DNA of 64,000 nucleotides. Origin: Verrucomicrobiales bacterium (lineage in GTDB: Bacteria > Verrucomicrobiota > Verrucomicrobiia > Verrucomicrobiales > V1-33). The stretch is from positions 11,044-75,043 of the forward strand of contig JAGNEJ010000010.1 in NCBI GenBank assembly GCA_018003315.1. The letters run 5' to 3'. Made by a program: the position numbers and the translations under genes. How positions within the stretch are numbered: the stretch's first letter is position 1; each line of letters starts with the position of its first letter. The notes below the pieces were generated by a model. The model was not told where the DNA came from and did not search any database. It saw only the letters and a list, made by a program, of their open reading frames with translations. This document shows positions 1-64,000 of the stretch, piece after piece.

Positions 1-1
1 C

Positions 2-343
2 CGCGATTCCGAAGGAAAAGGCCGCCCCGATGGCGAGGTCTGCCTGAAGCTCGCCCACGGCCGCGCCCGCCTCATCGCCGTTTCCGCCGGCAAGCCGCTG
101 GCCTTCGCTGGCTGGGATGTCGTCGAGCAATGTGCCAAGCCCACCCGCCTCGCCGTCCACGCCGGAGCCGTCTATTATTTCCTCTGCGAAAACACCGCCG
201 CCGCGCGCGACCTCTCCACCCAGCTCCACTGGCGCCCGCGCTCCGATTTCTACGGCGAAAAAGGCTTCGGCTTCGGCTTCGCCAGCCCGCACCCGATGTC
301 CCCGGACATCCAGCAACTCGCCGGCTCCCTGTTCAAAATCTAA
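2..343 (+). CDS. cmr3: Type III-B CRISPR RAMP subunit Cmr3, C-terminal fragment (5' end outside window)
   Basis: Frame is open from the window edge to TAA at 341-343. Translation reads ...AFAGWDVVEQCAKPTRLAVHAGAVYYF...FYGEKGFGFGFASP..., a Gly-rich C-terminal RAMP loop. It sits directly upstream of cmr4-cmr5-cmr6. Confidence 0.55.
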   Translation, partial: RDSEGKGRPDGEVCLKLAHGRARLIAVSAGKPLAFAGWDVVEQCAKPTRLAVHAGAVYYFLCENTAAARDLSTQLHWRPRSDFYGEKGFGFGFASPHPMSPDIQQLAGSLFKI

Positions 344-368
344 CCTCAACCATCCAGCACAGCATCCC

Positions 369-1280
369 ATGAAATCACACCTCCTCACCCTCTACACCCG
401 CACCCCGCTCCATGTCGGCTGCGGCACCTCCGTCGATGTCGTCGATCTCCCCATCATGCGGGAGCGCATCACCAATTTCCCCGTCATTCCCAGCACCAGC
501 TTGAAAGGGGTGCTGCGCCAAGCCGGGCGCGACTATGCAAAATCCGACGGATCTGTCGGATCCGCCAAATACACACTCGCCGTGAACGACGTCCTATTCG
601 GCAACAAGGACGACGTGCAAAAAGATGCGGACGGCAAAGAGAAATTCCACGCCGGCTGCCTCCAGATCATGGAGGCCAAGCTCCTCGCCTTTCCCGTGCG
701 CTCGCTCGCCGGTTGCTTCGCCTGGCTCACCTGTCCCGCCGCCCTCCGCCGCTTCCAGCGCGACTCCGGCAAGACCTTCACCATCCCGGATGTGGCCCGC
801 GACCAAGCCATCGTCTCCAACGGCTCCGAACTCGTCGTGCAAGGCCAGAACATGGTCGTCCTTGAAGAATACGCCCTGAACACCGGCAACGAAGGCCATG
901 GTGACGTGGTGGCTGGTTTGAAGGATCTCGTCGCCGACTCTCTCTGGTCCGACAAACTCGCCAAGCGCCTCGCCATCCTCCACGACGAGGACTTCCAGCA
1001 CTTCGTCTCCACCTGCACCGAGGTCGTCGCCCGCATCGCAATCGACCCGGCAACGCGCACCGTGGGTGGTGGCGCTCTCTTCAACCAGGAAAACGTCCCC
1101 TGCGAGGCGCTCTTTTACAGCGTCTTGACGGTCCTCGCCCCGCGCCGCAACGACAGCGCCGCCGCGCCGGATGACTCCCTCACCGCCCTGTTCAAAGCCA
1201 ACGCCACCCTCCAGATCGGCGGCGACGAAACCACCGGCCACGGATTCTGCTCGGTCCACCACCAAACCCTCAACGCCTGA
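369..1280 (+). CDS. cmr4: Type III-B CRISPR RAMP backbone subunit Cmr4
   Basis: Internal ATG at 369 in the 117..1280 ORF. N-terminus is MKSHLLTLYTRTPLHVGCGTSVDVVDLPIMRE...PSTSLKGVLR, and the C-terminal G-rich loop is IGGDETTGHGF. These are classic Cmr4 RAMP motifs. Confidence 0.85.
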   Translation: MKSHLLTLYTRTPLHVGCGTSVDVVDLPIMRERITNFPVIPSTSLKGVLRQAGRDYAKSDGSVGSAKYTLAVNDVLFGNKDDVQKDADGKEKFHAGCLQIMEAKLLAFPVRSLAGCFAWLTCPAALRRFQRDSGKTFTIPDVARDQAIVSNGSELVVQGQNMVVLEEYALNTGNEGHGDVVAGLKDLVADSLWSDKLAKRLAILHDEDFQHFVSTCTEVVARIAIDPATRTVGGGALFNQENVPCEALFYSVLTVLAPRRNDSAAAPDDSLTALFKANATLQIGGDETTGHGFCSVHHQTLNA

Positions 1281-1287
1281 TCCCGCC

Positions 1288-1734
1288 ATGAAGAATCTCG
1301 ACCAAATCCGCGCCCACAACGCCCTCGCCCACAAGGACACAATCGCTGCGTCCCAGGGCGGCGGCGACGCCATCAGCGGCTTCCCCATGCTTGTCCTCAC
1401 CGACGGTCTGCTCGCCGCCCTTGCCTTTGCCTGTGAGTGGAAAGACTCGGACCAACAACCACCTGGAGATGCAGATTTGCGACGGCAGATTACACGGCCT
1501 GATCGCGAAGGTCGTAATCGCCAACAATGGCAAAAGCGCAAACACGAAGGCGAATACACCGTTGCCCGAGCCATCGCCGCGCATCTCCACACCCAAAACA
1601 ACCGCATCACCGCAGCCGCCACCGCCGACGACCTCGTCGCCGAACTCGCCGCCCAGGACAGCGACATCCTCCTCCGCCGCGCCACCGCCGAGGCCCTCGC
1701 CTTCCTCAACTACCTCAAACGCTTCGTCGCATGA
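1288..1734 (+). CDS. cmr5: Type III-B small subunit Cmr5
   Basis: About 148 aa and helical. Starts MKNLDQIRA and ends ...RRATAEALAFLNYLKRFVA. Its position between cmr4 and cmr6 is typical of Cmr5. Confidence 0.7.
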   Translation: MKNLDQIRAHNALAHKDTIAASQGGGDAISGFPMLVLTDGLLAALAFACEWKDSDQQPPGDADLRRQITRPDREGRNRQQWQKRKHEGEYTVARAIAAHLHTQNNRITAAATADDLVAELAAQDSDILLRRATAEALAFLNYLKRFVA

Positions 1735-2918
1735 GCACCTTCACCCTCAAACTCAACGCCGCCAAGCAATCCGCCTCCTGGCAGCTCGCCCTCGACAAGT
1801 ATCCGTTCAACTTGGGCAAACCAAATTCGCCCTCGCTGACGGAGCCGGATGACAGGGGCAAAGAACAAAGCATCAAGCCCAGGCGCCTGCGGGAAGTCCG
1901 CGACCGCTACACCGCCGCCAAACCGTCGCTCGACGCCGCCGCCAAGCGCCAGCAGGATTTCCTCGCCGTCCTCGCCCGCCAACACGGCCCGCGTTTCCGC
2001 CGCGTCACCTTGGTCAACTCCTCCCGCCTTCTCCTCCACCTCGGCCGCAGCAGCGTGCTGGAAAACGTCGGCCTCCACTGCGACCGCACCACCGGCCTGC
2101 CCGTCATCCCCGGCACCGCCGTGAAAGGCGTCATCAGCACCTGGGCGTGCTGGGTCGAGCATTTCAACGATGCCGATGGCTCGTTCCGGGAATTTATCGG
2201 GGATTCAGTGCAACGTCGCCATTTCACTCAAGCGGAGTCCCGTCTGGCCGCCGCCATCTTCGGCGACAACTCCGCATCCGGTTCCACCGCAGCAGGCGAA
2301 GTCGTCTTTCTCGGTGCGTTTCCCACCACGCCGCCGGTTCTCGAACTCGACATCGTCACTCCGCACACGGACGCCGCTGGACATGATCGGAATCCAGTCC
2401 CCAACCCATTTCTAGCCATTGCGCCCGGCACCGAATGGAGCTTCGCCTTTCTCGCCAACACACGAGACGGCAGTCAGGCGAACGCGTTCCTCGATCAAAC
2501 TGCCGCCTGGCTCTCCGAATCCCTCGAACAGTCCGGCATCGGCGCGAAAACCGCCGCCGGATACGGGCGCTTTCTGGTGCCGGAAATTTGGCAATCGCTG
2601 ACCCTCGATGAAGCGGCAAAGCAGGCTCTTGCCACAAAGCAGGAAAAAGAAAGTGCCGCCGCCGAGAGGCTTGCGGCAAGCCGTGCCTCGACCGTCGGAG
2701 AATTTTCCAACGAAACGGACTTCCAGAACCGTGTCCTCGCCCGCTTGAACAAACCCGGCGAATACCAAGTCCTCCAAACGGAAGTCCAAAAGATCGAATC
2801 CAACCCCGCCAACGCTCCGTGGATCGAAAAAATCACCGCCGCCCTCCGCGAAAACAAAGACGCCCGCAAGCGCCTCAAGGACAAAGATTGGTTCCCCAAA
2901 ACCTGGCTACCCCAATGA
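1731..2918 (+). CDS. cmr6: Type III-B RAMP subunit Cmr6 with extended C-terminus
   Basis: The ATG overlaps the cmr5 stop (ATGA at 1731-1734). RAMP motifs are LPVIPGTAVKGVIS and the G-rich loop GIGAKTAAGYGRF. About 115 further residues follow the loop. Confidence 0.8.
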   Translation: MSTFTLKLNAAKQSASWQLALDKYPFNLGKPNSPSLTEPDDRGKEQSIKPRRLREVRDRYTAAKPSLDAAAKRQQDFLAVLARQHGPRFRRVTLVNSSRLLLHLGRSSVLENVGLHCDRTTGLPVIPGTAVKGVISTWACWVEHFNDADGSFREFIGDSVQRRHFTQAESRLAAAIFGDNSASGSTAAGEVVFLGAFPTTPPVLELDIVTPHTDAAGHDRNPVPNPFLAIAPGTEWSFAFLANTRDGSQANAFLDQTAAWLSESLEQSGIGAKTAAGYGRFLVPEIWQSLTLDEAAKQALATKQEKESAAAERLAASRASTVGEFSNETDFQNRVLARLNKPGEYQVLQTEVQKIESNPANAPWIEKITAALRENKDARKRLKDKDWFPKTWLPQ

Positions 2919-3709
2919 AACTTCCATTCATCGAATATCCCTTCACGCTACTTACCCCCGCCATGATCGGCGGGGCTGAAGGAAAAGCGGCTCCTGCTGA
3001 AATGCGCGTGGCTTCCATTCGCGGCCAAGTCCGCTGGTGGCACAGGAAGGCAGGTCTTGTTCCCAACTGCAATCAAGTCTGGGGGCAAACGGAACCTGCC
3101 GTTGTCGCGAGCAAAGTGAGTCTGACGCTCGCGCCAACTACGCCTCCATCACATAGGGAGGTCGACATTCTCCCCCACAAACAAAGTGGATTCCGCGATT
3201 CCATTCTCCCACTACACAAACAATCCCTCATCCTCCGCCGCCTCGTCGGCTGTCAGCAGGGCGAGTGGGAAGCCGCACAGAAGGCCGTGAAACTCTGGCT
3301 CCTCCTCGGCGGCCTCGGTCTGCGTGTCAACCGCGCCGCCGGCAGCGTCTGGCCAGTCGGCGATTGGGTGCCCACCGACGAAGCATCGCTCAAAACCACG
3401 TTGACCCAGCTTGGCTACACCCAGCCCGTCTCCTTGGCCGACGCTTCCATCCTAGAACACAAGAACCTAGCCACTGATGTGTCCCACGCGAAGAAACTGC
3501 GCCACGCCGCCTCGGACACCGTGAGCGTGCCGAGATATTTCGGCAGCATCAAACCCCGCACTCCCTCCCCGCTGAAAATGAAAGTCATCCGCCTGGGTGC
3601 CAACCACCGCTTGCTCCTCACAGGCCTTTCACTCGCGGCCATGGCGGCGGCGCGCACGGCTCTCGGCACCTCCAAGCCTCTCGGCTCGGCGGCTTGGCAC
3701 ACACTCTAA
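2915..3709 (+). CDS. cmr1: Type III-B RAMP subunit Cmr1 (short form)
   Basis: The ATG overlaps the cmr6 stop (ATGA at 2915-2918). N-terminus is MKLPFIEYPFTLLTPAMIGGA...ASIRGQVRWWHRK, which resembles the Cmr1 signature. Confidence 0.6.
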   Translation: MKLPFIEYPFTLLTPAMIGGAEGKAAPAEMRVASIRGQVRWWHRKAGLVPNCNQVWGQTEPAVVASKVSLTLAPTTPPSHREVDILPHKQSGFRDSILPLHKQSLILRRLVGCQQGEWEAAQKAVKLWLLLGGLGLRVNRAAGSVWPVGDWVPTDEASLKTTLTQLGYTQPVSLADASILEHKNLATDVSHAKKLRHAASDTVSVPRYFGSIKPRTPSPLKMKVIRLGANHRLLLTGLSLAAMAAARTALGTSKPLGSAAWHTL

Positions 3710-3828
3710 CCCCTCACCACCCCCATGCCGCCCCAAAACCCAAACAGATCGGTCGGATCCGACCCATCCGGCCGCTCACCTCTCCTCAGCCCATTGACAC
3801 CAACGCACCACTGCACCATAGTGCAAAC

Positions 3829-4146
3829 ATGAACCGTCTCACCATCACGCTCGACGATGACCTCTATGCCATGGCGCGGGCCCACGCGATTTCCACAAAA
3901 ACCTCGCTGAGCAAGGCGATTGGGATCTTGCTGCGACAGCGCAACCCGGGCCTGCCGTCGCCAGCCGCGCCCAAGCTCGGCGATTCCTTCCACATCGACC
4001 CGATCACGCTCCTGCCGGTCGTTCAAGGCGATGGCCGACCCATCACGATGGAGGACATCCAACGTTCTCTGGATGACGAAGATGTCCGTCACTTGGAAAT
4101 GATGGGCCTCAGTCCGGAGGAGATCGAACGCGCGCTCAACCGATGA
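3829..4146 (+). CDS. vapB: VapB-like antitoxin (ribbon-helix-helix type)
   Basis: N-terminus is MNRLTITLDDDLYAMARAHAISTKTSLSKAIGILL. The stop overlaps the start of the downstream PIN gene (ATGA at 4143-4146). Confidence 0.6.
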   Translation: MNRLTITLDDDLYAMARAHAISTKTSLSKAIGILLRQRNPGLPSPAAPKLGDSFHIDPITLLPVVQGDGRPITMEDIQRSLDDEDVRHLEMMGLSPEEIERALNR

Positions 4147-4541
4147 CCTGGCTGCTCGATGGCAATGTTTTGATTGCGATGGCTGTGGTGGACCACCCGC
4201 ACCGCGCCCGCTGCCTCCGCTGGTTTGCCGGCATTGCATCCTTTGCCACCTGTCCGGTCACCGAGGGAACTTTACTGCGCCTGCACATGCAGTATGCCAG
4301 CGACAAATCCATTGCCGCCGCATGGCGCACCCTCGAAACCTACCACGCCCATCCCCGCCACGTCTCCTGGCAGGAAAATTTTTCCTACGCCGAGATCGAT
4401 CCCACCCGCCTCACCGGCCTCCGCCAGATCACCGATTCCTGGCTGGCCGAACTCGCCCGACGCCAAGGCGGCAGACTCGCCACCCTCGATGCCGCCCTCT
4501 CCGTCCTCTGGCCGGAGTCCGCCGTCCTCATCCCCGTCTAA
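4143..4541 (+). CDS. vapC: PIN-domain toxin VapC
   Basis: 132 aa. Starts MTWLLDGNVLIAM (PIN N-terminal acidic D) and contains ...ITDSWLAELARRQGGRLATLD. Typical VapC size, and it is coupled to the antitoxin gene. Confidence 0.7.
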   Translation: MTWLLDGNVLIAMAVVDHPHRARCLRWFAGIASFATCPVTEGTLLRLHMQYASDKSIAAAWRTLETYHAHPRHVSWQENFSYAEIDPTRLTGLRQITDSWLAELARRQGGRLATLDAALSVLWPESAVLIPV

Positions 4542-4649
4542 TTCCCCCATGCCGCAACCGATTTCACCCCGCCAACAACAAGGATTTCGCCGACCTCGGG
4601 TTTCGCCGCGTTTGGAACCTCTTGCCAGTAGTTGACCCACTCATACCTC

Positions 4650-5831
4650 ATGCCCTCAAGCCACCTTATCCTCACCGTCGGCACCGGCACCGCCGGGAAG
4701 CACTCCAATCTCGCGGCGGGTCTGCGGCGCACATTGGAACTCATCGCGCCGGAGAAATTCTGGCTGGTGCCGAGCACAGATGAGGTTTCCCAACTCACCG
4801 CCGAGTTGGTGCGCGAGGGGTTGTCGGGATTTCAGCCGTGGTCGGATGAGGTGCCGTATCGTTCCATCGCGCGTCCAGACTCGTTGGAAGACTGCCGACA
4901 GGCGGTGCGGGAGGTGATTTTGCGAGCGAGAGAAGGACTTCCGAAGGCGGCACGGCTGCTGGTGAATCCCACCTCCGGCACCAAACAGATGAGCGTGGGT
5001 GCCGCGCTCGCCGCAGTGGATGAGGGCGTGGGGGAACTCACCTTCACCGTCGGCCAGCGTGCGGACGGCGTGGTGATGACCGGCACCGAGACGCTGGAGA
5101 CCTTCGATGCCTCCGCCTATTTCGCCGAGCGCGACCGCGCCACCGCGCTGCACCTCGCCAAAGCCGGTGCATTCGCCGCAGCGGCCAGCATCGGTCGGCG
5201 GCACGTCAGCCTTACCGGTCTGGCCGATACCGCGCACTGCCTGCACGAATGGGAACGGCAGAACTACCGCGAAGCCCGCCGCATCGCCGCGCAAAGCCAA
5301 GCACCAGCGCTCGCAGCCGTGCGCCATGCCCTAGAGCAACTCGCCAAAGCCGTACAGAAGCCGGAGCCGCAGCCGCTGATCATCGCCGACATGCTGCACA
5401 CCGCCGATCTGCTGCATCGCCGCCGCGACTTTGAATCCGCCCTCGTTCTCGCCTGCCGTGCTCTGGAGATGGGCCTGCGCCTTGCCCTGTCTGCAAAGAC
5501 CGACCTGCACGAACCTTACAGCCAGCCCAAGCTCTGCGCCCTGCCCATCAGCCAGGGCATCAAAGACCGCTGCCGATCCGTCTCCCATGACGGCCAGCGC
5601 ACCATTCTCAACTTGAACACCGTCGCCAAGATTCTCACCGAACTCGGCCACGACCTCGGCGAATCGTTTTCCGCAGATGGGGAACTCCAGCGCCTCATCC
5701 GCGTGCGCAATGATCTCATGCACCAGGTCCGGGCTGTCACCGAGGCAGAAAGCCAGGGTGCGGTGCAGCGGGTGAAAAACCTGCTCGCTCCCTTGCAACT
5801 GCCGTCCACCGCTGCCCGTCCGGCCTTGTAA
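4650..5831 (+). CDS. csm6: CARF-HEPN ribonuclease, Csm6/Csx1 family
   Basis: CARF motifs are LILTVGTGT near the N-terminus and NPTSGTKQMS. The C-terminal HEPN R-x4-H motif is RNDLMH (codons 5706-5723). The ORF track starts at a TTG at 4632; the ATG at 4650 is preferred. Confidence 0.75.
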   Translation: MPSSHLILTVGTGTAGKHSNLAAGLRRTLELIAPEKFWLVPSTDEVSQLTAELVREGLSGFQPWSDEVPYRSIARPDSLEDCRQAVREVILRAREGLPKAARLLVNPTSGTKQMSVGAALAAVDEGVGELTFTVGQRADGVVMTGTETLETFDASAYFAERDRATALHLAKAGAFAAAASIGRRHVSLTGLADTAHCLHEWERQNYREARRIAAQSQAPALAAVRHALEQLAKAVQKPEPQPLIIADMLHTADLLHRRRDFESALVLACRALEMGLRLALSAKTDLHEPYSQPKLCALPISQGIKDRCRSVSHDGQRTILNLNTVAKILTELGHDLGESFSADGELQRLIRVRNDLMHQVRAVTEAESQGAVQRVKNLLAPLQLPSTAARPAL

Positions 5832-5834
5832 GCC

Positions 5835-7670
5835 ATGTCCACGCTGCTCGTTTCCCTCGGCACCTCGCCCGCCATCGTGCCGGAGGCGTTCCTGCTTCCT
5901 GGCGTTTCGTTCTCTGCCGTGCATGTGCTGACCACCGCGTCGGTCAAAGAAAGCGACCTCGATTTCATCGCGGAATGGTTCGCCGCCAAGGCACCAAGTG
6001 TCAGTCTTTCCTTCACCCGAGTAGCGGAATTCACCGACTTCAAGTCCGAGCATGACCACTTCCAGTTCGAGGAAGTGCTTTACCGCTGGTGGCTGGTGAA
6101 TCGGCCGACAGGCGAGTCCCCCCATGTCTGCCTGTCCGGCGGCTTCAAAACCATGAGCGCGGCCATGCAGAAGGCCGCCGCCGTGCTGGGAGCCGCAGAG
6201 GTGTTTCATGTGCTCTGCGACCTGCCATTCCAGCAGCAGCCGAAAACAGCAGAGGAAATCGAGACCGCCCAGGCCAGCGACCACCTCCATTGGATCAAGC
6301 TGGGAGGTGAATCCGGCTGGCCGCAATTCCGCGCCCTCCCGGCCGACCATTTCCCGCTGACCGAAACCCACCGCGAGGATGCCGTCCGTTGGGTTTCCGC
6401 CCCGGATTCCGCCTTTCGCGACCACCTCCGGGAAATCGTCGAACGCAGCCACAACATTGCCGGTTCCTGGGAAAACCTAGCCGATCTACCGTTTGCCTCC
6501 TTGGCGACATGGACTGCCGCCCAGTTGCAGTGGCTGCGGCAGCCGCTCGACCCGTTGGCTGATCGCGATTGGGTCGCCGCCCTGCCCAAGATCGACCTCC
6601 ACTGCCACCTCGGCGGCTTCGCCACCCATGGCGAACTCCTCGCCGAAGTGCGCGCGGCGGCGGAATTTCCGGAATCGCTTCCCCCGCTCGTCGAGCCCGC
6701 GCTCCCGGCCGGTTGGCCCTTCCCGGAAACGCCCGTCGACCTCGAAGCCTACCGCAAACTCGGCGATGCGGGCGGCTCCGCGATCCTCAAGGATCCCGGG
6801 TGCCTGCGTCGCCACATCGAGCGGCTCTACCAACATTTCCAGGAACAAAACCTCGTTTACGCAGAAGTCCGTTGTTCCCCGGCAAACTACGCCACCTCCA
6901 GCCGCTCCGCATGGCATGTCCTAGCCGACATCCGCGCCGCCTTCGAACAATCCCGCGAGGCGGCCATTTCCGATGGTCGCCCGGCTCCCTTGGTCAACCT
7001 CATCGTCATCGCCACCCGCCAGACCGGGGGCGACTTCCGCACCGGCATCCTACGCCATGTCGCGCTCGCCGCCACCGCGTTCGAACACTGGGGCGATGAC
7101 GCGAAACCCCGCATCGTCGGCGTGGACCTCGCCGGATTCGAAGACCGCGCCACCCGCGCCCATTATTTCCGCGACGACTTCATGCCCGCCCTGCGCCTCG
7201 GCATGGGTGTCACCGTCCATGCCGGGGAAAATGACGACGCCGAGGGGATCTGGAGCGCCATCCTCGACCTCAACGCCCGCCGCCTCGGCCACGCCCTGCA
7301 CTTGAGCGCCTCGCCATCCTTGCTGCGCAGCGTGGCGGACCGCCGCATCGGCATCGAGATGTGCCCCTACGCGAACCTCCAGATCATTGGCTTTCCGCTC
7401 GATGCAGCCGCTGGAAACTCCACGAAACCCTACCCACTCCAGAGCTACCTCGCGGCCGGCATCCCTGCCACCATCAACACCGACAACATCGGCATCTCCG
7501 CCGCCTCGCTCACCGATAACTTCCTCCTCCTACCGCGCCTCTGCCCCGGCATCACCCGGCTCGACGTGCTCCGGTTGCTGCGCAACGCCATCGACCAAGC
7601 GTTCCTCTCCACCGCCGCTCGCCGCAGCCTTCTCTCCGGAATCTCCATGAGATCCGTCCGATCCGACTGA
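5835..7670 (+). CDS. cad1: CARF-adenosine deaminase fusion (Cad1-like type III CRISPR accessory effector)
   Basis: N-terminal CARF motifs are LLVSLGTSPAIVPEA and CLSGGFKTMSAAM. The C-terminal half carries adenosine/AMP deaminase metal-site motifs: IDLHCHLGG (~6591-6617), TVHAGEND (~7210-7233) and INTDNIG (~7473-7493). Confidence 0.85.
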   Translation: MSTLLVSLGTSPAIVPEAFLLPGVSFSAVHVLTTASVKESDLDFIAEWFAAKAPSVSLSFTRVAEFTDFKSEHDHFQFEEVLYRWWLVNRPTGESPHVCLSGGFKTMSAAMQKAAAVLGAAEVFHVLCDLPFQQQPKTAEEIETAQASDHLHWIKLGGESGWPQFRALPADHFPLTETHREDAVRWVSAPDSAFRDHLREIVERSHNIAGSWENLADLPFASLATWTAAQLQWLRQPLDPLADRDWVAALPKIDLHCHLGGFATHGELLAEVRAAAEFPESLPPLVEPALPAGWPFPETPVDLEAYRKLGDAGGSAILKDPGCLRRHIERLYQHFQEQNLVYAEVRCSPANYATSSRSAWHVLADIRAAFEQSREAAISDGRPAPLVNLIVIATRQTGGDFRTGILRHVALAATAFEHWGDDAKPRIVGVDLAGFEDRATRAHYFRDDFMPALRLGMGVTVHAGENDDAEGIWSAILDLNARRLGHALHLSASPSLLRSVADRRIGIEMCPYANLQIIGFPLDAAAGNSTKPYPLQSYLAAGIPATINTDNIGISAASLTDNFLLLPRLCPGITRLDVLRLLRNAIDQAFLSTAARRSLLSGISMRSVRSD

Positions 7671-7702
7671 TCCGTCAGATCTCACACCCCGCTTCCACCG
7701 CC

Positions 7703-8887
7703 ATGTCTCACACCACCCTCATCCACCTCGTCAGCGGCGAGCGCATGCAGAACCTGCTGCCCTTGCTCGCCCTCAAGCCGCGCACCGTTTTCCAGCTTTG
7801 CAGCGATTCCCCGGCCATCCTCGCCGCTGCCGAGCACACCGCCGCTGCCGCCCGCCAGGCCGGCATCGAGGCCGATTTCCGCATCGAAAAACTTCCCGGT
7901 GCCACCCCCACCACCCAGGACGTCCGCCACGCCCACAAGCAGCTCCTCTCCGTCTTCCCCGGCGCGGTTGTCAACATCACCGGCGGCACCAAACTCATGT
8001 CGCTGGGTGCCTACCTCGGTGCCAACGAGTTCCATGATTCCCCCATCCTTTATTGCGACACCGCCAACCGCACCTTCGTCCAGGTCGGCGAAGCCCCCTT
8101 GCCGCCGCACATGAAATCCTTCCCGGAAGTCGCCTCCCTGCTCACCGTGCCCGTCGTCATGGCCGCCCAGGGCAAGCCCTTCCGCGAGGACGCCATCACC
8201 CCGGACCTGCTCGCCTTCGGCTCCGCCGCATGGGATCTCCGCTCACGCGACCACGAATCCATCGCCGCCTGGACCTCCCGCATCCGCAGCGCCGTGCCCC
8301 GCAAAAACGGCCGCGTCGAGAAAAGCAAACCGCTGCTCCGGCGCTTCCTCGCCACCCCGCTGCCCTTCCCGGAGAGCCCCGCCGCCATCGACTACCTCGA
8401 CGCCGCCGTCGCCGCCGGCCTGCTCGCCGTGGATCCCGCCGGCGCCGTCCGCATGATCGCGGATCCCAAACCCTCGTCCGTCGAACGCGTCTCCAACCTC
8501 CTCGATGGCGCATGGCTCGAACTTGCTGTCGCCGCCATGGCTGGAAATGCCACTCGCTACGGCGACCTCCACTGGAGCGTCCAGCCGCCCGACCAGACCG
8601 GGGCCGACTACGGCGAAACCGACCTCATCGCCGTGGATCGCCAAAAACTCAACCTCGCCGTCATCTCCTGCAAAACCAGCACCCAGCACGTCTCCACCCT
8701 CGAACACCTCTCCTCCTGGCGCGACCGCGCCCGCACCCTCGGCGGCTCGCACGCCGCCGGCCACCTCTGCCTGTTCCGCGCCAAATCCTCCGACGAAGCC
8801 GCCCGCCTCCACGCCATGGGCCGCACCATGGGCCTGCACGTCCACATCAGCGCGGAAATCCCCGCCCACTTCGCCGCCACCTCTTAG
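7703..8887 (+). CDS. can2: CARF-PD-(D/E)xK nuclease, Card1/Can2 family (DUF1887-like)
   Basis: N-terminal CARF motifs are LIHLVSGERMQNLLP and NITGGTKLMS. The C-terminal restriction-endonuclease-like core is YGETDLIAVDRQKLNLAVISCKT. Confidence 0.75.
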   Translation: MSHTTLIHLVSGERMQNLLPLLALKPRTVFQLCSDSPAILAAAEHTAAAARQAGIEADFRIEKLPGATPTTQDVRHAHKQLLSVFPGAVVNITGGTKLMSLGAYLGANEFHDSPILYCDTANRTFVQVGEAPLPPHMKSFPEVASLLTVPVVMAAQGKPFREDAITPDLLAFGSAAWDLRSRDHESIAAWTSRIRSAVPRKNGRVEKSKPLLRRFLATPLPFPESPAAIDYLDAAVAAGLLAVDPAGAVRMIADPKPSSVERVSNLLDGAWLELAVAAMAGNATRYGDLHWSVQPPDQTGADYGETDLIAVDRQKLNLAVISCKTSTQHVSTLEHLSSWRDRARTLGGSHAAGHLCLFRAKSSDEAARLHAMGRTMGLHVHISAEIPAHFAATS

Positions 8888-8924
8888 ATCCGTCAGATCT
8901 GTCGGATCATCTCTTCCACCACCC

Positions 8925-9551
8925 ATGCCAACCACCCTCGTTGCTGTCTCCGGCATGTCGCCCGCCATCCTCACCGAAGCCCTCTGGGCCCTCGCCGATG
9001 AGGAAACCGCTACCGTGCCGGACGAGGTCGCCTTCGTCACCACCGTCACCGGTGCTGCTAGGCTGGAGGAGCAACTCTTCACCCCGCGCCCGGAATGGGG
9101 CAGCCTCACGGTTTATGAAAACCTGCGCGCCTCCCTCGGCTCCGCGGACCACCAACTCATCGGCGCCGGCACTCCCCAAATATTCTCCATCAACGACGGC
9201 AGCGCCGACCGCGCCCCCCACCGAAGCCTCACCGGGCATTGGGATGCTTCCAACCTCACCGCCTACCCCACTCCAGCCCTCACGTTCTGGTTCACCACGC
9301 GTTTCCTTGCCGTCATCCCGGTTATTCTGATCGGCCTCATCCTCGTCGCCTCCGCCACCAAACAGTGCCGAATTCAAGTTGGCATCGAAGGCCTCGACAA
9401 TACCATGCGCGACCACCTCCGCCAAGGCACCCTCGGTTTGCACGGGAAATCATCGCTCCCCCCGCTGAACGCCAAACCCTCATCGCGAAACTTTCGCCCG
9501 CCCAGCGCTAACCGAACGCCCGCGTCACGTTTCCTGATGGAATTCGCTTGA
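8925..9551 (+). CDS. Stand-alone CARF-domain protein (NE0113-like); possible ring nuclease, regulator or decayed remnant
   Basis: Starts MPTTLVAVSGMSPAILTEALWAL, matching the Cad1 N-terminal CARF motif. A hydrophobic strand follows, then ASATKQC where the other three CARF proteins have GGxKxMS. About 208 aa with no effector domain. Confidence 0.5.
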   Translation: MPTTLVAVSGMSPAILTEALWALADEETATVPDEVAFVTTVTGAARLEEQLFTPRPEWGSLTVYENLRASLGSADHQLIGAGTPQIFSINDGSADRAPHRSLTGHWDASNLTAYPTPALTFWFTTRFLAVIPVILIGLILVASATKQCRIQVGIEGLDNTMRDHLRQGTLGLHGKSSLPPLNAKPSSRNFRPPSANRTPASRFLMEFA

Positions 9552-9594
9552 GCCGCCTCATCGCAGGGCTACACTTCGCCGCGTTTGTGCGAAT

Positions 9595-9667
<73 letters not shown>

Positions 9668-9750
9668 TGTTCACCCCGCAGCATTCCGGGCATCGCGCGG
9701 AGTCCGTCACTCGGTGCGGGAAGTTGGGACGTGATTTTCGATGAACGGTT

Positions 9751-9792
9751 GGTTCCGCGGCGGTTGACAAATTGCGGAACCCCTCTCATTTA
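9751..9792 (+). promoter_or_regulatory. Candidate promoter with flanking inverted repeat upstream of the aminotransferase gene
   Basis: TTGACA at 9764-9769, a 17-nt spacer, then CATTTA at 9787-9792. An 8-bp inverted repeat, GGTTCCGC (9751-9758) and GCGGAACC (9774-9781), brackets the -35 box. Confidence 0.25.
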
Positions 9793-9836
9793 CCCGCTCC
9801 CCGGATTCATTTTTTCATTTTCACTTCTGCCATCAC

Positions 9837-11006
9837 ATGGACCCAGTATCTGCCACCGTCGCCAATCTTGCCCCCTCCATCACCCTCGCGGTTACCAACC
9901 AGGCTGCGAAGATGAAAAAGGAAGGGGTGGATGTGTGCGGCTTCGGCGCAGGCGAACCGGACTACGACACGCCGCAGCACATAAAGGAAGCCGCGGTGCA
10001 GGCACTGGCCGAAGGAAAAACCAAATACACCGCCAGTGCCGGGCTGCTGGAACTGCGCGAGGCCATCTGTGAAAAACTCATCGCCGACAACAATCTGGAG
10101 TATTCACCGGATCTTGTCAGCGTGAACTGCGGTGCCAAGCACTCCTGTTACAATGCGATTCTGGCCACCTGCGGACCGGGCGATGAGGTCATCATTCCTG
10201 CTCCCTACTGGACCAGTTATCCCGAGATGGTGCGCCTGGCCGGGGCAGAACCCGTCATCATCCAGACCAAGCAGGAAAACGGGTGGAAGCTGACGCCGGA
10301 ACAATTCGAAGAGGCGATGAGCCCTTCGACAAAAATGATCATTCTGAATTCCCCCTCGAATCCAACCGGAGTGGTGTACACCAGGGAGGAACTCGCCGCG
10401 CTGGGAGAGGTGGCGGCGAGCGAGGACATCCTCATTCTTTCCGACGAAATTTACGAAAAACTCATCTACGACGGTGCGACCCATGCCAGCATTGCCAGCA
10501 TCAGCGATGAATTGAAACAGCTCACCATCGTCATCAACGGCTTTTCGAAAGCCTACAGCATGACCGGATGGCGCATCGGCTACACCGCCACTGCCAACCG
10601 CAAGATTGCGGCAGCCATCGACACGATCCAGAGTCACACCACGTCAGCGCCCGCCACCTTTGCGCAATGGGGCGCCCTGGCTGCGCTGCACGGCGACCAG
10701 CAGGTTGTTGAAGACATGCGGGAGGATTTCAACATTCGCCGCCAATACATGCTCAAGCGCATCGGGGAAATTGCCAACGTGTCCACCGTCGAGCCCAAAG
10801 GTGCTTTTTACTTTCTGGTCAACATCGCCAAAACCGGGCTCAAGAGCACGAATTTTTCCGAAAAACTGCTCAGCCGGCACCATGTGGCGGTTGTTCCCGG
10901 CATTGCATTCGGCGCGGATGACACCGTCCGGTTCAGCTATGCCTGCGGGATGGATGTCATCAAACGCGGGCTCGACCGTTTTGCGGAATTCTGCCAGGGT
11001 TGGTGA
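9837..11006 (+). CDS. Class I pyridoxal-phosphate-dependent (aspartate-type) aminotransferase
   Basis: Motifs GAGEPDYDTPQHIKEAA, IIPAPYWTSYPEM, NSPSNPTG and the PLP-lysine region NGFSKAYSMTGWRIGY. Confidence 0.85.
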   Translation: MDPVSATVANLAPSITLAVTNQAAKMKKEGVDVCGFGAGEPDYDTPQHIKEAAVQALAEGKTKYTASAGLLELREAICEKLIADNNLEYSPDLVSVNCGAKHSCYNAILATCGPGDEVIIPAPYWTSYPEMVRLAGAEPVIIQTKQENGWKLTPEQFEEAMSPSTKMIILNSPSNPTGVVYTREELAALGEVAASEDILILSDEIYEKLIYDGATHASIASISDELKQLTIVINGFSKAYSMTGWRIGYTATANRKIAAAIDTIQSHTTSAPATFAQWGALAALHGDQQVVEDMREDFNIRRQYMLKRIGEIANVSTVEPKGAFYFLVNIAKTGLKSTNFSEKLLSRHHVAVVPGIAFGADDTVRFSYACGMDVIKRGLDRFAEFCQGW

Positions 11007-11139
11007 GTCCGCTCAGTGAGTTGGGATGGCGGCACGACCCGCTGAGATGCGCACGCCACGAAAAGCTGGGCGGTTCAGGCTTGGCAAATGCGGGTGATGT
11101 CTGTTTATTGCAGCGCCAAGGCTGCTTTGAAACCGCACC

Positions 11140-12060
11140 ATGCCCATTACCCATTTCACCGTCTTCGGCGAACGCTGCTCCGGCACCAACCATGCAGTGA
11201 CGTGGCTGGAAAAAAACACCGGATTGCGCCACCGCTCGGACTTGGCCTGGAAGCATGGCATGATTCCCACGGACCGGCTGCGCAAGGATCGGAACACTCT
11301 CTGCGTGGTGGTGGCGCGCAATCTCCCGGACTGGCTGCGCAGCCTGCACATCAAGCCGCATCACCTCTCACCGAAGATGCGTGGACTGACCTTGCATGAA
11401 TTTGCCACCCGCAGGGTGGAATCCATGCTGGACCACACCATGGGCGTGTCGCCGCACGACCGTCGCTTCGGTGAGCCGTTGCCAGGCGAACAGCACCAGG
11501 GCAAACCGTATGCCAACGTCATCCGCATGCGCCGGCACAAATACCGCCAATGGTTGAAGGACATGGGACGCCTGCACCATGCGGTGCTGCTGCGGCATGA
11601 AGATTTGGTCTGGCATCCGGAAGCGGCCTATGCCTCCCTGCAACAGGTTTGTCCACTGCCAGAGCGCACAGCCTTCGAACGCGTGGACACCTACAAGGGT
11701 GCCACGCTTGCAGTGACCTACAAACCGAAGGTCTACGCGCCGCTGTCCGCGGAAACGGTGCGCCATGTGCTTGAGCAAATGGACCCAGCGGTGGAAACCC
11801 AGCTCGGCTACGATTCCGCGACGGATGTGCAGGCTGCCGCCATGTCCGCCACCACCCCGGACACCGCGTTGCTTCGCACCACTCTGGATGGCCATCCGGC
11901 TGCACTGGCTGCACTGGAGGCCATGGAAACGAAACTGCGGGAACAGCAATCCCTGCTCCTCCATGCCGATGCACAGCGCGAGAGCCTGCGGCGTTATCTC
12001 CATACCCTGACCCATGCCATCACAAGCACGCGCCGGCGCTTCGCCTTTTGGCGCTGGTGA
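11140..12060 (+). CDS. Putative sulfotransferase-fold protein
   Basis: The N-terminal FGERCSGTN resembles the 5'-PSB loop and VVARNLPDWLRSL resembles the 3'-PB motif. The C-terminal part is a coiled-coil-like tail. Weak call. Confidence 0.35.
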   Translation: MPITHFTVFGERCSGTNHAVTWLEKNTGLRHRSDLAWKHGMIPTDRLRKDRNTLCVVVARNLPDWLRSLHIKPHHLSPKMRGLTLHEFATRRVESMLDHTMGVSPHDRRFGEPLPGEQHQGKPYANVIRMRRHKYRQWLKDMGRLHHAVLLRHEDLVWHPEAAYASLQQVCPLPERTAFERVDTYKGATLAVTYKPKVYAPLSAETVRHVLEQMDPAVETQLGYDSATDVQAAAMSATTPDTALLRTTLDGHPAALAALEAMETKLREQQSLLLHADAQRESLRRYLHTLTHAITSTRRRFAFWRW

Positions 12061-12139
12061 TGCTCCGCTGCTGTGCAAACGTGAGGGCCATTCCCTGCCG
12101 CCTGGGCTGGACCTGCTGGCGGGATGACTCCACCCGATC

Positions 12140-13240
12140 ATGAACATTCTGCTCACCAACGAATCGCTGGCCGTCCGCCCGGCAACCGAGCCATTCGTAC
12201 GGGATCTGGCGCGCCACCTGCAGGAACGCGGCCACCTGGTCTTTGTTGCCAGCAGTGACCCCGGGCATCGCGAGCGCCTGCTGGAGCGGGATTTGATCGC
12301 GGTAGCCGGAGACCTGGAAAACCTACCCATCCGCCCCGACATCATCCACGCCCTGCATCCGCTGGATGCGATGACTGCACTCACCGCGCTGCCTGGCGTT
12401 CCGGCCGTCTATCATGACCGCGGGAGTTTCTGGCAGAATCTGCCGCCACGCCATCCCAGGCTGCTGCACCATTTGCTGCCGTCGCGCGGACTGCTCGAAC
12501 AACTCAGAGCCCCGCTCGAGCAGGCGGGTGCAACCTGCAGCCATTTTCCCATCTCCGTTGCCACCGACCGCTTCACTCTGGTTCGCGAGCCTCCCGGCGC
12601 GCTGCGGCGGGCACTTTTTATCAACCATCATCTGCTGCCAGACGGCGACACGTTGCAGGCATTCGCCGCCGTCGCCAGATCGTTGGATCTCTCTTTGGAC
12701 ATCGCCGGGATCGAATTCGGCTGTGGCAGGGAGGAAGCCGAACGCATCCTGCCCGCTTATGACCTTGTCTTTGCCGCCGGTCAGAATGCTGCAGATGCCC
12801 TGGCCTGCGGCTGCGCGGTGGTCGTCACGGGAGCAAACGGTTTCGGCGGCATGGTTACGGGGGAAAATCTGGAGCTGTGGCATGACCAGGGCTTCCATCC
12901 GGCACACGGCAGCACCCCGCCCATTCCATTTGCGGAACTCCGCAGCGTGTTGCGGGCCTATCAATGCGGGAATCACATTGCCCTTGCCCAGCGACTCCGC
13001 CGTGCAGCCACCTTCACTGCGGCCGTGGATCGCCTGGAGGCGTTGTATGCCGAAATCATCCAGCGGCACGCGACCGCACCTCCCTGCCACTCCGATGAGG
13101 AAATGCGCGCCATTTCATGCTATCTGCGCGGGATTGCTCCCAAAATCATGTTCGCGAACTTTTCGCACACCGGCCTGATGCAGCCCAGAATCTCGTGGGT
13201 TCCTAGCACAGTCGGCCCTGGCATTTTTCCCCAAAAATGA
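12140..13240 (+). CDS. Glycosyltransferase (GT-B, GT4-like), paralog 1
   Basis: N-terminus is MNILLTNESL...EPFVRDLARHLQERGHLVFV. Paralogous to 13237..14289 and 33699..34925. Confidence 0.55.
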   Translation: MNILLTNESLAVRPATEPFVRDLARHLQERGHLVFVASSDPGHRERLLERDLIAVAGDLENLPIRPDIIHALHPLDAMTALTALPGVPAVYHDRGSFWQNLPPRHPRLLHHLLPSRGLLEQLRAPLEQAGATCSHFPISVATDRFTLVREPPGALRRALFINHHLLPDGDTLQAFAAVARSLDLSLDIAGIEFGCGREEAERILPAYDLVFAAGQNAADALACGCAVVVTGANGFGGMVTGENLELWHDQGFHPAHGSTPPIPFAELRSVLRAYQCGNHIALAQRLRRAATFTAAVDRLEALYAEIIQRHATAPPCHSDEEMRAISCYLRGIAPKIMFANFSHTGLMQPRISWVPSTVGPGIFPQK

Positions 13241-14289
13241 AGATCCTCATCACCAACAGCCTGCTTCAGGGCCTTGGGGGCGCGCAGATCTTCGTGCGGG
13301 ACCTCGGACGGGCGCTGGAGCGCATGGGGCACGAGGTCATGGCCTTCAGCAGCTATCCGGGCCGGGCGGACAAACTCGAAGCCCTGGGCATGATCCGCAC
13401 CACCGATGACCCCACCGCCTGCGGGTTTCAGCCGGACATCATCCATGCCCAGCATCACCTGGATGCCATGGCGGCGATCCTCGCCCTTCCGGGCGTTCCC
13501 GCGCTTTACCACTGCCATGGTGCGGTGTGGCGCGAATGCGTTCCCAAACACCCGCGGATCCTCCATTATCTGGCCATGTCGCGCACGCTGCGGGAGCGCA
13601 TCGTCATCGAATCCGGCATCCCTCCGGAAAACATCTCGCTCTGGCTCAACACCGCCGATCTTTCCCGGTTTTCCACAGTGAGAACACCGCCGGAGCGCCC
13701 CAGCCGCGCACTGTTATACAACAAGATTCACCGTCCGGACAGCCCGACCGTTCTGGCCATCCGCGAGGCTGCGGACGCGATGGGCCTGCAGTTCGACTGC
13801 ATCGGCCAAAAGTTTGGAAATGAAATCCCCCACCCTGAAACCGTCCTGCCGCAATACGATATCGTCTTCGCCTCGGGCAAGTCCGCAGTGGACGCTCTGG
13901 CCTGCGGGTGTGCACTCATTGTGCTCGGGCGCACCGGATGCGGGCGCATGGTTTTGCCTGAAAACTTCGATCATTTTCGCAGCGTGAATTTCTCCATCCC
14001 GGTGAACTCGCCCGCTCCCGACGCCCGCAAAATCCAGGCGGAACTCGCGAATTATTCCGCCAGTGCCTGCGCTCAAGTTTCGGCCCGCCTGCGCAGCGAG
14101 GCCGACCACCAGCGCAGCGTGGAATTGCTGACGGCGCTCTATCAACGGATCATTGAACAATTCCGTCATGCCCGGCAGGATCCCGCCGCGGAAGCGTCCG
14201 CTGCGCTCGCCTATCTGCGCAAAATCGTCCCGCTGGTCAGGGGGACCGAACTCGCCCCGGCGGACCAGATCCTCGCCACCACACGCTGA
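13237..14289 (+). CDS. Glycosyltransferase (GT-B, GT4-like), paralog 2
   Basis: The ATG overlaps the upstream stop (ATGA at 13237-13240). N-terminus is MKILITNSLLQGLGGAQIFVRDLGRALERMGHEVMAF. Shares PDIIHAQHHLDAM and SAVDALACGCA blocks with its paralogs. Confidence 0.55.
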   Translation: MKILITNSLLQGLGGAQIFVRDLGRALERMGHEVMAFSSYPGRADKLEALGMIRTTDDPTACGFQPDIIHAQHHLDAMAAILALPGVPALYHCHGAVWRECVPKHPRILHYLAMSRTLRERIVIESGIPPENISLWLNTADLSRFSTVRTPPERPSRALLYNKIHRPDSPTVLAIREAADAMGLQFDCIGQKFGNEIPHPETVLPQYDIVFASGKSAVDALACGCALIVLGRTGCGRMVLPENFDHFRSVNFSIPVNSPAPDARKIQAELANYSASACAQVSARLRSEADHQRSVELLTALYQRIIEQFRHARQDPAAEASAALAYLRKIVPLVRGTELAPADQILATTR

Positions 14290-14291
14290 CC

Positions 14292-15740
14292 ATGACTGAG
14301 AGCACCCGCGCATCCGCCTCCGCCAGCACGCCGGAAGATCTGCTGGGGAACTTGCATCGCCGCATGGGGGCGCTCCACCGGCAGAAGGATCTGGGGTCGC
14401 GGGCGCTCGGTGTTCCCGGCTGGGATGTCCAGTTATGGCAGCATGGCAGGGAACTGCTGCAGACGGGCGGCCAGCCGGAGTTGGAAACCGCCCGGTCCGA
14501 GACCGATCTCTACCTGGCCACGGAAATTTATGCCAATGGCGGCCACACGGCGCTCATTGGCGACTTTGTTCGCGCTCTCTCCGCTGGGGGCGCTTCCAAC
14601 CCGCATCTGCTGGTGACAAACATCCACCAGCACACGAAAAAAAACCTGCCGGAGAAGGTACGGGTGCGCACTGGCATTCCGGCGGAGAACATCCTCATCC
14701 TGGATGGGCCTTCCTTGTCTGAGCGACTGACCGAACTCGTGCGGCACATGCGCACGCTGCGTCCGCGCCGCACCTTTTTTTTCCACCATCCTGACGACCC
14801 CCTGCCCTGCGCCGCCGCACAGCCCGAATGGACCGGGCAGCGCGTGCTCGTCCACCATGCGGACAGTGCCCCCTGCTTTGGGCTGCATCTCCCCGGCACG
14901 CAGGTGATCGAACTGAACCCCTTCGCCCAGGCTATGAGTTCCGTGCTGGGAGTGCCTTCGCGCCTGCTGCCGCTGTGCAGTCCGGATCCCGGATTGCGCC
15001 CCCACGGGTTTCTGCATGACGGGGTCATGGTCACCGCCAGCAGCGGCAGCGCCCACAAGTTCGTCCGCCCCTACCTGTATTCCTATGCAGATACCGTACG
15101 CGTAATCCTGCAGGCCACGGGCGGGAGACATGTGCACATCGGTCCGCTTGATGCCGCGGCACTGGGAACGCTGCACCAAACGCTCATCGCAGCGGGCATC
15201 GAGCCCGCCCGTTTTGTCCATGTGCCCTGGACGGAATCCGTCGCCAACTGCCTCTGGGAGCACCATTGCGACGTGTATCTCTCCTCTTTTCCCATTGATG
15301 GCGCCCGCACCTATGTGGAGGTGATTGCCTCCGGCACCCCCTACCTGCGCCACATGCGGCGAGGCGTTGCGAGCATCGACGAACCCTATCCAGTCTGGCG
15401 CACATGGGAGGAACTCAGCGCCCTGCTCCACGAATGCCGCGACCGGACTCGCCTCCAAACAATGGCGGATAAACTGCGCGCCATCTACGAATCCACCCAC
15501 ACACCGCAGGCATTTGCCCGCAGGCTCGCCGACATCCTCGCCGCGGATTTCTCCGCCGCGGATGCATGTTCGCCCGAACACGAAAAGCATGTGCTGCACT
15601 CTTTCGTGCGCACCCTGACCCAGGCCGTGGCACAGCAAGCGGAGCGCATTGAGCAACTGGAATCCGCAGCATTGGACGCGGCCAGCACCTCACCGCGCAC
15701 ACTGCTGAGCCGGCTGCGCGTCTGGTTCTCCGGCAGATAG
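14292..15740 (+). CDS. Hypothetical protein in the glycan-modification cluster
   Basis: 482-aa ORF starting 3 nt after the upstream stop. No motif recognised. Coding-like composition, co-oriented with the GT genes. Confidence 0.4.
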   Translation: MTESTRASASASTPEDLLGNLHRRMGALHRQKDLGSRALGVPGWDVQLWQHGRELLQTGGQPELETARSETDLYLATEIYANGGHTALIGDFVRALSAGGASNPHLLVTNIHQHTKKNLPEKVRVRTGIPAENILILDGPSLSERLTELVRHMRTLRPRRTFFFHHPDDPLPCAAAQPEWTGQRVLVHHADSAPCFGLHLPGTQVIELNPFAQAMSSVLGVPSRLLPLCSPDPGLRPHGFLHDGVMVTASSGSAHKFVRPYLYSYADTVRVILQATGGRHVHIGPLDAAALGTLHQTLIAAGIEPARFVHVPWTESVANCLWEHHCDVYLSSFPIDGARTYVEVIASGTPYLRHMRRGVASIDEPYPVWRTWEELSALLHECRDRTRLQTMADKLRAIYESTHTPQAFARRLADILAADFSAADACSPEHEKHVLHSFVRTLTQAVAQQAERIEQLESAALDAASTSPRTLLSRLRVWFSGR

Positions 15741-17180
15741 GCGGGCACGCCGTTGCAGGGCCACCGTCACGACCCGGCGCAATTCGTGCGACTGTTCGAG
15801 CAGAGTCAGGAGGATCACGTCTCCGGATTTGATCTGATCATCAAGCGCCCGCACCACATCCGCGTTGTCCCATGCATGACACACGTCCACGTTCCTGGCC
15901 GCAAGGTCTTCCCCCAGGGTTTCGATGCAGAACGGAGCGTCCTTCCAGCGCGTTGGCCGCTGAGGGTTGTGTTCCTGTGCACGGGTGAGGATCACCCTGT
16001 CGAATGCCGCCAGCGCGTCTGGCAGGTTTCTCTGGTAAAGCCAGTCGCGTCCGCCGGTCGCCCGCGGCTGGATCACGGACACCAGACGCCGACCGGGATA
16101 TTTCTGCCGCAACGCACTGGACAGTTCTTCCAGGGAACGCGGATGCGACGCCTTGTCGTTGACAAGCGTCACGTCTCCCATGGCCGTCTCATCCTGGCGG
16201 TTCCACACCCCGGCAAATTTTGCCAGGGCGACGGCGGAGCAGGAGAGCGTCACCCCGAGGCGCTCCGCAGCCAGCACTGCCATCGCCGCATTCATCACAT
16301 TCATCCGGCCAAACATCGGCAGTTCGAAACGCTGGCCGCGCAGCATGAAGGCCGATCCCTTCTCGTCGCCCTCGAATCGTTCGATGCGCACAGCGGCATC
16401 GGATTCAAAGCCAACGGCCAGGGATTCCGCCGCGCAATGCTGCGGGAGTGCCGCTGCGGCCGGGTCCCCGTGCGGGTAAATCAAACAGCCATGAGCGGGC
16501 AGCAGTTCCACAAATTGCCGGAACACCGCGCACAGTGCAGCCATCCCATCGTAGAGGTCGGGATGGTCCTCGACGATGTTTGTGATGATTCCGATTTCCG
16601 GACGGTAATGCAGAAACTTGGGCCGGGGATCATCGAAGCAGGATGCATACTCGTCACCTTCGATGACGGCGAATGCACTGCCATGAAACCTGGCCGATTC
16701 ACCAAGGTTCCGCGTCCGTCCGCCGATCAGAAAGTCTGGAGCCATGCCGCTTTCCTCAAGAATCCATGCAAGCATGGACGTGGTCGTGGTCTTTCCCACG
16801 CCACCAGCCACCACGGCGTTGCGTGAACGGCGGAGAAAGTGCTGCTGAAGAAACCGGGGAAAGGAGGTGTGCGGAAGCCCCGCTGACAGAACGTGCTGGA
16901 GTTCAGGATTGCACTCTGCGACACGTTTGCCCACCACCACCAGTTCCGCATCGCAGGGCACATTGCCGGGTGCATACGGTGCGCGCGGTGCCATGCCGGC
17001 TTCGCGCAGGTAGTCCAGCATGGGTGCATAACAATTCTCGTCCGAACCGGTCACCACCCATCCCGCACGCGCCAGGGCTGCTGCGATGGGTGCCATGGCC
17101 TTGCCGCACACGCCGAGAAAATGCACGCGAAGCTGCCGGGGCAATCCGTTGCCAGTGGGTGATGGGTTGGTTGCTGACAT
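15690..17180 (-). CDS. mpl: UDP-N-acetylmuramate:L-alanyl-gamma-D-glutamyl-meso-diaminopimelate ligase
   Basis: N-terminus is HFLGVCGKAMAPIAAALARAGWVVTGSDENCYAPMLDYL, with the Mur-ligase P-loop VAGGVGKTTTTSMLAWIL. Confidence 0.8.
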   Translation of the reverse strand: MSATNPSPTGNGLPRQLRVHFLGVCGKAMAPIAAALARAGWVVTGSDENCYAPMLDYLREAGMAPRAPYAPGNVPCDAELVVVGKRVAECNPELQHVLSAGLPHTSFPRFLQQHFLRRSRNAVVAGGVGKTTTTSMLAWILEESGMAPDFLIGGRTRNLGESARFHGSAFAVIEGDEYASCFDDPRPKFLHYRPEIGIITNIVEDHPDLYDGMAALCAVFRQFVELLPAHGCLIYPHGDPAAAALPQHCAAESLAVGFESDAAVRIERFEGDEKGSAFMLRGQRFELPMFGRMNVMNAAMAVLAAERLGVTLSCSAVALAKFAGVWNRQDETAMGDVTLVNDKASHPRSLEELSSALRQKYPGRRLVSVIQPRATGGRDWLYQRNLPDALAAFDRVILTRAQEHNPQRPTRWKDAPFCIETLGEDLAARNVDVCHAWDNADVVRALDDQIKSGDVILLTLLEQSHELRRVVTVALQRRARLSAGEPDAQPAQQCAR

Positions 17181-17382
17181 GGGGAAAGTCGCCGCGAAAC
17201 GGTCCTGGGGATGGCGAGATTAGTGCGTCCCGCGAAAATGGCTACGCAATTTTCACCTCCGGAGCGGTGCGCCATTGCTCCCGCGGCATCGCTTCGCCGG
17301 AGGACGACACCGGGCGGTTCCCTACGCAATTTCGACCATCACCCACGCTTGAGCTTGAACCAGGAAGGCATCATGCTCTCCG

Positions 17383-20300
17383 ATGATGCACACCGTGTCC
17401 TCCCGCGTTGTCTCTGCACTGCTGCTTTCCGCCGGAATTGCCCTGGGCGGTGTGCAGTTCAATCGCGACATCCGCCCGCTGCTTTCCGACAACTGTTTTG
17501 CCTGCCACGGGCCGGATCCAGGCTCGCGCAAGGCCGGACTGCGCCTCGACACCCGTGAGGGTTTTTTTGAAAAGACGGAGAAACGGGGAGCGACCGTGCT
17601 CCCTGGAAATCCAGCGGAGAGTCCACTGTTCCAGCGCCTGACAAATCCGGACCCCGAGGAAGTCATGCCGCCGCCGGAAGCCCACAAGGAATTGAAGCCG
17701 GAACAGACGGCCCTGATCCGGCAATGGATTGCGGAAGGAGCCCCCTGGCAGCCGCATTGGGCTTTCATCAAGCCGGAACGCCCCGCCGTGCCACAGGTGA
17801 AGCAGGGCGGGTGGGTCCGCAATCCGGTCGACGCCTTCATCCTTCGCGATCTGGAGGCCAAGGGACTCGCTCCCGCACCGGAGGCAGACCGACGCACCCT
17901 CGCCCGGCGTCTGGTGCTCGACCTGACTGGACTGCCGCCTGAGCCCGCAGAGGTGGACGCATTGGTCAGCGATGCGGCACCGGATGCCTATGAAAAGTTC
18001 GTGGCTGCACAGATGGCGAAACCGCAATGGGGCGAGCACCGGGGCAGGTACTGGCTAGATGCCGCACGGTATGCGGACACCCACGGCCTGCATTTCGACA
18101 ACTATCGGGAAATCTGGCCCTATCGCGACTGGGTCATCAACGCTTTCAACCGCAATCAGCCGTTTGACCAGTTCACCCGGGAACAACTGGCCGGTGACCT
18201 GCTGCCGAATCCGACTCTGGATCAACTGGTGGCCACCGGCTTTCACCGCTGCAACATCACCACCAATGAAGGCGGCACCATTCCGGAGGAAAACCTCGTT
18301 GGCTATGCCCGCGAACGCACGGAAACCACCTCCTGGGTGTGGCTGGGGCTGACGGCCAACTGCGCCGTGTGCCACGACCACAAGTTCGACCCCGTGACGG
18401 CGAAGGACTTTTACGCCATGAGCGCATTTTTCCGCAACACCACGCAGGCCGCCCTGGACGGCAATGTGAAGGACACCGCACCGGTCTTGCAGGTGCCCGC
18501 CATGGGGGAGGATCGCCTCCGCTGGGCGCAAATTGACCGCGAACTAACCGACGCGAAGACCGCGTTTGAGACAGTGAAAAAGACCGCAGCAAAAGACTTT
18601 GATGCCTGGACCGCAGCGGCCAAGCCGGAGAATCTGGAAGAACATCTGAGCCAGCAGGATCTGGTGACCCGCGTGCCTCTGAACGAAGGAGCCGGGGAGG
18701 AAGTGCGCGCCGCCTGCAGCAGCCCGGCAACGTTCAAGGCAACCGGACAGGTCCTCTGGAAGCCGGACGGAAAAATCGGTCCCGCACCGGTGATGAAAAC
18801 CGGCGCCACCTTTGATCTGGGAAATCTCTGCGATTTCGAAAAGACTCAGGCCTTCAGCTATGGCGCGTGGGTGCGTCCGGGCAAAGCCGGCGTTTTCGGC
18901 GGCATCCTCGCCCGCATGGACCAGGGAAATGACTACCGCGGCTGGGACCTTTTTCAGGATGGCCGAAACTACGCCATGCACCTTGTCAGCAAATGGCCCT
19001 CGGACGCCATCAAGGTCACCACCACGAAAAACCCGATCAAGGAAGGCCGGTGGCAACATGTCTTTGTCACCTACGACGGGTCTGAGCGGGCGGAAGGTGT
19101 TAGGATTTTCGTGGATGGAACCGCGATGGAAACGAAGGTTGAGAGCAACAACCTCCGCAACAGCATTCGGACCACCGTTCCACTGCGCATCGGCCAGCGC
19201 AGCAAGGATCAGGTTTTTGAGGACGGTGCGGTGCAGGATGTCCGGGTTTACTCAAGGCTGCTGCAGCCCGCAGAAATCAAAACCCTGGCCGGGCTGTCCA
19301 CCGCACAGTCAATTCTGGCGGCGGCGCGGGAACAACGCACGCCGCAGCAACGCGAGGCGCTGTTCCATTTTTTCCTGACGGCGGTGCATGAACCCTCCCG
19401 TCAGTCCAGCACCCGCATTGCTGCGCTGGAGAAGGAACAAAGCACCCTGCGCAGCCGCAGCCCGATTGCCTACGTGCAGAAGGAAAATCCGGATGGCATT
19501 CCATCGGCGGCGGTCCTTTTCCGAGGCCAGTACGATCAGCCGCGCGAAAAAGTCACCGCCGGGACTTTTGCGGCCCTGCACCCATTTCCCCAGGACGCAC
19601 CCCACAACCGGCTGGGCTTGGCCGAGTGGATCCTTTCCCCTGACAATCCGCTGACGGCGCGAGTGACGGTCAACCGTTTCTGGCAGGAAGTGTTCGGCGT
19701 CGGGATCGTCCGAACCTCGGAAGACTTCGGCATCATGGGCGAACCGCCCTCAAACCAGGACTTGCTGGACTGGCTGGCGGAGGAATTCCGGGAATCCAAG
19801 TGGGACGTGAAACGGCTGTTCACCCTGTTAGTGACCAGCAGCACCTACCGCCAGAGCGCCTGCACCACGCCGGACAAGCTGGAAAAGGATCCGGCCAACC
19901 GCCTGTTGAGCCGCGGTCCCCGCTTCCGCATGGACGCCGAAATGGTGCGTGACTATGCCCTCAAGGCCTCCGGCCTGCTGATTCCGAAAATCGGCGGCCC
20001 CAGCGTGAAACCCTATCAACCCGACGGGGTGTGGGAAGCCGTGGCGATGCCGGAAAGCAACACTCGGCGCTACCAGCGGGATACGGGTGAAAACCTTTAC
20101 CGACGCAGCCTCTACACCTTCTGGAAGCGCGCCGCTCCGCCAGCCAGCATGGACATCTTCAATGCCACTGCCCGCGAAACAAGCTGTCTGCGGCGGGAAC
20201 GGACGAACACCCCGCTCCAGGCGCTGGTAACCATGAACGATGTGCAATTTGTGGAAGCCGCCCGCGTCCTGGCCCAGAAGGCTCTGCTCGCTGCCCCCTC

Positions 20301-20553
20301 TGACATGGACGCGGGTCTGCAGTTTGTCGCCGCCAGGATCCTCTGCCGCCCGTTTCTCCCAGAAGAATTGAACGTTGTCAGGGAAACGCTCGATCAGCAT
20401 CTCGCCGCCTACCGGGCCGCGCCGGAGGAAGCGGGCAAGCTGATCGCTTACGGCGAATCGAAACCGGATGCCGCACTGGATCCCACGGTGCTGGCCGCGT
20501 GGACCATGGCGGTCAACCAGGTGATGAACCTGGACGAAACGCTCAACAAGTAA
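17383..20553 (+). CDS. PSCyt1/DUF1549/LamG/DUF1553 (PSD1) multidomain protein
   Basis: Signal peptide, then the planctomycete cytochrome-c motif FNRDIRPLLSDNCFACHGPD. DUF1549-like region contains WAFIKPERP...NPVDAFI. The central LamG-like region contains GRWQHVFVTYDG. A long DUF1553-like C-terminus follows. Confidence 0.8.
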   Translation: MMHTVSSRVVSALLLSAGIALGGVQFNRDIRPLLSDNCFACHGPDPGSRKAGLRLDTREGFFEKTEKRGATVLPGNPAESPLFQRLTNPDPEEVMPPPEAHKELKPEQTALIRQWIAEGAPWQPHWAFIKPERPAVPQVKQGGWVRNPVDAFILRDLEAKGLAPAPEADRRTLARRLVLDLTGLPPEPAEVDALVSDAAPDAYEKFVAAQMAKPQWGEHRGRYWLDAARYADTHGLHFDNYREIWPYRDWVINAFNRNQPFDQFTREQLAGDLLPNPTLDQLVATGFHRCNITTNEGGTIPEENLVGYARERTETTSWVWLGLTANCAVCHDHKFDPVTAKDFYAMSAFFRNTTQAALDGNVKDTAPVLQVPAMGEDRLRWAQIDRELTDAKTAFETVKKTAAKDFDAWTAAAKPENLEEHLSQQDLVTRVPLNEGAGEEVRAACSSPATFKATGQVLWKPDGKIGPAPVMKTGATFDLGNLCDFEKTQAFSYGAWVRPGKAGVFGGILARMDQGNDYRGWDLFQDGRNYAMHLVSKWPSDAIKVTTTKNPIKEGRWQHVFVTYDGSERAEGVRIFVDGTAMETKVESNNLRNSIRTTVPLRIGQRSKDQVFEDGAVQDVRVYSRLLQPAEIKTLAGLSTAQSILAAAREQRTPQQREALFHFFLTAVHEPSRQSSTRIAALEKEQSTLRSRSPIAYVQKENPDGIPSAAVLFRGQYDQPREKVTAGTFAALHPFPQDAPHNRLGLAEWILSPDNPLTARVTVNRFWQEVFGVGIVRTSEDFGIMGEPPSNQDLLDWLAEEFRESKWDVKRLFTLLVTSSTYRQSACTTPDKLEKDPANRLLSRGPRFRMDAEMVRDYALKASGLLIPKIGGPSVKPYQPDGVWEAVAMPESNTRRYQRDTGENLYRRSLYTFWKRAAPPASMDIFNATARETSCLRRERTNTPLQALVTMNDVQFVEAARVLAQKALLAAPSDMDAGLQFVAARILCRPFLPEELNVVRETLDQHLAAYRAAPEEAGKLIAYGESKPDAALDPTVLAAWTMAVNQVMNLDETLNK

Positions 20554-20555
20554 CG

Positions 20556-21482
20556 GTGCGCATTCTGGCCATCCGCGGAGGTGCCCTGGGGGATTTTCTG
20601 GTTGCCCTTCCGGCGCTTGCTGCGCTGCGCCGCCACTGGTCGCCCGTCCGACTGGAACTGCTCACCCGTCCGGCATACGGCGCTCTGGCCTGCCATTTCG
20701 GCGCCGCCGACGCGTTTCGTTCGCTGGATTCCGCCGGTGCCGCCTGGCTCTTCTCCGGCGAAGGCACGCCCAACGCCGACTGGCAGGATTGGCTGCATGG
20801 CTTTGACCAGGTGGTCGCGTGGATGACCGATGCTGACGGCTGCCTCCAGCGCAATCTGGCACGCTGCTGCCCCGGAACCGTGCGGTTGCTGCCGCCGCTG
20901 CCATCTTCCACAGTCCTTCCAGCAGCACGGCAGCTGGCATTGGGATTGGGTCTGTCAGTGTCCCCGTTCATCCGGACTCCCGTACGGAAACAGCACAATT
21001 CCCGTCTGGTCGCGGTGCATCCGGGCAGCGGCAGTTTCCAAAAGAACTGGCCGGTGGAAAAATGGGCGCAATTGGTGATCCAATTGGCCGGTCGCATCGA
21101 CGGCCTGCGCTTTCTCCTCATCACCGGGGAGGCGGATGAGCATGCCGCTCAAGTGCTCCCGCAAGCATTGCGCAGCAGCGCCGTGCCCTTCATGCACCAC
21201 CATCACGCTCCCCTCGCGCAGTTGGCGGACCTGCTGGCCGCCACGGGTTTATTCCTCGGGCACGACAGCGGGATTTCCCATCTGGCCGCGGCCTGCGGCA
21301 TCCCGTGCCGGCTGCTTTTTGGCTCATCCAATTCCGCGGTGTGGGCGCCTCTTGGGCGCGATGTGCGCATCCTTCAGGCTCCGCAGGGGAATTTGAATCT
21401 GGTGAGCACGGAAGCAGTGCTGGACTTTGCCGCCGAATGCCTGATAAACACCGCACGCCATGAATCCGAACATTGCTCCTGA
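20556..21482 (+). CDS. Glycosyltransferase family 9 (heptosyltransferase-like)
   Basis: Motifs [42 protein letters not shown] and [20 protein letters not shown] at 20556 just after the upstream stop is preferred over the overlapping 20499 start. Confidence 0.7.
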
Positions 21483-22194
21483 CAAAATCACCTGCGGCCA
21501 GCGTGCCGCGGAAGTCGGCGCAGCCCTCATCCGCGAAGCATTGGAAACCCGCGGAAGCGCCGCCATCATCGTCGCCACCGGAGCCTCGCAGTTTGAAATG
21601 CTGGACCACCTCTGCCGCCTCCCTGACATCGCTTGGCACCGCATCACCTGTTTTCATCTGGACGAATACGCGGGGCTTCCGATCTCGCATCCAGCCTCGT
21701 TCCGCCTGTATCTCTGGCAGCGCTTTGTCAGCCAACTCCCGCTGCCGCCGAAGGTCTTTCATTTTCTCGACGGCGAGGGGGATCTGGATGCGGAATGCCG
21801 CCGCGTGGGCGGGATGCTGCAGCAGCAACCCGTTGACGTCGCTTTCATCGGCATCGGGGAGAACGGCCACATTGCCTTCAATGATCCCCCGGCGGATTTC
21901 ACCACGGAAAATCCCTATCTGGTGGTGACGCTGGACGAGGCTTGCCGCCGCCAGCAGTTGGGCGAAGGCTGGTTCCCCACCCTGGAGGCGGTGCCGCGCC
22001 AGGCTATTTCCATGTCCCCGCGGCAAATCCTCAAAAGCAAACAGATCATCTGCACGGTGCCTGAAGAACGCAAGGCAGAGGCCGTGCGCCGCACCCTGCG
22101 CGGGCCGGTCATCCCGGAAGTGCCGGCATCCATTCTCCAGACGCATTCCGCAGTGCAGCTGTTTCTCGACGCGGGCAGCGCCGCACTGCTGTGA
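21460..22194 (+). CDS. nagB: Glucosamine-6-phosphate deaminase / 6-phosphogluconolactonase family
   Basis: Motifs [20 protein letters not shown] and [20 protein letters not shown]. Confidence 0.75.
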
Positions 22195-22204
22195 TCCATT
22201 CCGC

Positions 22205-23134
22205 ATGACGCCCGCCATCCTCACTGCGGTTTTGTTTGCATTTTCCGCGGTGTTTTCCAGGCGCGCCGCGCGGATTTTCGGAAGTCTGGAGGCAAATTTC
22301 TTTCGTCTCACCGGCGCCTGCATCCTGCTGGGAATCATCACCTGGGCGGCGTTTCCTGGGACGGTCCACCGGGAGCTTTTCTGGTGGTTTTTCCTCAGCG
22401 GAATCATCGGTTTTGGCCTTGGCGATGTCGGCCTGTTTTTGGCCTATCCCAGACTCGGCTCGCGGCTGACCCTGCTGTTAACGTTCTGCATCGGTCCGCT
22501 GGCAGGAGCGCTGGGCGACTGGTGGTGGCTGGCCAGAGCCATGCGCGCCGCGGAAGGCGCGGCCGTGGTGGTCATTCTGGCAGGACTGGCCGTGACCATT
22601 CTGGCTAGGAAATCCGAAAAACGCCACGGCTCGCTGGCGGCCGGCATCAGCTTCGGAATGCTCAGTGCTCTGGGAATGGGCTTTGGCACGGCGCTGAGCA
22701 ACGTTGCGATTGCAAAAGCCCGGACGCTTTCGCTGGAGATTCCAGGCATCAGCCAGGCCTGGCAACGCAGCACTGCCGGCCTGCTCGTGGCGGGACTGGT
22801 GCTGGGCCAGGTGATCCTGACCGAAAAATTCGTGAAACGTTATGCCGGTGCCAGGGAGACAAAGCCGCGCCCCTCCCGCATGAGCGGCTGCATGAAAACA
22901 TTCTGGCTGACCGGCACCATGCTGTTCGGTCCGGTGCTGGGGGTGAGCTGCTACCAGTGGGCCATTGCCGAGACCGGGAGCAGCGCCATCGTCCTGGCGG
23001 TGGCTGCCACCAGTACCCTCATCGTCATTCCCCTGGCGCGGGTGGTGGAAGGAGACAGGCCCAGCGTCCGCCAGTTGGGCGGCACCCTCATTGCCACAGC
23101 GGGAGTGGTCTGGCTGGCGCTGCTGCGGCGGTAG
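22205..23134 (+). CDS. EamA/DMT-family membrane transporter
   Basis: About 10 predicted hydrophobic helices. Size and duplicated-halves organisation are typical of DMT permeases. Confidence 0.5.
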   Translation: MTPAILTAVLFAFSAVFSRRAARIFGSLEANFFRLTGACILLGIITWAAFPGTVHRELFWWFFLSGIIGFGLGDVGLFLAYPRLGSRLTLLLTFCIGPLAGALGDWWWLARAMRAAEGAAVVVILAGLAVTILARKSEKRHGSLAAGISFGMLSALGMGFGTALSNVAIAKARTLSLEIPGISQAWQRSTAGLLVAGLVLGQVILTEKFVKRYAGARETKPRPSRMSGCMKTFWLTGTMLFGPVLGVSCYQWAIAETGSSAIVLAVAATSTLIVIPLARVVEGDRPSVRQLGGTLIATAGVVWLALLRR

Positions 23135-23199
23135 CACTTGATTTCCCAACCTGCCGCTTGCAATCCGCTCCGCTCTTTGCCACCCTCCGCCAGATTCTC

Positions 23200-23772
23200 A
23201 TGCCGGAAACAACCCAAAGCGGCTTTACTGAGCTTTTGAACGCCCAGCAGTTGGATGCCACCCTGCACCGGCTCGCGTTTCAGATTTTGGAGCGGCATCC
23301 TCGGCGCAAACTGGCCTTTGCCGGCATTCGGAAGCGCGGTGCGCCCCTTGCGAAGCGGATTGCCAGGATCCTGGAAAGCTACCGCAAAGACATTGCGATG
23401 GGCGAGGTGGACATCACCTTTCACCGGGACGACCTGCACAATCTGGAAGCGATGATGAACATGGATCGCACCCGCATGGAGATTCCGGACCTTGACGAGC
23501 GCTGTGTGGTGCTCTTCGACGACGTGCTTTTCACCGGACGGACCATCCGTGCGGCCATTGACGAAGTGCTTGATTTCGGCCGTCCGGAAAAAATTGAACT
23601 GGCGGTGCTGGTTGATCGCGGACACCGCGAACTGCCCATTCAAGCGGACTATATCGGCCTTTCGCACACCACCGCGCCGGGAGAATACGTGCGGGTGTTG
23701 CTCCGGGAAATGGATGGCCAGGATGCGGTGCTGCTGGCCGGTTCCACGGATTCCAAACGCATTGAAGCATGA
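23200..23772 (+). CDS. pyrR: Bifunctional pyrimidine operon regulator / uracil phosphoribosyltransferase PyrR
   Basis: Motifs LAFAGIRKRGAPLAKRIA and the PRPP loop VVLFDDVLFTGRTIRAA, plus LVDRGHRELPIQADY. Immediately upstream of pyrB. Confidence 0.85.
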   Translation: MPETTQSGFTELLNAQQLDATLHRLAFQILERHPRRKLAFAGIRKRGAPLAKRIARILESYRKDIAMGEVDITFHRDDLHNLEAMMNMDRTRMEIPDLDERCVVLFDDVLFTGRTIRAAIDEVLDFGRPEKIELAVLVDRGHRELPIQADYIGLSHTTAPGEYVRVLLREMDGQDAVLLAGSTDSKRIEA

Positions 23773-24731
23773 GTGAAATCGGACGCAAAGACCTCATCGA
23801 CATCGAAAGCCTCCGCCATGAGGAGATTCATTTCATCCTGGAAAAGGCCCCGCTCTTCCGGGATGTGGTGCGCCGGAGGACGAAGAAAGTTCCCGTGCTC
23901 AAAGGAAAGCATGTGCTGACGCTGTTCTATGAACCGAGCACGCGGACCCGCAGCAGCTTTGAAATTGCCGCCAAGCGGCTCAGTGCGGATGTGACCAACT
24001 TCACCGTGTCCACTTCCTCCGTGGTCAAGGGGGAAACGGTGGTGGACACCATCAGCACGCTGCAAAGTCTGCAGGTCGATTACATCATTGTCCGCCACGG
24101 AGCCGCCGGCATTCCCAACCTCATCGCCAAACACACTCCGGCCGCGGTCATCAACGCAGGGGATGGCCACCACGCCCACCCTACCCAGGCACTGCTGGAC
24201 GCCTTCACCATCCGGGACCGCTGCGGTGAGATTGCCGGAAAGAAAATTGTCATTGTCGGCGACATCCTGCACTCCCGGGTGGCCCGCAGCACCAGCATGA
24301 TCCTGCGCAAGCTGGGGGCCACGGTAGGGGTGCTGGGACCGGGGCCGCTGATTCCGGATGACCGGCACGATGACATTCTTGGCTTTCGCAACTTCGCGGA
24401 AGTATTCCAGTGGGGGCCGGATGTGATTTATCTCCTGCGCATCCAGCTCGAACGGCAGAAGGATCAATTTTTCCCCAGCTTGCACGAATACCACCTGCTC
24501 TACGGCGTCACCGACGAACGGCTCGCCCACGTCCGCAAAAACAACATTTGGATCATGCACCCAGGGCCAGTGAACCGCGGCGTGGAACTGGTCGATGATG
24601 TCATGCATTACGACCGCTGCTTGATCAACGAGCAGGTGGAAAACGGCATCGCCGTCCGCATGTCCGTGCTTTACTGGCTGCAGCTCGGCGCACTCAAGCG
24701 CGAAGATGATGCCCTTCCGGCCACGTCCTAG
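23769..24731 (+). CDS. pyrB: Aspartate carbamoyltransferase catalytic subunit
   Basis: Motifs LFYEPSTRTRSSFE, HAHPTQALLD and MHPGPVNRG. The start overlaps the pyrR stop. Confidence 0.9.
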   Translation: MSEIGRKDLIDIESLRHEEIHFILEKAPLFRDVVRRRTKKVPVLKGKHVLTLFYEPSTRTRSSFEIAAKRLSADVTNFTVSTSSVVKGETVVDTISTLQSLQVDYIIVRHGAAGIPNLIAKHTPAAVINAGDGHHAHPTQALLDAFTIRDRCGEIAGKKIVIVGDILHSRVARSTSMILRKLGATVGVLGPGPLIPDDRHDDILGFRNFAEVFQWGPDVIYLLRIQLERQKDQFFPSLHEYHLLYGVTDERLAHVRKNNIWIMHPGPVNRGVELVDDVMHYDRCLINEQVENGIAVRMSVLYWLQLGALKREDDALPATS

Positions 24732-24772
24732 CACGTCGGCGACCGTCCGTTAGGATTCAGCCCTTTCTCCTG

Positions 24773-25609
24773 GTGATCTGGAAAACCCGCAGGCGCACCC
24801 TCGACCTGTCGCACCGCGCCCTGGTCATGGGCATTGTGAATGTCACACCGGATTCCTTCTCGGATGGAGGGCAGTTTGTCTCCGCATCCGAGGCGGTGGC
24901 ACACGGCATGAAGCTGGCGGCCGACGGTGCTGACATTTTGGATATCGGAGGGGAATCGACCCGTCCGGGGGCGGCTCCCGTTCCGCCGGAGGAAGAACTG
25001 CGGCGCATCCTTCCAGTGATCCGCGAGCTGCGGCGCCAGAGTGCGGTCCTGCTTTCCGTGGACACGATGAAACCGTCCGTGGCGGCGGCGGCCCTTGATG
25101 CCGGAGCGGACATTCTCAACGATGTCACCGGATTCCGCGATGCGGAAATGCGCGAGCTGGCGGCAAGGTCCGGAGCGGGCTGCGTGGTCATGCACATGCA
25201 GGGTGAGCCGCGCACCATGCAGCAGGCCCCGTCCTACGTGAATGTTGTGACGGAAGTGCAGGCGTTCTTTGCGCTGCGTTTGGAACAACTGATCAAATCC
25301 GGTGCCCTGGCGGAACAGGTGGTTTTTGATCCCGGAATCGGCTTCGGCAAAACTCTGACCCACAATCTGGAACTGCTGCGCGGGCTTGATCGACTGACCT
25401 GGGCGGAGCGCCCCCTGCTGCTGGGAACCTCGCGAAAATCATTCATCGGAGCGCTGCTGGGCGAGAAGGAAATGGAATGCCGCGCATGGCCGTCGGTGGC
25501 ATTGACCTCCCTGGCCCGGGAAAAAGGGGTGCGTGCCTTTCGGGTGCATGATGTTCTGGAAAACACCCGTGCCCTGCGGATGACCGAGGCCATTCTGGCG
25601 GCCCAGTGA
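24773..25609 (+). CDS. folP: Dihydropteroate synthase
   Basis: Motifs VMGIVNVTPDSFSDGG, DIGGESTRPGA and DPGIGFGKT. GTG start as in the ORF track; the exact start is uncertain. Confidence 0.85.
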   Translation: MIWKTRRRTLDLSHRALVMGIVNVTPDSFSDGGQFVSASEAVAHGMKLAADGADILDIGGESTRPGAAPVPPEEELRRILPVIRELRRQSAVLLSVDTMKPSVAAAALDAGADILNDVTGFRDAEMRELAARSGAGCVVMHMQGEPRTMQQAPSYVNVVTEVQAFFALRLEQLIKSGALAEQVVFDPGIGFGKTLTHNLELLRGLDRLTWAERPLLLGTSRKSFIGALLGEKEMECRAWPSVALTSLAREKGVRAFRVHDVLENTRALRMTEAILAAQ

Positions 25610-25653
25610 ATCCTTGCCACCGCCACGGGGTGCGCTATGGCAACAGCACCACC

Positions 25654-26712
25654 ATGAGTTCACTCCGGCGCCTGCTTATTGACTCCAGCTATCCGCTGCT
25701 CCGTCCGCTGCTTTTCAGCCTGGATGCCGAAACGGCCCACCACCTCACGCTGGCAGGAATGCGTTTTGCCGCGCGATGCGGATTCCTGGAAGGCGAGCCG
25801 GTGCTGGCCGGACCGGTGGAGGCGTTTGGCATCAAATTTCCCAACCGCATGGGGCTGGCCGCAGGAATGGACAAGACTGGCAACTGCGTGGATGGCTTCG
25901 GGGCATTGGGCTTTGGCGCGGTGGAAATCGGCACCCTGACACCGCGGCCTCAGCCGGGAAATGCCAAGCCGCGGCTGTTTCGCATTCCGGAACGGGAAAG
26001 CATCATCAACCGCATGGGATTCAACAATCCGGGCATCCTCCGCGGCATGGAAAATGCAGCCACCCGCCGCTACCGGGGCATTTTGGGCGTCAACATCGGG
26101 AAAAACTTCGACACCCCTAACGAGCGAGCGGTGGACGATTATGTGACCTGTCTGCGCGGTGCCTGGTCGCAGGCGGACTACGTCGCGGTGAATCTTTCCA
26201 GCCCCAATACCAAAGGTCTGCGCGCCCTGCAGGAGGAGGAAAGCTGCCGGCACCTGCTGCGCGCGCTGCACAACGAACAGGAACCGCTCCGCCAGCAGCA
26301 CCAGAAACACGTTCCGCTTCTCATCAAAATTGCTCCGGACCTCGAACCCTTGCACCTTCAGGCTCTGGCACGCGTTTTTCGTGAAGAACGGCTGGAGGGA
26401 GTCATCGCCACCAACACCACGCTTTCCCGGACGCATGTGGAGGGGCTGAAACACGGCAGAGAATCCGGCGGCCTGAGCGGTGCTCCCCTAACCGTTCGAT
26501 CCACGGAACTGATCCGATCCTTGGCGGGGGCCTTGCAAGGAGAAGTGCCCATCATCGGCGTTGGCGGGATCATGACCCCCGCCGACGCCGTGGAAAAACT
26601 GGAGGCCGGAGCCACCCTGCTGCAGCTCTACAGCGGACTGATCTTTCATGGTCCTGCGCTGGTTGCGGACTGCATTTCCGCCACGGGAGCCTGGGCGAAG
26701 CGGCCTATTTGA
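25654..26712 (+). CDS. pyrD: Dihydroorotate dehydrogenase (quinone), class 2
   Basis: Motifs LDAETAHHLTL, NRMGFNNPG, NLSSPNTKGLR and IIGVGGI. Confidence 0.85.
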   Translation: MSSLRRLLIDSSYPLLRPLLFSLDAETAHHLTLAGMRFAARCGFLEGEPVLAGPVEAFGIKFPNRMGLAAGMDKTGNCVDGFGALGFGAVEIGTLTPRPQPGNAKPRLFRIPERESIINRMGFNNPGILRGMENAATRRYRGILGVNIGKNFDTPNERAVDDYVTCLRGAWSQADYVAVNLSSPNTKGLRALQEEESCRHLLRALHNEQEPLRQQHQKHVPLLIKIAPDLEPLHLQALARVFREERLEGVIATNTTLSRTHVEGLKHGRESGGLSGAPLTVRSTELIRSLAGALQGEVPIIGVGGIMTPADAVEKLEAGATLLQLYSGLIFHGPALVADCISATGAWAKRPI

Positions 26713-27223
26713 TCAACTGCAGGCACAGCGGGTATTTCCACAGGATGCCTTCGTTGGCCTTGACGCCGCCGATGATGCTGAACACCACATGCGCCAGCCC
26801 CAGCGCGATGAGCAATGGAATGCCGATGAGCACGAATGCGAGAACGAAACAGGCCACTCCGTAAATGGCGGCGCTGATCAGCCAGTTGACCACCATTTTG
26901 CCGTGGGCGTCCAGCACGCGAAATTCGCCCTTCTTGACCTGCCAGATGACAATGGGGGCAACAAATCCCGCCAGCGGCACCAGATAGCCGGCCAACGAGG
27001 AAAGGTGCAGCCACATTGCCCACTGACGGGCCGCCGGAGTGTAGCCTTCCACGGGAAATCCCGCGATGGCAGGAGGCGTGGAGGCATCCGCTGGCATGGG
27101 AGGCGGACCGCCTGCGGGTTGCGTCTGCAGCAGTCTGGCTTTCGCCACTTCAAACTCTCCCTGAGTCAGGGCGCCATCCTTCAGCAATTGATTCAGACGC
27201 GACAGTTCATCGGCGATGTTCAT
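26705..27223 (-). CDS. SHOCT-domain / DUF4870-like membrane protein
   Basis: The N-terminal ELSRLNQLLKDGALTQGEFEVAKARLL is a SHOCT motif. A Pro-rich linker follows, then three or four TM helices. Confidence 0.55.
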   Translation of the reverse strand: MNIADELSRLNQLLKDGALTQGEFEVAKARLLQTQPAGGPPPMPADASTPPAIAGFPVEGYTPAARQWAMWLHLSSLAGYLVPLAGFVAPIVIWQVKKGEFRVLDAHGKMVVNWLISAAIYGVACFVLAFVLIGIPLLIALGLAHVVFSIIGGVKANEGILWKYPLCLQLIK

Positions 27224-27283
27224 GGGTGCGATCTTCGGAGGCTGCAGGGGGAATTCCAGAAGAAAAATCGGAAGAGATTGTCA

Positions 27284-28501
27284 TCAAATGCGCAGGAACA
27301 GCCGCCGCCGCCACATCCAGAACAAGCAGAGCCAGTAGCAGAGGAGCACCACGACTCCGTCAAGAATCTCCGCAGTCGCACCGCCGAATTTGGCGAACGG
27401 ATGCCCGGCATGGGTGTGCCAGGCCTCGGAGAAGAAGTGATGGCACAGGTGCGCGATGAGATAGGCCGCGATGGAATTCATGCCGATGACTACGAGCGGA
27501 AACGCCCAGGCCCGCAGCCTGCCGATTTCCGTGATCAGATAAAAAAGCGCCAGAATCCACAAGCACCATCCGCCGCTGAAAAGCGTCCATGACGGCGTCC
27601 AGATGCGTTTCACCAGCGGACAGACATTAGCCAGGTGCAGCCCCAAGCCCGCTCCCCAGGCAATGGCGCCGACCAGGACGAACCAGCCGAAGGTTTTCCA
27701 CGGCGACTGCCCGTTGAGCAGCTGCCCTCCTGCCAGCAAGCCCAGCAGCATGGTGGCCAGTGTTGGGATGAAACTCAGGGTGGCGTATCCTCCATCGTTA
27801 AAGTGGAACGGAGCCGTGCGTGGAAACAGGTTCAGAAACCAGACATCAAAGGCCCAGGCGGCATTGCTGTTTTTGTCCCAGTGGGCGGCCAGGCCGCTCT
27901 GGTGGTGCGCCCAATCCGGCGGCACTCCCACCGCCTGCCAGTCAAATCCGCTCGGCGGTGACGGATAGAGCAGGAACGCGAGCCAGTAGCCCGCCAGGAT
28001 CAAGCCCAGCGCCGACCACTGCACGGCACGCGGACAGAGTGCCAGCAGGTAGAGGAAAAAATAGCCAAGCCCAATCTGCGTCAGGGTGTCTTCGAAAGTG
28101 AAATACGTTTTCTCCTCGCCCAGTGAGCGCAGGAAAATCCCCAGAGCCACGAGGAGCAGCGAACGCCAAAGGGCGTGGAGCACGGATTTCCACCGCGGCT
28201 GTCCGCGACTTCGCCGATTCCTCAAGGAAAAAACCAGGGCCACCCCGACCAGAAAACTGAAGGAAGGCTGAATGAGATCGTGCAGCGAACAGCCAACCCA
28301 TTCCACATGGTCGGTGTGATAGGCCACCGCCTTCGCCCAGGCGGCATCGGGAAAAACCTGGGTCAGCAGGCCCAGGTGCAGCACTTCTGCCATCATCAGC
28401 AGCATCACCAAGCCGCGGAAGGCGTCGATCGCCACAATGCGAACTCCGGTGGCAGGCTCGGTGGAAATTGGAGAAGCGGCGGGTAAAGGTTCGGCATCCA
28501 T
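27284..28501 (-). CDS. Integral-membrane acyltransferase-like protein (DUF5009/HGSNAT-like)
   Basis: RIVAIDAFRGLVMLLMM motif followed by many TM helices. Start chosen at the internal ATG 28499-28501 (MDAEPL). Confidence 0.5.
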   Translation of the reverse strand: MDAEPLPAASPISTEPATGVRIVAIDAFRGLVMLLMMAEVLHLGLLTQVFPDAAWAKAVAYHTDHVEWVGCSLHDLIQPSFSFLVGVALVFSLRNRRSRGQPRWKSVLHALWRSLLLVALGIFLRSLGEEKTYFTFEDTLTQIGLGYFFLYLLALCPRAVQWSALGLILAGYWLAFLLYPSPPSGFDWQAVGVPPDWAHHQSGLAAHWDKNSNAAWAFDVWFLNLFPRTAPFHFNDGGYATLSFIPTLATMLLGLLAGGQLLNGQSPWKTFGWFVLVGAIAWGAGLGLHLANVCPLVKRIWTPSWTLFSGGWCLWILALFYLITEIGRLRAWAFPLVVIGMNSIAAYLIAHLCHHFFSEAWHTHAGHPFAKFGGATAEILDGVVVLLCYWLCLFWMWRRRLFLRI

Positions 28502-28624
28502 GCGGGGCAAGATTGCCAAATGAATGCCGTCCCTGTCAATGCATGGTGGCGCGTGCGAACGCGCCGGGAAAATGAAGCTTGGCATCCCCGGCCAGCGGCG
28601 CACAATGCGGCACCTTCATCCGCC

Positions 28625-29818
28625 ATGACTGCACCGCCCAAAGTCCGTTCCGGCCTTGATGTCCTCGCCGCACAACGCTTCGCCCCGCTGGCAGGGAAAG
28701 CCATCGGGCTGGTGACCCACCCCGCAGCGGTGGATGCTCAACTGCGGCACGCCATCGACCTCTTTTCGAGCGCGCCCAAGGTGCGGCTTGCCGCCATTTT
28801 TGGGCCTGAACATGGCCTGGATGGGCAGGCGCAGGATTTGATTTCAGTGAACAGCGGGGAAGCCAAACTGCAGGGCCTCGAAATCCACAGCCTGTATGGG
28901 GAGACTGAAAGCAGCCTCCACCCCAACGCCGAACATCTGCGCGGCCTCGATGCGCTGGTGATCGACATGCAGGACATTTGCAGCCGGTATTACACCTTCC
29001 AGGCAACGATGCTGTACTGCCTGCAGGCAGCGCTTCCGCTCGGAATGCAGGTGCTGGTGCTCGACCGGCCCAATCCACTGGGCGGACTCACCGTGGAGGG
29101 ACCAGCGGTGAGAAAAGGCTTTGAAAGTTTTGTCAGTGTGCACAACCTCGCCACCCGTCACGGGCTGACCATGGGTGAACTGGCGCTGCTTTACGAGAAG
29201 GAACTGGGGCTGGACCGTGGGGAGTTGCGCATCATTCCCTGCGAAGGATGGAAACGGGGCGATTGCTTCGATGCCACCGGACTGCCCTGGGTTCTTCCTT
29301 CCCCTAACATGCCCACGCTGGACACGGCGGTCGTTTACCCCGGCCAGTGCCTGCTGGAAGGGACCAATCTCAGCGAAGGCCGTGGAACCACCCGCCCGTT
29401 CGAAATCTGCGGAGCCCCCTGGATTGATGCCGCGAAACTGGCGCAGCACATGAATGCACAAAAACTTCCAGGAGTGCATTTTCGCCCTGTCTGGTTTCGC
29501 CCCACCTTTCAGAAACATGCCGGCAAGGATTGCGGCGGCGTGCAGTTGCATGTCACCAGCCGTTCGGATTTTCAGCCGGTCCGCTCCAGTCTGGCCCTGC
29601 TGGCTGCATTCATAGAAATGTCAGGAAAACATTTCGCCTGGCGCACGGAAATCTATGAATTTGTCCGCGACCCCATCGCGATCGATCTGCTGTTTGGGTC
29701 TGCGAGGGAGCGCACGCTGCTCGATGCGGGCAGCCCGTGGCGCAACGCTCTGCCGCAGTGGGAGAAGGAGGAGGAAGCATTCAGGCACCGGCGGCATCAG
29801 ATTCTGCTCTACGATTGA
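28625..29818 (+). CDS. namZ: DUF1343 family exo-beta-N-acetylmuramidase (NamZ-like)
   Basis: Motifs GLVTHPAAVD and LAAIFGPEHGLDGQAQD. Start chosen at ATG 28625 (MTAPPK). Confidence 0.7.
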   Translation: MTAPPKVRSGLDVLAAQRFAPLAGKAIGLVTHPAAVDAQLRHAIDLFSSAPKVRLAAIFGPEHGLDGQAQDLISVNSGEAKLQGLEIHSLYGETESSLHPNAEHLRGLDALVIDMQDICSRYYTFQATMLYCLQAALPLGMQVLVLDRPNPLGGLTVEGPAVRKGFESFVSVHNLATRHGLTMGELALLYEKELGLDRGELRIIPCEGWKRGDCFDATGLPWVLPSPNMPTLDTAVVYPGQCLLEGTNLSEGRGTTRPFEICGAPWIDAAKLAQHMNAQKLPGVHFRPVWFRPTFQKHAGKDCGGVQLHVTSRSDFQPVRSSLALLAAFIEMSGKHFAWRTEIYEFVRDPIAIDLLFGSARERTLLDAGSPWRNALPQWEKEEEAFRHRRHQILLYD

Positions 29819-30679
29819 TGCGCTTCGAATGGCCTGTCTGGATCCCAAATGTGCTGCCGAAAGCGGTTCTTTGCGCCGTCGATCCCTGGTGCCAGGATGC
29901 TTCGGGGTTGGACCGGCCAGCAGGTCGTAACCGCGGGCGAAAAACCCTGTCATGCTCCCCGCTTTGTCATCGGCGAAATGGAGCCTGCCCGTCAGGGTAA
30001 CCTGGTCCCCCACGCCGAAGAGTCGGATGGGTGCCATCTGGGCGGGCGAGACCGTCTTGGCATTCTTCGAAGACTTTGCCTCCTTGGGCTGCGGATACTT
30101 GATCAGCGTTCTGTTTTCGATCCGCAATTTTTGTTTGGATCCACCCCAGACTGCCTCATGGCTTCCGGCGGAAAGGCACAGGCCTCCTTCCAGTTCCACG
30201 ATGATCGTCTCCAGACTGCTCTCCCGGAAACTGGAAATCTGGACCACCTTTCCCCTGACCTTGGCAATGGTGCCGCCGCCTGGCGACGGTACCGGAATGC
30301 CCATTCGGTAAACTTGGCTCGCCGCGATGGAAGAAAGTGAAGCCACTGGCTTGTTCGCCTTTTTGACCGCCGCAGCGCCCTTCGTTGAGAGGGCTGCCAG
30401 TTTGTCGCTTACCTCCTTTTTAAGCATTTTTCCGATCCGCGCCTTTTCCCCAGCCAGATATTGCTGATCCGTTTCGGAAAGAAAATTCACCGAAGTCGCG
30501 ACATCCTTTCCGGATTGGAGGCGCAGCGTGATCTCGGAGCCTTGCTGCTTGACCAGCCGCGCACGTATTTCCTTTCCATCCTGGCTTCTCCACTCGCGCA
30601 CTGGCCAGGGCAGCGACTCTGCGCCGACGCTGCCCAATGCCGGCAAAACATACGTCAGGACTTTCCAAAACAACCGCAT
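29621..30679 (-). CDS. Secreted SHD1-domain protein
   Basis: Signal peptide MRLFWKVLTYVLPALGSVGA, then an SLA1-homology-like motif WRSQDGKEIRARLVKQQGSEITLRL...FLSETDQQYL. The 3' approximately 198 nt overlap the namZ 3' end convergently, so the true C-terminus is uncertain. Confidence 0.5.
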   Translation of the reverse strand: MRLFWKVLTYVLPALGSVGAESLPWPVREWRSQDGKEIRARLVKQQGSEITLRLQSGKDVATSVNFLSETDQQYLAGEKARIGKMLKKEVSDKLAALSTKGAAAVKKANKPVASLSSIAASQVYRMGIPVPSPGGGTIAKVRGKVVQISSFRESSLETIIVELEGGLCLSAGSHEAVWGGSKQKLRIENRTLIKYPQPKEAKSSKNAKTVSPAQMAPIRLFGVGDQVTLTGRLHFADDKAGSMTGFFARGYDLLAGPTPKHPGTRDRRRKEPLSAAHLGSRQAIRSASIVEQNLMPPVPECFLLLLPLRQSVAPRAARIEQRALPRRPKQQIDRDGVADKFIDFRAPGEMFS

Positions 30680-30709
30680 GCGGAACCCATAGCAGGAGTG
30701 CTTGCGATC

Positions 30710-31249
30710 TCAAGCCTTGTCCGCAATGGCATTGGACCTGATGAATCCCAGGAAATCCGGAATGTCGCCGGAATGGCGGCTTTCAAACCGGTTCACGATC
30801 TCCCCATGGTTCAGCAAAAAAGCCCCGGCGAGTTGCCGTACGTCCGCCCGGATTTTCCCCTGACGGTGCCCGCGGAGGAAGGCCCGTGTGCCCCGGACGA
30901 TGACCTGCCAGCCCAACAGTTGCCGCCACCGTCCGCGCTGCAGTCCCAGTGCGGCATGGTGCCTCCCGTCGGCATCCTCAACGCCACCGACTCCTTCCAG
31001 GCCGTGCCTCTGCAATGTCCGGCGAAAGCATTCGGGCTCGCGGTCAAGGTGCAGAAGCACGATGCGGATGCCGCGGGATTCGATTTCCTTCCGCTGTTTC
31101 CCCAACTGGGACAGCATTTCAGAGGTAAAGATTCAGCCTGGATGCCGCAGGCACACCAGGAGAACCGGTGCGGCAACACTTGCCTCCGCAAGACTGCCCC
31201 CGCCCGGCAGCAGAATGTTGGACAGGACGGAATGCGCGGAGGGAATCAC
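30710..31249 (-). CDS. Peroxiredoxin-like (AhpC/TSA_2, PRXL2/SelU-like) protein with in-frame TGA: candidate selenoprotein
   Basis: Reading upstream of the 30710..31117 ORF in the same frame gives V-IPSAHSVLSNILLPGGGSLAEASVAAPVLLVCLRHPG-[TGA 31133-31135]-IFTSEMLSQLGK... The TGA sits where homologs have the redox Cys (LRHxGCxxC). The GTG start at 31247-31249 overlaps the sorB stop (GTGA). A hairpin lies 18 nt after the TGA. Confidence 0.55.
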
Positions 31250-31608
31250 TGCTTTCCGTAGGCAGCCGTTAGGTAATCCACCAGTGGCTGAATGTCTGCG
31301 GGCAATGGGGCGGCGTATTTGTCCTTCATCTTTTTCACGGTGGCCTCCCAGAATTTCCGGGGCATGGGCGGCTGCATGGAGACGTAGTCGGCGGAATGGC
31401 AGTTCATGCAGAACGCCGCTGCGAGTTCCGCATTTTTCCCTGGTCGGTAGGCAGCGGTTTCGGCGGGGAGTTCGATGGTGACCGTCTGCGCGATGCCGGC
31501 GGTGAGGGCGGCCAGGGCCGTCGCAAAAATCAGGACGAATTTCAACGGAGGTTTCACGGGAAATTTTTTGTTATTCGGTGGACGTGACATGGACGGTTTC
31601 GACGACAT
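31246..31608 (-). CDS. sorB: Monoheme cytochrome c subunit of sulfite dehydrogenase (SorB-like)
   Basis: TM/signal segment, then the heme motif CMNCH. Directly downstream of sorA. The exact start is uncertain because it overlaps the sorA end. Confidence 0.65.
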   Translation of the reverse strand: MSSKPSMSRPPNNKKFPVKPPLKFVLIFATALAALTAGIAQTVTIELPAETAAYRPGKNAELAAAFCMNCHSADYVSMQPPMPRKFWEATVKKMKDKYAAPLPADIQPLVDYLTAAYGKQ

Positions 31609-32782
31609 TGCGCATGTAGCCGGCGGGGTTCCAGAGCGGCTCCATGGGCTGGGATTCGCCGAGGCGGTTGAAGGCGCGGCATTGCAGAGCGTGAGATTTC
31701 ACTCCGGCCGGCGGGTTCCATGACAGCGTCCACTCGCGGAAGGAATAGCGGCCCTCGTCCCTGCCGAGTGCGGCGGCCTGCCAGTGCCTGCCCCCGTCGG
31801 CAGAGACTTGGACCTCGGTAATGCCCTCGCCGCTGTCGAAGGCAATGCCGCGCAGGGTGAGCGGCACGCCGGATTTCACGGTCGATCCATCGGTTAGGCT
31901 GGTCAGGAAGGACCGGATTTTGAATTTGGTGATGGGGATGGTGGAGGATGGCGTGGCACCCGGCTCCACGCATCCGCCGGGCGTGGCAGGGATGCGGTAG
32001 CCTGCGCTCATGAAGAATCCGTCGAACGTCTCCGGGACCACGGTGAGGCTGCTGAGGTGCTTGATCCAGTAGGTGCCGAAATAGCCCGGCACCACGAGAC
32101 GCAGCGGGAACCCATTGAGCACGGGCAGCGGTTCTCCGTTCATTTCCCATGCCACCAGGACGTCGGGGCTGCGGGCGAGATCCATTTCCAGAGCCTTGAT
32201 GAAATCCGGAGTTCCCTCGATCACCGCCCGGTCCAAACCATCACACACCACTTGCCGCGCCCCGGCCTTCACCCCGGCTTTGTCCAGAATGTCCTTGAGC
32301 CGGACGCCTTTCCATCGGGCGTTTCCCATGGCTCCATGGCCGAGCTGGCCTCCGCCGACCCGCGGCAGGAAAAAGCCCCGACTGTTGCCGGAGCATTGGT
32401 TTACCGCGGTGATTTCCACGGCTTCAAATTGCGCCTTCAAGTCGGCAGGTGACAACTCCAGTTCCCTGTTCACCAAGCCGGTCACCTTCAGCCGGTGCGC
32501 CGCGGGATCAATGCTCAGCGGAATGTTCGAGAGGTGGTAGCGCACGAAGAACGCGTCGTTGGGGGTGATGATGCCTTCATTGAAAACGGAGAAGGGAGTC
32601 TCCAACTGCGGCGGACGCGCGGTGAGGAGGATCAGGGATCGTTTCTGAGGATACTTGGCGAGGGTGCGCTCCCCGTTTTCAAACGGCAGTCGGACCGTTT
32701 CCGCTCCCGCCTGCCCCGCTCCTGCGGCTGCCGCCATGGTCAGGGTTTTGAGAAAACTGCGCCTTGTGGAAAAATCGTTCAT
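31571..32782 (-). CDS. sorA: Molybdopterin sulfite dehydrogenase catalytic subunit (sulfite oxidase family, SorA-like)
   Basis: TAT signal STRRSFLKTLTMAAAAGAG. The Mo-ligand Cys motif is NQCSGNSRG, and a Moco dimerisation-type C-terminus is present. Confidence 0.8.
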   Translation of the reverse strand: MNDFSTRRSFLKTLTMAAAAGAGQAGAETVRLPFENGERTLAKYPQKRSLILLTARPPQLETPFSVFNEGIITPNDAFFVRYHLSNIPLSIDPAAHRLKVTGLVNRELELSPADLKAQFEAVEITAVNQCSGNSRGFFLPRVGGGQLGHGAMGNARWKGVRLKDILDKAGVKAGARQVVCDGLDRAVIEGTPDFIKALEMDLARSPDVLVAWEMNGEPLPVLNGFPLRLVVPGYFGTYWIKHLSSLTVVPETFDGFFMSAGYRIPATPGGCVEPGATPSSTIPITKFKIRSFLTSLTDGSTVKSGVPLTLRGIAFDSGEGITEVQVSADGGRHWQAAALGRDEGRYSFREWTLSWNPPAGVKSHALQCRAFNRLGESQPMEPLWNPAGYMRNVVETVHVTSTE

Positions 32783-32884
32783 GAACTCATTTTCAGCAGA
32801 TCAGCATTTTTGTAAAGCGCTGGTGCATGGAGCGGCAATCCTGCGTGTCCACTCTGCCGTTGCCTCCCATGCCGCGGACGGCCA

Positions 32885-33631
32885 TCACTGCCGCAGCAGA
32901 TCGATTTCCACCGGCATCGGCACGACTTTATACGGACCGGAGTGGTCTGTGGATTCTTCGATGCTGGCGGCAGTGCCGTTTTCGAATGCGACCGTCCGGC
33001 GTCCGGTTTCCATCTTCACATAAGTAGTCGTGTAGAAAATGCGGCCGAATTGGTCGCGCATGGCGGTGCGCTGGGGCACGGAACGATACATGACATATTC
33101 ATAGACCACCGACTGCCCGGTTTTGTCGAGCTTGCTGCTGGTCCGGGTCGGTTTTCCCAGTACGCGCTCCACTTCCTCCGGAGTCATCCCAAGGGCCACT
33201 TCGCGGTTGCGGATCAATTCCTCGACCTGCCGGTGGCGCTCCACCATTCGGGTGATGCGATCCATCACCTGCGGATCAATTTCCTGAAGCGAAGCTTTGG
33301 CCACCCAGCCAGAGACATCATCGTGCTCCGCCCGGCCCCGCACCCTGATTGCCTTTTCGTGCAGGGCGACCACGCTGACAATGCGTCCTGCGGGAATGAC
33401 TCCGAGGCGGCGCTCTCCTGTCAGGGTATTGTAAACAACCGCTTCCTTGGTGACCTTCAGGCGCATCGGCTTGGGCAGGATGTCTTCGACATACAGGGCG
33501 TCCTTCTCGCGGCTGAGATTTGACCCCGAAGCGTGCCGGTCTTCCCGAATGGTGATTTGAGCGGATGCGGCACCTCCCGCATTCATCCAGACAAACACCA
33601 GGGCACAGAGCAGTGCGGACTTGCGATTCAT
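32885..33631 (-). CDS. Hypothetical secreted protein
   Basis: Start chosen at MNRKSALLCALVFVWMNAGGAASA (signal peptide). No catalytic motif recognised. Confidence 0.4.
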   Translation of the reverse strand: MNRKSALLCALVFVWMNAGGAASAQITIREDRHASGSNLSREKDALYVEDILPKPMRLKVTKEAVVYNTLTGERRLGVIPAGRIVSVVALHEKAIRVRGRAEHDDVSGWVAKASLQEIDPQVMDRITRMVERHRQVEELIRNREVALGMTPEEVERVLGKPTRTSSKLDKTGQSVVYEYVMYRSVPQRTAMRDQFGRIFYTTTYVKMETGRRTVAFENGTAASIEESTDHSGPYKVVPMPVEIDLLRQ

Positions 33632-33698
33632 GCAGCAGAATACTTCATCGCGCAGCGTTTGGGAAGCGGGGATTCCGTCCGCAGCAGGAATTTGCGCA

Positions 33699-34925
33699 TC
33701 AGTCCCCGTGGTGTGCGCCATCACTGCAGGACTCCCACTGCCGTCGCAGCCGACGCCACCAGCGCCGCTGCCACCACGGAGCCGTTGCCGCCTGGGTTTC
33801 CAGCCAGGTCATTCTGGCCTGATGACTGGCGGCGCGTTGCTTCCAAACTTCCGCCCGGCAGGCGGCGGTTTCCTTGTCCTGCACCAGCTTGGCACGGCGA
33901 GCATCTGCATCCTTCACCCGCGCGGCCAATGACACCAGGTAGGTTCCCACCGCCCGGGATTCACTGTCTGGATCACTGGAAATCTCGGGCGATTCAGCCA
34001 TCACCGAGGCATAAATCTCCAGCAGCCGGTCTGCGGCACGTTCCAAGGCAAACTCATTGCGGATGCGCCTGGTGACGGATTCCGTTTCTTCCGGACGGAT
34101 GCGCCGCAGTTCAGCAGCCACCGCGGCAGTCTGGATCGGTGGTGCATTGGTCTCCGCGGTGAAATTCCGATCCGCCATTTCCTCGAAATTTCCCGGATGG
34201 ACGCGCCCTTCCGCCTGCAATGCGGTCACGGGGAGCACCGCGCAGCCGCAGGCCATTGCTTCGATGGCAGATCGGCCGCCGGCAAAAACCACATCGAATC
34301 CGGGAAGCAGCCTGCCAGGGTTGGCATCCGTTTTTCCAAACGCCTCGCCGACGCCGTCCAGTGTCAGTCCCACAGCCTGACAGGCTGCTTGCAGCGCATG
34401 GAAAGCAGGCCCCGAAGCCAGCATGGTGTTGTGAAACACCAGCGCCCTCCCCGTGCGCTGGCCGGGCGGACGCCGATGGGGAAAGCGTGCGGCATCAAAA
34501 AAATTCCTGACAACTTCCAGGGATGTTTCCGAAACGCCGCACTCCTGCGCCACCCACCAGCCAAAGCGCGGCGAAGTGGCCAGATAACGGCGCAGCCGCG
34601 GATGCACGGGAGGATGCTCCTCCCAAGGCGTGGCGCCGTGCAGGAAATACACCCCAGGCACTCCCGGCCACAGGCTGAGGGCCGCCATCGTTTCCAAATG
34701 ATGCTGCCCGTGAATCAAGTCAGGGCGGAACGGGCAGTCCGCGGGGCTGCTGACCACGGGCACGTTCTGTTCCTGCAGCATCCCGGAAATTTCACCCGGC
34801 ACCGTGCTGAAGACGCAAACCCGATGTCCGCGCCGCTGCAGTTCCACCGCCACCTCCGCGACAAACAACTCGCTGCCTCCGCGCTGGCGCAGCCGGTGAT
34901 TGGTCAGCAGCAGGTTCATTGGCAC
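33699..34925 (-). CDS. Glycosyltransferase (GT-B, GT4-like), paralog 3
   Basis: N-terminus is MPMNLLLTNHRLRQRGGSELFVAEVAVELQRRGHRVCVF. PDLIHGQHHLETM and SAIEAMACGCAVL blocks match the GT pair at 12140-14289. It has a coiled-coil C-terminal tail. Confidence 0.55.
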   Translation of the reverse strand: MPMNLLLTNHRLRQRGGSELFVAEVAVELQRRGHRVCVFSTVPGEISGMLQEQNVPVVSSPADCPFRPDLIHGQHHLETMAALSLWPGVPGVYFLHGATPWEEHPPVHPRLRRYLATSPRFGWWVAQECGVSETSLEVVRNFFDAARFPHRRPPGQRTGRALVFHNTMLASGPAFHALQAACQAVGLTLDGVGEAFGKTDANPGRLLPGFDVVFAGGRSAIEAMACGCAVLPVTALQAEGRVHPGNFEEMADRNFTAETNAPPIQTAAVAAELRRIRPEETESVTRRIRNEFALERAADRLLEIYASVMAESPEISSDPDSESRAVGTYLVSLAARVKDADARRAKLVQDKETAACRAEVWKQRAASHQARMTWLETQAATAPWWQRRWWRRLRRQWESCSDGAHHGD

Positions 34926-34955
34926 TGGATGCAGTCAAACCGGCACGCCCAGCAT

Positions 34956-35357
34956 TCAGGACTGTTCCGAATCCGGGGAGAAGCGGTTCACTCTGACAAA
35001 AAGCGCCTGCAACAGGTCCGCGCCGCCGAATTCCGTCGCAGGAAATTCGGACGCTTTCAACCGTCTCTGCTCCTGGGAGTCTAAACCCCTTGTTAGTGCA
35101 TCCAAGGAAAACGGATCGTCCCGCAGCGTCCGGAAGTTTTCCGAGGGTTGTGGTGTCAAACTGGCAGGCACTTTTGGTTCCGGGGGTGCCTGGACCATGC
35201 CGAGACTGGCCAGGAATACGGACAAGATAATGTGATGTCGCAGCATGACCGCAATGATGCGGGCAGATCTGCGGATTGGCAATGACTGACCTCTGCCCAG
35301 TGGCACGTCAAACCATTCGCCGGAGAGGTCAAGGGGAGCGCCGCGCGCCGCGAGCAT
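34956..35357 (-). CDS. Hypothetical small protein
   Basis: 133-aa ORF with an internal hydrophobic segment (ILSVFLASLGMV). Weak evidence. Confidence 0.25.
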   Translation of the reverse strand: MLAARGAPLDLSGEWFDVPLGRGQSLPIRRSARIIAVMLRHHIILSVFLASLGMVQAPPEPKVPASLTPQPSENFRTLRDDPFSLDALTRGLDSQEQRRLKASEFPATEFGGADLLQALFVRVNRFSPDSEQS

Positions 35358-35429
35358 AGCATCAAATTGGGTTGGACAGAAAATTCAAAAATTGATAGCA
35401 TCCTTCAAAATTAACCCACAGCCAATGTC

Positions 35430-36152
35430 ATGAAACGATCCAGCAGGTTTGCGAATTCGATTCTTCTCATCACCGTCTGCACCGCACCGCTCACCGTCCG
35501 AGGGGCGCTTTTTCAGGACAACTTCGACACCTATGTGGCTGGCTCGCAGATGCACGGCCAAGGCGGCTGGAAGGGGTGGGACAACACCCCTGGCGCGGGA
35601 GCGCTCGCGGACAACGCCTTCTCATTTTCGGCAAGCAACTCAGTGAATATCAATGGCGGGTCGGATCTCGTGCAGACATTCACCGGCGCGACCAGCGGCC
35701 AGTGGGTCTTCCGGGCGATGCAGTATGTTCCAAGCTCCTCTGCCGGCGACTCCTTCATCATCCTTCTGAACACCTACAATGACGGCGGCCCCTACAATTG
35801 GAGCATTCAGACCCACATGAACCTGGGCACGAATGTGGTGACCGCAGACTACGGCGGTGGCACCCTGCCGCTCCTCAAGGACCAGTGGGTAGAATACCGT
35901 GCAGAAATCAATCTGGATGCCAATTCTGTCACCGAGTTCTACAATAATCAGCCGCTAGGGACGCACACCTGGACGTCCGATGGCAACAGCGTCCTCGCCA
36001 TCGCGGCTGTGGACCTTTTCGCAAACGGGGCCGGAGCGGTTTACTACGACAACGTGAGCCTTGTTCCCGAACCTTCTTCCGCTCTGCTCAGCGCCGTCAC
36101 CGCAATTGCCGGCCTGTGCCTGGTGCGCAACCGCAAAGGGATGCCGAATTAG
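35430..36152 (+). CDS. PEP-CTERM-anchored secreted protein (lectin/LamG-like body)
   Basis: Signal peptide at the N-terminus. The C-terminal sorting signal is VPEPSSALLSAVTAIAGLCLVRNRKG. Confidence 0.7.
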   Translation: MKRSSRFANSILLITVCTAPLTVRGALFQDNFDTYVAGSQMHGQGGWKGWDNTPGAGALADNAFSFSASNSVNINGGSDLVQTFTGATSGQWVFRAMQYVPSSSAGDSFIILLNTYNDGGPYNWSIQTHMNLGTNVVTADYGGGTLPLLKDQWVEYRAEINLDANSVTEFYNNQPLGTHTWTSDGNSVLAIAAVDLFANGAGAVYYDNVSLVPEPSSALLSAVTAIAGLCLVRNRKGMPN

Positions 36153-36437
36153 GAATTCCTTCAAGCGGTCGAAATCGGCAACCGAAGCCCTGAATTTGTC
36201 GGCTGCACAAGCGAGGCAGTCTCGGTTTGATTCTCAGGACGAAGCACGTTTCAGACATGGACCGCAGTCCCGCGGCTGCCGGATGATGCAGGGTGCGCAT
36301 CCCGTTATGAAGACGGATGCGGGTTGATGCCGGTCAAGACAATTCCGCTTGTCACGCTGGCAAAGCGTGGGAGACTTTCGTTGATCCTGTGGTCGAATCA
36401 CTTTTCGACAGCCGTTTTATCCAGCACCTAAATCCGC

Positions 36438-36743
36438 ATGGCATTCACCCGCAAACCAAACTCGCACAACGCCCGCCGTTCAAACAGCGGCGGCGGTGCC
36501 CGCCCGCGCCTTCAGCCTAGCCAGGAGGAAAGCAGCGAGGATGCGATTGCGGTGGAAGGAACCATCACCGCCGTGCTGGCAGGGACGATGTTTCGGGTTC
36601 AACTCACCAACAAGCATGAGGTGCTGGCCCATATTTCGGGCAAAATGCGCAAGCGGTTCATCCGTCTGGTGGTTGGCGACCGCGTCAAAATGGAAATGTC
36701 GCCCTACGACACCACCAAGGCGCGCATCACCTACCGTCTCTGA
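36438..36743 (+). CDS. infA: Translation initiation factor IF-1 with N-terminal extension
   Basis: The S1-like core is [65 protein letters not shown]. About 30 basic or Ser-rich residues precede the core. Confidence 0.85.
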
Positions 36744-36752
36744 CGAAATTCC

Positions 36753-36775
36753 GCCGCTGCACCGCGGCCTTTTTG
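36753..36775 (+). terminator. Candidate rho-independent terminator after infA
   Basis: Stem GCCGC (36753-36757) pairs with GCGGC (36764-36768). The loop is TGCACC and CTTTTTG follows. It lies between convergent genes. Confidence 0.45.
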
Positions 36776-36797
36776 CACTTCGCGGACGGGAAACCGC

Positions 36798-38135
36798 TCA
36801 CACCGTCCATCCTTCGCGGTATTTTGGCTGAACGAAGGCGCTGGCTTCGGCGTGATTGCGGAATGTCAGGGCAGCGGCATCCCACTCCAGATCCTTGCCG
36901 GGAAAGCGGACGGCGATGGTGCCCAGCATGGTCGCTTCGGCCAGCGGGCCAGCGAAATCGAAGTTGGAAGTGGTCCTGGCCCCGTCCAGTCCGAGGCAGG
37001 TTTTTACAAACTGCGTGTAATGTTCCTGCGGATTTCCTGCGACCACTTCGTGTTTGAAGGCGCGGTCGGCTGCATACGGCAGCAACTGCGGACGGGCGAC
37101 ATGCGGAAGCAGCAGGGCTCCCTTCTCCCCCAGAAAGACGGCTCCATTCGCAGGGAGTTCACGCCCCGCATCCAGTGGAATTCCATCGACCGGAGGGCGC
37201 TGGCTGGCATCGTGCCAACTGACGGGCAGAATGCTGCCTGCGGTGAATTCGGTTCCGGGAAATTCGTATTGAATGACCTCCCAGTCCGGCCAGACTTCGC
37301 GATTGCGTTTTGGATTCTGCGCCCATGCATCCGGCACGCTGGCACGGACTTTCAGCGGGGCAGTCAGCCCCAATGCCTTGAACGGAGTGTCCATGATGTG
37401 GCAGCCGAAATCCCCCAAAGTCCCACCGCCAAAATCCTGCCAGCCCCTCCACTGCACGGGATGATACTGTCCCTTCTTGTAGGGTCGCGAGGGTGCCACG
37501 CCTAACCATTTATCCCAATCCAAACCTGACGGCACCGGATCCGCACCATCGGGTCGGGCATCTTTGGCAAAAGAGCTGCTGCACCAGCAGCGCACCTCCT
37601 TGATTTTCCCAATCACACCGTCCCTGAGCATCTTCACCGCGGTGCGATAGGTGGAGTCACTCTGGATCTGGTTGCCCATCTGGGTCACCACGCCGGCTTC
37701 CTTGGCCTTGAGCCGCATCTGCCGGGCTTCCCCCACGGTGTGCGCCAGCGGTTTTTGGCAATAGACATGCTTTTTGTGTTTCAGCGCCGTCAAGGCGATC
37801 GGACCGTGCATGTGGTCCGGCACCGCGATGTTCACGCTGTCGATTTTGTCCGCCATGGTGGCGAACATCTCGCGCCAGTCCTGAAACTGCCGGGCGGACG
37901 GATGGTCCTGGGCGGCCTTGCTCAGGTGGTCCCGGTCCACATCGGCCAAGGCGACGATCTCCACCAACCCGCTGGCTGCTATGGATGCCAAATCACTGCC
38001 GCCCTGCATGCCGCCAGCGCCAATCGAAGCATGTGCCAGCCGCTTGCTGGGCGGATTCGCCCAAACCTCCGCCGGAAGAATGAACGGCAGGGCAATTCCT
38101 GAGGACGATGAACGGAGAAATGTGCGGCGGCGCAT
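36798..38135 (-). CDS. Gfo/Idh/MocA-family oxidoreductase with TAT signal
   Basis: Start chosen at MRRRTFLRSSSSGIALPF. The Rossmann segment is HASIGAGGMQGGSDL, and the C-terminal region is typical of the family. Confidence 0.7.
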   Translation of the reverse strand: MRRRTFLRSSSSGIALPFILPAEVWANPPSKRLAHASIGAGGMQGGSDLASIAASGLVEIVALADVDRDHLSKAAQDHPSARQFQDWREMFATMADKIDSVNIAVPDHMHGPIALTALKHKKHVYCQKPLAHTVGEARQMRLKAKEAGVVTQMGNQIQSDSTYRTAVKMLRDGVIGKIKEVRCWCSSSFAKDARPDGADPVPSGLDWDKWLGVAPSRPYKKGQYHPVQWRGWQDFGGGTLGDFGCHIMDTPFKALGLTAPLKVRASVPDAWAQNPKRNREVWPDWEVIQYEFPGTEFTAGSILPVSWHDASQRPPVDGIPLDAGRELPANGAVFLGEKGALLLPHVARPQLLPYAADRAFKHEVVAGNPQEHYTQFVKTCLGLDGARTTSNFDFAGPLAEATMLGTIAVRFPGKDLEWDAAALTFRNHAEASAFVQPKYREGWTV

Positions 38136-38373
38136 GGGTGTGAGGATGTGAAGATAAAAAGCGGTGGCGTGAGCAAAAATTCCACTGGGACTGGTCCGGT
38201 CAACGCCGCAGACGTGGGGGGCATCCGGTGGCTTCAATGGCGGTGCGCCCGTCCGGCCTTCCGCTGCCCAGCCATGCCATGATGCAGTCCCGCAGATTCA
38301 CGGTTTGGAAGGTGAATTCCCGCTTGAAGCCGTGGGCGAGGCCACTATGTTCGCGCAGCAATTTGCCAGGCAC

Positions 38374-38449
38374 GGGGGTATAGCTCAGTTGGTAGAGCGT
38401 CTCGTTCGCAATGAGAAGGCCAGGGGTTCGAATCCCCTTACCTCCACCA
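38374..38449 (+). tRNA. tRNA-Ala (anticodon CGC), CCA encoded
   Basis: Acceptor GGGGGTA/TACCTCC includes the G3:U70 wobble characteristic of tRNA-Ala. Anticodon loop is TTCGCAA, T arm AGGGG-TTCGAAT-CCCCT, 3' end ACCA. Confidence 0.9.
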
Positions 38450-38567
38450 CTTGGCAGCACCGCATCAGAATATGTGAGGAAAAGGCCGGAGGCATCCGGT
38501 TTCGGGCCGCACAATCCGCAGATGGACGTGAGGTTTCCATTGTCAGTGTGCTGGGTTTCACCCATGA

Positions 38568-39659
38568 ATGGCCATGCACCAGAAATCCCCGGGCGATTTG
38601 CCTCCGCTGCGCAGTACTTTGGATTTGGAACGAATTCTGGAATTTGAATTCGTCCGGGCCACAGAAAATGCCGCGCTTCAAGCCATTCACTGGCTGGGCC
38701 GGGGGGAAAAGGAACGGGCAGACGCGGCGGCCTGCCGGGCGATATACGGAGTGTTCGACCTGCTGGATGTGTGCGGAGAGGTGGTCATCGGCGAAGGCAT
38801 CAAGGATCGCGCGCCGGGGATCTTCCTCGGCGAACAGCTCGGCACCTGGACTCCCGGAGCACCGCGGTTCAACATCGCACTCGATCCCATTGACGGAACA
38901 ACCAACATTGCCAAAGGACTGCCCAACGCCATCTCGGTCATCGCGGCTGCCCAGGTGCCGGACGGCGCTCCGAGTTCCATGGTGAACATTCCCAGCTTTT
39001 ATTCCCGCAAGATCGCCTACGGCCCGGCGGTGAAGCGGGCACTCCAGCAGCAGGGAGACCGCTGTTTTCTGGACATGCCGCTGCGGGAAGCCGTCGCCTT
39101 TGCCGCGGCAGTGCTCGGCAAACAGGTCCGCGATGTGGTGGTGATGACCATGGACCGGACGCGCCACCAGGGGCTGATCGAGGAAATTCGTTCCACCGGA
39201 GCCGCCCTGCGGATGATTTCCGACGGAGACATCACCGCCGCCGTCGCGCCATCGCTGCCAGACAGTGGCGTGGACCTTTACATCGGCATCGGCGGTTCGC
39301 CGGAAGGCGTGCTGGCCGCCGCGGCACTCAAGTGCCTGGGCGGGGACATGCAGCTGCGCATGTGGTTTTCCCACGAGGATGCCGAGCACCGCGCCGAGGT
39401 GGAGGCAACCCTTGCTCCATCCGAAATCGACCGCGTTTTCCGCTCGGATGATCTGGTCATTGGAGCAAGCTCCCTCTTCTGCGCTTCCGGCATCAGCGAC
39501 AGCGCCCTGCTGCCGGGAGTCAAGCTCATTGGCAACCGCGTCGAAACCCATTCCATTCTGATGCGAGCACGCAGCGGAACCGTCCGCCACATTCATGCCG
39601 TGCATCATCTGGACCGGAAAATTGTTCCCTTGCGGGAAAGTGCCTTTCCGGGATTCTGA
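38568..39659 (+). CDS. glpX: Class II fructose-1,6-bisphosphatase
   Basis: Motifs FVRATENAALQAIHWLGRGEK, ALDPIDGTTN and GIGGSPEGVLAAAALKCLGG. Confidence 0.85.
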   Translation: MAMHQKSPGDLPPLRSTLDLERILEFEFVRATENAALQAIHWLGRGEKERADAAACRAIYGVFDLLDVCGEVVIGEGIKDRAPGIFLGEQLGTWTPGAPRFNIALDPIDGTTNIAKGLPNAISVIAAAQVPDGAPSSMVNIPSFYSRKIAYGPAVKRALQQQGDRCFLDMPLREAVAFAAAVLGKQVRDVVVMTMDRTRHQGLIEEIRSTGAALRMISDGDITAAVAPSLPDSGVDLYIGIGGSPEGVLAAAALKCLGGDMQLRMWFSHEDAEHRAEVEATLAPSEIDRVFRSDDLVIGASSLFCASGISDSALLPGVKLIGNRVETHSILMRARSGTVRHIHAVHHLDRKIVPLRESAFPGF

Positions 39660-39679
39660 TCCCGATTCCGGCAAACCGG

Positions 39680-40789
39680 TCAAAGTCCCAGCGCTCGGCG
39701 GACCCACTGGCGTTTGAGTTCCAATTCCGCCCATTCGGATTCAAAACTGCTCCCGCTGACTATGCCGCACCCGGCCGGCAGACTGGCAATCTCATTTTCC
39801 CAAAAAATGCCGCGAATGGCGACGAGGAAAAGCATGCCTCCCGGCCATTTCACTCCGAATGGCGCGCCGAAATGAGGGGGGATTTTCAGGGTTTTCCGAT
39901 AGGATTTCAGCAATGCGAGGGTCTGACGATTCCGCGGAGCAATGCCCAGGGCCGGCGTCGGATGCAGCAGCCGGATCAGTTCCCCGCCGCGCTGCTCCCA
40001 TTGCGGATCATCCAGGGTGACTTCCAGTTTGGTGCAGAGGTGCGTCATGGTCCCAAGGTCGAGCAATCGTCGCGGCAGCACGGTCAAGGAACCAAGCGTG
40101 CCGAGGCGCTGGAGCAGCACTTCCACCACCAGTTCGTGCTCATGCAGAAGCTTTGGATGCTGCTGCAGGGTGTCCCTGTCACCGGAAGGGACGGTGCCGG
40201 CCAGCGCCATGGTGTGCAGTTTTCCGCCCTCCAAATGGAACAGCAGTTCGGGCGTGCGTCCGGCGAAGCCGCGGGTTCCCATTGAGCAGGCATAGCCATG
40301 CGTGCCTGGGTCTCCTTCTAGGTGCGGGAATGCCTCCAAAAAATCCCACCGTGTTTGTTCCGGCCAGGCGCAGGTGTCCGCGACCACAGGCACGGCCTTG
40401 CGCAGGGATTTTCGCACCAGCTTGCCTGCGATGTCTTCGAAAACGTCGCGAAACTGTTCCGGATCCGGCTTCTGCCAATCCCGAGCGGGAGGGGACGCCC
40501 GCTCTGTGCATGCTCCCAGGCATTCAAAATCCAGATCCTGCGGAATGAGCCACGGCTTCGGGTCGCCCAAATCGAAATCATTGACATAGAAGGCCCATCC
40601 CTCAACCGGGGCGGTTTCACTCTTTTCAAAGGGACCCCAGCCGCGAACCATGCGCCCGCCTCCCAGATCCATCCAGAGCAAATCCTCCCCTTTTCGGTGC
40701 AGGGGGCGGACGGGATGGGTGGAATCAAGGGTGCCGGACATGCGAATTACTGGCCCGGTTGGTGCGATCACTCCGGACGCCTCCCTCAA
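39680..40789 (-). CDS. menF: Isochorismate synthase (MenF-like chorismate-binding enzyme)
   Basis: Motifs LLHPTPALGIAPR and AGCGIVSGSSFESEWAELELK, typical of chorismate-utilising enzymes. Confidence 0.6.
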   Translation of the reverse strand: MREASGVIAPTGPVIRMSGTLDSTHPVRPLHRKGEDLLWMDLGGGRMVRGWGPFEKSETAPVEGWAFYVNDFDLGDPKPWLIPQDLDFECLGACTERASPPARDWQKPDPEQFRDVFEDIAGKLVRKSLRKAVPVVADTCAWPEQTRWDFLEAFPHLEGDPGTHGYACSMGTRGFAGRTPELLFHLEGGKLHTMALAGTVPSGDRDTLQQHPKLLHEHELVVEVLLQRLGTLGSLTVLPRRLLDLGTMTHLCTKLEVTLDDPQWEQRGGELIRLLHPTPALGIAPRNRQTLALLKSYRKTLKIPPHFGAPFGVKWPGGMLFLVAIRGIFWENEIASLPAGCGIVSGSSFESEWAELELKRQWVRRALGL

Positions 40790-40897
40790 GCCGAATTGCT
40801 GCGGCGAGGATTTTTTCGGTGCCGCAGCATTTCTCTCCGTGCAGAAATTACAACCGGAAAAGACAGGTGCGGTGTCTGGAAAATTTCCAGGAGCAGC

Positions 40898-41275
40898 TCA
40901 ACCGAGCCGGAACCTTACATCGGTGATCTGCCGCCCAGAAAACACCTCGCGAAGTTTGGCCAGAATTTTTGCCTTTTGCGGTCCTTGAAGCATGTAACGC
41001 ACCGACGGCTGCAGCACCGCCACCTGGAGCACCCCATCCGTAAGGGCGACGGCTCTGGAGTTTGCCGCCAGGAATTCGCCAACAGCCTGCTTCCAGGGGG
41101 CTTGAAGCTCCTCCTCGGTGCAGCGGTCATCCAGACCGGCCCGGGCAAGGATGTTCGACAGCACCTCAGAAAGCCTGTGCTCGTAGCGTTCGAGATCGGG
41201 CGCAGGCTCCACGCCGCGCCACTCGGCGAGCACACGGCGCTGGATTTTTGTCAGGCGGGGCGGTTTTGCAGCCAT
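40898..41275 (-). CDS. DUF721 (DciA-like) protein
   Basis: Start chosen at MAAKPPRL. Contains ...WKQAVGEFLAANSRAVALTDGVLQVAVLQPSVRYML... and the C-terminal ITDVRFRLG, typical of DUF721. Confidence 0.5.
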   Translation of the reverse strand: MAAKPPRLTKIQRRVLAEWRGVEPAPDLERYEHRLSEVLSNILARAGLDDRCTEEELQAPWKQAVGEFLAANSRAVALTDGVLQVAVLQPSVRYMLQGPQKAKILAKLREVFSGRQITDVRFRLG

Positions 41276-41416
41276 GCTCGAATATGGCACGGATTTTCCG
41301 ATCCGCCAACCGGACAAGATGCCGGGGCGTGCCCTCCGGGTGGGAGAGCGCCTTCGCATGTGCGGAAGGCTCGCTCTCACTCTGCAGAGCGCGGATGCGT
41401 TGGGGCTCGTTCGGGA

Positions 41417-42289
41417 TTATTTCCCGTAAACTTCAACTTCGATGTAGTGGTTCATCTCGTCGATGTATCGGCCGTTGGAGTAAAGCCGAACGTAGCGACC
41501 CTTGACGCCATTGGCGGGAACGAACCGACCGTGGTTGGTTTCCACGTAAGATTGGTCCTTTCCGACGCCCAGCTGCACGGAGTTGTCGAAATCGTTGTTG
41601 AAAATGGTGGTCGCATTCTTGAATTCGGGATCGTTGGAGACCTGGACGACGACTCCCTTGTAAATGACCGCCTGCTTGTGGAAATGCCAGACCCACACGG
41701 CCCAGATTTCCTTCTCTGCCCCGAGATCGATCTGCACCCACTGGGCAGCGGGTGCCAGTTCGACATAAAAGCCGTCGGATCCATCCTTCTCACCGTCGGT
41801 GACGCATTTCAGTTCACCGGTGAAGGGATTGCTGTCGCTGGAAGTCACCGGAGCGCCTTTGGAGAGCAACTGCACGCCCTCTGGCAGATCAGCAAAGGTG
41901 GTGGGTTTGGCTGACTTGTCCAGGTTGGGAATGTCGTTGTTTGCAGGCAGCGGCGTGCCGGCAAAAAGCGGCGGCGGGAAGTCCGGCTGGATGCGCTTGG
42001 TGGCACCGGCTGGTGGCGGAGCCGGCTTGGGGGCTTCCGTCACGGCAACCGGCGTGGGTTGCGGCTTCGGTGCTTCAACCGGTTTGACTGCCTCCTTTGG
42101 TGCCGCGTTGGCGGCAACCGCCGGGACCGCAGGCGGAGTCGCAGGCGGAGGAGCGCTGTTGCCAGTGGACACGACCGTGGACGCAGAACCGCCGCCGGAA
42201 GGCGAAAGACCGGGCGCAGCTTGATCGCAGGAAGTAAGGGCAACCGCACAAATGGCGGCAAACGGGCTGGCAAAAATCAATTTTTTCAT
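41417..42289 (-). CDS. Lipoprotein with Pro/Ala-rich linker and discoidin (F5/8 type C) domain
   Basis: Lipobox is AVALTSC. The linker is low-complexity PPATPPAVPA... The C-terminal part reads ...WVQIDLGAEKEIWAVWVWH...GRYVRLYSNG. Confidence 0.6.
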   Translation of the reverse strand: MKKLIFASPFAAICAVALTSCDQAAPGLSPSGGGSASTVVSTGNSAPPPATPPAVPAVAANAAPKEAVKPVEAPKPQPTPVAVTEAPKPAPPPAGATKRIQPDFPPPLFAGTPLPANNDIPNLDKSAKPTTFADLPEGVQLLSKGAPVTSSDSNPFTGELKCVTDGEKDGSDGFYVELAPAAQWVQIDLGAEKEIWAVWVWHFHKQAVIYKGVVVQVSNDPEFKNATTIFNNDFDNSVQLGVGKDQSYVETNHGRFVPANGVKGRYVRLYSNGRYIDEMNHYIEVEVYGK

Positions 42290-42327
42290 GGGGTGTGGAG
42301 TGGTTGGTTGAGGAATGGGACAGGAGG

Positions 42328-43794
42328 TCAGGCGACGGTAAAGTCGCCGGGTTGGAACTCAATGCGGCCGCCGCCTTTCTGGACGAGGTCGTTCACCTTA
42401 ATGACCGCCACGGCACACTGATAGGCATCTTCCACCGGACAGTTCAGGTCGGTTTGTTTGCCCTTCTTGTGGACGGTCTGGAGGAAATTCTCCACATGCG
42501 GAGTGTGGTAGGGCAAGTTCAGCACGATCGGCAGCTCGTAGGGGTCGAGCGGGGTGGAGGCACGCACATCCACCACGCCCTCCTTGTCCAGCCACGGGTC
42601 CGGACGATACCAGGTGCGCGGGCGTTCCCAGAATTTATGGCGCACAGCGTCGGCGGATTTCTTCAGGTAGCCTTTGCCGAAGAATTCGCCCTCCCACTTG
42701 GCCTGGTCGGAATCCCATTTTTCGCGGTAAACCTGGTTGTAGGTATCCACTTCTGCCAGCACAACCGTGCCCTTGTCGCCCATGTATTTCTCATAGGCCT
42801 GCATGGAACTGTTGGTGGTGATGACCTGGTAAACGACGCGGACCAGGCCGTTGCCCGGCACGTCATATTCGTAAACGGCGATCGCATTGTCCGGGTGCTC
42901 GTAGGTGACCGGGGCCGTGCCCGGTGTCAGGACAATGTTTTTGAAATAGTCGGTGCCGCCGCTCGCCGTGACTGACCGCGGCGTGACGCCGAACATCCAG
43001 TTGAAAATGTCGATCTGGTGGGCACCGAGATCCGACATCGGACCGCCGCCGTATTTTTTATACCAGCGCCAGTTCAGAAACTCGAAGACATTGTCATAGC
43101 CGACGTCCTTGATGAGCTTTTCCTGTTCCGCGTTGTATCTGGCGTTGATGGGAACGGTGACGCCGCGGTTCCATTGACCGTAGGCATGGGTGATGCGGCC
43201 GCACACCTTGACGGAATGCAGAATGGTGTCGCGCACATAGCGGTAGCGCGGATTGCTGCGCCGCTGGTGTCCGATTTGGAGGAGCTTTCCGCTGCTGCGC
43301 TGGCTTTTCACCATTTTCGCAGCCGCCTCCAGGGAGTTGGACATCATTTTCTCGCAGTAAACGTCCTTGCCGGCCTGGTGGCAGATGCTGGTAAACGGTT
43401 CGTGCAGCCAGTCCGGGACGGCAATGAACACGGCATGGATCTCTGGATGCGCCTGCAGCATGTCCTCCACCCGGGTGTAGGCCGCGTATTCGCTGGTGGA
43501 CCCCGGCTTGTGGGCACTGACTGCCCGGGCGGCGGATTTCGCCTGAGATTCAAGCAGGTCGCAGACGGCGACCCATTTCACCGGCACGGAAGCGACCTTT
43601 TGAATGGCGCGCATCAGGGTCTGCCCCTGGGAGCCGTAGCCAATGAGGGCGATGTTGATGGCGTCCGAGGGCTCTGCGGCAGAAGCGGACTGTTTGGCCA
43701 GAGTCATGGCCGCCGCTCCGGCGGCACCGGTCCGAAGGAAAGAACGTCTTGAAAGATCAATCGGCGCCTTGGCGCCGGCGGTTTGCTTTTTCAT
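42328..43794 (-). CDS. Gfo/Idh/MocA-family oxidoreductase with TAT signal
   Basis: TAT signal is SRRSFLRTGAAGAAAMTLA. The Rossmann segment is INIALIGYGSQGQ. Confidence 0.7.
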   Translation of the reverse strand: MKKQTAGAKAPIDLSRRSFLRTGAAGAAAMTLAKQSASAAEPSDAINIALIGYGSQGQTLMRAIQKVASVPVKWVAVCDLLESQAKSAARAVSAHKPGSTSEYAAYTRVEDMLQAHPEIHAVFIAVPDWLHEPFTSICHQAGKDVYCEKMMSNSLEAAAKMVKSQRSSGKLLQIGHQRRSNPRYRYVRDTILHSVKVCGRITHAYGQWNRGVTVPINARYNAEQEKLIKDVGYDNVFEFLNWRWYKKYGGGPMSDLGAHQIDIFNWMFGVTPRSVTASGGTDYFKNIVLTPGTAPVTYEHPDNAIAVYEYDVPGNGLVRVVYQVITTNSSMQAYEKYMGDKGTVVLAEVDTYNQVYREKWDSDQAKWEGEFFGKGYLKKSADAVRHKFWERPRTWYRPDPWLDKEGVVDVRASTPLDPYELPIVLNLPYHTPHVENFLQTVHKKGKQTDLNCPVEDAYQCAVAVIKVNDLVQKGGGRIEFQPGDFTVA

Positions 43795-43825
43795 CGTTTC
43801 GCTGGGGTGAAGTTTTTAATAACAC

Positions 43826-44407
43826 TCAGTCAGCGGAACTCGAACGGCCATCAAGGCACAGGCGGTTGTGCTTGATGATGCCCAGGGCGACGACGTGGAG
43901 CAGCAGGAAGAACAACAGCATCTGGATGGTGGGATTGTCAGGCAGCATCATCTGACCGGCAGCCAGGCTGATCCAGACCAACCCTCCGAGCAGGTGGGCA
44001 ATGCGGCTCATCAGCCCCAGTAGGATCAGAACGCCGCTGCCAATCATGAGCCAGGGCAGGGCCATGCCAAAACGGTAAAAAACCTGGCTGAAAAAATTGG
44101 CCGTTTTCAGGCCTCCCGGCAGCTTGTCTGCGTTGTCCAGACCGCTGTTGATGTAAACGACGTTGACGATCTTGGCGGCTTTTGGGGCCTTGCCCTCCTT
44201 GAGTTCCTGCTCCGTGCCATAGTAGTTGTCCAGGCTGTAGGTTGCCGGACTGGTTGCGCTCTTGAATTTGTCCGATCCGGAAAAGATCAACAGCAGGCCC
44301 AGCGCCAGTCGCAGCAGCAGGTAGGCCCAGGTCCAGTCGGTCCAGGGTTTGAAAAACGAGGAGGATTCTGCCTTGCCGGCGTGCGGGGTCGATGCGGTAT
44401 CAGCCAT
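43826..44407 (-). CDS. DoxX-like membrane protein
   Basis: Start chosen at MADTAS. Contains WAYLLLRLALGLLLIFSGSDKF plus three further TM helices. Confidence 0.4.
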   Translation of the reverse strand: MADTASTPHAGKAESSSFFKPWTDWTWAYLLLRLALGLLLIFSGSDKFKSATSPATYSLDNYYGTEQELKEGKAPKAAKIVNVVYINSGLDNADKLPGGLKTANFFSQVFYRFGMALPWLMIGSGVLILLGLMSRIAHLLGGLVWISLAAGQMMLPDNPTIQMLLFFLLLHVVALGIIKHNRLCLDGRSSSAD

Positions 44408-44513
44408 AATTTGGATTGTTGGTTCGTTGAACTGGGAGGAGTGGAGGGTTATTTTGCTTGACGCAAGCGCGGAAATCCAGCGGATTTGCGGGCTTGGCAA
44501 ATACGCGGTGACG

Positions 44514-45155
44514 TTACACAGGCGGCGCTGGGGTGCCGCACCCGTGGCGAGTGACGAATGTCTGGATCAGGCGCAAGCCATTGCCCTGGCTTTTTTCAGG
44601 ATGAAACTGGGTGGCCAGCAAACGGCCCCGCTGGACGGCAGAGGCGAATTCCACCCCTCCGTAGCCAGTCAGCGTGGCCGCCAGCGACCGATCCGCCGGT
44701 TCTGGATAGTAGGAGTGCACAAAATAAAAATAGGGTTCCTCCCCCAGCCCATCCCAGGCGGATTGATCCGCTGCCACCACGCGCGCGGTGTTCCATCCCA
44801 TGTGGGGAATTTTCAGTCCTGGGGTCTCGCGGAATTTTACGACCCGCCCGGGGAAAATGCCCAATCCGGCCACACCGGGGTTTTCCTCGCTGCTTTCAAA
44901 GAGCAACTGATAGCCGATGCAGATGCCGAAAAACGGCCGGTCTGCTAAAATCCAGTCGCGCAGCGGCTCGACCAATCCGCGCGCTTGCAAACCGGTCATG
45001 GAGTCCGCAAAAGCCCCCTGGCCGGGAAAAACCACGGCATCAATGCCATGAAAGTGTCCAGGAACACTGATTTCCTGATGGCCAGCCCCCAATGCCGCCA
45101 GGGCATTGCGGACGCTCTGGATGTTCCCGCCGCCGTAGTTGACCACGCCAATCAT
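44514..45155 (-). CDS. hisH: Imidazole glycerol phosphate synthase, glutamine amidotransferase subunit
   Basis: Starts MIGVVNYGGGNIQSVRNAL, has the catalytic GICIGYQLL, and ends with ...ATQFHPEKS. Confidence 0.9.
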   Translation of the reverse strand: MIGVVNYGGGNIQSVRNALAALGAGHQEISVPGHFHGIDAVVFPGQGAFADSMTGLQARGLVEPLRDWILADRPFFGICIGYQLLFESSEENPGVAGLGIFPGRVVKFRETPGLKIPHMGWNTARVVAADQSAWDGLGEEPYFYFVHSYYPEPADRSLAATLTGYGGVEFASAVQRGRLLATQFHPEKSQGNGLRLIQTFVTRHGCGTPAPPV

Positions 45156-45246
45156 GCGCAGGGCTTCCTCCAAATCGCTTCACCAGCGGCATCGGCCACT
45201 GGCGCTCCAGACCATCCTGGCATCACCTTCATGGCAGCGGTCCCGG

Positions 45247-45843
45247 TCACAGCGCCTCCTTGGTGCTGGGAATGCCGGTCACGCGGGGGTCCCTGCGCAT
45301 CGCCTGATCCAATGCCCGGGCCAGGCCCTTGAAGACGCTCTCCGCCAGGTGGTGGGGGTCGCGTCCGTAGAGGATTTCCACATGGACGTTCGCCGCCAGA
45401 TTGAAGGCCACGGCGCGCAGGAATTCTTCGACCAGCGTGAAATTGAAATTTCCGATGCTTTCGACGCGATCCGGCCCGCGGTAGTCCAAAAAGGCGCGTC
45501 CGCTCAGATCCACCACGGTGCGGCTGAGGGTCTCGTCCATGGGCAAATAGCACCAGCCATAGCGGTGGATGCCCCGCTTGTCCCCCAGCGCCTGTTTCAG
45601 CGCCTGGCCGAGGACAATGCCGGTGTCCTCCACGGCATGGTGGCAGTCGATGTGCAGGTCGCCCTGGGTCCGCACGGTCAGATCCATCAGGCTGTGCTTC
45701 GCAAACAGGGTCAGCATGTGATCGAAAAATCCGATTCCGGTGTGGATGTCAGCGTGTCCGCAACCATCGACGACCACGGACAGGGAAATGTCCGTTTCGG
45801 CGGTTTTTCGGGTCAGGGATGCACGGCGTGTCGTCTCTGGCAT
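45247..45843 (-). CDS. hisB: Imidazoleglycerol-phosphate dehydratase
   Basis: Internal ATG at 45841-45843. Motifs RKTAETDISL, GIGFFDHML, DCHHAVEDTGI and GRDPHHLAESVFK. The longer ORF that extends to 46920 is antisense to galE. Confidence 0.9.
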   Translation of the reverse strand: MPETTRRASLTRKTAETDISLSVVVDGCGHADIHTGIGFFDHMLTLFAKHSLMDLTVRTQGDLHIDCHHAVEDTGIVLGQALKQALGDKRGIHRYGWCYLPMDETLSRTVVDLSGRAFLDYRGPDRVESIGNFNFTLVEEFLRAVAFNLAANVHVEILYGRDPHHLAESVFKGLARALDQAMRRDPRVTGIPSTKEAL

Positions 45844-45975
45844 GCGGGCAAGTGTGGCGGTGGAATGCCGAAGCGCAAGGAGGAATGGCCACCGCACCCC
45901 CACGCTGACAAAAACCTGCTGGCAGTCCGCGCCTGCCGCGTGTAGGCAGTGGCACACCTGCGGATCGATCACACC

Positions 45976-46995
45976 ATGCAAACCACTTCCACCAAACACA
46001 AGGCGCTCCTGGTCACTGGTGGCGCAGGCTACATCGGTTCCCACACCGTCCGGCTGCTGGCGGAGGCGGGGGAGTCCGTCCTGGTGCTCGACTCGCTGGA
46101 ACTGGGCCACCGCGACGCCCTCATTTCCCCGCACGTCGATCTCGTTGTCGGTGATCTGGGCGATGCCACACTGGTGGAGCGGATATTTGAAGGCTACGAA
46201 GTTGAGGCCGTCCTCCATTTCGCCGCCTATGCCCTGGTGGGTGAATCCGTGGAGGAACCGCTCAAATACTATCAAAACAACTTCGCCGCGCCCCTGGTCC
46301 TGCTCGACGCCATGCGGCGGCACGGCTGCCGCCAGTTCATTTTCTCGTCCACCTGCGCCACCTACGGGAATCCGCAGTTTGTTCCCATGGATGAGTCCCA
46401 CCCGCAAAATCCCATCAATCCCTACGGTGCCAGCAAGCTCATGCTGGAGCGGGCGCTGTGGGACAGCGAATCCGCCTGGGGGCTGCGCAGCGTCATCCTG
46501 CGCTACTTCAACGCCGCGGGCTGTTCCGAGGATGGAAAAATCGGCGAAGACCACACGCCGGAATCCCACCTCATTCCCCGCGCCCTCATGGCTGCCACGG
46601 GGGAAATCGAGCGCCTGACCGTGTTTGGAAACGACTACCCCACCCCGGACGGCACCTGCATTCGCGACTACATCCATGTGCTGGACCTCGCGGAAGCCCA
46701 CGCGGCCGCCCTGCGCTACCTGCGCGGGGGCGGCACCAGCACCGCCTGCAATCTCGGCACCGGAACCGGGGCCTCGGTCAGCCAGATCATCCAGCTCGCA
46801 GCCGAAATCACCGGTCGGCCCATTCCGGTCGAATACGGTCCGCGCCGCCCCGGCGACCCGCCGGAACTCGTCGCCGCCCCGGCCAAGGCCAGGGAAGTTC
46901 TGGGCTGGGAAGCCCGCCACCGCGATCCCCGCGAGATGGTGGAAGCCGCCTGGCGCTGGCTCAACGGCCCCCGCCGCGGACGGTATGCCCGGTGA
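45976..46995 (+). CDS. galE: UDP-glucose 4-epimerase
   Basis: Motifs LLVTGGAGYIGSH, the YGASK catalytic motif and LRYFNAAG. ATG at 45976 is preferred over GTG at 45949. Confidence 0.9.
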   Translation: MQTTSTKHKALLVTGGAGYIGSHTVRLLAEAGESVLVLDSLELGHRDALISPHVDLVVGDLGDATLVERIFEGYEVEAVLHFAAYALVGESVEEPLKYYQNNFAAPLVLLDAMRRHGCRQFIFSSTCATYGNPQFVPMDESHPQNPINPYGASKLMLERALWDSESAWGLRSVILRYFNAAGCSEDGKIGEDHTPESHLIPRALMAATGEIERLTVFGNDYPTPDGTCIRDYIHVLDLAEAHAAALRYLRGGGTSTACNLGTGTGASVSQIIQLAAEITGRPIPVEYGPRRPGDPPELVAAPAKAREVLGWEARHRDPREMVEAAWRWLNGPRRGRYAR

Positions 46996-47028
46996 ATTGT
47001 GCGGGCTGCTTTCGCGGGATGGGTGGCT

Positions 47029-48831
47029 TCAGTCGGTTGTTTTCAGCACCTCGACGAAGGCCTCCTGGGGGATGTTGACTTTGCCGAACATTTTCATCCG
47101 CTTTTTGCCTTCCTTTTGCTTTTCGAGGAGTTTGCGCTTGCGGGTGATGTCGCCGCCATAACATTTGGCAGTGACGTTTTTGCGCATGGCGCCGATGGTT
47201 TCCCGGGCGATGACTTTGCCGCCGATGGCGGCCTGGATGGCTACGGAGAAGAGCTGTTTGGGAATGACATCGACCAGTTTTTTGGCCAAGGCACGGCCGC
47301 GGGCCTCGGCTTTGGAGCGGTGGACGATGGTGGCGAAGGCGTCGATGGGGTCGCCGGCGATGAGCATGTTCATGCGGACGAGGTCGTCGCCCCGGAAGCC
47401 GGCGTGTTCATAGTCCATGCTGCCGTAGCCGCGGGTGATGGATTTGAGCTTGTCGTTGAAGTCCACGAGGATTTCGTTGAGCGGCAGGGTGCAGGTGAGC
47501 ATGACCCGGTGGGTGTCGAGCGTTTCGGTGTTGTCCACCAGGCCGCGCTTTTCCATGACCAGTTGCATGATGCCGCTGATGTAGTCGTTGGGAATGAGAA
47601 TGAAGGCGTGGACGATCGGCTCGCGGATTTCCTCGATGACGCCGGGATCCGGCAGCATCGTGGGGTTGTCCACCTTGACTTCCTCTCCGTTGGTCAGGGT
47701 GACCTCATAAACGACGCTGGGGTAGGTCGAAATGATGTCCATGTTGTATTCGCGGCGCAGGCGCTCGGTGACGATTTCCATGTGGAGCAGTCCGAGGAAA
47801 CCGCAACGGAAGCCGAATCCCAGCGCGGCGGAACTCTCCTGCGAGTAGCGGAAGGCGCTGTCGTTGATCTGCAGCTTGCCCATGGCCAGCTTCAACTGTT
47901 CGAAGTCGTCCGCGCTCACCGGATAAATGCCGCTGAAGACCATGGACTGCATCTCCTTGAATCCGGGAAGCTGTTCGTCCGCGCCGCCATACTGGTTGGT
48001 GATGGTGTCGCCGATCTTCACTTCGCCGGTGGATTTCATGTTCGCCACCACAAAGCCCACATCCCCCGCCTCCAGCCGTTCGCACCGGGCCTGTTTCGGG
48101 GTGAAAATGCCGACCTCTTTGACCTCATACGCCTGGTTGGTGTGAATCATGCGGATGCCGGTGCCGCGCTGCAGGGTGCCGCTGACCACGCGCACATACA
48201 TGACCACGCCGCGGTAGGAATCGAAAACACTGTCAAACACCAGGGCGCGCAGCAGGCCGTCCTCTGGAACCTTGGGCGGCGGAATGCGCTCGATGACCGC
48301 TTCCAGAATGTCCGAAACGCCGAGTCCCACCTTGCCGCTGGCATGGATCGCCTCCTCGTGCGGCGTCTGCAGAATGTCCTCCAACTGCTTGTTGACCGCG
48401 GGAATGTTGGCCGAGGGCAGGTCGATCTTGTTGATGACCGGAATGATGGTCAACTGCTGCTGCACCGCGAGGTGGAAATTGGCCACCGTCTGCGCCTCCA
48501 CGCCCTGTGCGGCATCCACCAGCACCAGGGCACCCTCGCAGGCAGCCAGGCTCCGGCTGACTTCGTAGGAAAAATCGACGTGTCCTGGAGTGTCGATGAG
48601 GTTGAGTTTGTAAACGTTCCCGTTTTTCGCCTGGTAGCGCATGGTGACCGGGTGGCATTTGATGGTGATGCCGCGCTCCCGCTCCAAGTCCATGGCGTCG
48701 AGCAACTGATCCTGCATTTCCCGCTTGCTGATGGTGCTGGTGACTTCGAGCAGGCGGTCGGAAAGCGTGGTTTTCCCGTGATCGACGTGGGCGATGATCG
48801 AAAAATTTCTGGTAAATGCGGCCTCGGACAT
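47029..48831 (-). CDS. lepA: Translation elongation factor 4
   Basis: Starts [29 protein letters not shown], contains DTPGHVDF, and the C-terminus is ...[16 protein letters not shown]. Internal ATG at 48829-48831. Confidence 0.95.
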
Positions 48832-48952
48832 GCAGGTGGTGTTTGGGAGGGGTATGGGTAGGAGCAGCCCGGCAAATGTAAAGGGCCGGGTCCCGCACCA
48901 CTCCCAGCGAACAGGCCGCTTCCGGACGGGACGATCCCCTGACTGAAACAGT

Positions 48953-48999
48953 TGGCGCACCCCTGAGGATTCGAACCTCAAACCTTCTGATCCGTAGTC
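48953..48999 (-). pseudogene. Truncated tRNA-Arg(ACG)-like 3' portion (anticodon loop to CCA); putative phage attachment-site remnant
   Basis: The reverse complement reads ...GA-CTACGGA-TCAGA-AGGTT-TGAGG-TTCGAAT-CCTCA-GGGGTGC-G-CCA. The T arm, 3' acceptor strand and an ACG anticodon loop are intact. No matching 5' acceptor strand (GCACCCC) or D arm lies upstream. Confidence 0.6.
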
Positions 49000-49109
49000 C
49001 GGGAAATCGCCGGTTCACTCCGTTGGAGGGCGGTTAAGAAAAGGCTTATTTGCCCTTATTTACCCTAAATTAAGCCGGAAATTTGTAACCGAATTTGTAA
49101 CGGTGGCGA

Positions 49110-50135
49110 ATGAAGATCCAGGGACTTGGGAAAAATTCACATGGGCTTTACTGGTTTCGACCCAGCCGCAAGGGACTGCCGGCCGGGACGCGGCCGAAGC
49201 CGATCAACCTCGGCACCCGCGACGAAGACGAAGCGATTGCCAAGGTGCTGGATTTGCGGAATCAAGGAACCCTGGCCCCGGCCGGGCAGCAGACGATCCA
49301 GCAATTGGTTGATGCCTACATGGCGGCGAAGACCGCATCAAGGAAGCATCGGCAGAAAACGACACAAAGTATGAAGCAGCGGCTGCACCATTTTGCCAAA
49401 TGGTTTGCCGGCCGTGCAGTTCGGGAATTGACCAGGGCCGACATCCAACGATGGTATGCCGGATGCGCCAACGGCCGCCGCAGCAATTCGACGTTGCATC
49501 AGTTTTATCGCTACGTCCGCGCCTTCCTGAACTGGTTGGTGGAGATGCGGATCATCCGCGAAAATCCCGCGAGCCGGCTGGCGGTGCCTGCGCCAAGCCA
49601 GTCGCGCCGGGAGCTTTTTTGCACGACGGCACAACGGGATGCCATCGTCAATGCATGTGTCCGGGATGATCTGCGATTCGTCCTTCTGGCGGGATTTTTC
49701 ATGGGCCTGCGCATCAATGAAATCGTCAACTGCCGGTGGAGTTGGTTCTCGTCGGATTTGTCGGTCTGCACGGTGCAAAATTCCGCTGGATTCACGACGA
49801 AAAGCGGCCGGGAGCGCACGATGCCGGTGCATTCCAAAGTGAGGGAATTTTTGCAGCGCCAGCCGCGGGGTGACGGCTATATCCTGGCTCCAAAGAAGGT
49901 GCAGGGGAAGAATTGGCTGCGCTGGGATCCCGTGGTGCCGTTCAAACTGCTGGTGAGGGAATGCGGTCTGCCGTGGGTGAGTTTCCATGTCATGCGGCAC
50001 ACGTTCGGGAGCCTGCACGCGATGGCCGGAACCCCGGAAATCAAAATCCGCCGGTGGATGGGAATCACGCAGGCGACATGGGAGCGGCATTATGCGGGGC
50101 TTGCTCCCGATGATGCGGCCATCGAGGCGATTTAG
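49110..50135 (+). CDS. int: Tyrosine recombinase / phage integrase
   Basis: SAM-like N-terminal region. The catalytic C-terminus is ...GLRINEI...HVMRHTFGSLHAMAG...ATWERHYAGL (R..HxxR..Y pattern). Confidence 0.85.
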   Translation: MKIQGLGKNSHGLYWFRPSRKGLPAGTRPKPINLGTRDEDEAIAKVLDLRNQGTLAPAGQQTIQQLVDAYMAAKTASRKHRQKTTQSMKQRLHHFAKWFAGRAVRELTRADIQRWYAGCANGRRSNSTLHQFYRYVRAFLNWLVEMRIIRENPASRLAVPAPSQSRRELFCTTAQRDAIVNACVRDDLRFVLLAGFFMGLRINEIVNCRWSWFSSDLSVCTVQNSAGFTTKSGRERTMPVHSKVREFLQRQPRGDGYILAPKKVQGKNWLRWDPVVPFKLLVRECGLPWVSFHVMRHTFGSLHAMAGTPEIKIRRWMGITQATWERHYAGLAPDDAAIEAI

Positions 50136-50797
50136 CGCCGCCCTGTAAACCGGTCCCAATGCTCCTGATTTCGGCGCATGGCGGCTTCACGGTTTCTCTC
50201 CAAATCGTCCAATTGATGATTCGGCTCAGAACGACGCATGATTTCGAGCATTTCCCGTTGCTGCTCAATGATTTCCTTCTGCTGTTCACGAATGGCATTT
50301 TGTGATTGTGCCACGGCTTGCCTTTCCCGCTCCAAATACGCACGGGCATCCAATTCTGCGGCGGCCTGCGCCTTCTGCCTCCGCTCAGCCGCTCGGCGCT
50401 CCTGGCTTGCCGCCAGAGATTTGCGGATCTGATCGGCGAAGCGGAGTTCGTCTTTTCGATCTTCAAGACGGCGTTTTTCTTCTTCTTCTTCTTCTTCTGC
50501 TTTCTGTGATTGCTCCCCTGATTGCATGGGCTCAATTTGGTCGGAGAGAGCAACGACTGCCGGAGGCTCCGCAACAACGTGGACGGATTGCATGGACTCG
50601 ATTCCCTCGATGGTGGCGCCAACATCACGGGCAGCCGGATCCGACTTTTCAGACAAACTGGACACTTCAAGCCGGGGAATTGATACAGGCGCTTGCCATC
50701 GGACCGGAATCTTTGGGGCGAACAACGATGGGATGATCCCGACCATGGCCAAGGCAGCCACTCCCGGCCAGATGATCCAAGCGAGTGATACTTTCAT
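50132..50797 (-). CDS. Membrane-anchored coiled-coil protein (phage, function unknown)
   Basis: Start chosen at MKVSLAWIIWPGVAALAMVGIIPSLF (TM). A Glu run encoded by (CTT)n at about 50477-50497 follows, then a charged coiled coil. Confidence 0.45.
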   Translation of the reverse strand: MKVSLAWIIWPGVAALAMVGIIPSLFAPKIPVRWQAPVSIPRLEVSSLSEKSDPAARDVGATIEGIESMQSVHVVAEPPAVVALSDQIEPMQSGEQSQKAEEEEEEEKRRLEDRKDELRFADQIRKSLAASQERRAAERRQKAQAAAELDARAYLERERQAVAQSQNAIREQQKEIIEQQREMLEIMRRSEPNHQLDDLERNREAAMRRNQEHWDRFTGRR

Positions 50798-50852
50798 GCC
50801 TGCGCTAATACAGGTCTTATTAGCGCGGATCAACGCTATTTTTGACAGTTGT

Positions 50853-52967
50853 TCACGCTTCCAAATCCCCATTCTGCATCCGCTCCAGTCCGAGGCGCCG
50901 GACAACGTGCTCGAAATACTGGCCTTTGACACCCTCTCCTGACTGCACAATTCCAAGCAGCGTTGAATCGATCCTGGCCTGCTCATCGTCTGACAACCGG
51001 GACCATGGAAGCGTCAGGGTGTAGTAGTCCCTGACGACGGCGATGGCCTGGCCGGCGGATGCGAGTGATTGCTCGGCCTTGTATTTGCTCAGCGTGACTC
51101 TGGCGTTGTATTTGAGCGCCTTCACATCCCTCGCGGCCACGGTCAATTCGACTGGAACGTCACCGTCGAGGTAGATGAAGGTTTCCTCGTCGTCCAGGTG
51201 CTTGTAGAGGCATTGAACGAAGGCGTGGGAAGCGGCATTTAGTCCTGTTTCTAGGCTGCTGATGAAGACGGCGAACATTTCCATGCCGGACTTTTCGATA
51301 TTCTTGATGCCGGTTGCCAATTTGGCTGAATCCATGCCTGCGACGTAGTTGTCGTTTGCGTGCTGGACTCCGGATTCGTTCATCGCGAGTTGGAGGAAGA
51401 ATTGCAGTTCGTCGGTCAGATTGTCGTATTTGTTATCGTCGAGATAGACGACATTGATGATGTCCTCGGGGGTTTTTCCTTCCCTCGGCGTGTAGGTCTT
51501 CCCCCAATTCAGGATCAGGTTTGGGTTGGCGTCCCCCTCGACGGTGTTCTGCGGCCGCCAGAGTGTCACCCTGCCGCTTTCGCTTTGCGCCCTGTTTCGT
51601 CGGTTCACGAGCAGATCAACTGTTGATTGATAGGACTCGAACAATTCGATTGCTCCCTGTCCATACCATCGATTCAGGACCGGCTTGGCGCGGACGATCT
51701 GGAACGGCCTCAGTCCGTCGTCGGTGACTGCTGCGGTGTAGTCGTAGAAGATCGGGGTTTTGCTGGCCAGGTCCATGACCAGCATGATGTCCTCCATGTA
51801 TCCGTCTCCATCGGCATCGTAGCGCAGATAGAATTCGCCGATGGTCATGACCGGATCGGGCGTTTCCGGTTCGGTGGTTTCTCCGAGTTCCGGGCGCATC
51901 GCATCGAACGAGCGGCGGGTTGATTCCTGGTTCAGCGCATTGCGGATTGCTTCGACGGCGGCTTTCAGTTCATCCATGGATTCGCCTGGGCTGGTCATGT
52001 AGTCGGCGGCGAGTTGATTGGCGCTGTAATCCATGACATGGCAGATGCAGTCGGCTGATTGGATGTCGGTGGCATTCAGCGGGCAGAGAAAATCCCGGAA
52101 GTAGACGATTTTCGGGTCTGGTCCCTGGTAGTGGATGATTTCCTCATCGATCATCGTTTCTTGGAATTGGAGCATGGGGGGCATTTCCGTTGTGCCGTCC
52201 CGTTTGAGGATTTTCGATCCCCCTGGGTTGTTTGGGTCTGCCGGGATCCATTCATCATCCTGTCGGATGGGCTGGCCATCCGATGCGGTGAGGGGAAGTC
52301 CGTTTCCATCGACGGCGACGGTTTCCTTGTGGCGGTAGAATGATGCTTTGCGAGTGGTGGTTGTTTTGATGATGGCTTCGCCGATTTCAAATGCGATCGG
52401 GATGGCCGACTGGATGCGCGACTGGTTTTCGTTTTCGTCGAGTTTTGCCTGCACGAGATTGTTGAGGGTCTTCGCCATGGTGATGTCATTCAGGCCAACG
52501 TGTTCGACGGCCAGCCATGGGTTTGTGCCGAAGAAGTAATTGCCTGCGCGGGCCGCCATTTGCCGGCAGATTCTCCGGCAGAGTGGAACCACGAGATTGC
52601 TTTTGGCAAAGATGCTGTTTTTCATGAGCAGGGGGCGCCACGAGAAGTCATTTTCTGCGATGTGCTGGTAAAGCAGTCGCTTCGCCATGAACAGACGCTC
52701 TTCTTTTTTCTCATCGGTGCGTTGGTTGAGGAAAAGCGCCGTTCCGTCAATGTCGGTGCGGGTTTGTTCGCGGCCTAATTCCTCATCGAGTTGCTGGAAG
52801 CGATTTGCTGCACGCAGGCATAATGCGTCTTCCTGCGCCCTGGTCAGATGCAGGTTTGATGGAAACACCTTCCGTGGCTTGTCGGGGCCGGGCGGTGGGA
52901 GTTTTTCATAGATTTCGTCGATAAGCTCGGCGCTGTCTCCGATGGTGATGTCAGGCTCTTTGTGCAT
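50853..52967 (-). CDS. Putative phage portal protein
   Basis: 704 aa, acidic. Its size and composition resemble podovirus or N4-like portals, and it sits in an element that also carries scaffold-like and capsid-like genes. No Walker A motif, so terminase is unlikely. Not verified by any search. Confidence 0.45.
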   Translation of the reverse strand: MHKEPDITIGDSAELIDEIYEKLPPPGPDKPRKVFPSNLHLTRAQEDALCLRAANRFQQLDEELGREQTRTDIDGTALFLNQRTDEKKEERLFMAKRLLYQHIAENDFSWRPLLMKNSIFAKSNLVVPLCRRICRQMAARAGNYFFGTNPWLAVEHVGLNDITMAKTLNNLVQAKLDENENQSRIQSAIPIAFEIGEAIIKTTTTRKASFYRHKETVAVDGNGLPLTASDGQPIRQDDEWIPADPNNPGGSKILKRDGTTEMPPMLQFQETMIDEEIIHYQGPDPKIVYFRDFLCPLNATDIQSADCICHVMDYSANQLAADYMTSPGESMDELKAAVEAIRNALNQESTRRSFDAMRPELGETTEPETPDPVMTIGEFYLRYDADGDGYMEDIMLVMDLASKTPIFYDYTAAVTDDGLRPFQIVRAKPVLNRWYGQGAIELFESYQSTVDLLVNRRNRAQSESGRVTLWRPQNTVEGDANPNLILNWGKTYTPREGKTPEDIINVVYLDDNKYDNLTDELQFFLQLAMNESGVQHANDNYVAGMDSAKLATGIKNIEKSGMEMFAVFISSLETGLNAASHAFVQCLYKHLDDEETFIYLDGDVPVELTVAARDVKALKYNARVTLSKYKAEQSLASAGQAIAVVRDYYTLTLPWSRLSDDEQARIDSTLLGIVQSGEGVKGQYFEHVVRRLGLERMQNGDLEA

Positions 52968-53002
52968 TTGCGTTTTGGGTAAATAAGGGCTGATTAGGGC
53001 TT

Positions 53003-53410
53003 ATGAAGCGTGGTTCGTTCGTCGATTTGATGCGTGGTGTCCGGGAAAAATCCGGCATGTCGCTCGCTGATGTTGGGAAGTCCGCTGGGATTTCCCGCGG
53101 TGCTGTCTGGCGCATGGAGACTTCCGGGTATCCCCTCCCTCGTGGTCGCACGCTGGAGCGGGTTCTCCGTTATGGATACGGGCTGGACGCCACCGATGGG
53201 ATTTATGTCAGCATCGTTTCCCGTTGGACACAGGAACGGCTTGGTTCGTCGGTGCATCCGCGCATTCCGCAGGGCCGTGCAGCCGTCATCGAACGCATTG
53301 CCGGGCTGTCCCGCAGTCATTTTTTGACTCTGGCTGCGCTTTCCAGTGATCCTGGATTGCTTGATCTGGTATCGGCGATGGTCCGGGCTCATCGTAGGGC
53401 GGCGGTGTAA
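53003..53410 (+). CDS. XRE-family helix-turn-helix transcriptional regulator (phage repressor-like)
   Basis: HTH segment is GMSLADVGKSAGISRGAVWRMETSG. Divergent from the portal-like gene with only 35 bp between them. Confidence 0.65.
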   Translation: MKRGSFVDLMRGVREKSGMSLADVGKSAGISRGAVWRMETSGYPLPRGRTLERVLRYGYGLDATDGIYVSIVSRWTQERLGSSVHPRIPQGRAAVIERIAGLSRSHFLTLAALSSDPGLLDLVSAMVRAHRRAAV

Positions 53411-54390
53411 AGGTTTTCCATCAGCGCGGCGTGAATGCTTGGGATTTCCGCCTCGGTGGCTTGGATGACTTTTCCCGGCCATGATTTTTTCACTATTTCG
53501 GGGGTGATTTTCGGGTGTTGAACGGCCGGAACGCGGTAATGCCAGATGGCTTCATTCGCGATTTGTGTCAGAAATTTGTGCAGTCCGCCGTTTTGATCGA
53601 TGGCCTTGTGGGCGCCGATGTCTTCGCAGGTGTCGCGGTATAGGTTGCATCCGGCGTGGCAGTAGCCTGAATAGGATGGGTCGGTATTCTTCATTTCGGC
53701 CGGCAGAATCAGGATTGGGGAGTGGAATCCGGCCGGGACTCTCTGCCACCACATTTCCCGGTTTTCTGTGCCGCTGATGTTGGATCGGTCTGCCGCCTGT
53801 CCGGCGAGCCACCATTTGGGAGCAAAGACCGGCCAGTCGCTGCGCTCGTGCGCAATCCCGAGTTGGTGGTCGATGTGCCAACCTCGATGGCTCATGTAGT
53901 CGGGCGCATAGAGGCAGTGCGCCGACATTTTGCTCATGGCGCTTTTGTGGACGGCATAGGCGTGGGTGCGGTTGATGTTGGCGCCACGCAGCCAGTGCTT
54001 GCTCGTTGGTGTCGGATCCTTCAAATGCTGGCCACCGAGATAGATTTGACCCCACGAGTCCGGCCAATCCTGATCGTAGAGCGCAAGGTGGTCCTGTGCG
54101 TTCAGTGCAAAAATCGCGTCGTCCTCCAGAATCAGGAGCGAATCAATATGGTCCATGATCGCCTGACTGATTGCGATGATGTGGCTCAGGCAGCAGCCCC
54201 ATGCTCCATTTCCGGCATTCCACCATGCCGGAGGGTTCATCCAGTCGCCGGATACTGCCTTGATCCATGTCACTTTTTCCGGGTCGGCCATGCCTGTCGC
54301 TCGCAGATTCTCGGTCAGTCGCTGCTTGCGGTCTGCCTTGTAGGGGAGATTCAAAATTGCGATCCGTTCAAATTTGTCGTGGAGTGTCAT
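53389..54390 (-). CDS. Glycosyltransferase family 25-like (LPS/LOS type)
   Basis: Starts MTLHDKFERIAILNLPYKADRKQRL and contains ...GAWGCCLSHIIAISQAI...LLILEDDAIF. The ATG overlaps the upstream stop (ATGA at 54387-54390). Confidence 0.6.
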   Translation of the reverse strand: MTLHDKFERIAILNLPYKADRKQRLTENLRATGMADPEKVTWIKAVSGDWMNPPAWWNAGNGAWGCCLSHIIAISQAIMDHIDSLLILEDDAIFALNAQDHLALYDQDWPDSWGQIYLGGQHLKDPTPTSKHWLRGANINRTHAYAVHKSAMSKMSAHCLYAPDYMSHRGWHIDHQLGIAHERSDWPVFAPKWWLAGQAADRSNISGTENREMWWQRVPAGFHSPILILPAEMKNTDPSYSGYCHAGCNLYRDTCEDIGAHKAIDQNGGLHKFLTQIANEAIWHYRVPAVQHPKITPEIVKKSWPGKVIQATEAEIPSIHAALMENLYTAALR

Positions 54391-55466
54391 GGTCGAAGGA
54401 ATTTTTCCAGCATCTTCGGGTTGCGGGCCATGGCGTAGAATTCGCGGTTGGATTTGGCCTGGGCTGCCGTGTAGCGTTTCCATCGCGGAGGTGATCCATT
54501 GGCGACGCCTTCATATCTGACAATGGCCTTTCCGGCGCTGGGCGCTCTGACGAGCAAATAAGGGAAATTCGGGCCGAGTCGTTCCACCCTGCCGCTGCAC
54601 GGAGCCGGCGCATCCGGCAGGACGGATGTCATGATGATTGTCTCTCTTCGGACGCTCGCGAGGAATTCCGGCGGCAGCAGCGCAATGCCTTCCCCGTGAT
54701 GGTCGAGTTGGATGGCCGTTGTGTCTTCAAAGACGGCTTCGGGCCGTTCCACGGCGAACCATCCAATGAATCCGTCGCGAAATGGAACGATGGCGGATTT
54801 CGCCGAACTTGATCCGCTGCCTGATGATGATAAACTGCCGCTGCTGCTGGATGACGATGAAATACCGCCGCCGCGGCCGAGGACATAGACGCCGGCAACG
54901 GATGTGGCGATGGTGTATTTTGTCCCGTCCTTTTTGAGAGTGGCGATTTTGAGAGCGGTTTCCCCTTCGCTCAGGCTCGGTTCTGATTCGCCGATCATGA
55001 CATGCACGGCAGTCAGCATTCCCGTTTCGTCTCGAATGTGAACGTGCCAGGTGCTTTGGTCTGGCTGGATGGTGAATGTTGGCAATGATGTCAGCGGGGT
55101 GCCCTCGTAGGTTGGGATGACCGGTGTCAGTGTGCCGTCGGTGTCCTCGAAGATGACAACTCCTGGCGCTTCCGTTCCCTCCCAATCGTCACCGCTGAGT
55201 CGTTTGGCCCGCAGCACGAACGGGCATCGGCCCTGCGGTTCTTCCCGGATGTCCTTCGCGAGCAGGATATAAACGTCACCGTCGGTGTCATTGACGGTGG
55301 TTTCACGGAATTCTGAAAAATACTCGTTCCATTTCAACAACGCCTCATGGGTTTCCTTGATACTTTTGAGCATCAGGTCATCATGGAGTTGCCTGATGCC
55401 GTCCGGAGGCGTTCCAAACAACGGGGCCGGTGGCCGGTGGTGCAGTGTCGGTCTAGGCTTTTCCAT
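54387..55466 (-). CDS. Phage protein with Ser-rich linker, paralog B
   Basis: Linker is GGGISSSSSSSGSLSSSGSGSSSAKSAIV. The C-terminal domain motif is FIGWFAVERPEAVF. Paralogous to 55453..56661. An alternative start at 55373 (MLKSIKE) is possible. Confidence 0.5.
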   Translation of the reverse strand: MEKPRPTLHHRPPAPLFGTPPDGIRQLHDDLMLKSIKETHEALLKWNEYFSEFRETTVNDTDGDVYILLAKDIREEPQGRCPFVLRAKRLSGDDWEGTEAPGVVIFEDTDGTLTPVIPTYEGTPLTSLPTFTIQPDQSTWHVHIRDETGMLTAVHVMIGESEPSLSEGETALKIATLKKDGTKYTIATSVAGVYVLGRGGGISSSSSSSGSLSSSGSGSSSAKSAIVPFRDGFIGWFAVERPEAVFEDTTAIQLDHHGEGIALLPPEFLASVRRETIIMTSVLPDAPAPCSGRVERLGPNFPYLLVRAPSAGKAIVRYEGVANGSPPRWKRYTAAQAKSNREFYAMARNPKMLEKFLRP

Positions 55467-56661
55467 GGGCTGATTTCCAGAATGCGGCGTTGGTCTTGTA
55501 TTGCCGGCGGGTGAACCTTTCCCATCGGTGGGCGAACCATTCTCCTTTCGGTTTGCCGTCGATAGTGATGGTTGCCATTGCTGCTGTGCCGGCCCCCATG
55601 GCGATGATGTTCTCTCCCTCTATCCTGGCGGTGATGCAATCGGGCGCGTCGATGGCCAGTGCGCTGATAACGTGGGCTTCCTGCACGCTTTCCTTCCATT
55701 GCGGGGGCAGTGGAACCGGTCCTTTTCGCAAGTCGATTTGCATGACGATGCGGAATTTGGGCTCCGGCGCTTCGGCTACAAACCATCCGATCCATTTGCC
55801 ATTTGCTCTCACGATGGCGGATTTTGAGGATGATCCGGAAGATTGGCTGGATGATGAACTGCCGCTTGTCGGTGTGCCGCTGTCGCTGCCGGATGTGGTG
55901 CCTGATGTCGTGCCGCTTGCCGGTGTGCCGCTGCCGCTGCCGGATGTGGTGCCTGATGTCGTGCCGCTTGCCGGTGTGCCGCTGCCGCTGCCGGATGTGG
56001 TGCCTGATGTCGTGCCGCTTGCCGGTGTGCCGCTGTCGCTGTGCCGCTGCCTGGTGACGCTGTGCCGCTGCCTGGTGACGCTGCCTGATCCAGCCGTCGA
56101 TTCTGACGGGTCGGACGGTGGTGATTCCGCTTCTTCCGGCGGGATGATCTTTTTCAAGGTGTATGCACCTTCGACTCGTGTTTTGATCCTCCACCGTCCG
56201 GACTCTCTTTTCAGTTCCGCGATTTTCAGATATTGGGTCGTGGCATCCCCGGTGGGATCGGCCTCCAGCACTTCGCTTGTGATTTGCGTTACGGTGCCAG
56301 TGCCTGGATCCCGTTCGATTTTGTGCCATACGCTCGCGTCGGCTGTCACCGTGCGCATTGGAATGCTGGTCATCGGGTCGGTTCCGACGAACATATTCGT
56401 GAAATTTTCCTCTGTGGCTCCGTCCCGCAAAATTGGCGTGCCGGGAGTTTCCCAAATGAGCAAATTCTGGTTTTCCAGTTTGGCAAACAGCCGGAAGGGC
56501 GGTTGGTTGTGTCGAACCATGCCGACGATTTTGGCCGGCGTGAATTCGCTCTCGCCTTCCATGTCGAACAGGATCCGCTCTTCCCGGAACGATTCAAAGC
56601 GCCGGTTGATTGCTTCAACGCCGAGGCGGGCGTCTTTGGCGAGTTGATAGATGCCTGCCAT
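55453..56661 (-). CDS. Phage protein with repeat-encoded Ser/Gly/Thr linker, paralog A
   Basis: Start chosen at MAGIYQLAKDARLG (ATG at 56659-56661). Has three copies of the 17-aa unit GTPASGTTSGTTSGSGS, then SSSKSAIVRANGKWIGWFVAEAPEPKF. Confidence 0.5.
   Translation of the reverse strand: MAGIYQLAKDARLGVEAINRRFESFREERILFDMEGESEFTPAKIVGMVRHNQPPFRLFAKLENQNLLIWETPGTPILRDGATEENFTNMFVGTDPMTSIPMRTVTADASVWHKIERDPGTGTVTQITSEVLEADPTGDATTQYLKIAELKRESGRWRIKTRVEGAYTLKKIIPPEEAESPPSDPSESTAGSGSVTRQRHSVTRQRHSDSGTPASGTTSGTTSGSGSGTPASGTTSGTTSGSGSGTPASGTTSGTTSGSDSGTPTSGSSSSSQSSGSSSKSAIVRANGKWIGWFVAEAPEPKFRIVMQIDLRKGPVPLPPQWKESVQEAHVISALAIDAPDCITARIEGENIIAMGAGTAAMATITIDGKPKGEWFAHRWERFTRRQYKTNAAFWKSAHGKA
55870..56082. 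repeat. Coding tandem repeats: 3 x 51 bp (plus a partial fourth copy), then 2 x 21 bp
   Basis: The unit cggtgtgccgctgccgctgccggatgtggtgcctgatgtcgtgccgcttgc occupies 55870-55920 (1 mismatch), 55921-55971 and 55972-56022. gtgccgctgcctggtgacgct occupies 56041-56061 and 56062-56082. Confidence 0.95.
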
Positions 56662-56671
56662 TATTTTGCAG

Positions 56672-56688
56672 TTGCAAGTTGCTTGCAA
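56672..56688. promoter_or_regulatory. Palindromic operator candidate in a 45-bp divergent intergenic region
   Basis: TTGCAAG-TTG-CTTGCAA is a perfect 7-bp inverted repeat. It lies between the start of paralog A (56661, minus strand) and the scaffold-like gene (56707, plus strand). Confidence 0.35.
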
Positions 56689-56706
56689 CACGCGAGTGTA
56701 TCCACA

Positions 56707-57750
56707 ATGGAGACAGATGACAACGCCGAATTGCAGGATACCAGGCTTGATGAGCCGGGCTCCGCAGGCGCGGTGTCTTCTCCAGAATTGGCGGAATCTC
56801 CCGATTCCGGTATTCGTCTCGATCCCGACATCATTGACGAGATCATCAACAACAACATCCCGTTGAAGGGCGAGGAAGATGGGGCGGTTGAGTCCGCTCC
56901 GGCGCCGTCGCCCGAGCCGGAGTTGCCTGTTGAGGATGATCCCGAAGAGCAGGAAGAACATGAGTCGGCGGAGGGAAAGCCATTCCCAAAGAATTTCAGG
57001 CTTTCCAAGGTGGAGAATGAGAAAGATGCCCTGGCGCTGAGCGTGTTTCGTTCGGCTCGGGGTGCCATTACCTTGGCTGAGGCGGTTGCCATTGTGGCGA
57101 AAAAGGCCGCTCCCGATCCCGCCCCTGCTGCGGAACCCGCGGCGGACCGTCCGCTCTCAGCGAAAACGGTGGCCGAGCTTGATGCGATGGCATCGGATGT
57201 CGAGGCGAAATACTTACAAGCGTATGCAGAATTGGACCCGTCTGCGGCTGAGTTGAATGTCCAGTTGGCTCGAATCATCGACGCCAAAAATGAGGCGAGG
57301 TATCGCGAGGCTGAATCAGCCCGCGAGGCCAAGATCGAGGAAACTCAGGCCCAGCAGCAGTGGGAATCTGAATGGAATCGTAATCGCGACAAGGCTGTTG
57401 AGCTTTATCCCGACGCGGCAAAGGAGGGAACCCCTCTTTTTGAGCGCATCCGGGAGATTCACGACGCGATGATCGCGAATGGGGATCCGATTGTGAGTGA
57501 CGTGAGGCAACCTCTGGTCCTGGCCCAAATGGCGGCCAGGGATCTGTCGATTGCTCCTGTCACTCCTCCTCGCAGCCACCAGCAGCCCGCGCCAAAAGCG
57601 GTGCGTCCACCGGCAGCGCCGGTGCGTCCGCGTCCTGTCGGGGGCGGTTCGGCTCCATCTGTTTCTGCATCGCACATCAATCTCCGGGAGATTCTGCGAT
57701 CCACGGACGAACTTGAGGCATTGACGGAGAGATTCCTTCAAAAAGCCTAG
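56707..57750 (+). CDS. Putative phage scaffolding/assembly protein
   Basis: Start at METDDNAELQD. Acidic N-terminus, long charged helical region (AKNEARYREAESAREAKIEETQAQQQWESEW). Lies immediately upstream of the capsid-like gene. Confidence 0.4.
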   Translation: METDDNAELQDTRLDEPGSAGAVSSPELAESPDSGIRLDPDIIDEIINNNIPLKGEEDGAVESAPAPSPEPELPVEDDPEEQEEHESAEGKPFPKNFRLSKVENEKDALALSVFRSARGAITLAEAVAIVAKKAAPDPAPAAEPAADRPLSAKTVAELDAMASDVEAKYLQAYAELDPSAAELNVQLARIIDAKNEARYREAESAREAKIEETQAQQQWESEWNRNRDKAVELYPDAAKEGTPLFERIREIHDAMIANGDPIVSDVRQPLVLAQMAARDLSIAPVTPPRSHQQPAPKAVRPPAAPVRPRPVGGGSAPSVSASHINLREILRSTDELEALTERFLQKA

Positions 57751-57871
57751 TCGGTCCGTTTCCTAGCAATCAAATCCACCACTGAGCAACCGGCACTGTC
57801 GCCGGCCTCTCTCATTCCCTGACGCGGCACAATCATGCCGTGGCGGGAGCCCATTCCAACCGAAACCTACA

Positions 57872-59359
57872 ATGGCTACTTACGCACTGACCAGTTCGCC
57901 GAACACGGCAACGACTATCGCCAATCAAATCACTCCTGAACAGCTTTGGCAAGCGACCATCGATATGTTCGAGGAAAACAATGACTTCTGGATGCCTATG
58001 GAGGGCGGAGCCAGCGGAATCATTGCATCCAAGACGGACACGTCTGCCGGACGTGGCCAAACGATGAAGATCCGGATCGAGTCTGGTCTCTATGACGAGC
58101 CTCACTACGGGGAGGAAACCTTTGATGACGATGAAGATTTCGAGGAATTGCTATACGGCGAATATGATCTCAAGGTCGATGTCATCCGACATGCGGTGTC
58201 CGTCACCGAGCGAGCGGAAGAATACATGGGCCTGCGGGGCGAGATCAAGTCGCGCCTCCCCGAGAAACTCGGAAAATGGTTGGGCCGCCTCAAGACGGAG
58301 AATCTCGACATGGCCTTCATCCATCAGGTCAACACGGAGAATGTCCTCTATCCGAACTCCAAGACCGCGGAAAGCCTCGTCGCCGCGGATGGTCTGTCGA
58401 TGAATCTGGTTTCCACCGCGGCGTCGCTGATGCGTCGGCTCGGGGGGAATCGCGCCAGGGTCGGCACTCAGAATGGAGCGCCTGCCATGCGCATGACGCT
58501 CGTTGCGTGCAATGACGCCTGCACCATTTTGCGGCAAGATTCGACCTATCGTGATCTCGTCAAAAACGCCGGTGCTCGCGGTCCGCTGAACACGATTTTC
58601 CGTGGTGAGGTCGCCGATCTGGACGGTGTGACTGTCGTGCAGCGCGATGTCATCGACCATGATGGCGAGGGAGCCATCGGGTCGCCGATGAATCCGCGTG
58701 CCCGGCTCGGGGTTGCCATCACTGGTGGGACTGGCGTCATCGACATTAAGGGCGGAGGAAACTCGACCAGTGCGGCGAAGACCAAAAAGAAGTATTTCAA
58801 ATACTTCCCCGGCTACAATTACAAGTTCGCGGATGCAACCACGGTTTCACCGGCATCGGCTGATCGTTTTTGCCTCATCATCAATCCTCCGAATGCGGCG
58901 ACCGATCCGAACAAGATCGGGATGTATAAATACACCACGGGGAATGACGGTAACAAGATCACCATCACGAAGCGCCTTGGTTCGGCTGCGTCTGGTGATC
59001 GCGTGACATCGTTCGCTGATTCCGGCGGGACAAACCGGGTCACATGGAATACTGGCGTGTGGAGCGGAAAGCACACGGACGTTCACCCCGCTGGTGCGCT
59101 CATTCTGCCGTGCAACGTCTATGGTGAGCCCATTGGCTATTCGTTCCTGCTCGGCCAGGCTGCGGCGCTCCGCGGTTATGGCAAGCTCCGTAACAGGCGC
59201 GGTGAAGAAACCGAAGAGGACGGTTTTCTGACGAAGGTTTTCGTCCGGTCCTACTTTGGTCAAAAGGTCCGTCGGGATCGGCTCGGGCGCAATCCTGGAA
59301 TCATCACGTTGCCTCACTCGCTGCATTACCCGGATCTGCCGTTGCCGACCGTGGTCTGA
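57872..59359 (+). CDS. Putative major capsid protein (HK97-fold, N4/DUF4043-like)
   Basis: 495 aa. Contains MATYALTSS...GRGQTMKIRIESGLYDEPHYGEETF...DVIRHAVSV. Its position after the scaffold-like gene fits. The family resemblance is recalled from memory, not searched. Confidence 0.5.
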   Translation: MATYALTSSPNTATTIANQITPEQLWQATIDMFEENNDFWMPMEGGASGIIASKTDTSAGRGQTMKIRIESGLYDEPHYGEETFDDDEDFEELLYGEYDLKVDVIRHAVSVTERAEEYMGLRGEIKSRLPEKLGKWLGRLKTENLDMAFIHQVNTENVLYPNSKTAESLVAADGLSMNLVSTAASLMRRLGGNRARVGTQNGAPAMRMTLVACNDACTILRQDSTYRDLVKNAGARGPLNTIFRGEVADLDGVTVVQRDVIDHDGEGAIGSPMNPRARLGVAITGGTGVIDIKGGGNSTSAAKTKKKYFKYFPGYNYKFADATTVSPASADRFCLIINPPNAATDPNKIGMYKYTTGNDGNKITITKRLGSAASGDRVTSFADSGGTNRVTWNTGVWSGKHTDVHPAGALILPCNVYGEPIGYSFLLGQAAALRGYGKLRNRRGEETEEDGFLTKVFVRSYFGQKVRRDRLGRNPGIITLPHSLHYPDLPLPTVV

Positions 59360-59429
59360 TTCGCGGGGCGGGCGGGGGTGAAAATCTCCGCCCGCCTCTT
59401 CTTTCCATCCCCATTTGGAGGAACAGCCC

Positions 59430-59843
59430 ATGTGCATTTCAAACTATCTGCGAAAAAAAATTCTCGACCTGTCGCTCGGTGCGCAGGCATTTTCGTTTCC
59501 TGGCACGGTCTATCTCGCTCTTTATACCGTGGCGCCGAATGCGTCAGGCGGTGGATCGGAAGTTTCCGGGAACGCATATGCTCGCGTGGCGGTCACGAAC
59601 AACAACACCAACTGGCCCGATTCCGTTTTGGGGACCGGCGAAAAATACCTTGGTGTTGCGCAATCATTCACTACGGCAACCGGGGGCGGTTGGGGTTCGA
59701 TTGTGGCTGTTGGGATTTTCGACGCTGCTTCAAACGGCAACCTTCTCTACTACGGGTCATTGACTACTCCGGTGTCGATCGGCGCCGGTGATATTTTCCG
59801 GTTCCCGTCTGGCTCTGCTGGCCTCAAAATCACACTGGAGTAA
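59430..59843 (+). CDS. Conserved phage structural-module protein (unknown function)
   Basis: GGAGGA lies 7 nt upstream of the ATG at 59430. Translation is MCISNYLRKKILDLSLG...VYLALYTVAPNASGGGSEVSGNAYARVAV... Confidence 0.45.
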   Translation: MCISNYLRKKILDLSLGAQAFSFPGTVYLALYTVAPNASGGGSEVSGNAYARVAVTNNNTNWPDSVLGTGEKYLGVAQSFTTATGGGWGSIVAVGIFDAASNGNLLYYGSLTTPVSIGAGDIFRFPSGSAGLKITLE

Positions 59844-59846
59844 TCA

Positions 59847-60968
59847 GTGCCAACCTACGATGGAGCGGCTGATCTTGAGGCGGCCTCGACGCTATTGGCG
59901 ACGGGGACCAAGATCATGTTCGGCTCCGTCAGTTGGATCGGACTCAGCTACATGGACGTTGCGGGTGTTGCTACTCGCGCCGGCCAAGTTGTGATGCCAC
60001 TGGAGTCGAGATTGGAGACGGCTCCAGTGGTGAATCACGAATATGATGCCGGCGCCAACTGCCTTTTCCGGTTCGGCCTGGTTGCCGTGGGTGGGCGGGA
60101 TCATCCTGCCTCCATTGTGATGCCGGTGACAAGTCGCCTGACGGCCAAGATTTGCACCGCTGCTTATGGATTGCAGGTTGGGGATGCCCTCGCTCGGATC
60201 ATGAGTTTATGGGGGGCGCAATGTGCGGATTCAGGCTGTGATTCGCCGATGGCGGAGGAAGCCGCAGAGAAGCTGAACGCAGCATTCCAGCGACTGCACG
60301 CCAGCGGTAAATTTTTTGGTTGGGTGGCAGAACTCGATTTGAACGAAGAGGGCGTCATCGGTGCGGAGTCTGATGGTGATGGAAATGAATTCATCGCTCA
60401 GTTCGTTCTTCCCCGTGGCGTCCAAAATGTGGCTGGTCCGCTTTCCATCATCCGCAACAATGGCGGTGGCGCTGTCTTGGAGTCGATTCCCTTGCGATCG
60501 TTGCCGTCGCGCAATGCGCTGGAGTCGTTTTCCCGTGAGTATGCCGGCATGTCATGGTCTGATGGGGTCGAAACCAAGCCTCTCGCATATTGGGCGCATT
60601 CGTATCAATCCGGGAATTCCACTTTGATCGAGAGGGTTGAACGCTCGGCACATGAGGGGGTTTGGATTTATTTGGCTCCGCGCATTGAAAATTTGATCGG
60701 CGGCGTTCTGTCGTCGGTCTTCACTTTCGCTGCCCGGTGCGCCATGAAGCCACCGCGGTTTTCGTGCATGGAGCCGTGGACGCGGCTTCCTGTCCCTCTG
60801 GATCATGCCGAAACCCTGTTGTTGCCATTGGCCCGCTACTACGCCATGAGCAGCCGGTATTTCACAAGGAAGGACGCCTTGCGCGAATCGGTCATGGAAC
60901 AGGCGGCGGATGTTTTGAGGTTGCTTGGGGAAATGGAGCCGGTGCCGAAGGAGGCGGCACGCAAATGA
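59847..60968 (+). CDS. Phage hypothetical protein
   Basis: GTG start 4 nt after the upstream stop. 373 aa. Its stop overlaps the next start (ATGA at 60965-60968). Confidence 0.45.
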   Translation: MPTYDGAADLEAASTLLATGTKIMFGSVSWIGLSYMDVAGVATRAGQVVMPLESRLETAPVVNHEYDAGANCLFRFGLVAVGGRDHPASIVMPVTSRLTAKICTAAYGLQVGDALARIMSLWGAQCADSGCDSPMAEEAAEKLNAAFQRLHASGKFFGWVAELDLNEEGVIGAESDGDGNEFIAQFVLPRGVQNVAGPLSIIRNNGGGAVLESIPLRSLPSRNALESFSREYAGMSWSDGVETKPLAYWAHSYQSGNSTLIERVERSAHEGVWIYLAPRIENLIGGVLSSVFTFAARCAMKPPRFSCMEPWTRLPVPLDHAETLLLPLARYYAMSSRYFTRKDALRESVMEQAADVLRLLGEMEPVPKEAARK

Positions 60969-61798
60969 ATTCCTTGCAACTCATTCAGAGGGTTTGCTCA
61001 GCCTGGTTGCAGGACGCGGAAGCCTCGGCGCTGGAAGTCCGTGACATGGAAAGCCTCCTTCTCGGCATCAATCAGTCGGTGCAATTCGTTTGGCCCCTGC
61101 TGCCGTCCCATTACCGGCGCAGGGATCTCTCGTTCCATTTTCAAGCTGTCTCCACTGGAACGGCATCCTGCACGGAGAATTCCCGGACGATTTCAGCCCT
61201 TTCTGTCTCCAACGCTGATTTTTGTTCTGTCATCATCGATGGCGATTCGACGACCAACGAATTGCGCAGCACGACGGCCTTGTTGCATCCCTATCGCGGG
61301 GCGACGGGATCAAGGGCGATTTCTGTTTATTTCGATGCGCTCAAGTTGTCTTACAACATCGACCGCTTCACGGCGCCTGTGGTGTGTGTGGATACGCGGC
61401 GGGCTTGGCGCCCGGTCAATTCCAGCAGGAATGGGCTGCTGGGCTATGGCGAGACATATCACCTTGACCGGATTGTCTCGGGTGGGGCGGATTTCACCGT
61501 CATGCGTATCGATCCGTTGCACGACACGGAAATTGTGCTGGAATCCGAGGGGATTGTTTCCCCACTCGCTCTTACCCTGGTGGATTCCATGGCGGCTGCT
61601 GAATTGCCATACAACGATCAGGTGGCCGGGTGGATTGTCGCTGCGGCTGGCCAGTATTTGGTGGTTCATCCGAAATTCCGGGAGAATCTCGCCGGCCAAG
61701 CGACTGCGCAGGCGAATCTTGCCGCGCAGGGGATTTCACTCCTGGCTCCGGCGCAAACTTCTGCTTTCAATGAGATCGGCCCTCCGTGCGGCTGGTGA
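60965..61798 (+). CDS. Phage hypothetical protein
   Basis: Start at MNSLQLIQRVCSAW, coupled to the upstream gene by an ATGA overlap. Confidence 0.45.
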   Translation: MNSLQLIQRVCSAWLQDAEASALEVRDMESLLLGINQSVQFVWPLLPSHYRRRDLSFHFQAVSTGTASCTENSRTISALSVSNADFCSVIIDGDSTTNELRSTTALLHPYRGATGSRAISVYFDALKLSYNIDRFTAPVVCVDTRRAWRPVNSSRNGLLGYGETYHLDRIVSGGADFTVMRIDPLHDTEIVLESEGIVSPLALTLVDSMAAAELPYNDQVAGWIVAAAGQYLVVHPKFRENLAGQATAQANLAAQGISLLAPAQTSAFNEIGPPCGW

Positions 61799-61809
61799 AA
61801 AGAAAAATC

Positions 61810-62292
61810 ATGCGCCTCCCAGTTTCAAAACTTTCCGAACTTTTGGTGGCTGCCGTCACTCAACTGAGGGATGCGCAGTGCGCTTTGTCCAAGGGGTGCA
61901 TTGCCGATGTGGACTTGGTTGATGATGAATTCACGGTGGCGGTTGAATTGGTGGCGGATGACGGTTGGAATGCCATTGTCCGCGAATCGACGCAGGTTTC
62001 CGGGGAGCAAACGACGCTGGAGGAGCGTCCTGAAATCACAGAGACAACCCAAAAAGATGCGGCGGAAACGGTGGTGATTGAACAATCTGCTGTCATTACC
62101 AGAACGGAGATCCGGACATCGGAATCGAGTGTCCAGCAGCGTTCCGAGAACCCGGTGACGCGGATTTCTCGGAAAATTGAAGACGGCAGCGTCATCGAGG
62201 ATGTTGCGCAGCATGAAACGAAGCAGGACAGTGGCAGAGTGAACAATGGCGGCGACGTGGTTCGACAAGATTATGAAGTGGAGGCGACCTGA
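61810..62292 (+). CDS. Phage hypothetical acidic protein
   Basis: Start at MRLPVSKLSELL. Glu/Thr-rich. Its stop overlaps the next ATG (ATGA region at 62289-62294). Confidence 0.4.
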   Translation: MRLPVSKLSELLVAAVTQLRDAQCALSKGCIADVDLVDDEFTVAVELVADDGWNAIVRESTQVSGEQTTLEERPEITETTQKDAAETVVIEQSAVITRTEIRTSESSVQQRSENPVTRISRKIEDGSVIEDVAQHETKQDSGRVNNGGDVVRQDYEVEAT

Positions 62293-62660
62293 TGGCGGAC
62301 ATTTATTCCAGCACTACAACGACGACTCGCGGCGAGGGCCAGCGTGAGGAAACGCTTTCGAGACAGACCACGACCTCGCGACGGGTGACTTCTCCCGGCT
62401 TGTCCGTGACTGAGGAAACAACCGGGCTCCAGGTGTCCGAAACGGTGGAAACGCCCGGAAAAGTCACCAGCGTTTCGACGGAAAACAGGCCGGAAATCCG
62501 GCGCGTCGAACAGCAGCCGGCCGTTGTGTCCCGGTCCATTTCGCCTGCGGTGGTTATCAAAAAGATTGCCGGTGCGCAGACTACGGTATCCCGGCAAGCT
62601 GATGATTACGGCATCGTGCTGACGTTCAAAATTCGCATCCGGGAATTTTTGAGCAGTTGA
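62292..62660 (+). CDS. Phage hypothetical Thr/Ser-rich protein
   Basis: Starts MADIYSSTTTTTRGEGQ. Sits in the coupled chain of plus-strand structural genes. Confidence 0.4.
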   Translation: MADIYSSTTTTTRGEGQREETLSRQTTTSRRVTSPGLSVTEETTGLQVSETVETPGKVTSVSTENRPEIRRVEQQPAVVSRSISPAVVIKKIAGAQTTVSRQADDYGIVLTFKIRIREFLSS

Positions 62661-62721
62661 AATTCAACCCTTCTTCCTTCACATTGTCTCTGTTTCGGAG
62701 ACGCTTACTCCCAACCTGTTC

Positions 62722-63003
62722 TTGTCCATGCTCATTTCAATCACTGCTGGAACTGTTTCAAAAATTGCCGACGCATCCGGAATCAATCGCCGGCTGGTGC
62801 AAAATCTTACTGCTGTTGATGTGTATGTTACAACGGATCCGTTGGCGACGAATGCCGTTGTGTTGTCGGATGGCGTGCTTCTTCCGGCTAGTTCAAACGC
62901 GGCTTTAGTGATTGACGGAATTTCAGCCGGCCAGGCGCTCTATGCTGCCGCGGCGTCGAATGCCTCACTTCGCGTTATTGATTGGGGGAGGGTATTGCCA
63001 TGA
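62722..63003 (+). CDS. Phage hypothetical small protein
   Basis: 93-aa ORF. Its stop overlaps the downstream ATG (ATGA at 63000-63003). Confidence 0.4.
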   Translation: MSMLISITAGTVSKIADASGINRRLVQNLTAVDVYVTTDPLATNAVVLSDGVLLPASSNAALVIDGISAGQALYAAAASNASLRVIDWGRVLP

Positions 63004-64000
63004 GTTCTCTTTTCCCGTTGCAGGTAACGGATCACGGGCTCCTTTCCCCCTCTGGAGATCCGCCATCCAATATCCATGATCCTGTCGGTAGGTCCGGGCA
63101 GTTCCGCTATGATGCGGATAAAGGAATTCGGTGGCACAGGATGGATGGCGATTCTAACAAGCAGAGTTTCAAGCTGGATTTTTCCCAATTCCTAACCGCG
63201 GGCGAATTCAATCAGGATGTCCACTGCTACGAAGAGCCATCGCATCAATGGACGTTCGATCTGACGAACGCACACGCCACGGTGGATGGAGTGCATTTCG
63301 ATAATGGCACGCAGTTGTTGGATATTGATTCAAACGTAATCGGCGGTCCGTATACCGGCACGGAGAGCATCCTCGAAGTGCTGGGGGTGTTGCTGCCAGA
63401 ATACTCGCTCGAAATCATCGCGTCCGGACCTTCCTACACACTGCTTATCACGGGTCGTCAGGGGCTGTATCCGTGGACCGGTTCGACATGGCTTGTCACC
63501 ATTGCGGATGATGCCTTAGATGAAAATATTCCGGATGTTGTCTTAGAAACTGGTCTGCCGGTTACATCCGAGATCAACGCCAAGCTCGGTACTGTCGAAG
63601 GTGAAGCGACTACATCCTATCATCACGACGGGATGGTCACGATTGTGCAAAAAGTGGGGGATCCGGTTGTGGCCTCGCCGCAGGCTGGTGCAACCCCTCT
63701 TCTAGCATTCGTCGGGTTCATAAATGGAACGGTTGTCTCAGACATGATCCGCGGCTATCCGCTCCCGCTATGGGTCGATGATGCCGCCCCATCCACTCAG
63801 ATTTCCAGCGGCTTAATCTCAGACAACCGCCTCTTCCCGCTCCGCCCCACATCGTTTGCCGGGCCGTATGATGACGACTTCACCGGGGCCGATCTGGACC
63901 CCAAATGGACGCGCCACGGCCTGGTGGCCGGAGACCATACCTATCAGACGGGTGGTGGCTCATGGACCAGCATGAACATCCCCGCCGGGACCGTCGGTGC
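63000..64000 (+). CDS. Putative tail fibre / receptor-binding protein, 5' partial (continues beyond window)
   Basis: I translated this by hand from the ATG at 63000. No stop occurs before the window end, so it is absent from the ORF track. The last residues ...YDDDFTGADLDPKWTRHG resemble the start of a concanavalin/LamG-like lectin domain. Confidence 0.5.
   Translation, partial: MSSLFPLQVTDHGLLSPSGDPPSNIHDPVGRSGQFRYDADKGIRWHRMDGDSNKQSFKLDFSQFLTAGEFNQDVHCYEEPSHQWTFDLTNAHATVDGVHFDNGTQLLDIDSNVIGGPYTGTESILEVLGVLLPEYSLEIIASGPSYTLLITGRQGLYPWTGSTWLVTIADDALDENIPDVVLETGLPVTSEINAKLGTVEGEATTSYHHDGMVTIVQKVGDPVVASPQAGATPLLAFVGFINGTVVSDMIRGYPLPLWVDDAAPSTQISSGLISDNRLFPLRPTSFAGPYDDDFTGADLDPKWTRHGLVAGDHTYQTGGGSWTSMNIPAGTVG

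Follow-up and report, generated by a model that had tools for sequence, protein, structure and literature searches.

The 64,000-nucleotide stretch of DNA analysed here (the window) carries an intact gene that, judged by its sequence and predicted fold, encodes an orthologue of the known Cad1/CAAD family, in which a CARF sensor is fused to an adenosine deaminase. The analysis shows that the gene is intact, to which proteins it is homologous, what fold is predicted for it, which residues it conserves and in what genomic setting it lies. By analogy with the characterised enzymes, the protein is very probably a functional cOA-gated ATP deaminase serving a verrucomicrobial type III-B (Cmr) system. 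It adds a new, intact orthologue from an uncultured verrucomicrobial lineage, encoded in a compact type III-B operon with three cOA-sensing effectors of different chemistries.

Gene integrity, homology and predicted fold

The cad1/CAAD gene occupies positions 5835..7670 of the forward strand, begins with ATG and is intact over 611 aa. A sequence-only reading of this DNA had described a 611-aa frame containing six motifs, and the ORF was found at exactly these positions with all six located: the CARF signatures LLVSLGTSPAIVPEA (aa 4-18) and CLSGGFKTMSAAM (aa 99-111), and the deaminase signatures IDLHCHLGG (253-261), VYAEVRCSP (341-349), VHAGEND (461-467) and INTDN (547-551). The domain layout, with approximate boundaries, consists of a CARF domain (aa 1-190), a helical linker (aa 191-245) and an adenosine-deaminase TIM barrel (aa 246-605). 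Two Pfam domains were recognised: Cas_NE0113, which is of CARF type, over aa 24-141 (E 8.4e-9), and A_deaminase over aa 251-604 (E 1.9e-37). The identical protein was recovered from five sequencing runs representing independent metagenome assemblies, and four of the five Cad1-bearing assemblies show 0-3 nucleotide differences over the compared overlaps. The nearest relative among 5.8 billion proteins has only about 68% identity.

Searches with phmmer (query aa 2-605) gave end-to-end matches to the solved chains of LngCAAD from Limisphaera ngatamarikiensis (8z3p/8z3k, E 1e-229), TaqCad1 from Thermoanaerobaculum aquaticum (9ebt/9ubl, E 1e-205) and BbaCad1 from a Bacteroidales bacterium (9c67, E 1e-150), all well past what chance could produce, with identities of 61.7% (over 598 aligned residues), 55.4% and 46.8%, respectively. 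An AlphaFold (AF2) monomer model (pLDDT 88.4, pTM 0.80) was compared with known structures using Foldseek. The full-length model gave TM scores of 0.83-0.86 against cOA-bound CAAD/Cad1 (8z3k, 9mmw, 9ofb) and 0.92-0.96 against chains resolving the deaminase core alone, while ordinary ADAs matched only its C-terminal half. The monomer model lies nearer to cOA-bound chains (TM about 0.85) than to apo chains (about 0.6-0.68); no conclusion is drawn from this contrast because it reflects only relative domain orientation in a monomer model.

Full-length sequence, predicted fold and functional-residue conservation agree with the earlier proposal of a Cad1-like CARF-deaminase fusion. The weight that had been placed on the gene as unusual is harder to sustain, as biochemical and structural work on the family already covers at least three organisms (PMC11645235, PMC12669630, PMC12993439, and Li et al. 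2025 as these papers cite it) and the presence of accompanying effectors is the rule, with Csm6, Card1 and Csx1 effectors found alongside CAAD in 76% of 121 systems (PMC12993439).

Deaminase active site

The metal ligands H256, H258, H462 and D550 and the catalytic residues E465 and H486 are identical in LngCAAD, TaqCad1 and BbaCad1. The sequence-only reading had made its deaminase claim hinge on the metal-binding His/Asp residues; the His/His/His/Asp set and the catalytic Glu/His are kept, and the catalytic and ATP-contact positions alike are invariant across 23 homologues (55-68% identity). Contacts to the ATP ribose and triphosphate (G310, S315, S348, N351, Y352 and T394) are identical to Taq G314, S319, S352, N355, Y356 and T396. 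Furthermore, the Cad1-specific replacements of Asp296 by N551 and Asp19 by G260 (mouse ADA numbering) were both found, and the N549D variant of TaqCad1 is inactive on ATP (PMC12669630). Residues essential in mutagenesis of TaqCAAD, TaqCad1 or BbaCad1 that are identical here comprise H256, H258, S315, H462, H486 and D550, together with K105, W360 with S358, R454, R407 with A410, and N551.

One active-site position that is Met in all three characterised enzymes (Taq Met311, Bba M294) is Arg307 in the window protein. Arg is present at this position in 16 of 91 close homologues (about 18%), and on this alignment Arg307 is a natural variant that marks a minority subclade. Of the interdomain regulatory ATP pocket of BbaCad1 (R161, K165, K589, W585 and Y373), a basic pocket in which K165 and K589 are needed (PMC11645235), R166 alone is retained here, the other positions being Ala, alignment gaps or outside the aligned region. 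In our judgement, the pocket is a trait specific to BbaCad1 and does not define the family.

CARF sensor and predicted hexamer interface

The N-terminal domain had been read from sequence as a CARF domain, and the AF2 model does superimpose on the solved Cad1 CARF domain. Its cOA-binding motifs are G9-T10-S11 (motif I) and G102-G103-F104-K105 (motif II), and the additional cOA-site residues E17, T34 and H125 are kept (Taq Glu17, Thr35 and His126). The cOA-stacking Tyr105 of TaqCAAD, where a Y105A change inactivates the enzyme (PMC12993439), is replaced by Phe104, and Phe is also found in LngCAAD and in 117 of the 119 homologues. In TaqCad1, cA4 cleavage depends on the Thr-Ser of motif I and the Lys of motif II (PMC12669630, PMC12993439), whereas BbaCad1 has His in place of the motif I Thr and no ring-nuclease activity (PMC11645235). 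Since motifs I and II match the cleaving and not the non-cleaving enzyme, the window Cad1 probably degrades cA4 and thereby limits its own signal.

Active Cad1 is a trimer-of-dimers hexamer, and this assembly is required for activity (PMC12669630, PMC12993439, PMC11645235). The hexamer-interface residues W360, S358, H418, R407, A410, E417, R395, R454, W473, S108 and W162 are conserved in the window protein.

Operon and neighbouring genes

The cad1 gene lies within a type III-B (Cmr) operon, and all genes described below are on the forward strand. The window opens with the 3' end of cmr3 (1..343), which begins upstream. An assembly that overlaps the window (L058; one mismatch in 9631 shared bases) and reaches 4166 nt further upstream contains the Cas_Cmr3 domain and, ahead of it, Cas10/Cmr2 (902 aa, Pfam Cmr2_N and palm2, GGDD at aa 644). 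In the window, cmr3 is followed by the RAMP gene cmr4 (369..1280, 303 aa; TIGR02580 4.9e-58, above cutoff; Pfam RAMPs) and by cmr5 (1288..1734, 148 aa; Pfam Cas_Cmr5 1.9e-11), both also called as genes in L058, and then by the RAMP gene cmr6 (1731..2918, 395 aa; TIGR01898 1.5e-29, above cutoff). The type III-B setting suggested earlier is thus supported by Cmr4, Cmr5 and Cmr6 genes upstream of cad1. A further RAMP (2915..3709, 264 aa) is tentatively cmr1-like, with matches to Pfam RAMPs (1.9e-4) and to TIGR01894 Cmr1 (2.3e-4, below cutoff), and in 18 related loci a homologue stands at the equivalent place. The gene order from cmr to Cad1 recurs in more than 20 related loci.

Two small genes follow. 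The first (3829..4146, 105 aa) encodes an RHH/DUF6364-like protein and putative antitoxin, with weak matches to Pfam DUF6364 and RHH_1, and overlaps by 4 nt a gene for a PIN-domain protein (4143..4541, 132 aa; Pfam PIN 4.6e-6, above cutoff), a putative VapC-type toxin. By sequence they form a putative VapBC-like pair; the PIN gene was not found at the equivalent position in any of 57 related loci.

The sequence-only reading had counted two nuclease-type CARF effectors beside Cad1. Both are present, and a fourth CARF-type gene, which is truncated, had been left unmentioned. Upstream lies a CARF-HEPN effector of Csm6/Csx1 type (4650..5831, 393 aa), whose stop codon is 3 nt ahead of the Cad1 start. 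No match to it was found in the PDB with phmmer, and its assignment therefore depends on TIGR02710 (2.1e-17, below cutoff), the Pfam Csm6 HEPN match (4.9e-6) and an R-x4-H motif (RNDLMH, aa 353-358). Downstream lies a Can2/Card1-like CARF nuclease (7703..8887, 394 aa), with Pfam CARF_Card1 above cutoff (2.5e-6) and Card1_endonuc below it (1.5e-3); its CARF domain part matches Can2 in the PDB (7bdv, 4.5e-6), and its GxWxE...GETD...SCK motifs are kept in 17 homologues.

The fourth gene (8925..9551) is a 3'-truncated remnant of an NE0113-family (TIGR02584) CARF ring nuclease, homologous in about 8925..9248 only. It keeps about 97 homologous residues and scores 54 bits against a TIGR02584 cutoff of 80.65, over its first 65 aa only, whereas full-length homologues have 354-387 aa and score 193-202 bits. 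The rest of the gene, including motif II AGGRKTMG, was not found in any frame of the window. A frameshifted full-length gene was considered for this 208-aa ORF, but tblastn with six full-length homologues gave no continuation in any frame, so the gene is truncated and not frameshifted. The CRISPR module is bounded on its 3' side by tRNA-Thr(TGT) (9595..9667; Rfam tRNA 70.8 bits; ARAGORN).

No CRISPR array was found in the 64-kb window (TRF and an interspaced direct-repeat search with seed 12 and spacing of at most 120 nt), nor in the 4 kb upstream of it in L058. What repeats the window does have are tandem, 51 nt long and coding, and lie at 55.8-56.1 kb. Similarly, a six-frame Nudix-box regex, which a divergent Nudix could escape, found no Nudix box in the window, and across 61 related loci it gave one match (L035).

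Proposed mechanism and alternative readings

By analogy with the characterised systems, recognition of an invader's transcript by the Cmr complex would lead the GGDD-bearing palm domain of Cas10 to make cA4 and/or cA6. The cOA would then bind at the CARF dimer interface through motifs I and II together with E17, T34 and H125, and its binding would remodel the deaminase domains inside the trimer-of-dimers hexamer, where the metal site with E465 and H486 would convert ATP to ITP. ITP formation could be expected to bring about reversible growth arrest and to block phage propagation, with probable cA4 degradation by Cad1 restraining the signal. This scheme takes all the biochemistry of the window protein from its characterised relatives: specificity for ATP, dependence on cOA, hexamer formation and ring-nuclease activity. 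As cad1 would be co-transcribed with the CARF-HEPN RNase and the Can2/Card1-like nuclease, a single signal would set off three distinct effectors.

It is possible, although on balance doubtful, that Cad1 serves mainly as a ring nuclease and off-switch for the two neighbouring CARF nucleases and that deaminating ATP is its lesser role. TaqCad1/TaqCAAD both cleaves cA4 and dampens the Csx1 encoded with it (PMC12669630, PMC12993439), the window Cad1 has the Taq-type T10-S11 and K105, and close homologues are named 'CRISPR-associated ring nuclease' by NCBI. Such a role would weigh more here because the downstream dedicated NE0113 gene, of which 24 of the 57 related loci have a complete copy, is truncated. 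However, purifying selection clearly acts on the whole deaminase active site and on the hexamer interfaces, which argues that deamination has been retained, and both activities coexist in TaqCad1, so that cA4 cleavage would add to the main explanation and not replace it. A quite improbable suggestion is that R307, at the active-site entrance, has changed which substrates the enzyme takes (dATP, ADP or some other adenine nucleotide, for instance) or how it handles metal. The loss of activity in BbaCad1 M294A (PMC11645235) and the restriction of Arg to a minority subclade speak for it, and a cationic side chain beside the triphosphate site could alter nucleotide contacts. Nevertheless, the remaining ATP contacts, N551 included, are identical. 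We also consider unlikely a combination in which the Arg307 subclade differs in its nucleotide specificity or in the threshold for its activation, and Cad1 has become, after NE0113 decay, the sole cOA off-switch coordinating three chemically different effectors (HEPN RNase, ATP deaminase and Can2/Card1-type nuclease) from one signal. Rejected here is the idea of an ordinary housekeeping Add that has gained an N-terminal extension by chance, or of a relic without activity. The protein does match Pfam A_deaminase and TIGR01430, but its score for the latter, 142.4 bits, falls short of the 216.55 cutoff, and Gly260 and Asn551 replace Asp19 and Asp296 as in Cad1; moreover, a conserved CARF makes up the N-terminal domain and the gene is embedded in the cmr operon, while the intact ORF and conservation of all functional residues oppose an inactive relic. 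A cOA-gated ATP deaminase is the reading that we prefer. Points that weigh against it are Arg307, at a position where BbaCad1 M294A lost activity and where a TaqCad1 M311D variant has been made and assayed (PMC12669630), Phe104 in place of the stacking Tyr, the loss of the BbaCad1 pocket lysines, and a locus in which neither a CRISPR array nor a Nudix partner was found by the searches above.

Comparison with known systems

Canonical Add/ADA (PF00962, TIGR01430) shares with Cad1 the TIM barrel, the HxH/H/D metal ligands and the catalytic Glu and His, with a Foldseek target-normalised TM of up to 0.84 over the C-terminal half of the model. In contrast, canonical ADA lacks a CARF domain and gating by a hexamer, acts on adenosine and carries Asp19 and Asp296. 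RdrB is the ATP/dATP deaminase of RADAR, an anti-phage system independent of CRISPR; it is partnered with the RdrA ATPase and is not known to have a CARF sensor or to be regulated by cOA. Its defence strategy of turning ATP into ITP has been cited as a precedent (PMC12669630).

Among the characterised enzymes, BbaCad1 (PDB 9c67 and related; PMC11645235) has the same architecture, and its H243, H448, H472, D533 and hexamer Trp W349 correspond to H256, H462, H486, D550 and W360 here. It is the sole effector of a type III-A (Csm) locus, whereas the window Cad1 belongs to a type III-B system with several effectors. TaqCad1/TaqCAAD (PDB 9ebt, 9mmw, 9of*, 9ubl; PMC12669630, PMC12993439), which does not deaminate adenosine (PMC12669630), resembles the window protein in its type III-B (Cmr) setting, co-encoded CARF-HEPN RNase, motif I Thr-Ser and motif II Lys. 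All of its deaminase, ATP-contact and interface residues that mutagenesis has defined are identical here, while Tyr105 and Met311 correspond to Phe104 and Arg307. The gene for the HEPN effector Csx1 is downstream of CAAD in T. aquaticum, whereas in the window the CARF-HEPN gene is upstream and a third, Can2/Card1-like effector is downstream.

LngCAAD (PDB 8z3k, 8z3p, 8z40) is the closest solved relative, with 62% identity in the CARF and 65% in the deaminase domain and a Foldseek TM of 0.84-0.85. The two proteins have in common the three-part architecture, the cOA-stacking Phe, the catalytic set, a verrucomicrobial origin and a type III context. LngCAAD differs in having Met at the position of R307 and in two short insertions that the window Cad1 lacks, one after window aa 129 and one in the 523-530 loop. 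It comes from the work of Li et al. 2025, which PMC12993439 and PMC12669630 cite, and PMC12993439 describes earlier-studied CAAD systems as paired with a Nudix hydrolase; the window Cad1 is instead flanked by two other CARF effectors, without a Nudix box. A literature search found no RayT/transposase-containing Cad1 variant.

Set against these systems, the locus reveals no new mechanism, as ATP-to-ITP conversion, the hexamer, ring-nuclease activity and co-occurrence with Csm6, Card1 or Csx1 have all been published. It nevertheless offers a usable natural test case for the sharing of one second messenger among effectors, and is similarly suited to asking whether the Met-to-Arg active-site variant, seen in none of the three characterised enzymes, matters.

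Identity and predicted fold of Cad1

The CARF-adenosine deaminase fusion (Cad1-like) proposed from the sequence alone is encoded by an open reading frame that begins with ATG and spans 611 codons at exactly 5835..7670 (+), as the sequence-only reading had placed it, and the six peptide motifs it had singled out were all found (residues 4-18, 99-111, 253-261, 341-349, 461-467, and 547-551). Pfam assigns a Cas_NE0113 CARF-type domain to residues 24-141 (E 8.4e-9) and an A_deaminase-type adenosine-deaminase domain to residues 251-604 (E 1.9e-37). In a PDB sequence search, residues 2-605 were matched end to end by solved CRISPR-associated adenosine deaminases (8z3p/8z3k, E 1e-229; 9ebt and 9ubl, E 1e-205; 9c67, E 1e-150), and the enzymes in question are, according to the literature, LngCAAD from Limisphaera ngatamarikiensis, TaqCad1/TaqCAAD from Thermoanaerobaculum aquaticum, and BbaCad1 from a Bacteroidales bacterium. 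Identities from HMMER alignments were 61.7, 55.4, and 46.8%, respectively; for LngCAAD these divide into 62% in the CARF domain, 46% in the helical linker, and 65% in the deaminase.

An AlphaFold2 model built with 23 homologues as input reached a mean pLDDT of 88.4 and a pTM of 0.80. Its top Foldseek matches in the PDB were CAAD/Cad1 chains only, with full-length TM scores of 0.83-0.86 against cOA-bound forms and 0.92-0.96 against chains in which the deaminase core alone is resolved, whereas ordinary adenosine deaminases matched only the C-terminal half. A non-CARF fold for the N-terminal domain is set aside because of this model and its full-length superposition on CAAD/Cad1. Assignment to canonical Add was likewise rejected, as the protein scored 142 bits against the TIGR01430 cutoff of 216.55 and the canonical Asp19 and Asp296 are replaced by G260 and N551, which are Cad1-specific replacements. 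The protein is a member of the Cad1/CAAD family on its in silico features, with position R307 set apart.

A search of 5.8 billion proteins returned a closest relative at 68% identity, and named relatives were almost entirely from Verrucomicrobiota. Elsewhere in the window, a 1056-aa protein (17383-20553, +) combines PSCyt1, PSCyt2 (DUF1549), Laminin_G_3, and PSD1 (DUF1553), an architecture typical of the Planctomycetes-Verrucomicrobia group that fits the placement drawn from the Cad1 relatives.

Conservation of functional residues

Residues known from structure and mutagenesis of the three characterised enzymes were projected onto the protein by alignment. The metal ligands (H256, H258, H462, and D550) and the catalytic Glu and His (E465 and H486) are present, and so are the residues that touch the ribose and phosphates of ATP (G310, S315, S348, N351, Y352, and T394). 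G260 and N551 stand in place of Asp19 and Asp296 of canonical ADA; in TaqCad1, N549D abolishes activity on ATP. CARF motif I (G9-T10-S11), motif II (G102-G103-F104-K105), and further cOA contacts (E17, T34, and H125) were also mapped, and K106A in TaqCad1 is known to lose cA4 binding, cA4 cleavage, and activation. Contacts of the CARF dimer (S108 and W162), the deaminase dimer interface (R454, E470, W473, R482, R498, and R503), and the hexamer interface (S358, W360, H418, R395, R407, A410, and E417) complete the set. Across the 23 homologues (55-68% identity), essentially all of these residues are invariant, W360 and H418 nearly so.

The mapping revealed three deviations. The position of TaqCad1/TaqCAAD Y105 is F104, and Phe also occurs there in LngCAAD and in 117 of 119 homologues. 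The basic interdomain ATP pocket of BbaCad1 is not conserved. Finally, R307 (nt 6753-6755) occupies an active-site position where each of the three characterised enzymes has Met; the M294A mutant of BbaCad1 is inactive. Arg recurs in 16 of 91 close homologues (Met in 69), so R307 looks like the trait of a minority subclade, a recurrent natural variant rather than damage.

Operon context and neighbouring effectors

Upstream of Cad1 lie cmr4 (369..1280), cmr5 (1288..1734), cmr6 (1731..2918), and a weakly assigned cmr1-like RAMP gene (2915..3709). The identical 611-aa protein is encoded on contigs of five sequencing runs; comparison of four of these with the window showed 0-3 nucleotide differences. 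One collinear assembly (L058) reaches 4.2 kb farther upstream and carries cmr3 and Cas10/Cmr2 (902 aa), whose GGDD cyclase motif is intact at residue 644. On its predicted gene content, the type III-B effector operon is thus complete and its Cas10 competent to make cOA. Neither a CRISPR array nor a Nudix box was found within the 64-kb window, and housekeeping genes begin about 9.8 kb in.

The two nuclease-type CARF effectors reported beside Cad1 were also borne out. A CARF-HEPN protein (4650..5831) carries the R-x4-H motif RNDLMH and its stop codon is 3 nt from the Cad1 start; downstream, a Can2/Card1-like nuclease (7703..8887) shows GxWxE...GETD...SCK motifs kept across 17 homologues. A fourth CARF-type gene, a 208-aa ORF at 8925..9551 (+), resembles the N-terminal part of an NE0113-family CARF ring nuclease. 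Its homology is confined to the first ~97 residues (full-length members have ~360), it scores 54 bits against a TIGR02584 cutoff of 80.65 where full-length homologues (354-387 aa) score 193-202, and CARF motif II was absent from every frame searched. It is thus a 3'-truncated remnant of an NE0113/TIGR02584 ring-nuclease-family gene, and since the truncation adjoins a tRNA-Thr(TGT) gene (9595..9667), a rearrangement at the CRISPR module boundary is suggested.

Between the cmr1-like and CARF-HEPN genes, the last 4 nt of a small RHH/DUF6364-like gene (3829..4146, +) are shared with a PIN-domain gene (4143..4541, +). The two genes look like a VapBC-type toxin-antitoxin pair inserted inside the operon, and none of 57 related loci had such a pair at that position.

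Related loci and side observations

The order cmr2-6, Cad1, Card1-like, NE0113-like recurs often among these 57 loci, many of them on truncated contigs (Cas10 in 21, Card1-like in 19, NE0113-like in 24, and CARF-HEPN in 7), and a full-length NE0113-like gene is the commonest gene downstream of Cad1 in verrucomicrobial loci (24/57). The most similar cmr genes belong to a Verrucomicrobiaceae MAG (L054; Cmr5 97%, Cmr4 79%, CARF-HEPN 79%), where the Cad1 match (10001-10345) spans residues 1-118 only and is followed by an NE0113-like gene; this locus may have lost Cad1 or kept it in truncated form.

A separate subfamily of Cad1 homologues, absent from the window, has 850-970 aa and retains the CARF and deaminase domains at ~60% identity to the window protein, with an added insertion (P0020, P0036, P0038, P0052, P0057, P0064, P0082, P0083, P0086, P0089, P0101, P0105, and P0109). 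Judged by Cad1-match length only, loci L032, L034, L042, L043, L045 (Roseibacillus ishigakijimensis KCTC 12986), and L046 probably belong to it as well. In P0052, ~285 aa are inserted within the deaminase barrel at a TIM-barrel surface loop (window residue ~379), and all five subfamily proteins scanned with Pfam contain an IS200/RayT-like Y1 transposase domain (PF01797). This form is not mentioned in PMC11645235, PMC12669630, PMC12993439, or a full-text literature search, and could perhaps be worth separate study.

A prophage-like region extends from ~49100 to 64000 and past the 3' end of the window. Its AT skew is strong, and its G+C is 0.55-0.58 where the rest of the window has 0.60-0.65. 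The region contains an integrase (49110-50135, +), an SU10-type portal (50853-52967, -), a glycosyltransferase-like gene (53389-54483, -), and a major head protein (57872-59359, +). Within it, near-perfect 51-nt tandem repeats at 55841-56083 (3.6 copies, 97% matches) overlap long ORFs of both strands, e.g., 55453-56961 (-). They are not a CRISPR array and probably encode a repetitive stretch of a structural protein.

Proposed mechanism and comparison with known systems

The analysis itself shows that the gene is intact, what fold is predicted, how its residues are conserved, and in what operon it lies. The best-supported explanation for this protein is the published Cad1/CAAD mechanism, in which cOA triggers conversion of ATP to ITP and reversible growth arrest (PMC11645235, PMC12669630, PMC12993439). 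By homology throughout, target RNA recognition by the Cmr complex would lead Cas10 to synthesise cA4/cA6, whose binding at the CARF dimer interface would remodel the deaminase domains of a hexamer built as a trimer of dimers; these would then convert ATP to ITP and arrest growth reversibly. In motifs I and II the protein agrees with the cA4-cleaving TaqCad1 and differs from BbaCad1, which leaves cA4 uncut, so it is likely to limit its own signal as a ring nuclease.

The multi-effector arrangement is already known, since 76% of 121 systems are reported to encode CAAD alongside other CARF effectors, Csm6, Card1, and Csx1 among them (PMC12993439). With HEPN and Card1-type effectors around Cad1 and an inserted toxin-antitoxin pair, the present locus is richer than those dissected so far.

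What the first reader, a model, noticed from the sequence alone, without database searches (positions are those of the whole stretch)
8925..9551. Terminal CARF-only protein with a degenerate ligand-loop signature
The N-terminus (LVAVSGMSPAILTEALWAL) closely mirrors the Cad1 CARF start. The second CARF signature reads ASATKQC, whereas the paralogs have GGFKTMS, GGTKLMS or SGTKQMS. No effector domain follows, and the C-terminal roughly 60 aa are low-complexity. A CARF-only protein at the end of a multi-effector operon could be a ring nuclease (Crn1-like) or cOA sponge that resets signalling. It could also be a regulator, or a decaying remnant next to the tRNA gene.
Basis: inference. Interest (0 to 1): 0.6.

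Follow-up and report, generated by a model that had tools for sequence, protein, structure and literature searches.

The report
Truncated CARF gene fused to foreign tail
The supposed stand-alone CARF sensor at the end of this CRISPR type III operon is an accidental fusion: the first 97 codons of a normally ~360-codon CRISPR-associated CARF gene are joined in frame to the last ~110 codons of an unrelated membrane-protein gene, so it is most likely a dead remnant and not a ring nuclease.

Summary
The ORF (window 8925-9551, +, 208 aa) exists, and its N-terminus is a genuine CARF start of the NE0113/TIGR02584 family. That homology stops at residue ~97. Every relative found is 350-440 aa long. Syntenic Cmr loci in three related genomes carry a full-length 351-380-aa gene at the same terminal position.

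Residues 97-193 are homologous to the C-terminal transmembrane tail of an unrelated ~610-aa GTPase-like protein family (library-wide E 5e-17; pairwise E 5e-20 and 1e-17). The "degenerate ligand loop" ASATKQC (residues 142-148) lies at the end of that family's transmembrane helix. It is not a CARF motif. The family's invariant GGRKTM loop and THVLV strand are absent in all six frames.

The ORF is therefore an in-frame deletion or rearrangement chimera with its junction near 9204-9218, just upstream of tRNA-Thr. It retains 2 of the 5 core strands seen in the model of the parent's CARF domain and almost certainly cannot bind cyclic oligoadenylate.

An intact paralogue lies elsewhere in the genome (contig C143), next to cas1 and a CRISPR array. 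This is an ordinary finding of low interest.

The parts
8925..9551 (+). Chimeric ORF, 208 codons (P0001)
   Evidence: Translation. The exact sequence is on record from NCBI and Logan assemblies, on 4 contigs.
8925..9215 (+). 5' stump (codons 1-97) of an NE0113/TIGR02584-family CARF gene. It covers beta1-alpha1-beta2-alpha2 and a hairpin only.
   Evidence: TIGR02584 model positions 2-65 of 209, E 6.5e-15, 55.7 bits, below the 80.65 cut-off. BLASTP against P0019 aligns residues 1-97 to 1-96 at 51% identity, E 1e-26. The A2 family profile matches at positions 6-82 of 381 only.
9204..9218 (+). Fusion junction (codons 94-98, ADRAP). The two homologies abut at Ala97.
   Evidence: The NE0113 alignment ends at residue 97. 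The tail-family alignment starts at residue 97. Codon table.
9213..9503 (+). 3' end (residues 97-193) of a gene of an uncharacterised ~610-aa GTPase-like membrane-protein family
   Evidence: Exhaustive phmmer: P0023 E 5.1e-17 (query 96-194 to 508-609 of 617) and P0079 E 3.8e-9. BLASTP: 43% identity, E 5e-20, and 45% identity, E 1e-17. In the own genome P0079 matches only here, at its residues 501-587.
9291..9359 (+). Predicted transmembrane helix (residues 123-145) inherited from the tail family
   Evidence: Best 19-residue Kyte-Doolittle mean is 2.66. It is the only confident helix in the AF2 model. It aligns to the hydrophobic segment of P0023 and P0079.
9348..9368 (+). ASATKQC, the alleged degenerate CARF loop. 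It is in fact the end of the TM helix and the start of the tail.
   Evidence: It aligns to VSSCLRKH of P0023 and VALRLGGR of P0079. No NE0113 profile match here in any frame.
9595..9667 (+). tRNA-Thr(TGT), 44 bases after the ORF's stop. A GC-skew boundary lies here.
   Evidence: ARAGORN. Composition. No duplicated tRNA 3' end elsewhere on the contig.
7703..8887 (+). Upstream neighbour: Card1/Can2-like CARF-nuclease. It is the last intact gene of the Cmr effector operon.
   Evidence: PF23400 CARF_Card1, E 2.5e-6, and a sub-threshold PF09002 match, E 0.0015.

Best explanation
The ORF is a fusion pseudogene. The type III-B (Cmr) locus once ended, as its relatives do, with a ~350-380-aa gene of the NE0113/TIGR02584 family, made of a CARF domain plus a C-terminal alpha/beta domain. 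A deletion or rearrangement with a breakpoint after codon ~97 removed the rest of that gene. It also removed whatever lay beyond it; in relatives that is cas1, cas2 and the CRISPR array. The stump was joined in frame to the last ~110 codons of a ~610-aa GTPase-like membrane-protein gene lying just upstream of tRNA-Thr. The reading frame therefore runs on to that gene's own stop codon and looks like a 208-aa gene.

If translated, the product would have 2 of the 5 core strands seen in the model of the parent's CARF domain and would lack the ligand-binding GGRKTM loop and the THVLV strand. It would also have one orphan transmembrane helix and a short tail. It should neither bind nor cleave cyclic oligoadenylate.

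Shown: the two homologies, their abutment at residue 97, the absence of the rest of either parent gene, and full-length genes at the same position in relatives. Inferred: that a single deletion made the junction, and that the product has no function.
For: (1) Only the first third matches CARF models: TIGR02584 positions 2-65 of 209, below cut-off, and PF09623 gives no hit. PADLOC CARF models of 189-353 positions match only within their first 2-58 positions.
(2) A 46-sequence family profile run with all filters off over six frames of 8880-9840 matches only profile positions 6-82 of 381. The next best hit has a negative score. The own-genome six-frame search agrees.
(3) All homologues among 5.8 billion and 1.8 billion proteins cover only query residues 1 to ~70-107. 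Apart from fragments, they are 350-440 aa.
(4) Genomes G024, G030 and G039 have cmr genes (cas10-cmr3-cmr4-cmr6-cmr1 in G024 and G030; cmr6-cmr1 at the start of the stretch fetched from G039), in G024 also a CARF-HEPN gene 55% identical to the window's. In each, a full-length 351-380-aa homologue follows.
(5) Residues 97-193 match the extreme C-terminus of P0023 and P0079. Full-length members of that family (600-667-aa frames) occur in four genomes of the same order, whereas G000 holds only this tail.
(6) The family's invariant G136, G137, K139 and H161 have no counterpart in the ORF.
(7) The parent-family model is confident (pLDDT 89.6) and CARF-like: its top PDB matches are the Sis0455 ring nuclease, the Cad1 CARF domain and Sso2081. 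Its core strands at 128-133, 158-164 and 200-204 all lie beyond the breakpoint.
(8) P0001 folded alone gives pLDDT below 50 over residues 1-119.
Against: No strain-level relative with the intact arrangement was found, so the ancestral gene order and the deletion end-points are inferred. The fusion is in frame and keeps the native start and native stop, so translation cannot be excluded. The genome is a 155-contig metagenome-type assembly, so a mis-join at the junction is not formally excluded, although the same protein is on record from NCBI and Logan assemblies. The single-sequence AF2 model is weak evidence by itself.
Confidence: 0.88

Rival explanations
1. Assembly chimera: the junction at ~9204-9218 was created by the metagenome assembler joining two unrelated fragments. 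The organism then has either an intact NE0113 gene here or a contig break.
For: G000 is a 155-contig assembly with 2.56% estimated contamination. Both parent genes are incomplete and abut exactly.
Against: The identical 208-aa protein is recorded on 4 contigs from NCBI and Logan sources. Both halves share the same strongly negative GC skew and high GC3 as the cas genes upstream, and composition changes only at the tRNA. No repeat in the genome matches the ORF DNA that could have misled an assembler. The missing parts of both genes are nowhere else in the assembly.
Confidence: 0.05
2. A functional neo-gene: the half-CARF plus TM fusion is expressed. It would act, for example, as a membrane-tethered peptide that pairs with and modulates the CARF domain of a neighbouring effector or of the intact paralogue.
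For: It has an in-frame fusion, a retained native start within an operon and a retained native stop. A genuine TM helix is present.
Against: Only 2 of the 5 core strands in the parent's CARF model remain, and the invariant ligand-loop residues are missing. No other protein in the databases has this architecture; the cluster has 1 member. The N-terminal part is predicted with pLDDT below 50.
Confidence: 0.04
3. One reading: a complete stand-alone CARF protein with a degenerate ligand loop that works as a Crn1-like ring nuclease or cOA sponge.
For: The N-terminal CARF motif is real. The gene sits at the end of a multi-effector cOA operon. Its size is under 250 aa, like known ring nucleases (PMC12409355 used a 250-aa cut-off).
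Against: The CARF homology ends at residue 97. ASATKQC belongs to the TM tail of another family. The GGRKTM and THVLV elements are absent in all frames. Orthologous positions carry genes of 351-380 aa.
Confidence: 0.02

Closest known systems
NE0113 / TIGR02584 (Pfam PF09623 Cas_NE0113) CRISPR-associated CARF proteins; PADLOC models 'CARF5--CARF' and 'CARF5--CARF_TM'
   Same: Residues 1-97 are 44-58% identical to the N-termini of family members. They include the AVxGxSPAxxTE beta1-alpha1 motif and the position at the end of a Cmr operon.
   Different: Members are 350-440 aa, with a complete CARF domain (GGRKTM loop, THVLV strand) and a ~120-aa C-terminal domain. This ORF keeps only the first ~27% and scores below the curated cut-off (55.7 against 80.65 bits).
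Crn1-family ring nucleases (Sso2081, PDB 7ygh; Sis0455, PDB 7z55)
   Same: The modelled parent family has a CARF fold whose best PDB match is Sis0455, with Sso2081 also matched.
   Different: Crn1 proteins are complete dimeric CARF domains of ~170-190 aa. The ORF here lacks the C-terminal half of the fold, so the cA4 site cannot form. Ring-nuclease activity of the parent family itself was not tested here.
Uncharacterised ~600-660-aa GTPase-like membrane proteins (P0023, P0079; L026-L029), encoded after a ~600-725-aa GTPase-like partner
   Same: Residues 97-193 align to their last ~100 residues, comprising a conserved RSLxGxW...YPxP...FWFT motif, a TM helix and a tail. The ORF ends about where they end.
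   Different: The N-terminal ~500 residues, which include the P-loop (GERRSGKT in P0079) and the first TM helix, are absent, and so is the partner gene. The family has no Pfam domain above threshold except MMR_HSR1 in one member. It has only faint LeoA/LeoBC-like P-loop hits, E about 1e-3.
Cam1 and other CARF-plus-transmembrane effectors
   Same: A CARF-derived segment and a TM helix lie in one polypeptide.
   Different: In Cam1 the CARF domain is complete and the membrane part is native to the family. Here the CARF is a fragment, and the TM helix is demonstrably borrowed from an unrelated gene.

Membership tests
NE0113 / TIGR02584 / PF09623 CARF family | N-terminal beta1-alpha1 motif (AVxGxSPAxxTE...WAL) | tested here: met
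   Invariant columns G10, S12, P13, A14, T17, E18, W21 and A22 are all present. TIGR02584 positions 2-65 match at E 6.5e-15.
NE0113 / TIGR02584 / PF09623 CARF family | Whole-protein score above the curated cut-off | tested here: not met
   55.7 bits against the 80.65 cut-off for TIGR02584. No PF09623 hit at E <= 1.
NE0113 / TIGR02584 / PF09623 CARF family | Ligand-binding loop SIAGGRKTM (invariant G136, G137, K139 in the 46-sequence alignment) | tested here: not met
   Invariant columns. The profile search over all six frames of 8880-9840 finds nothing beyond profile position 82. ASATKQC aligns to another family.
NE0113 / TIGR02584 / PF09623 CARF family | THVLV strand (invariant H161) and the remaining core strands of the Rossmann-like sheet | tested here: not met
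   The only candidate, HVLV in another frame at 9281-9337, scores -5.8 bits against the profile and overlaps the tail-family homology. The parent model places strands at 128-133, 158-164 and 200-204, all beyond the breakpoint.
NE0113 / TIGR02584 / PF09623 CARF family | Length of ~350-440 aa with a C-terminal alpha/beta domain | tested here: not met
   The ORF is 208 aa, with no match to profile positions 83-381.
Stand-alone ring nuclease (Crn1-like) | Complete CARF fold able to dimerise around cA4 | tested here: not met
   Only 97 residues of CARF remain. The AF2 model of P0001 has pLDDT below 50 for residues 1-119. Compare the parent model and its PDB matches.
Stand-alone ring nuclease (Crn1-like) | cOA binding and cleavage | not testable with these tools
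   A biochemical assay is needed.
~610-aa GTPase-like membrane-protein family (P0023/P0079) | C-terminal conserved motif plus TM helix plus tail | tested here: met
   43-45% identity over 84-100 residues, E 5e-20 and 1e-17. Library-wide E 5.1e-17.
~610-aa GTPase-like membrane-protein family (P0023/P0079) | N-terminal ~500 residues with the P-loop, and the upstream partner gene | tested here: not met
   In G000, P0079 matches only at its residues 501-587. tblastn with two partners and four family members against the whole assembly finds only the tail.

The most novel reading that the evidence does not exclude
The in-frame fusion is expressed as a membrane-anchored half-CARF peptide. It has been co-opted, for instance, to pair with and dampen or localise one of the three neighbouring cOA-activated effectors or the intact NE0113 paralogue. 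That would be a new way to tune type III signalling.
Probability: 0.03. Interest if true: 0.5.

Novelty: already known. Interest (0 to 1): 0.1.

Why it matters
The main value is as a correction. This ORF should not be counted as a ring nuclease, a cOA sponge or a new minimal CARF protein. It would pass naive filters: an N-terminal CARF hit, a length under 250 aa, and a position within a type III locus. One published ring-nuclease survey used such a length cut-off (PMC12409355), so this illustrates an annotation pitfall.

Biologically, it shows that this Cmr locus, with three cOA-activated effectors (CARF-HEPN, Cad1 and Card1-like), has lost its terminal NE0113-family gene, a candidate signal-degrading or regulatory component, and whatever followed it. 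Any such function would have to come in trans from the intact paralogue next to cas1 and the CRISPR array on contig C143.

Tried and rejected
(a) Frameshifted remainder of the CARF gene. tblastn of ten full-length homologues against 8801-9800 gave a recurrent weak hit of the THVLV region in another frame at 9281-9337 (E 0.12). I rejected it for three reasons. It lies upstream of the alleged GGxK-like motif, so the order is wrong. It overlaps the significant tail-family homology. It scores -5.8 bits against the family profile with filters off.

(b) Repeat or mobile element as the source of the C-terminal part. P0021 (1596 aa, 8 stretches) is a low-complexity tandem-repeat protein and a spurious hit. 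The ORF DNA is unique in the genome.

(c) tRNA-targeted island integration. There is no duplicated tRNA-Thr 3' end on the contig. The cas locus lies 5' of the tRNA, not 3'.

(d) Synteny with same-genus genomes, to recover the ancestral state. Only the aminotransferase gene (9837-11006) is conserved. The neighbours are scattered and no tRNA-Thr lies beside it in relatives, so this was uninformative.

(e) Closer relatives of the tail. None were found in 400 genomes sampled across the phylum, in genome contigs with P0023, or by word search with residues 97-208.

(g) A Cam1-like or 'CARF_TM' membrane effector. I rejected this because the CARF domain is incomplete and the TM helix is foreign.

Full report
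**The observation.** The + strand carries an ATG-started ORF at 8925-9551, 208 codons long and kept as P0001. It starts 38 bases after the stop of a Card1-like CARF-nuclease gene (7703-8887). It ends 44 bases before tRNA-Thr(TGT) at 9595-9667. The quoted N-terminal string and the string ASATKQC (residues 142-148, window 9348-9368) are both present. They match Csm6-HEPN/TIGR02710, adenosine deaminase plus Cas_NE0113, and the Card1 CARF and endonuclease domains. Further upstream on the contig are cas10, cmr3, cmr4, cmr6 and cmr1. The setting, the last ORF of a type III-B multi-effector operon, is therefore correct.

**How much of a CARF domain is present.**
- NCBIfam TIGR02584 (cas_NE0113) matches only residues 5-70, to model positions 2-65 of 209. 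The score is 55.7 bits, below the curated cut-off of 80.65.
- Pfam gives no hit at all.
- PADLOC CARF models of 189-353 positions match only within their first 2-58 positions.
- A six-frame search of the whole assembly with TIGR02584 finds no further piece near the ORF.
- I built a profile from 46 full-length relatives (alignment A2, 381 positions) and ran it with all filters off against the six frames of 8880-9840. Only profile positions 6-82 match (105.5 bits, E 1e-33). The next best hit has a negative score.
- The residues that are invariant in that family after position 100 are G136, G137 and K139 of the SIAGGRKTM loop and H161 of THVLV. None has a counterpart here.

**Whether relatives are longer.** They are.
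- The word-indexed search of 5.8 billion proteins finds no relative of similar length. It finds sixteen relatives of 365-411 aa, all PF09623, each covering only 33-40% of the query.
- The exhaustive phmmer search of 1.8 billion representatives gives 296 hits. The NE0113-type hits cover query residues 1 to ~70-107. Apart from obvious fragments, they are 350-440 aa.
- In 60 related genomes, matches cover residues 1 to ~60-107 and, with one exception (118 aa, G009), lie in open frames of 373-465 aa.
- In G024, G030 and G039 the homologue (351, 359 and 380 aa) lies downstream of a syntenic Cmr gene set. In G024 it lies shortly after (one small ORF between) a CARF-HEPN gene that is 55% identical to the window's. 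In G030 and G039 it is followed downstream by cas1.

**What the rest of the ORF is.** The exhaustive search also returned two proteins of 617 and 609 aa (P0023 and P0079). They match query residues 96-194 and 96-180 at their extreme C-termini (E 5.1e-17 and 3.8e-9).
- Pairwise BLASTP against P0023 gives 43% identity over residues 97-193, aligned to 509-608 of 617 (E 5e-20).
- Pairwise BLASTP against P0079 gives 45% identity over residues 100-183, aligned to 505-588 of 609 (E 1e-17).
- The shared features are an RSLxGxW...YPxP...FWFT motif, a ~23-residue hydrophobic helix (residues 123-145, Kyte-Doolittle mean 2.66) and a short polar tail.
- ASATKQC lies at the end of that helix and aligns to VSSCLRKH and VALRLGGR in the two relatives. 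It is not a CARF loop.
- The best NE0113 alignment (P0019, 51% identity, E 1e-26) ends at residue 97, exactly where the tail alignment begins. This places the junction at codons 94-98, window 9204-9218.

**The tail family.** Full-length members (600-667-aa open frames) occur in four genomes of the same order. There they follow a ~600-725-aa partner gene. One member reaches Pfam's MMR_HSR1 GTPase threshold. P0079 has a P-loop. PADLOC gives only faint LeoA/LeoBC-like hits at the P-loops. The family is otherwise uncharacterised. In the window's own genome, neither the first ~500 residues nor the partner gene exists anywhere.

**Structure.** P0001 folded alone is poor (mean pLDDT 47.5). Residues 1-119 are below 50, and only the long helix from ~117 is confident. 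This is weak evidence but consistent with the rest. The parent family, modelled on P0019 with alignment A2, is confident (pLDDT 89.6, pTM 0.82).
- Its CARF domain spans ~1-215, with strands at 2-8, 34-39, 128-133, 158-164 and 200-204.
- A separate alpha/beta domain spans 224-331.
- Its best PDB matches are the ring nuclease Sis0455 (7z55), the Cad1 CARF domain and Sso2081.
- The stump therefore keeps two of the five core strands and none of the ligand-contacting loop.

**Interpretation.** The ORF is an in-frame chimera of two gene fragments. It is most simply explained by a deletion or rearrangement that removed the 3' three-quarters of the terminal NE0113-family gene, everything that followed it, and the 5' five-sixths of a ~610-aa gene lying before tRNA-Thr. 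Both halves share the C-rich coding-strand skew and high GC3 of the cas genes, and composition changes only at the tRNA.

The same protein is on record from NCBI and Logan assemblies on four contigs, and the DNA is unique in the genome. These points argue against an assembler artefact but do not exclude one. Translation cannot be excluded either, because the native start and stop are retained. A function as a cOA sensor, sponge or ring nuclease is very unlikely.

**Context in the genome.** An intact paralogue (373 aa, 45% identical in the shared N-terminus) lies on contig C143. It sits directly upstream of cas1 and a CRISPR array of at least 22 repeats. A second NE0113 remnant, with an internal deletion and a premature stop, lies on contig C109.

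**Comparison with the literature.** Crn1 is a cA4-cleaving CARF protein, and Csx14-like proteins are grouped with it. A recent survey of ring nucleases applied a 250-aa maximum length when annotating them (PMC12409355). An ORF like this one would pass such a size filter while being non-functional.

**Verdict.** This is an ordinary gene remnant of a known family and of low interest.

Noticed in passing
G000 contig C143 (L001 1489-2610 = C143:5632-6753; array at C143:9089-10691): A full-length NE0113-family paralogue (373 aa, GGFKTM and HVLV present) lies directly upstream of cas1. A CRISPR array of at least 22 repeats follows. It was the only array my simple k-mer scan of the assembly found. 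The Cmr locus on C145 has no array or adaptation genes of its own.
   Followed up: partly
G000 contig C109:1411-1584: A second NE0113 remnant. It has an 83-codon frame whose start matches model positions 1-31. It then jumps to positions 85-109 and hits a stop, which indicates an internal deletion. This gene family has been degraded more than once in this genome.
   Followed up: partly
P0022 (209 aa, JGI) and P0020 (181 aa): Other short database 'TIGR02584 family' proteins are also stumps. P0022 keeps the CARF domain through GGRKTM and then switches to a sequence ending like an outer-membrane beta-barrel protein. P0020 diverges after ~130 residues as if frameshifted. Short members of this family in databases should be treated with suspicion.
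   Followed up: no
L029 8310-12200 (-), L027 5825-9815 (+), L028 2406-6030 (+), L026 8104-9906 (-): An uncharacterised gene pair: a ~600-725-aa P-loop protein followed by a ~600-630-aa P-loop protein with C-terminal TM helices (in L026 only the second gene was noted). It has no Pfam domain beyond one MMR_HSR1 hit and only faint LeoA/LeoBC (Eleos, dynamin-like) similarity. It may be a dynamin-like membrane GTPase pair.
   Followed up: partly
window ~1-9550 versus 9600 onward: The + strand of the whole cas region has a strongly negative GC skew (-0.2 to -0.4) and 64-71% GC. Just after the ORF, at tRNA-Thr, this switches abruptly to skew near 0 and 55-60% GC.
   Followed up: partly
window 9827-11006 and flanks: The class I/II aminotransferase gene (9837-11006) is 85-87% identical at protein level in same-genus genomes. 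Neither its neighbours nor the tRNA-Thr are syntenic there, so gene order is heavily rearranged within the genus.
   Followed up: partly
window 8053-9330 (+), 8243-9109 (-), 8505-9551 (+): Long overlapping open frames (288-425 aa) cross the Card1-like gene and the chimeric ORF in other frames. They are proline/arginine-rich translations typical of high-GC DNA and have no homologues, so they should not be called as genes.
   Followed up: no

What the first reader, a model, noticed from the sequence alone, without database searches (positions are those of the whole stretch)
30710..31249. In-frame TGA at the redox-Cys position of a peroxiredoxin-like gene: candidate selenoprotein coupled to sorAB
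The annotated ORF (30710..31117) begins right after the thioredoxin-fold active site would be. Reading upstream in the same frame gives a continuous sequence, ...APVLLVCLRHPG-TGA-IFTSEMLSQLGKQ..., back to a GTG at 31247-31249 that overlaps the sorB stop (GTGA). The TGA (31133-31135) aligns with the first Cys of the LRHxGCxxC motif of AhpC/TSA_2 (PRXL2/SelU-like) proteins. That would give a U-x-x-T redox motif. In the mRNA, 18 nt after the UGA, there is a stem-loop CUGUCCC-AGUU-GGGGAAACAG (plus-strand 31094-31114). A G occupies the second apical-loop position, and the loop starts about 25 nt after the UGA. This fits the bacterial SECIS model. A Sec-containing redoxin co-transcribed with sulfite dehydrogenase would be an interesting redox partner.
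Basis: partly seen in the sequence, partly recalled or inferred. Interest (0 to 1): 0.65.

Follow-up and report, generated by a model that had tools for sequence, protein, structure and literature searches.

The report
Selenocysteine redoxin gene after sorAB
A small thioredoxin-fold redox gene just after the sulfite dehydrogenase genes very probably uses its internal TGA to insert selenocysteine, as many overlooked relatives do, so it is an ordinary mis-annotated member of a known selenoprotein family and not a new system.

Summary
On the minus strand, 31249..30710 is one open frame broken only by TGA 31135..31133. Its GTG start overlaps the sorB stop (GTGA). The read-through product matches NCBIfam NF040769, "SelL-related redox protein", at E 9e-28 across the TGA. 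The TGA sits on the invariant first Cys of the LRHxG-C-xF motif. The closest homologue has LRHPG-C-IFTS there. All five truncated-looking homologues I checked carry TGA in that column. So do about 104 family genes from many phyla, two of them with the same U-I-F-T motif. Sec forms carry a covarying hairpin. Its AGUU loop starts 25 nt after UGA in 71/104 Sec forms and 0/110 Cys forms. The window has this same loop and register and meets all four published bSECIS constraints. The main gap is that selA/B/C/D could not be looked for in the rest of this Verrucomicrobiales genome. The proposed partnership with SorAB is not supported. None of 80 other sorAB loci has this gene. The redoxin also shows no export signal, whereas SorA and SorB do. 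Verdict: probable selenoprotein (about 0.8), a new member of a known kind.

The parts
30710..31249 (-). Whole proposed selenoprotein gene: 179 sense codons including one UGA (Sec) codon, plus the terminal stop. It is a SelL-related / PRX-like2 thioredoxin-fold redoxin.
   Evidence: translation. (NF040769, E 9.3e-28, residues 20-166). (alignment A2).
31247..31249 (-). GTG start codon overlapping the sorB stop codon (GTGA, 31249-31246). A weak GGA Shine-Dalgarno-like stretch lies 5-10 nt upstream.
   Evidence: No other ATG/GTG/TTG occurs in this frame upstream of the family-homologous region. The assignment as start codon is inferred.
31136..31246 (-). N-terminal coding segment (codons 2-38) that current gene calls omit. 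It contains beta-strand 1 and the LRHPG lead-in to the active site.
   Evidence: it aligns with the family consensus ...pvLLVFLRHxG; public gene calls start at ATG 31117.
31133..31135 (-). In-frame UGA, proposed selenocysteine codon (U39), in the motif U-I-F-T.
   Evidence: the column is an invariant Cys in homologues. TGA is in the same column in 5 of 5 checked 'truncated' homologues and in about 104 GTDB species representatives.
31093..31115 (-). bSECIS-type stem-loop: GCUGUCCC / AGUU(G) / GGGG-AA-ACAGC.
   Evidence: local MFE -10.5 kcal/mol. It meets the four bSECIS constraints quoted in PMC13188914.
31104..31107 (-). Apical tetraloop AGUU (nt 29-32 counting the U of UGA as 1), encoded by Gln-Leu (CAG UUG) at +9/+10.
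   Evidence: AGUU is at this position in 71/104 Sec forms and 0/110 Cys forms. QL occurs at +9/+10 in 70/104 Sec forms against 1/110 Cys forms.
30710..31132 (-). C-terminal coding segment with its stop. The annotated 135-aa ORF (30710-31117) lies inside it.
   Evidence: 627 homologues at E<=1e-3.
31246..31608 (-). sorB, the c-type cytochrome subunit of sulfite dehydrogenase. It is the upstream neighbour and has an N-terminal hydrophobic signal or anchor.
   Evidence: NF052246 SorB, 100.6 bits, above the cut-off of 93.
31571..32782 (-). sorA, the molybdopterin subunit, with a twin-arginine motif (STRRSFLK).
   Evidence: Oxidored_molyb 1.1e-50, Mo-co_dimer, weak TAT_signal.
32789..32816 (-). Sigma-70-like promoter match just upstream of sorA. 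It is a candidate operon promoter, based on a consensus match only.
29621..30679 (-). Downstream 352-aa ORF of unknown function with an N-terminal signal-like segment, 30 nt after the redoxin stop. It may belong to the same transcription unit.
   Evidence: no family match. (no terminator-like site between the genes).

Best explanation
The gene at 31249..30710 (minus strand) encodes a 179-residue cytoplasmic thioredoxin-fold redoxin. It belongs to the SelL-related / PRX-like2 (AhpC/TSA_2) group. Codon 39, UGA, is decoded as selenocysteine. Shown: the frame, the family homology on both sides of the UGA, the UGA lying in the catalytic Cys column, TGA recurring in that column across phyla, and a hairpin in the family's SECIS register. 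Inferred: translation starts at the GTG that overlaps the sorB stop, so the gene is probably read from the sorAB transcript. Also inferred: when the ribosome reaches UGA, the hairpin 18-40 nt downstream (AGUU loop, 25 nt after UGA) recruits SelB-GTP-Sec-tRNASec, and Sec is inserted in place of termination. Also inferred: in the protein, Sec39 sits at the start of helix 1 after beta-strand 1 (LRHPG-U-IFT) and acts as the attacking nucleophile on a peroxide, disulfide or similar oxidised substrate. The motif is U-x-x-T with no resolving Cys. The selenenic acid or selenenylsulfide intermediate must therefore be resolved by an outside thiol (thioredoxin or a low-molecular-weight thiol), or possibly by Cys72. 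A Cys at that position is shared with the closest C-x-x-T homologue. The position next to sorAB is specific to this lineage and does not by itself indicate a shared pathway.
For: Frame and TGA. Family: NF040769 at E 9.3e-28 across the TGA, and all 24 aligned relatives hit NF040769. The nearest solved structure for the family profile is PRXL2B, 9us9, whose LRRFGCVVCR aligns to the motif. Cys column: alignment A2 has R35, G38, C39, F41, H67 and G142 invariant, and the window keeps all of them. The closest homologue, P0002/L087 (44% identity), reads LRHPG-C(TGC)-IFTS. TGA recurrence: all five 'truncated' hits checked at DNA level have TGA in that column, from Armatimonadota, Fimbriimonadaceae, a TARA ocean sample and others. 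They include Verrucomicrobiota (L146, L188) and two U-I-F-T forms (L212, L180). SECIS: the loop starts exactly 25 nt after UGA in 65/104 Sec forms. AGUU occupies nt 29-32 in 71/104 Sec forms and 0/110 Cys forms. 'G in the first two loop nt plus at least 4 closing bp' is found in 74/104 Sec forms and 0/110 Cys forms, and the window has both features. Its local MFE is -10.5, against a Sec median of -11.1 and a Cys median of -5.7. The helix covaries: 74% of cells paired against 58% in shuffles (0/500 shuffles reach it), and 63 against 25 double-sided changes. Synonymous resampling gives the feature in 8% of draws and an MFE this low in 4.4%. All four bSECIS constraints from PMC13188914 are met. 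Standard genetic code: TGA ends 44 of 61 window ORFs. Stability: TGA is unchanged in contigs from at least 8 metagenome runs of several studies and in a strain variant. That variant differs by 2 synonymous changes and one V-to-I change in this gene.
Against: No Sec machinery was seen. There is no tRNA-Sec and no SelD-like ORF in the window. No sel-gene Pfam family appears among the called genes of the flanks fetched beyond the window's ends. The rest of the genome could not be reached. The 60-nt downstream fold (-13.3 kcal/mol) is weaker than in 93% of Sec forms and no better than shuffles. The family covariance model scores the site only 12.1 bits, E 1.6 window-wide. The protein scores below the curated cut-offs: 97 against 120 bits for NF040769, and 17.4 against 27 bits for PF13911. 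It departs from the family's common SDP...LY stretch (EDA...HH). The gene is absent next to sorAB in relatives, and its nearest homologue is only 44% identical, so recent acquisition is possible. SNP density against the strain variant is somewhat higher than in sorAB: 3 in 540 nt against 1 in about 1300 nt. Metatranscriptome contigs cover pieces of sorA and sorB but not this gene, which is uninformative at that depth.
Confidence: 0.8

Rival explanations
1. Pseudogene: an ordinary Cys-form redoxin whose TGC/TGT active-site codon mutated to TGA by a single base change. Translation then ends after 38 residues and the gene is dead.
For: Cys to stop is one substitution. The closest homologue has TGC there. 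No Sec machinery was seen. Family scores are below cut-off and the gene diverges at the SDP/LY stretch. The gene is specific to this lineage. SNP density is slightly raised.
Against: A Cys-form gene should not carry the family's SECIS. AGUU at nt 29-32 with a closing stem occurs in 0 of 110 Cys forms but in the window. Gln-Leu at +9/+10 occurs in 1 of 110 Cys forms. There is no second lesion in 179 codons, and all six invariant residues are kept. The strain variant's changes are 2 synonymous and 1 conservative.
Confidence: 0.08
2. Relic or stranded selenoprotein gene: a true Sec-form gene, with its SECIS, that sits in a genome without working Sec machinery. This could follow recent horizontal acquisition or recent loss of selABC. 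The gene would currently not be expressed as a full-length protein.
For: The gene has no counterpart in related sorAB loci and no close relative in GTDB representatives, which fits recent acquisition. The machinery is unverified. There is no RNA coverage in sparse metatranscriptomes.
Against: The frame and SECIS are intact. The sequence is identical or near-identical in samples from 2020-2024. The start overlaps the sorB stop neatly, which suggests integration into an operon and not a fresh insertion. Sec forms of this family occur in other Verrucomicrobiota (L146, L188), so the trait exists in the phylum.
Confidence: 0.09
3. The gene is as annotated: a 135-aa protein starting at ATG 31117. 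The upstream open frame and the TGA are then incidental.
For: This is how public gene callers read it.
Against: The upstream 38 codons are homologous to the family N-terminus, including beta-strand 1 and the LRHxG motif. A product starting at Met45 would lack the active site and the first strand of the fold. The same 'truncation' in five relatives is in every case an in-frame TGA.
Confidence: 0.02

Closest known systems
NCBIfam NF040769, 'SelL-related redox protein' (bacterial relatives of animal selenoprotein L, within the AhpC/TSA_2 / PRX-like2 group)
   Same: It is the best and only NCBIfam hit (E 9.3e-28, residues 20-166). The LRHxG-[C/U]-xF motif and the invariant His and Gly are shared. 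All 24 aligned relatives hit this model. Many members carry TGA at the first redox position.
   Different: The score of 97 bits is below the curated cut-off of 120. The fourth motif position is Thr, not the usual Cys. The SDP...LY stretch is altered. The genomic position after sorB is unique.
[quoted passage not shown]
   Same: It has the same fold group (PRX-like2), with Sec at the first position of a U-x-x-[S/T/C] motif. It was predicted by Cys/Sec pairing plus a bSECIS.
   Different: I could not retrieve the review's example sequence (MDX2448127.1). Identity of that clade with this one is therefore inferred and not shown. The window has UxxT.
PRXL2B, prostamide/prostaglandin F synthase (PDB 9us9). 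From my own knowledge, the vertebrate PRXL2/SelU and SelL proteins also belong here.
   Same: It is the nearest solved structure for the family profile (E 4.9e-9). Its LRRFG-C-VVC-R aligns to LRHxG-C-xFC-R. It has a thioredoxin-like fold with an N-terminal nucleophile.
   Different: It is a eukaryotic enzyme with a CxxC motif and a known lipid endoperoxide substrate. Sequence identity is low, and no substrate can be transferred to the bacterial protein.
General bacterial SECIS model (bSECISearch constraints as summarised in PMC13188914) and the E. coli fdhF SECIS
   Same: The hairpin lies inside the coding region just after UGA. It has a 4-5 nt apical loop with G then U at loop positions 2-3, at least a 4-bp upper stem, 25-nt spacing (allowed range 16-37) and an MFE of -10.5 (limit -7.5).
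   Different: The sequence is unrelated to fdhF. Here the loop is a family-specific AGUU encoded by Gln-Leu. SelB binding was not tested.

Membership tests
Bacterial selenoprotein gene (UGA-Sec with bSECIS) | In-frame UGA aligned with a catalytic Cys of Cys-containing homologues | tested here: met
   the TGA column is an invariant Cys. The closest homologue has TGC in LRHPG-C-IFTS.
Bacterial selenoprotein gene (UGA-Sec with bSECIS) | Independent homologues in other organisms with TGA in the same column | tested here: met
   (5 of 5 truncated hits). (104 GTDB species representatives from many phyla).
Bacterial selenoprotein gene (UGA-Sec with bSECIS) | Downstream hairpin meeting the bSECIS constraints: loop of 3-9 nt, upper stem of 4-16 bp, G in the first two loop nt, 16-37 nt from UGA, MFE <= -7.5 | tested here: met
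   loop AGUU(G), 4 bp then 5 bp after a bulge, 25 nt spacing, -10.5 kcal/mol. The constraints are quoted from PMC13188914.
Bacterial selenoprotein gene (UGA-Sec with bSECIS) | Hairpin in the same register and with the same loop as in Sec-form relatives, and absent from Cys-form relatives | tested here: met
   AGUU in 71/104 Sec forms and 0/110 Cys forms. Covariation exceeds all 500 shuffles and all slid controls.
Bacterial selenoprotein gene (UGA-Sec with bSECIS) | selA, selB, selC (tRNA-Sec) and selD in the same genome | not testable with these tools
   No tRNA-Sec and no SelD-like ORF were found in the window. No sel-gene Pfam family appears among the called genes of the fetched flanks. The rest of the genome (MAG GCA_963204945.1 and others) could not be read. 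The species is not in the GTDB representative collection.
Bacterial selenoprotein gene (UGA-Sec with bSECIS) | Selenium actually incorporated into the protein | not testable with these tools
   This needs 75Se labelling or mass spectrometry.
NCBIfam NF040769 SelL-related redox protein | Whole-protein score at or above the curated cut-off (120 bits) | tested here: not met
   97 bits, E 9.3e-28, with Cys as placeholder for Sec. It is best treated as a divergent relative at the edge of the family.
NCBIfam NF040769 SelL-related redox protein | Conserved LRHxG-[C/U]-xF active-site block and the invariant His67 and Gly142 | tested here: met
NCBIfam NF040769 SelL-related redox protein | Thioredoxin-like fold | not tested
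   No model was built, because the read-through sequence is not accepted by the structure tool. Only the family profile's match to PRXL2B and ResA is available.
Pfam PF13911 AhpC/TSA_2 | Gathering score of 27 bits | tested here: not met
   17.4 bits, E 0.006, C-terminal half only. Several homologues do pass.
Accessory or partner gene of the SorAB sulfite dehydrogenase operon | Conserved co-occurrence with sorAB | tested here: not met
   no homologue in 80 sorAB loci; in the two closest relatives a convergent unrelated gene follows sorB.
Accessory or partner gene of the SorAB sulfite dehydrogenase operon | Co-transcription and same cellular compartment | tested here: inconclusive
   There is a 4-nt overlap with sorB and no terminator-like site. 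RNA contigs are too sparse to judge. By eye, SorA and SorB have export signals and the redoxin has none.

The most novel reading that the evidence does not exclude
The Sec-redoxin was recruited into the sorAB operon for a sulfite-linked task. One example would be reducing S-sulfonated (R-S-SO3-) or otherwise sulfite-damaged thiols in the cytoplasm while SorAB removes sulfite in the periplasm. The U-x-x-T (1-Sec) chemistry and the Cys72 shared with the closest C-x-x-T homologue would then be adaptations to that substrate.
Probability: 0.07. Interest if true: 0.55.

Novelty: new member of a known kind. Interest (0 to 1): 0.3.

Why it matters
The gene is currently annotated as a 135-aa hypothetical protein that lacks its active site, and the correct product is a 179-aa selenoprotein. 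The same mis-call affects many relatives. Two of them are deposited as truncated 'hypothetical' or 'AhpC/TSA family' proteins (MBS1714581.1, MEQ1822399.1). At least 104 species representatives carry the TGA form. The family-wide comparison also gives a simple diagnostic for Sec forms of this family: an AGUU tetraloop 25 nt after UGA, encoded by Gln-Leu. It also shows how an RNA signal constrains the protein sequence. If the Sec machinery is confirmed, this would document selenocysteine use in a wastewater Verrucomicrobiales lineage. It does not reveal a new mechanism or a new link between selenium and sulfite oxidation.

Tried and rejected
1. A word-indexed protein search and a scan of GTDB genomes with the read-through protein found nothing beyond the window's own gene. 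Only the exhaustive HMMER search reached the family.
3. I looked for the gene next to sorAB elsewhere, and it was absent from all 80 loci.
4. Rfam has no matching SECIS or other RNA family here, even at E<=10.
5. A family alignment was too diverse for the search for related loci, so I used degenerate DNA patterns instead.
6. A covariance model of the family hairpin is too short to be significant over the whole window. The site ranks 26th, E 1.6. I rely on the register-specific comparison instead.
Rfam at gathering threshold found no tRNA-Sec in the window. The two flanks fetched later were checked only through the Pfam families of their called genes, none of which is a sel-gene family. I found no way to reach the rest of this genome or a Verrucomicrobial sel-gene probe.
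8. Population variation at the TGA: none in four DNA runs.
9. Metatranscriptomes were too sparse to be informative.
10. A scan of the window for a second TGA-interrupted coding-like gene found none convincing.
11. The script machine was lost. A planned GC3 and hydropathy calculation was replaced by reading the sequences directly.
12. An alternative genetic code (TGA as a sense codon) was rejected, because TGA ends 44 of 61 ORFs.

Full report
**The observation.** On the minus strand, the frame from GTG 31249-31247 to the stop at 30712-30710 is open except for one TGA at 31135-31133. The protein reads VIPSAHSVLSNILLPGGGSLAEASVAAPVLLVCLRHPG-*-IFTSEMLSQLGKQRKEIE.... The GTG overlaps the sorB stop (GTGA). 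No other ATG, GTG or TTG lies in this frame upstream of the homologous region. Public gene calls start at ATG 31117 and give a 135-aa 'hypothetical protein'. It is GCUGUCCC / AGUU(G) / GGGG-AA-ACAGC, and the loop starts 25 nt after the UGA.

**The protein.** With Cys as a placeholder, the read-through product matches NCBIfam NF040769, 'SelL-related redox protein'. The match has E 9.3e-28 over residues 20-166, so it runs across the TGA. Its 97 bits are below the curated cut-off of 120. Pfam AhpC/TSA_2 is only weak, at 17.4 bits. An exhaustive HMMER search with the 135-aa part found 627 homologues. The full-length ones carry ...LLVFLRHxG-C-xFCRE.... In an alignment of 24 sequences, R35, G38, C39, F41, H67 and G142 are invariant, and the window's TGA is the C39 column. 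The closest homologue (44% identity) reads LRHPG-C-IFTS with a TGC codon, the same motif with Cys. All 24 aligned sequences hit NF040769. The nearest solved structure for the profile is PRXL2B, prostamide/prostaglandin F synthase (9us9), whose LRRFGCVVCR aligns to the motif.

**Whether TGA in this column is a family habit.** About one in eight of the best hits looked cut off right after the motif. I fetched DNA for five such hits. These were L088/L089 (Armatimonadota), L090, L091/L092, L093 (a TARA ocean sample) and L094/L095 (Fimbriimonadaceae). Every one has an in-frame TGA in exactly this column, with a homologous N-terminal piece upstream (LRHFG-*-MFCRE, LRHMG-*-MFCHE, LRHLG-*-TFCRE, LRHGG-*-VFSRE, LRHFG-*-IFCRQ). 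Of these loci, 104 encode full-length family members (E<=1e-15 against the alignment HMM). They come from Acidobacteriota, Planctomycetota, Chloroflexota, Myxococcota, Desulfobacterota, Actinomycetota, Armatimonadota and Verrucomicrobiota (L146, L188). The fourth motif position varies in Sec forms: C mostly, but also S, T, A, P and H. L212 (Planctomycetota) and L180 read U-I-F-T, as in the window. A 2026 review lists a cd02970 'peroxiredoxin-like (AhpC/TSA)' family with UxxS among confidently predicted prokaryotic selenoproteins (PMC13188914). Sec use in this fold group is therefore known.

**The SECIS.** Taken alone, the window's hairpin is unimpressive. Over 71 nt, z is +0.92 against shuffles. 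The 60-nt fold of -13.3 kcal/mol is weaker than in 93% of Sec forms. The family comparison changes the picture. I compared 104 Sec-form genes with 110 Cys-form genes fetched with the matching TGY pattern.
- In Sec forms the apical loop starts exactly 25 nt after UGA in 65 of 104. The median loop is 4 nt, and 87.5% have G in the first two loop positions. Cys forms are scattered.
- Nucleotides 29-32 are AGUU in 71/104 Sec forms and 0/110 Cys forms.
- 'G in the first two loop nt plus at least 4 consecutive closing pairs' holds in 74/104 Sec forms and 0/110 Cys forms.
- The residues at +9/+10 are Gln-Leu (CAG UUG) in 70/104 Sec forms and 1/110 Cys forms.
- The window has AGUU at nt 29-32, four closing pairs followed by five more after an AA bulge, and Gln-Leu encoded CAG UUG. 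Its local MFE is -10.5, against a Sec median of -11.1 and a Cys median of -5.7.

On 64 non-redundant Sec-form segments the six-pair helix covaries. It is 74% paired against 58% in shuffles, with 63 against 25 double-sided changes. None of 500 shuffles reaches these values, and all slid controls are lower. The window forms five of those six pairs, read directly from the sequence. TTG is only 13% of Leu codons in the window. Resampling synonymous codons gives the feature in 8% of draws and an MFE this low in 4.4%. A covariance model built from the family finds the window site in the exact register, but at 12.1 bits and E 1.6 over the window. That means roughly 2 in 10,000 positions score as well, which is meaningful only because the position was fixed in advance. 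The hairpin meets all four published bSECIS constraints. Rfam has no model that matches.

**Pseudogene or selenoprotein.** A Cys-to-stop mutation in a Cys-form gene would not bring with it the family's SECIS loop and the Gln-Leu pair, which no Cys form shows together. The gene has no other lesion and keeps every invariant residue. TGA is the normal stop in this genome (44 of 61 ORFs), so an altered genetic code is not the explanation. The sequence is identical in contigs from six samples, and the TGA does not vary in four further runs. A strain variant (L096) keeps the TGA and differs in this gene by two synonymous changes and one V-to-I change. Its SNP density is somewhat higher than in sorAB, at 3 in 540 nt against 1 in about 1300 nt. 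That difference is not significant.

**The untested point.** The window has no tRNA-Sec and no SelD-like ORF. No sel-gene Pfam family appears among the called genes of the flanks fetched beyond the window's ends. The species is not in the GTDB representative collection, and I found no route to the rest of the MAG. A stranded Sec gene in a genome without working machinery therefore remains possible.

**Context.** The organism is a Verrucomicrobiales bacterium from wastewater, bioreactor and biofilm metagenomes. The upstream genes are sorA (molybdopterin subunit with a twin-arginine motif) and sorB (NF052246, above its cut-off). A promoter-like match lies just before sorA, and no terminator-like site separates sorB, the redoxin and the following 352-aa ORF. 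Co-transcription is therefore likely, but it is inferred. Metatranscriptome contigs cover only pieces of sorA and sorB and settle nothing. None of 80 other sorAB loci contains a homologue. In the two closest relatives (SorA 77-80% identical), an unrelated convergent gene follows sorB directly. Homologues elsewhere sit in unrelated neighbourhoods, next to pirin, lipid-modifying genes, an LPG synthase or a short-chain dehydrogenase. By eye, SorA and SorB have export signals and the redoxin has none. A direct redox partnership is thus not supported.

**Mechanism.** Shown: the frame, the homology, the Cys/Sec column, TGA recurrence and the SECIS register. Inferred: SelB-dependent Sec insertion at codon 39. 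Sec would act as the attacking nucleophile at the start of helix 1 of a thioredoxin-like fold. Because the motif is U-x-x-T, the oxidised intermediate would be resolved by an outside thiol or perhaps by Cys72. The closest C-x-x-T homologue also has a Cys at that position, but L212 does not. The substrate is unknown.

**Verdict.** This is a probable selenoprotein gene (about 0.8). It is a divergent new member of a known Sec/Cys redoxin family and is mis-annotated as a truncated ORF. The sorAB linkage is a lineage-specific adjacency.

Noticed in passing
window 1-9000 (ORFs 2819-3709, 4632-5831, 5835-7670) and locus L336 1-13797: This is a type III-B CRISPR-Cas locus. L336 has Cmr2/Cas10, Cmr3, RAMPs and Cmr5 just left of the window. 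Ancillary genes follow: a Csm6-HEPN-like protein, a CARF (Cas_NE0113) plus adenosine deaminase fusion of 611 aa (Cad1-like), a Card1-like CARF protein and a PIN protein.
   Followed up: partly
window 49110-64000 and locus L338: This is a prophage-like region. It has a tyrosine integrase (49110-50135), an SU10-type portal (50853-52967) and a run of small same-strand ORFs without family matches. The run continues beyond the window's right end.
   Followed up: partly
window 29614-29908 (inside ORF 29621-30679, minus strand): Against strain variant L096, 10 SNPs fall within 84 nt (29825-29908). This is just past the stop of the convergent namZ gene (28520-29818) and inside the C-terminal third of the 352-aa ORF. 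The other ~2.9 kb has 8 differences in all. The ORF stays open in both strains, and its last ~200 nt overlap namZ. Either the ORF's tail is not really coding, or it is a hypervariable segment.
   Followed up: no
loci L088, L094 and proteins P0104, P0068: Sec-form relatives are deposited as truncated proteins (MBS1714581.1 'hypothetical protein', MEQ1822399.1 'AhpC/TSA family protein'). In several contigs the N-terminal piece is called as a separate 35-38-aa ORF ending at the TGA (L091, L092, L095).
   Followed up: yes
loci L097-L216 (Sec forms) versus L217-L335 (Cys forms): In this family the SECIS apical loop AGUU is encoded by Gln-Leu (CAG UUG) nine and ten codons after Sec. Cys forms have Asp/Glu-Leu/Ile there instead. 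The RNA signal appears to dictate two residues of helix 1.
   Followed up: yes
proteins P0006, P0009, P0010 and many hits of 300-345 aa: About half of the best homologues are fusions. The redoxin domain follows an N-terminal segment of roughly 140-190 residues, which looks like a multi-pass membrane domain in the three sequences read.
   Followed up: no
window 17383-20553: This is a 1056-aa protein with PSCyt1, PSCyt2 (DUF1549), Laminin_G_3 and PSD1 (DUF1553) domains. That architecture is typical of Planctomycetota and Verrucomicrobiota.
   Followed up: no
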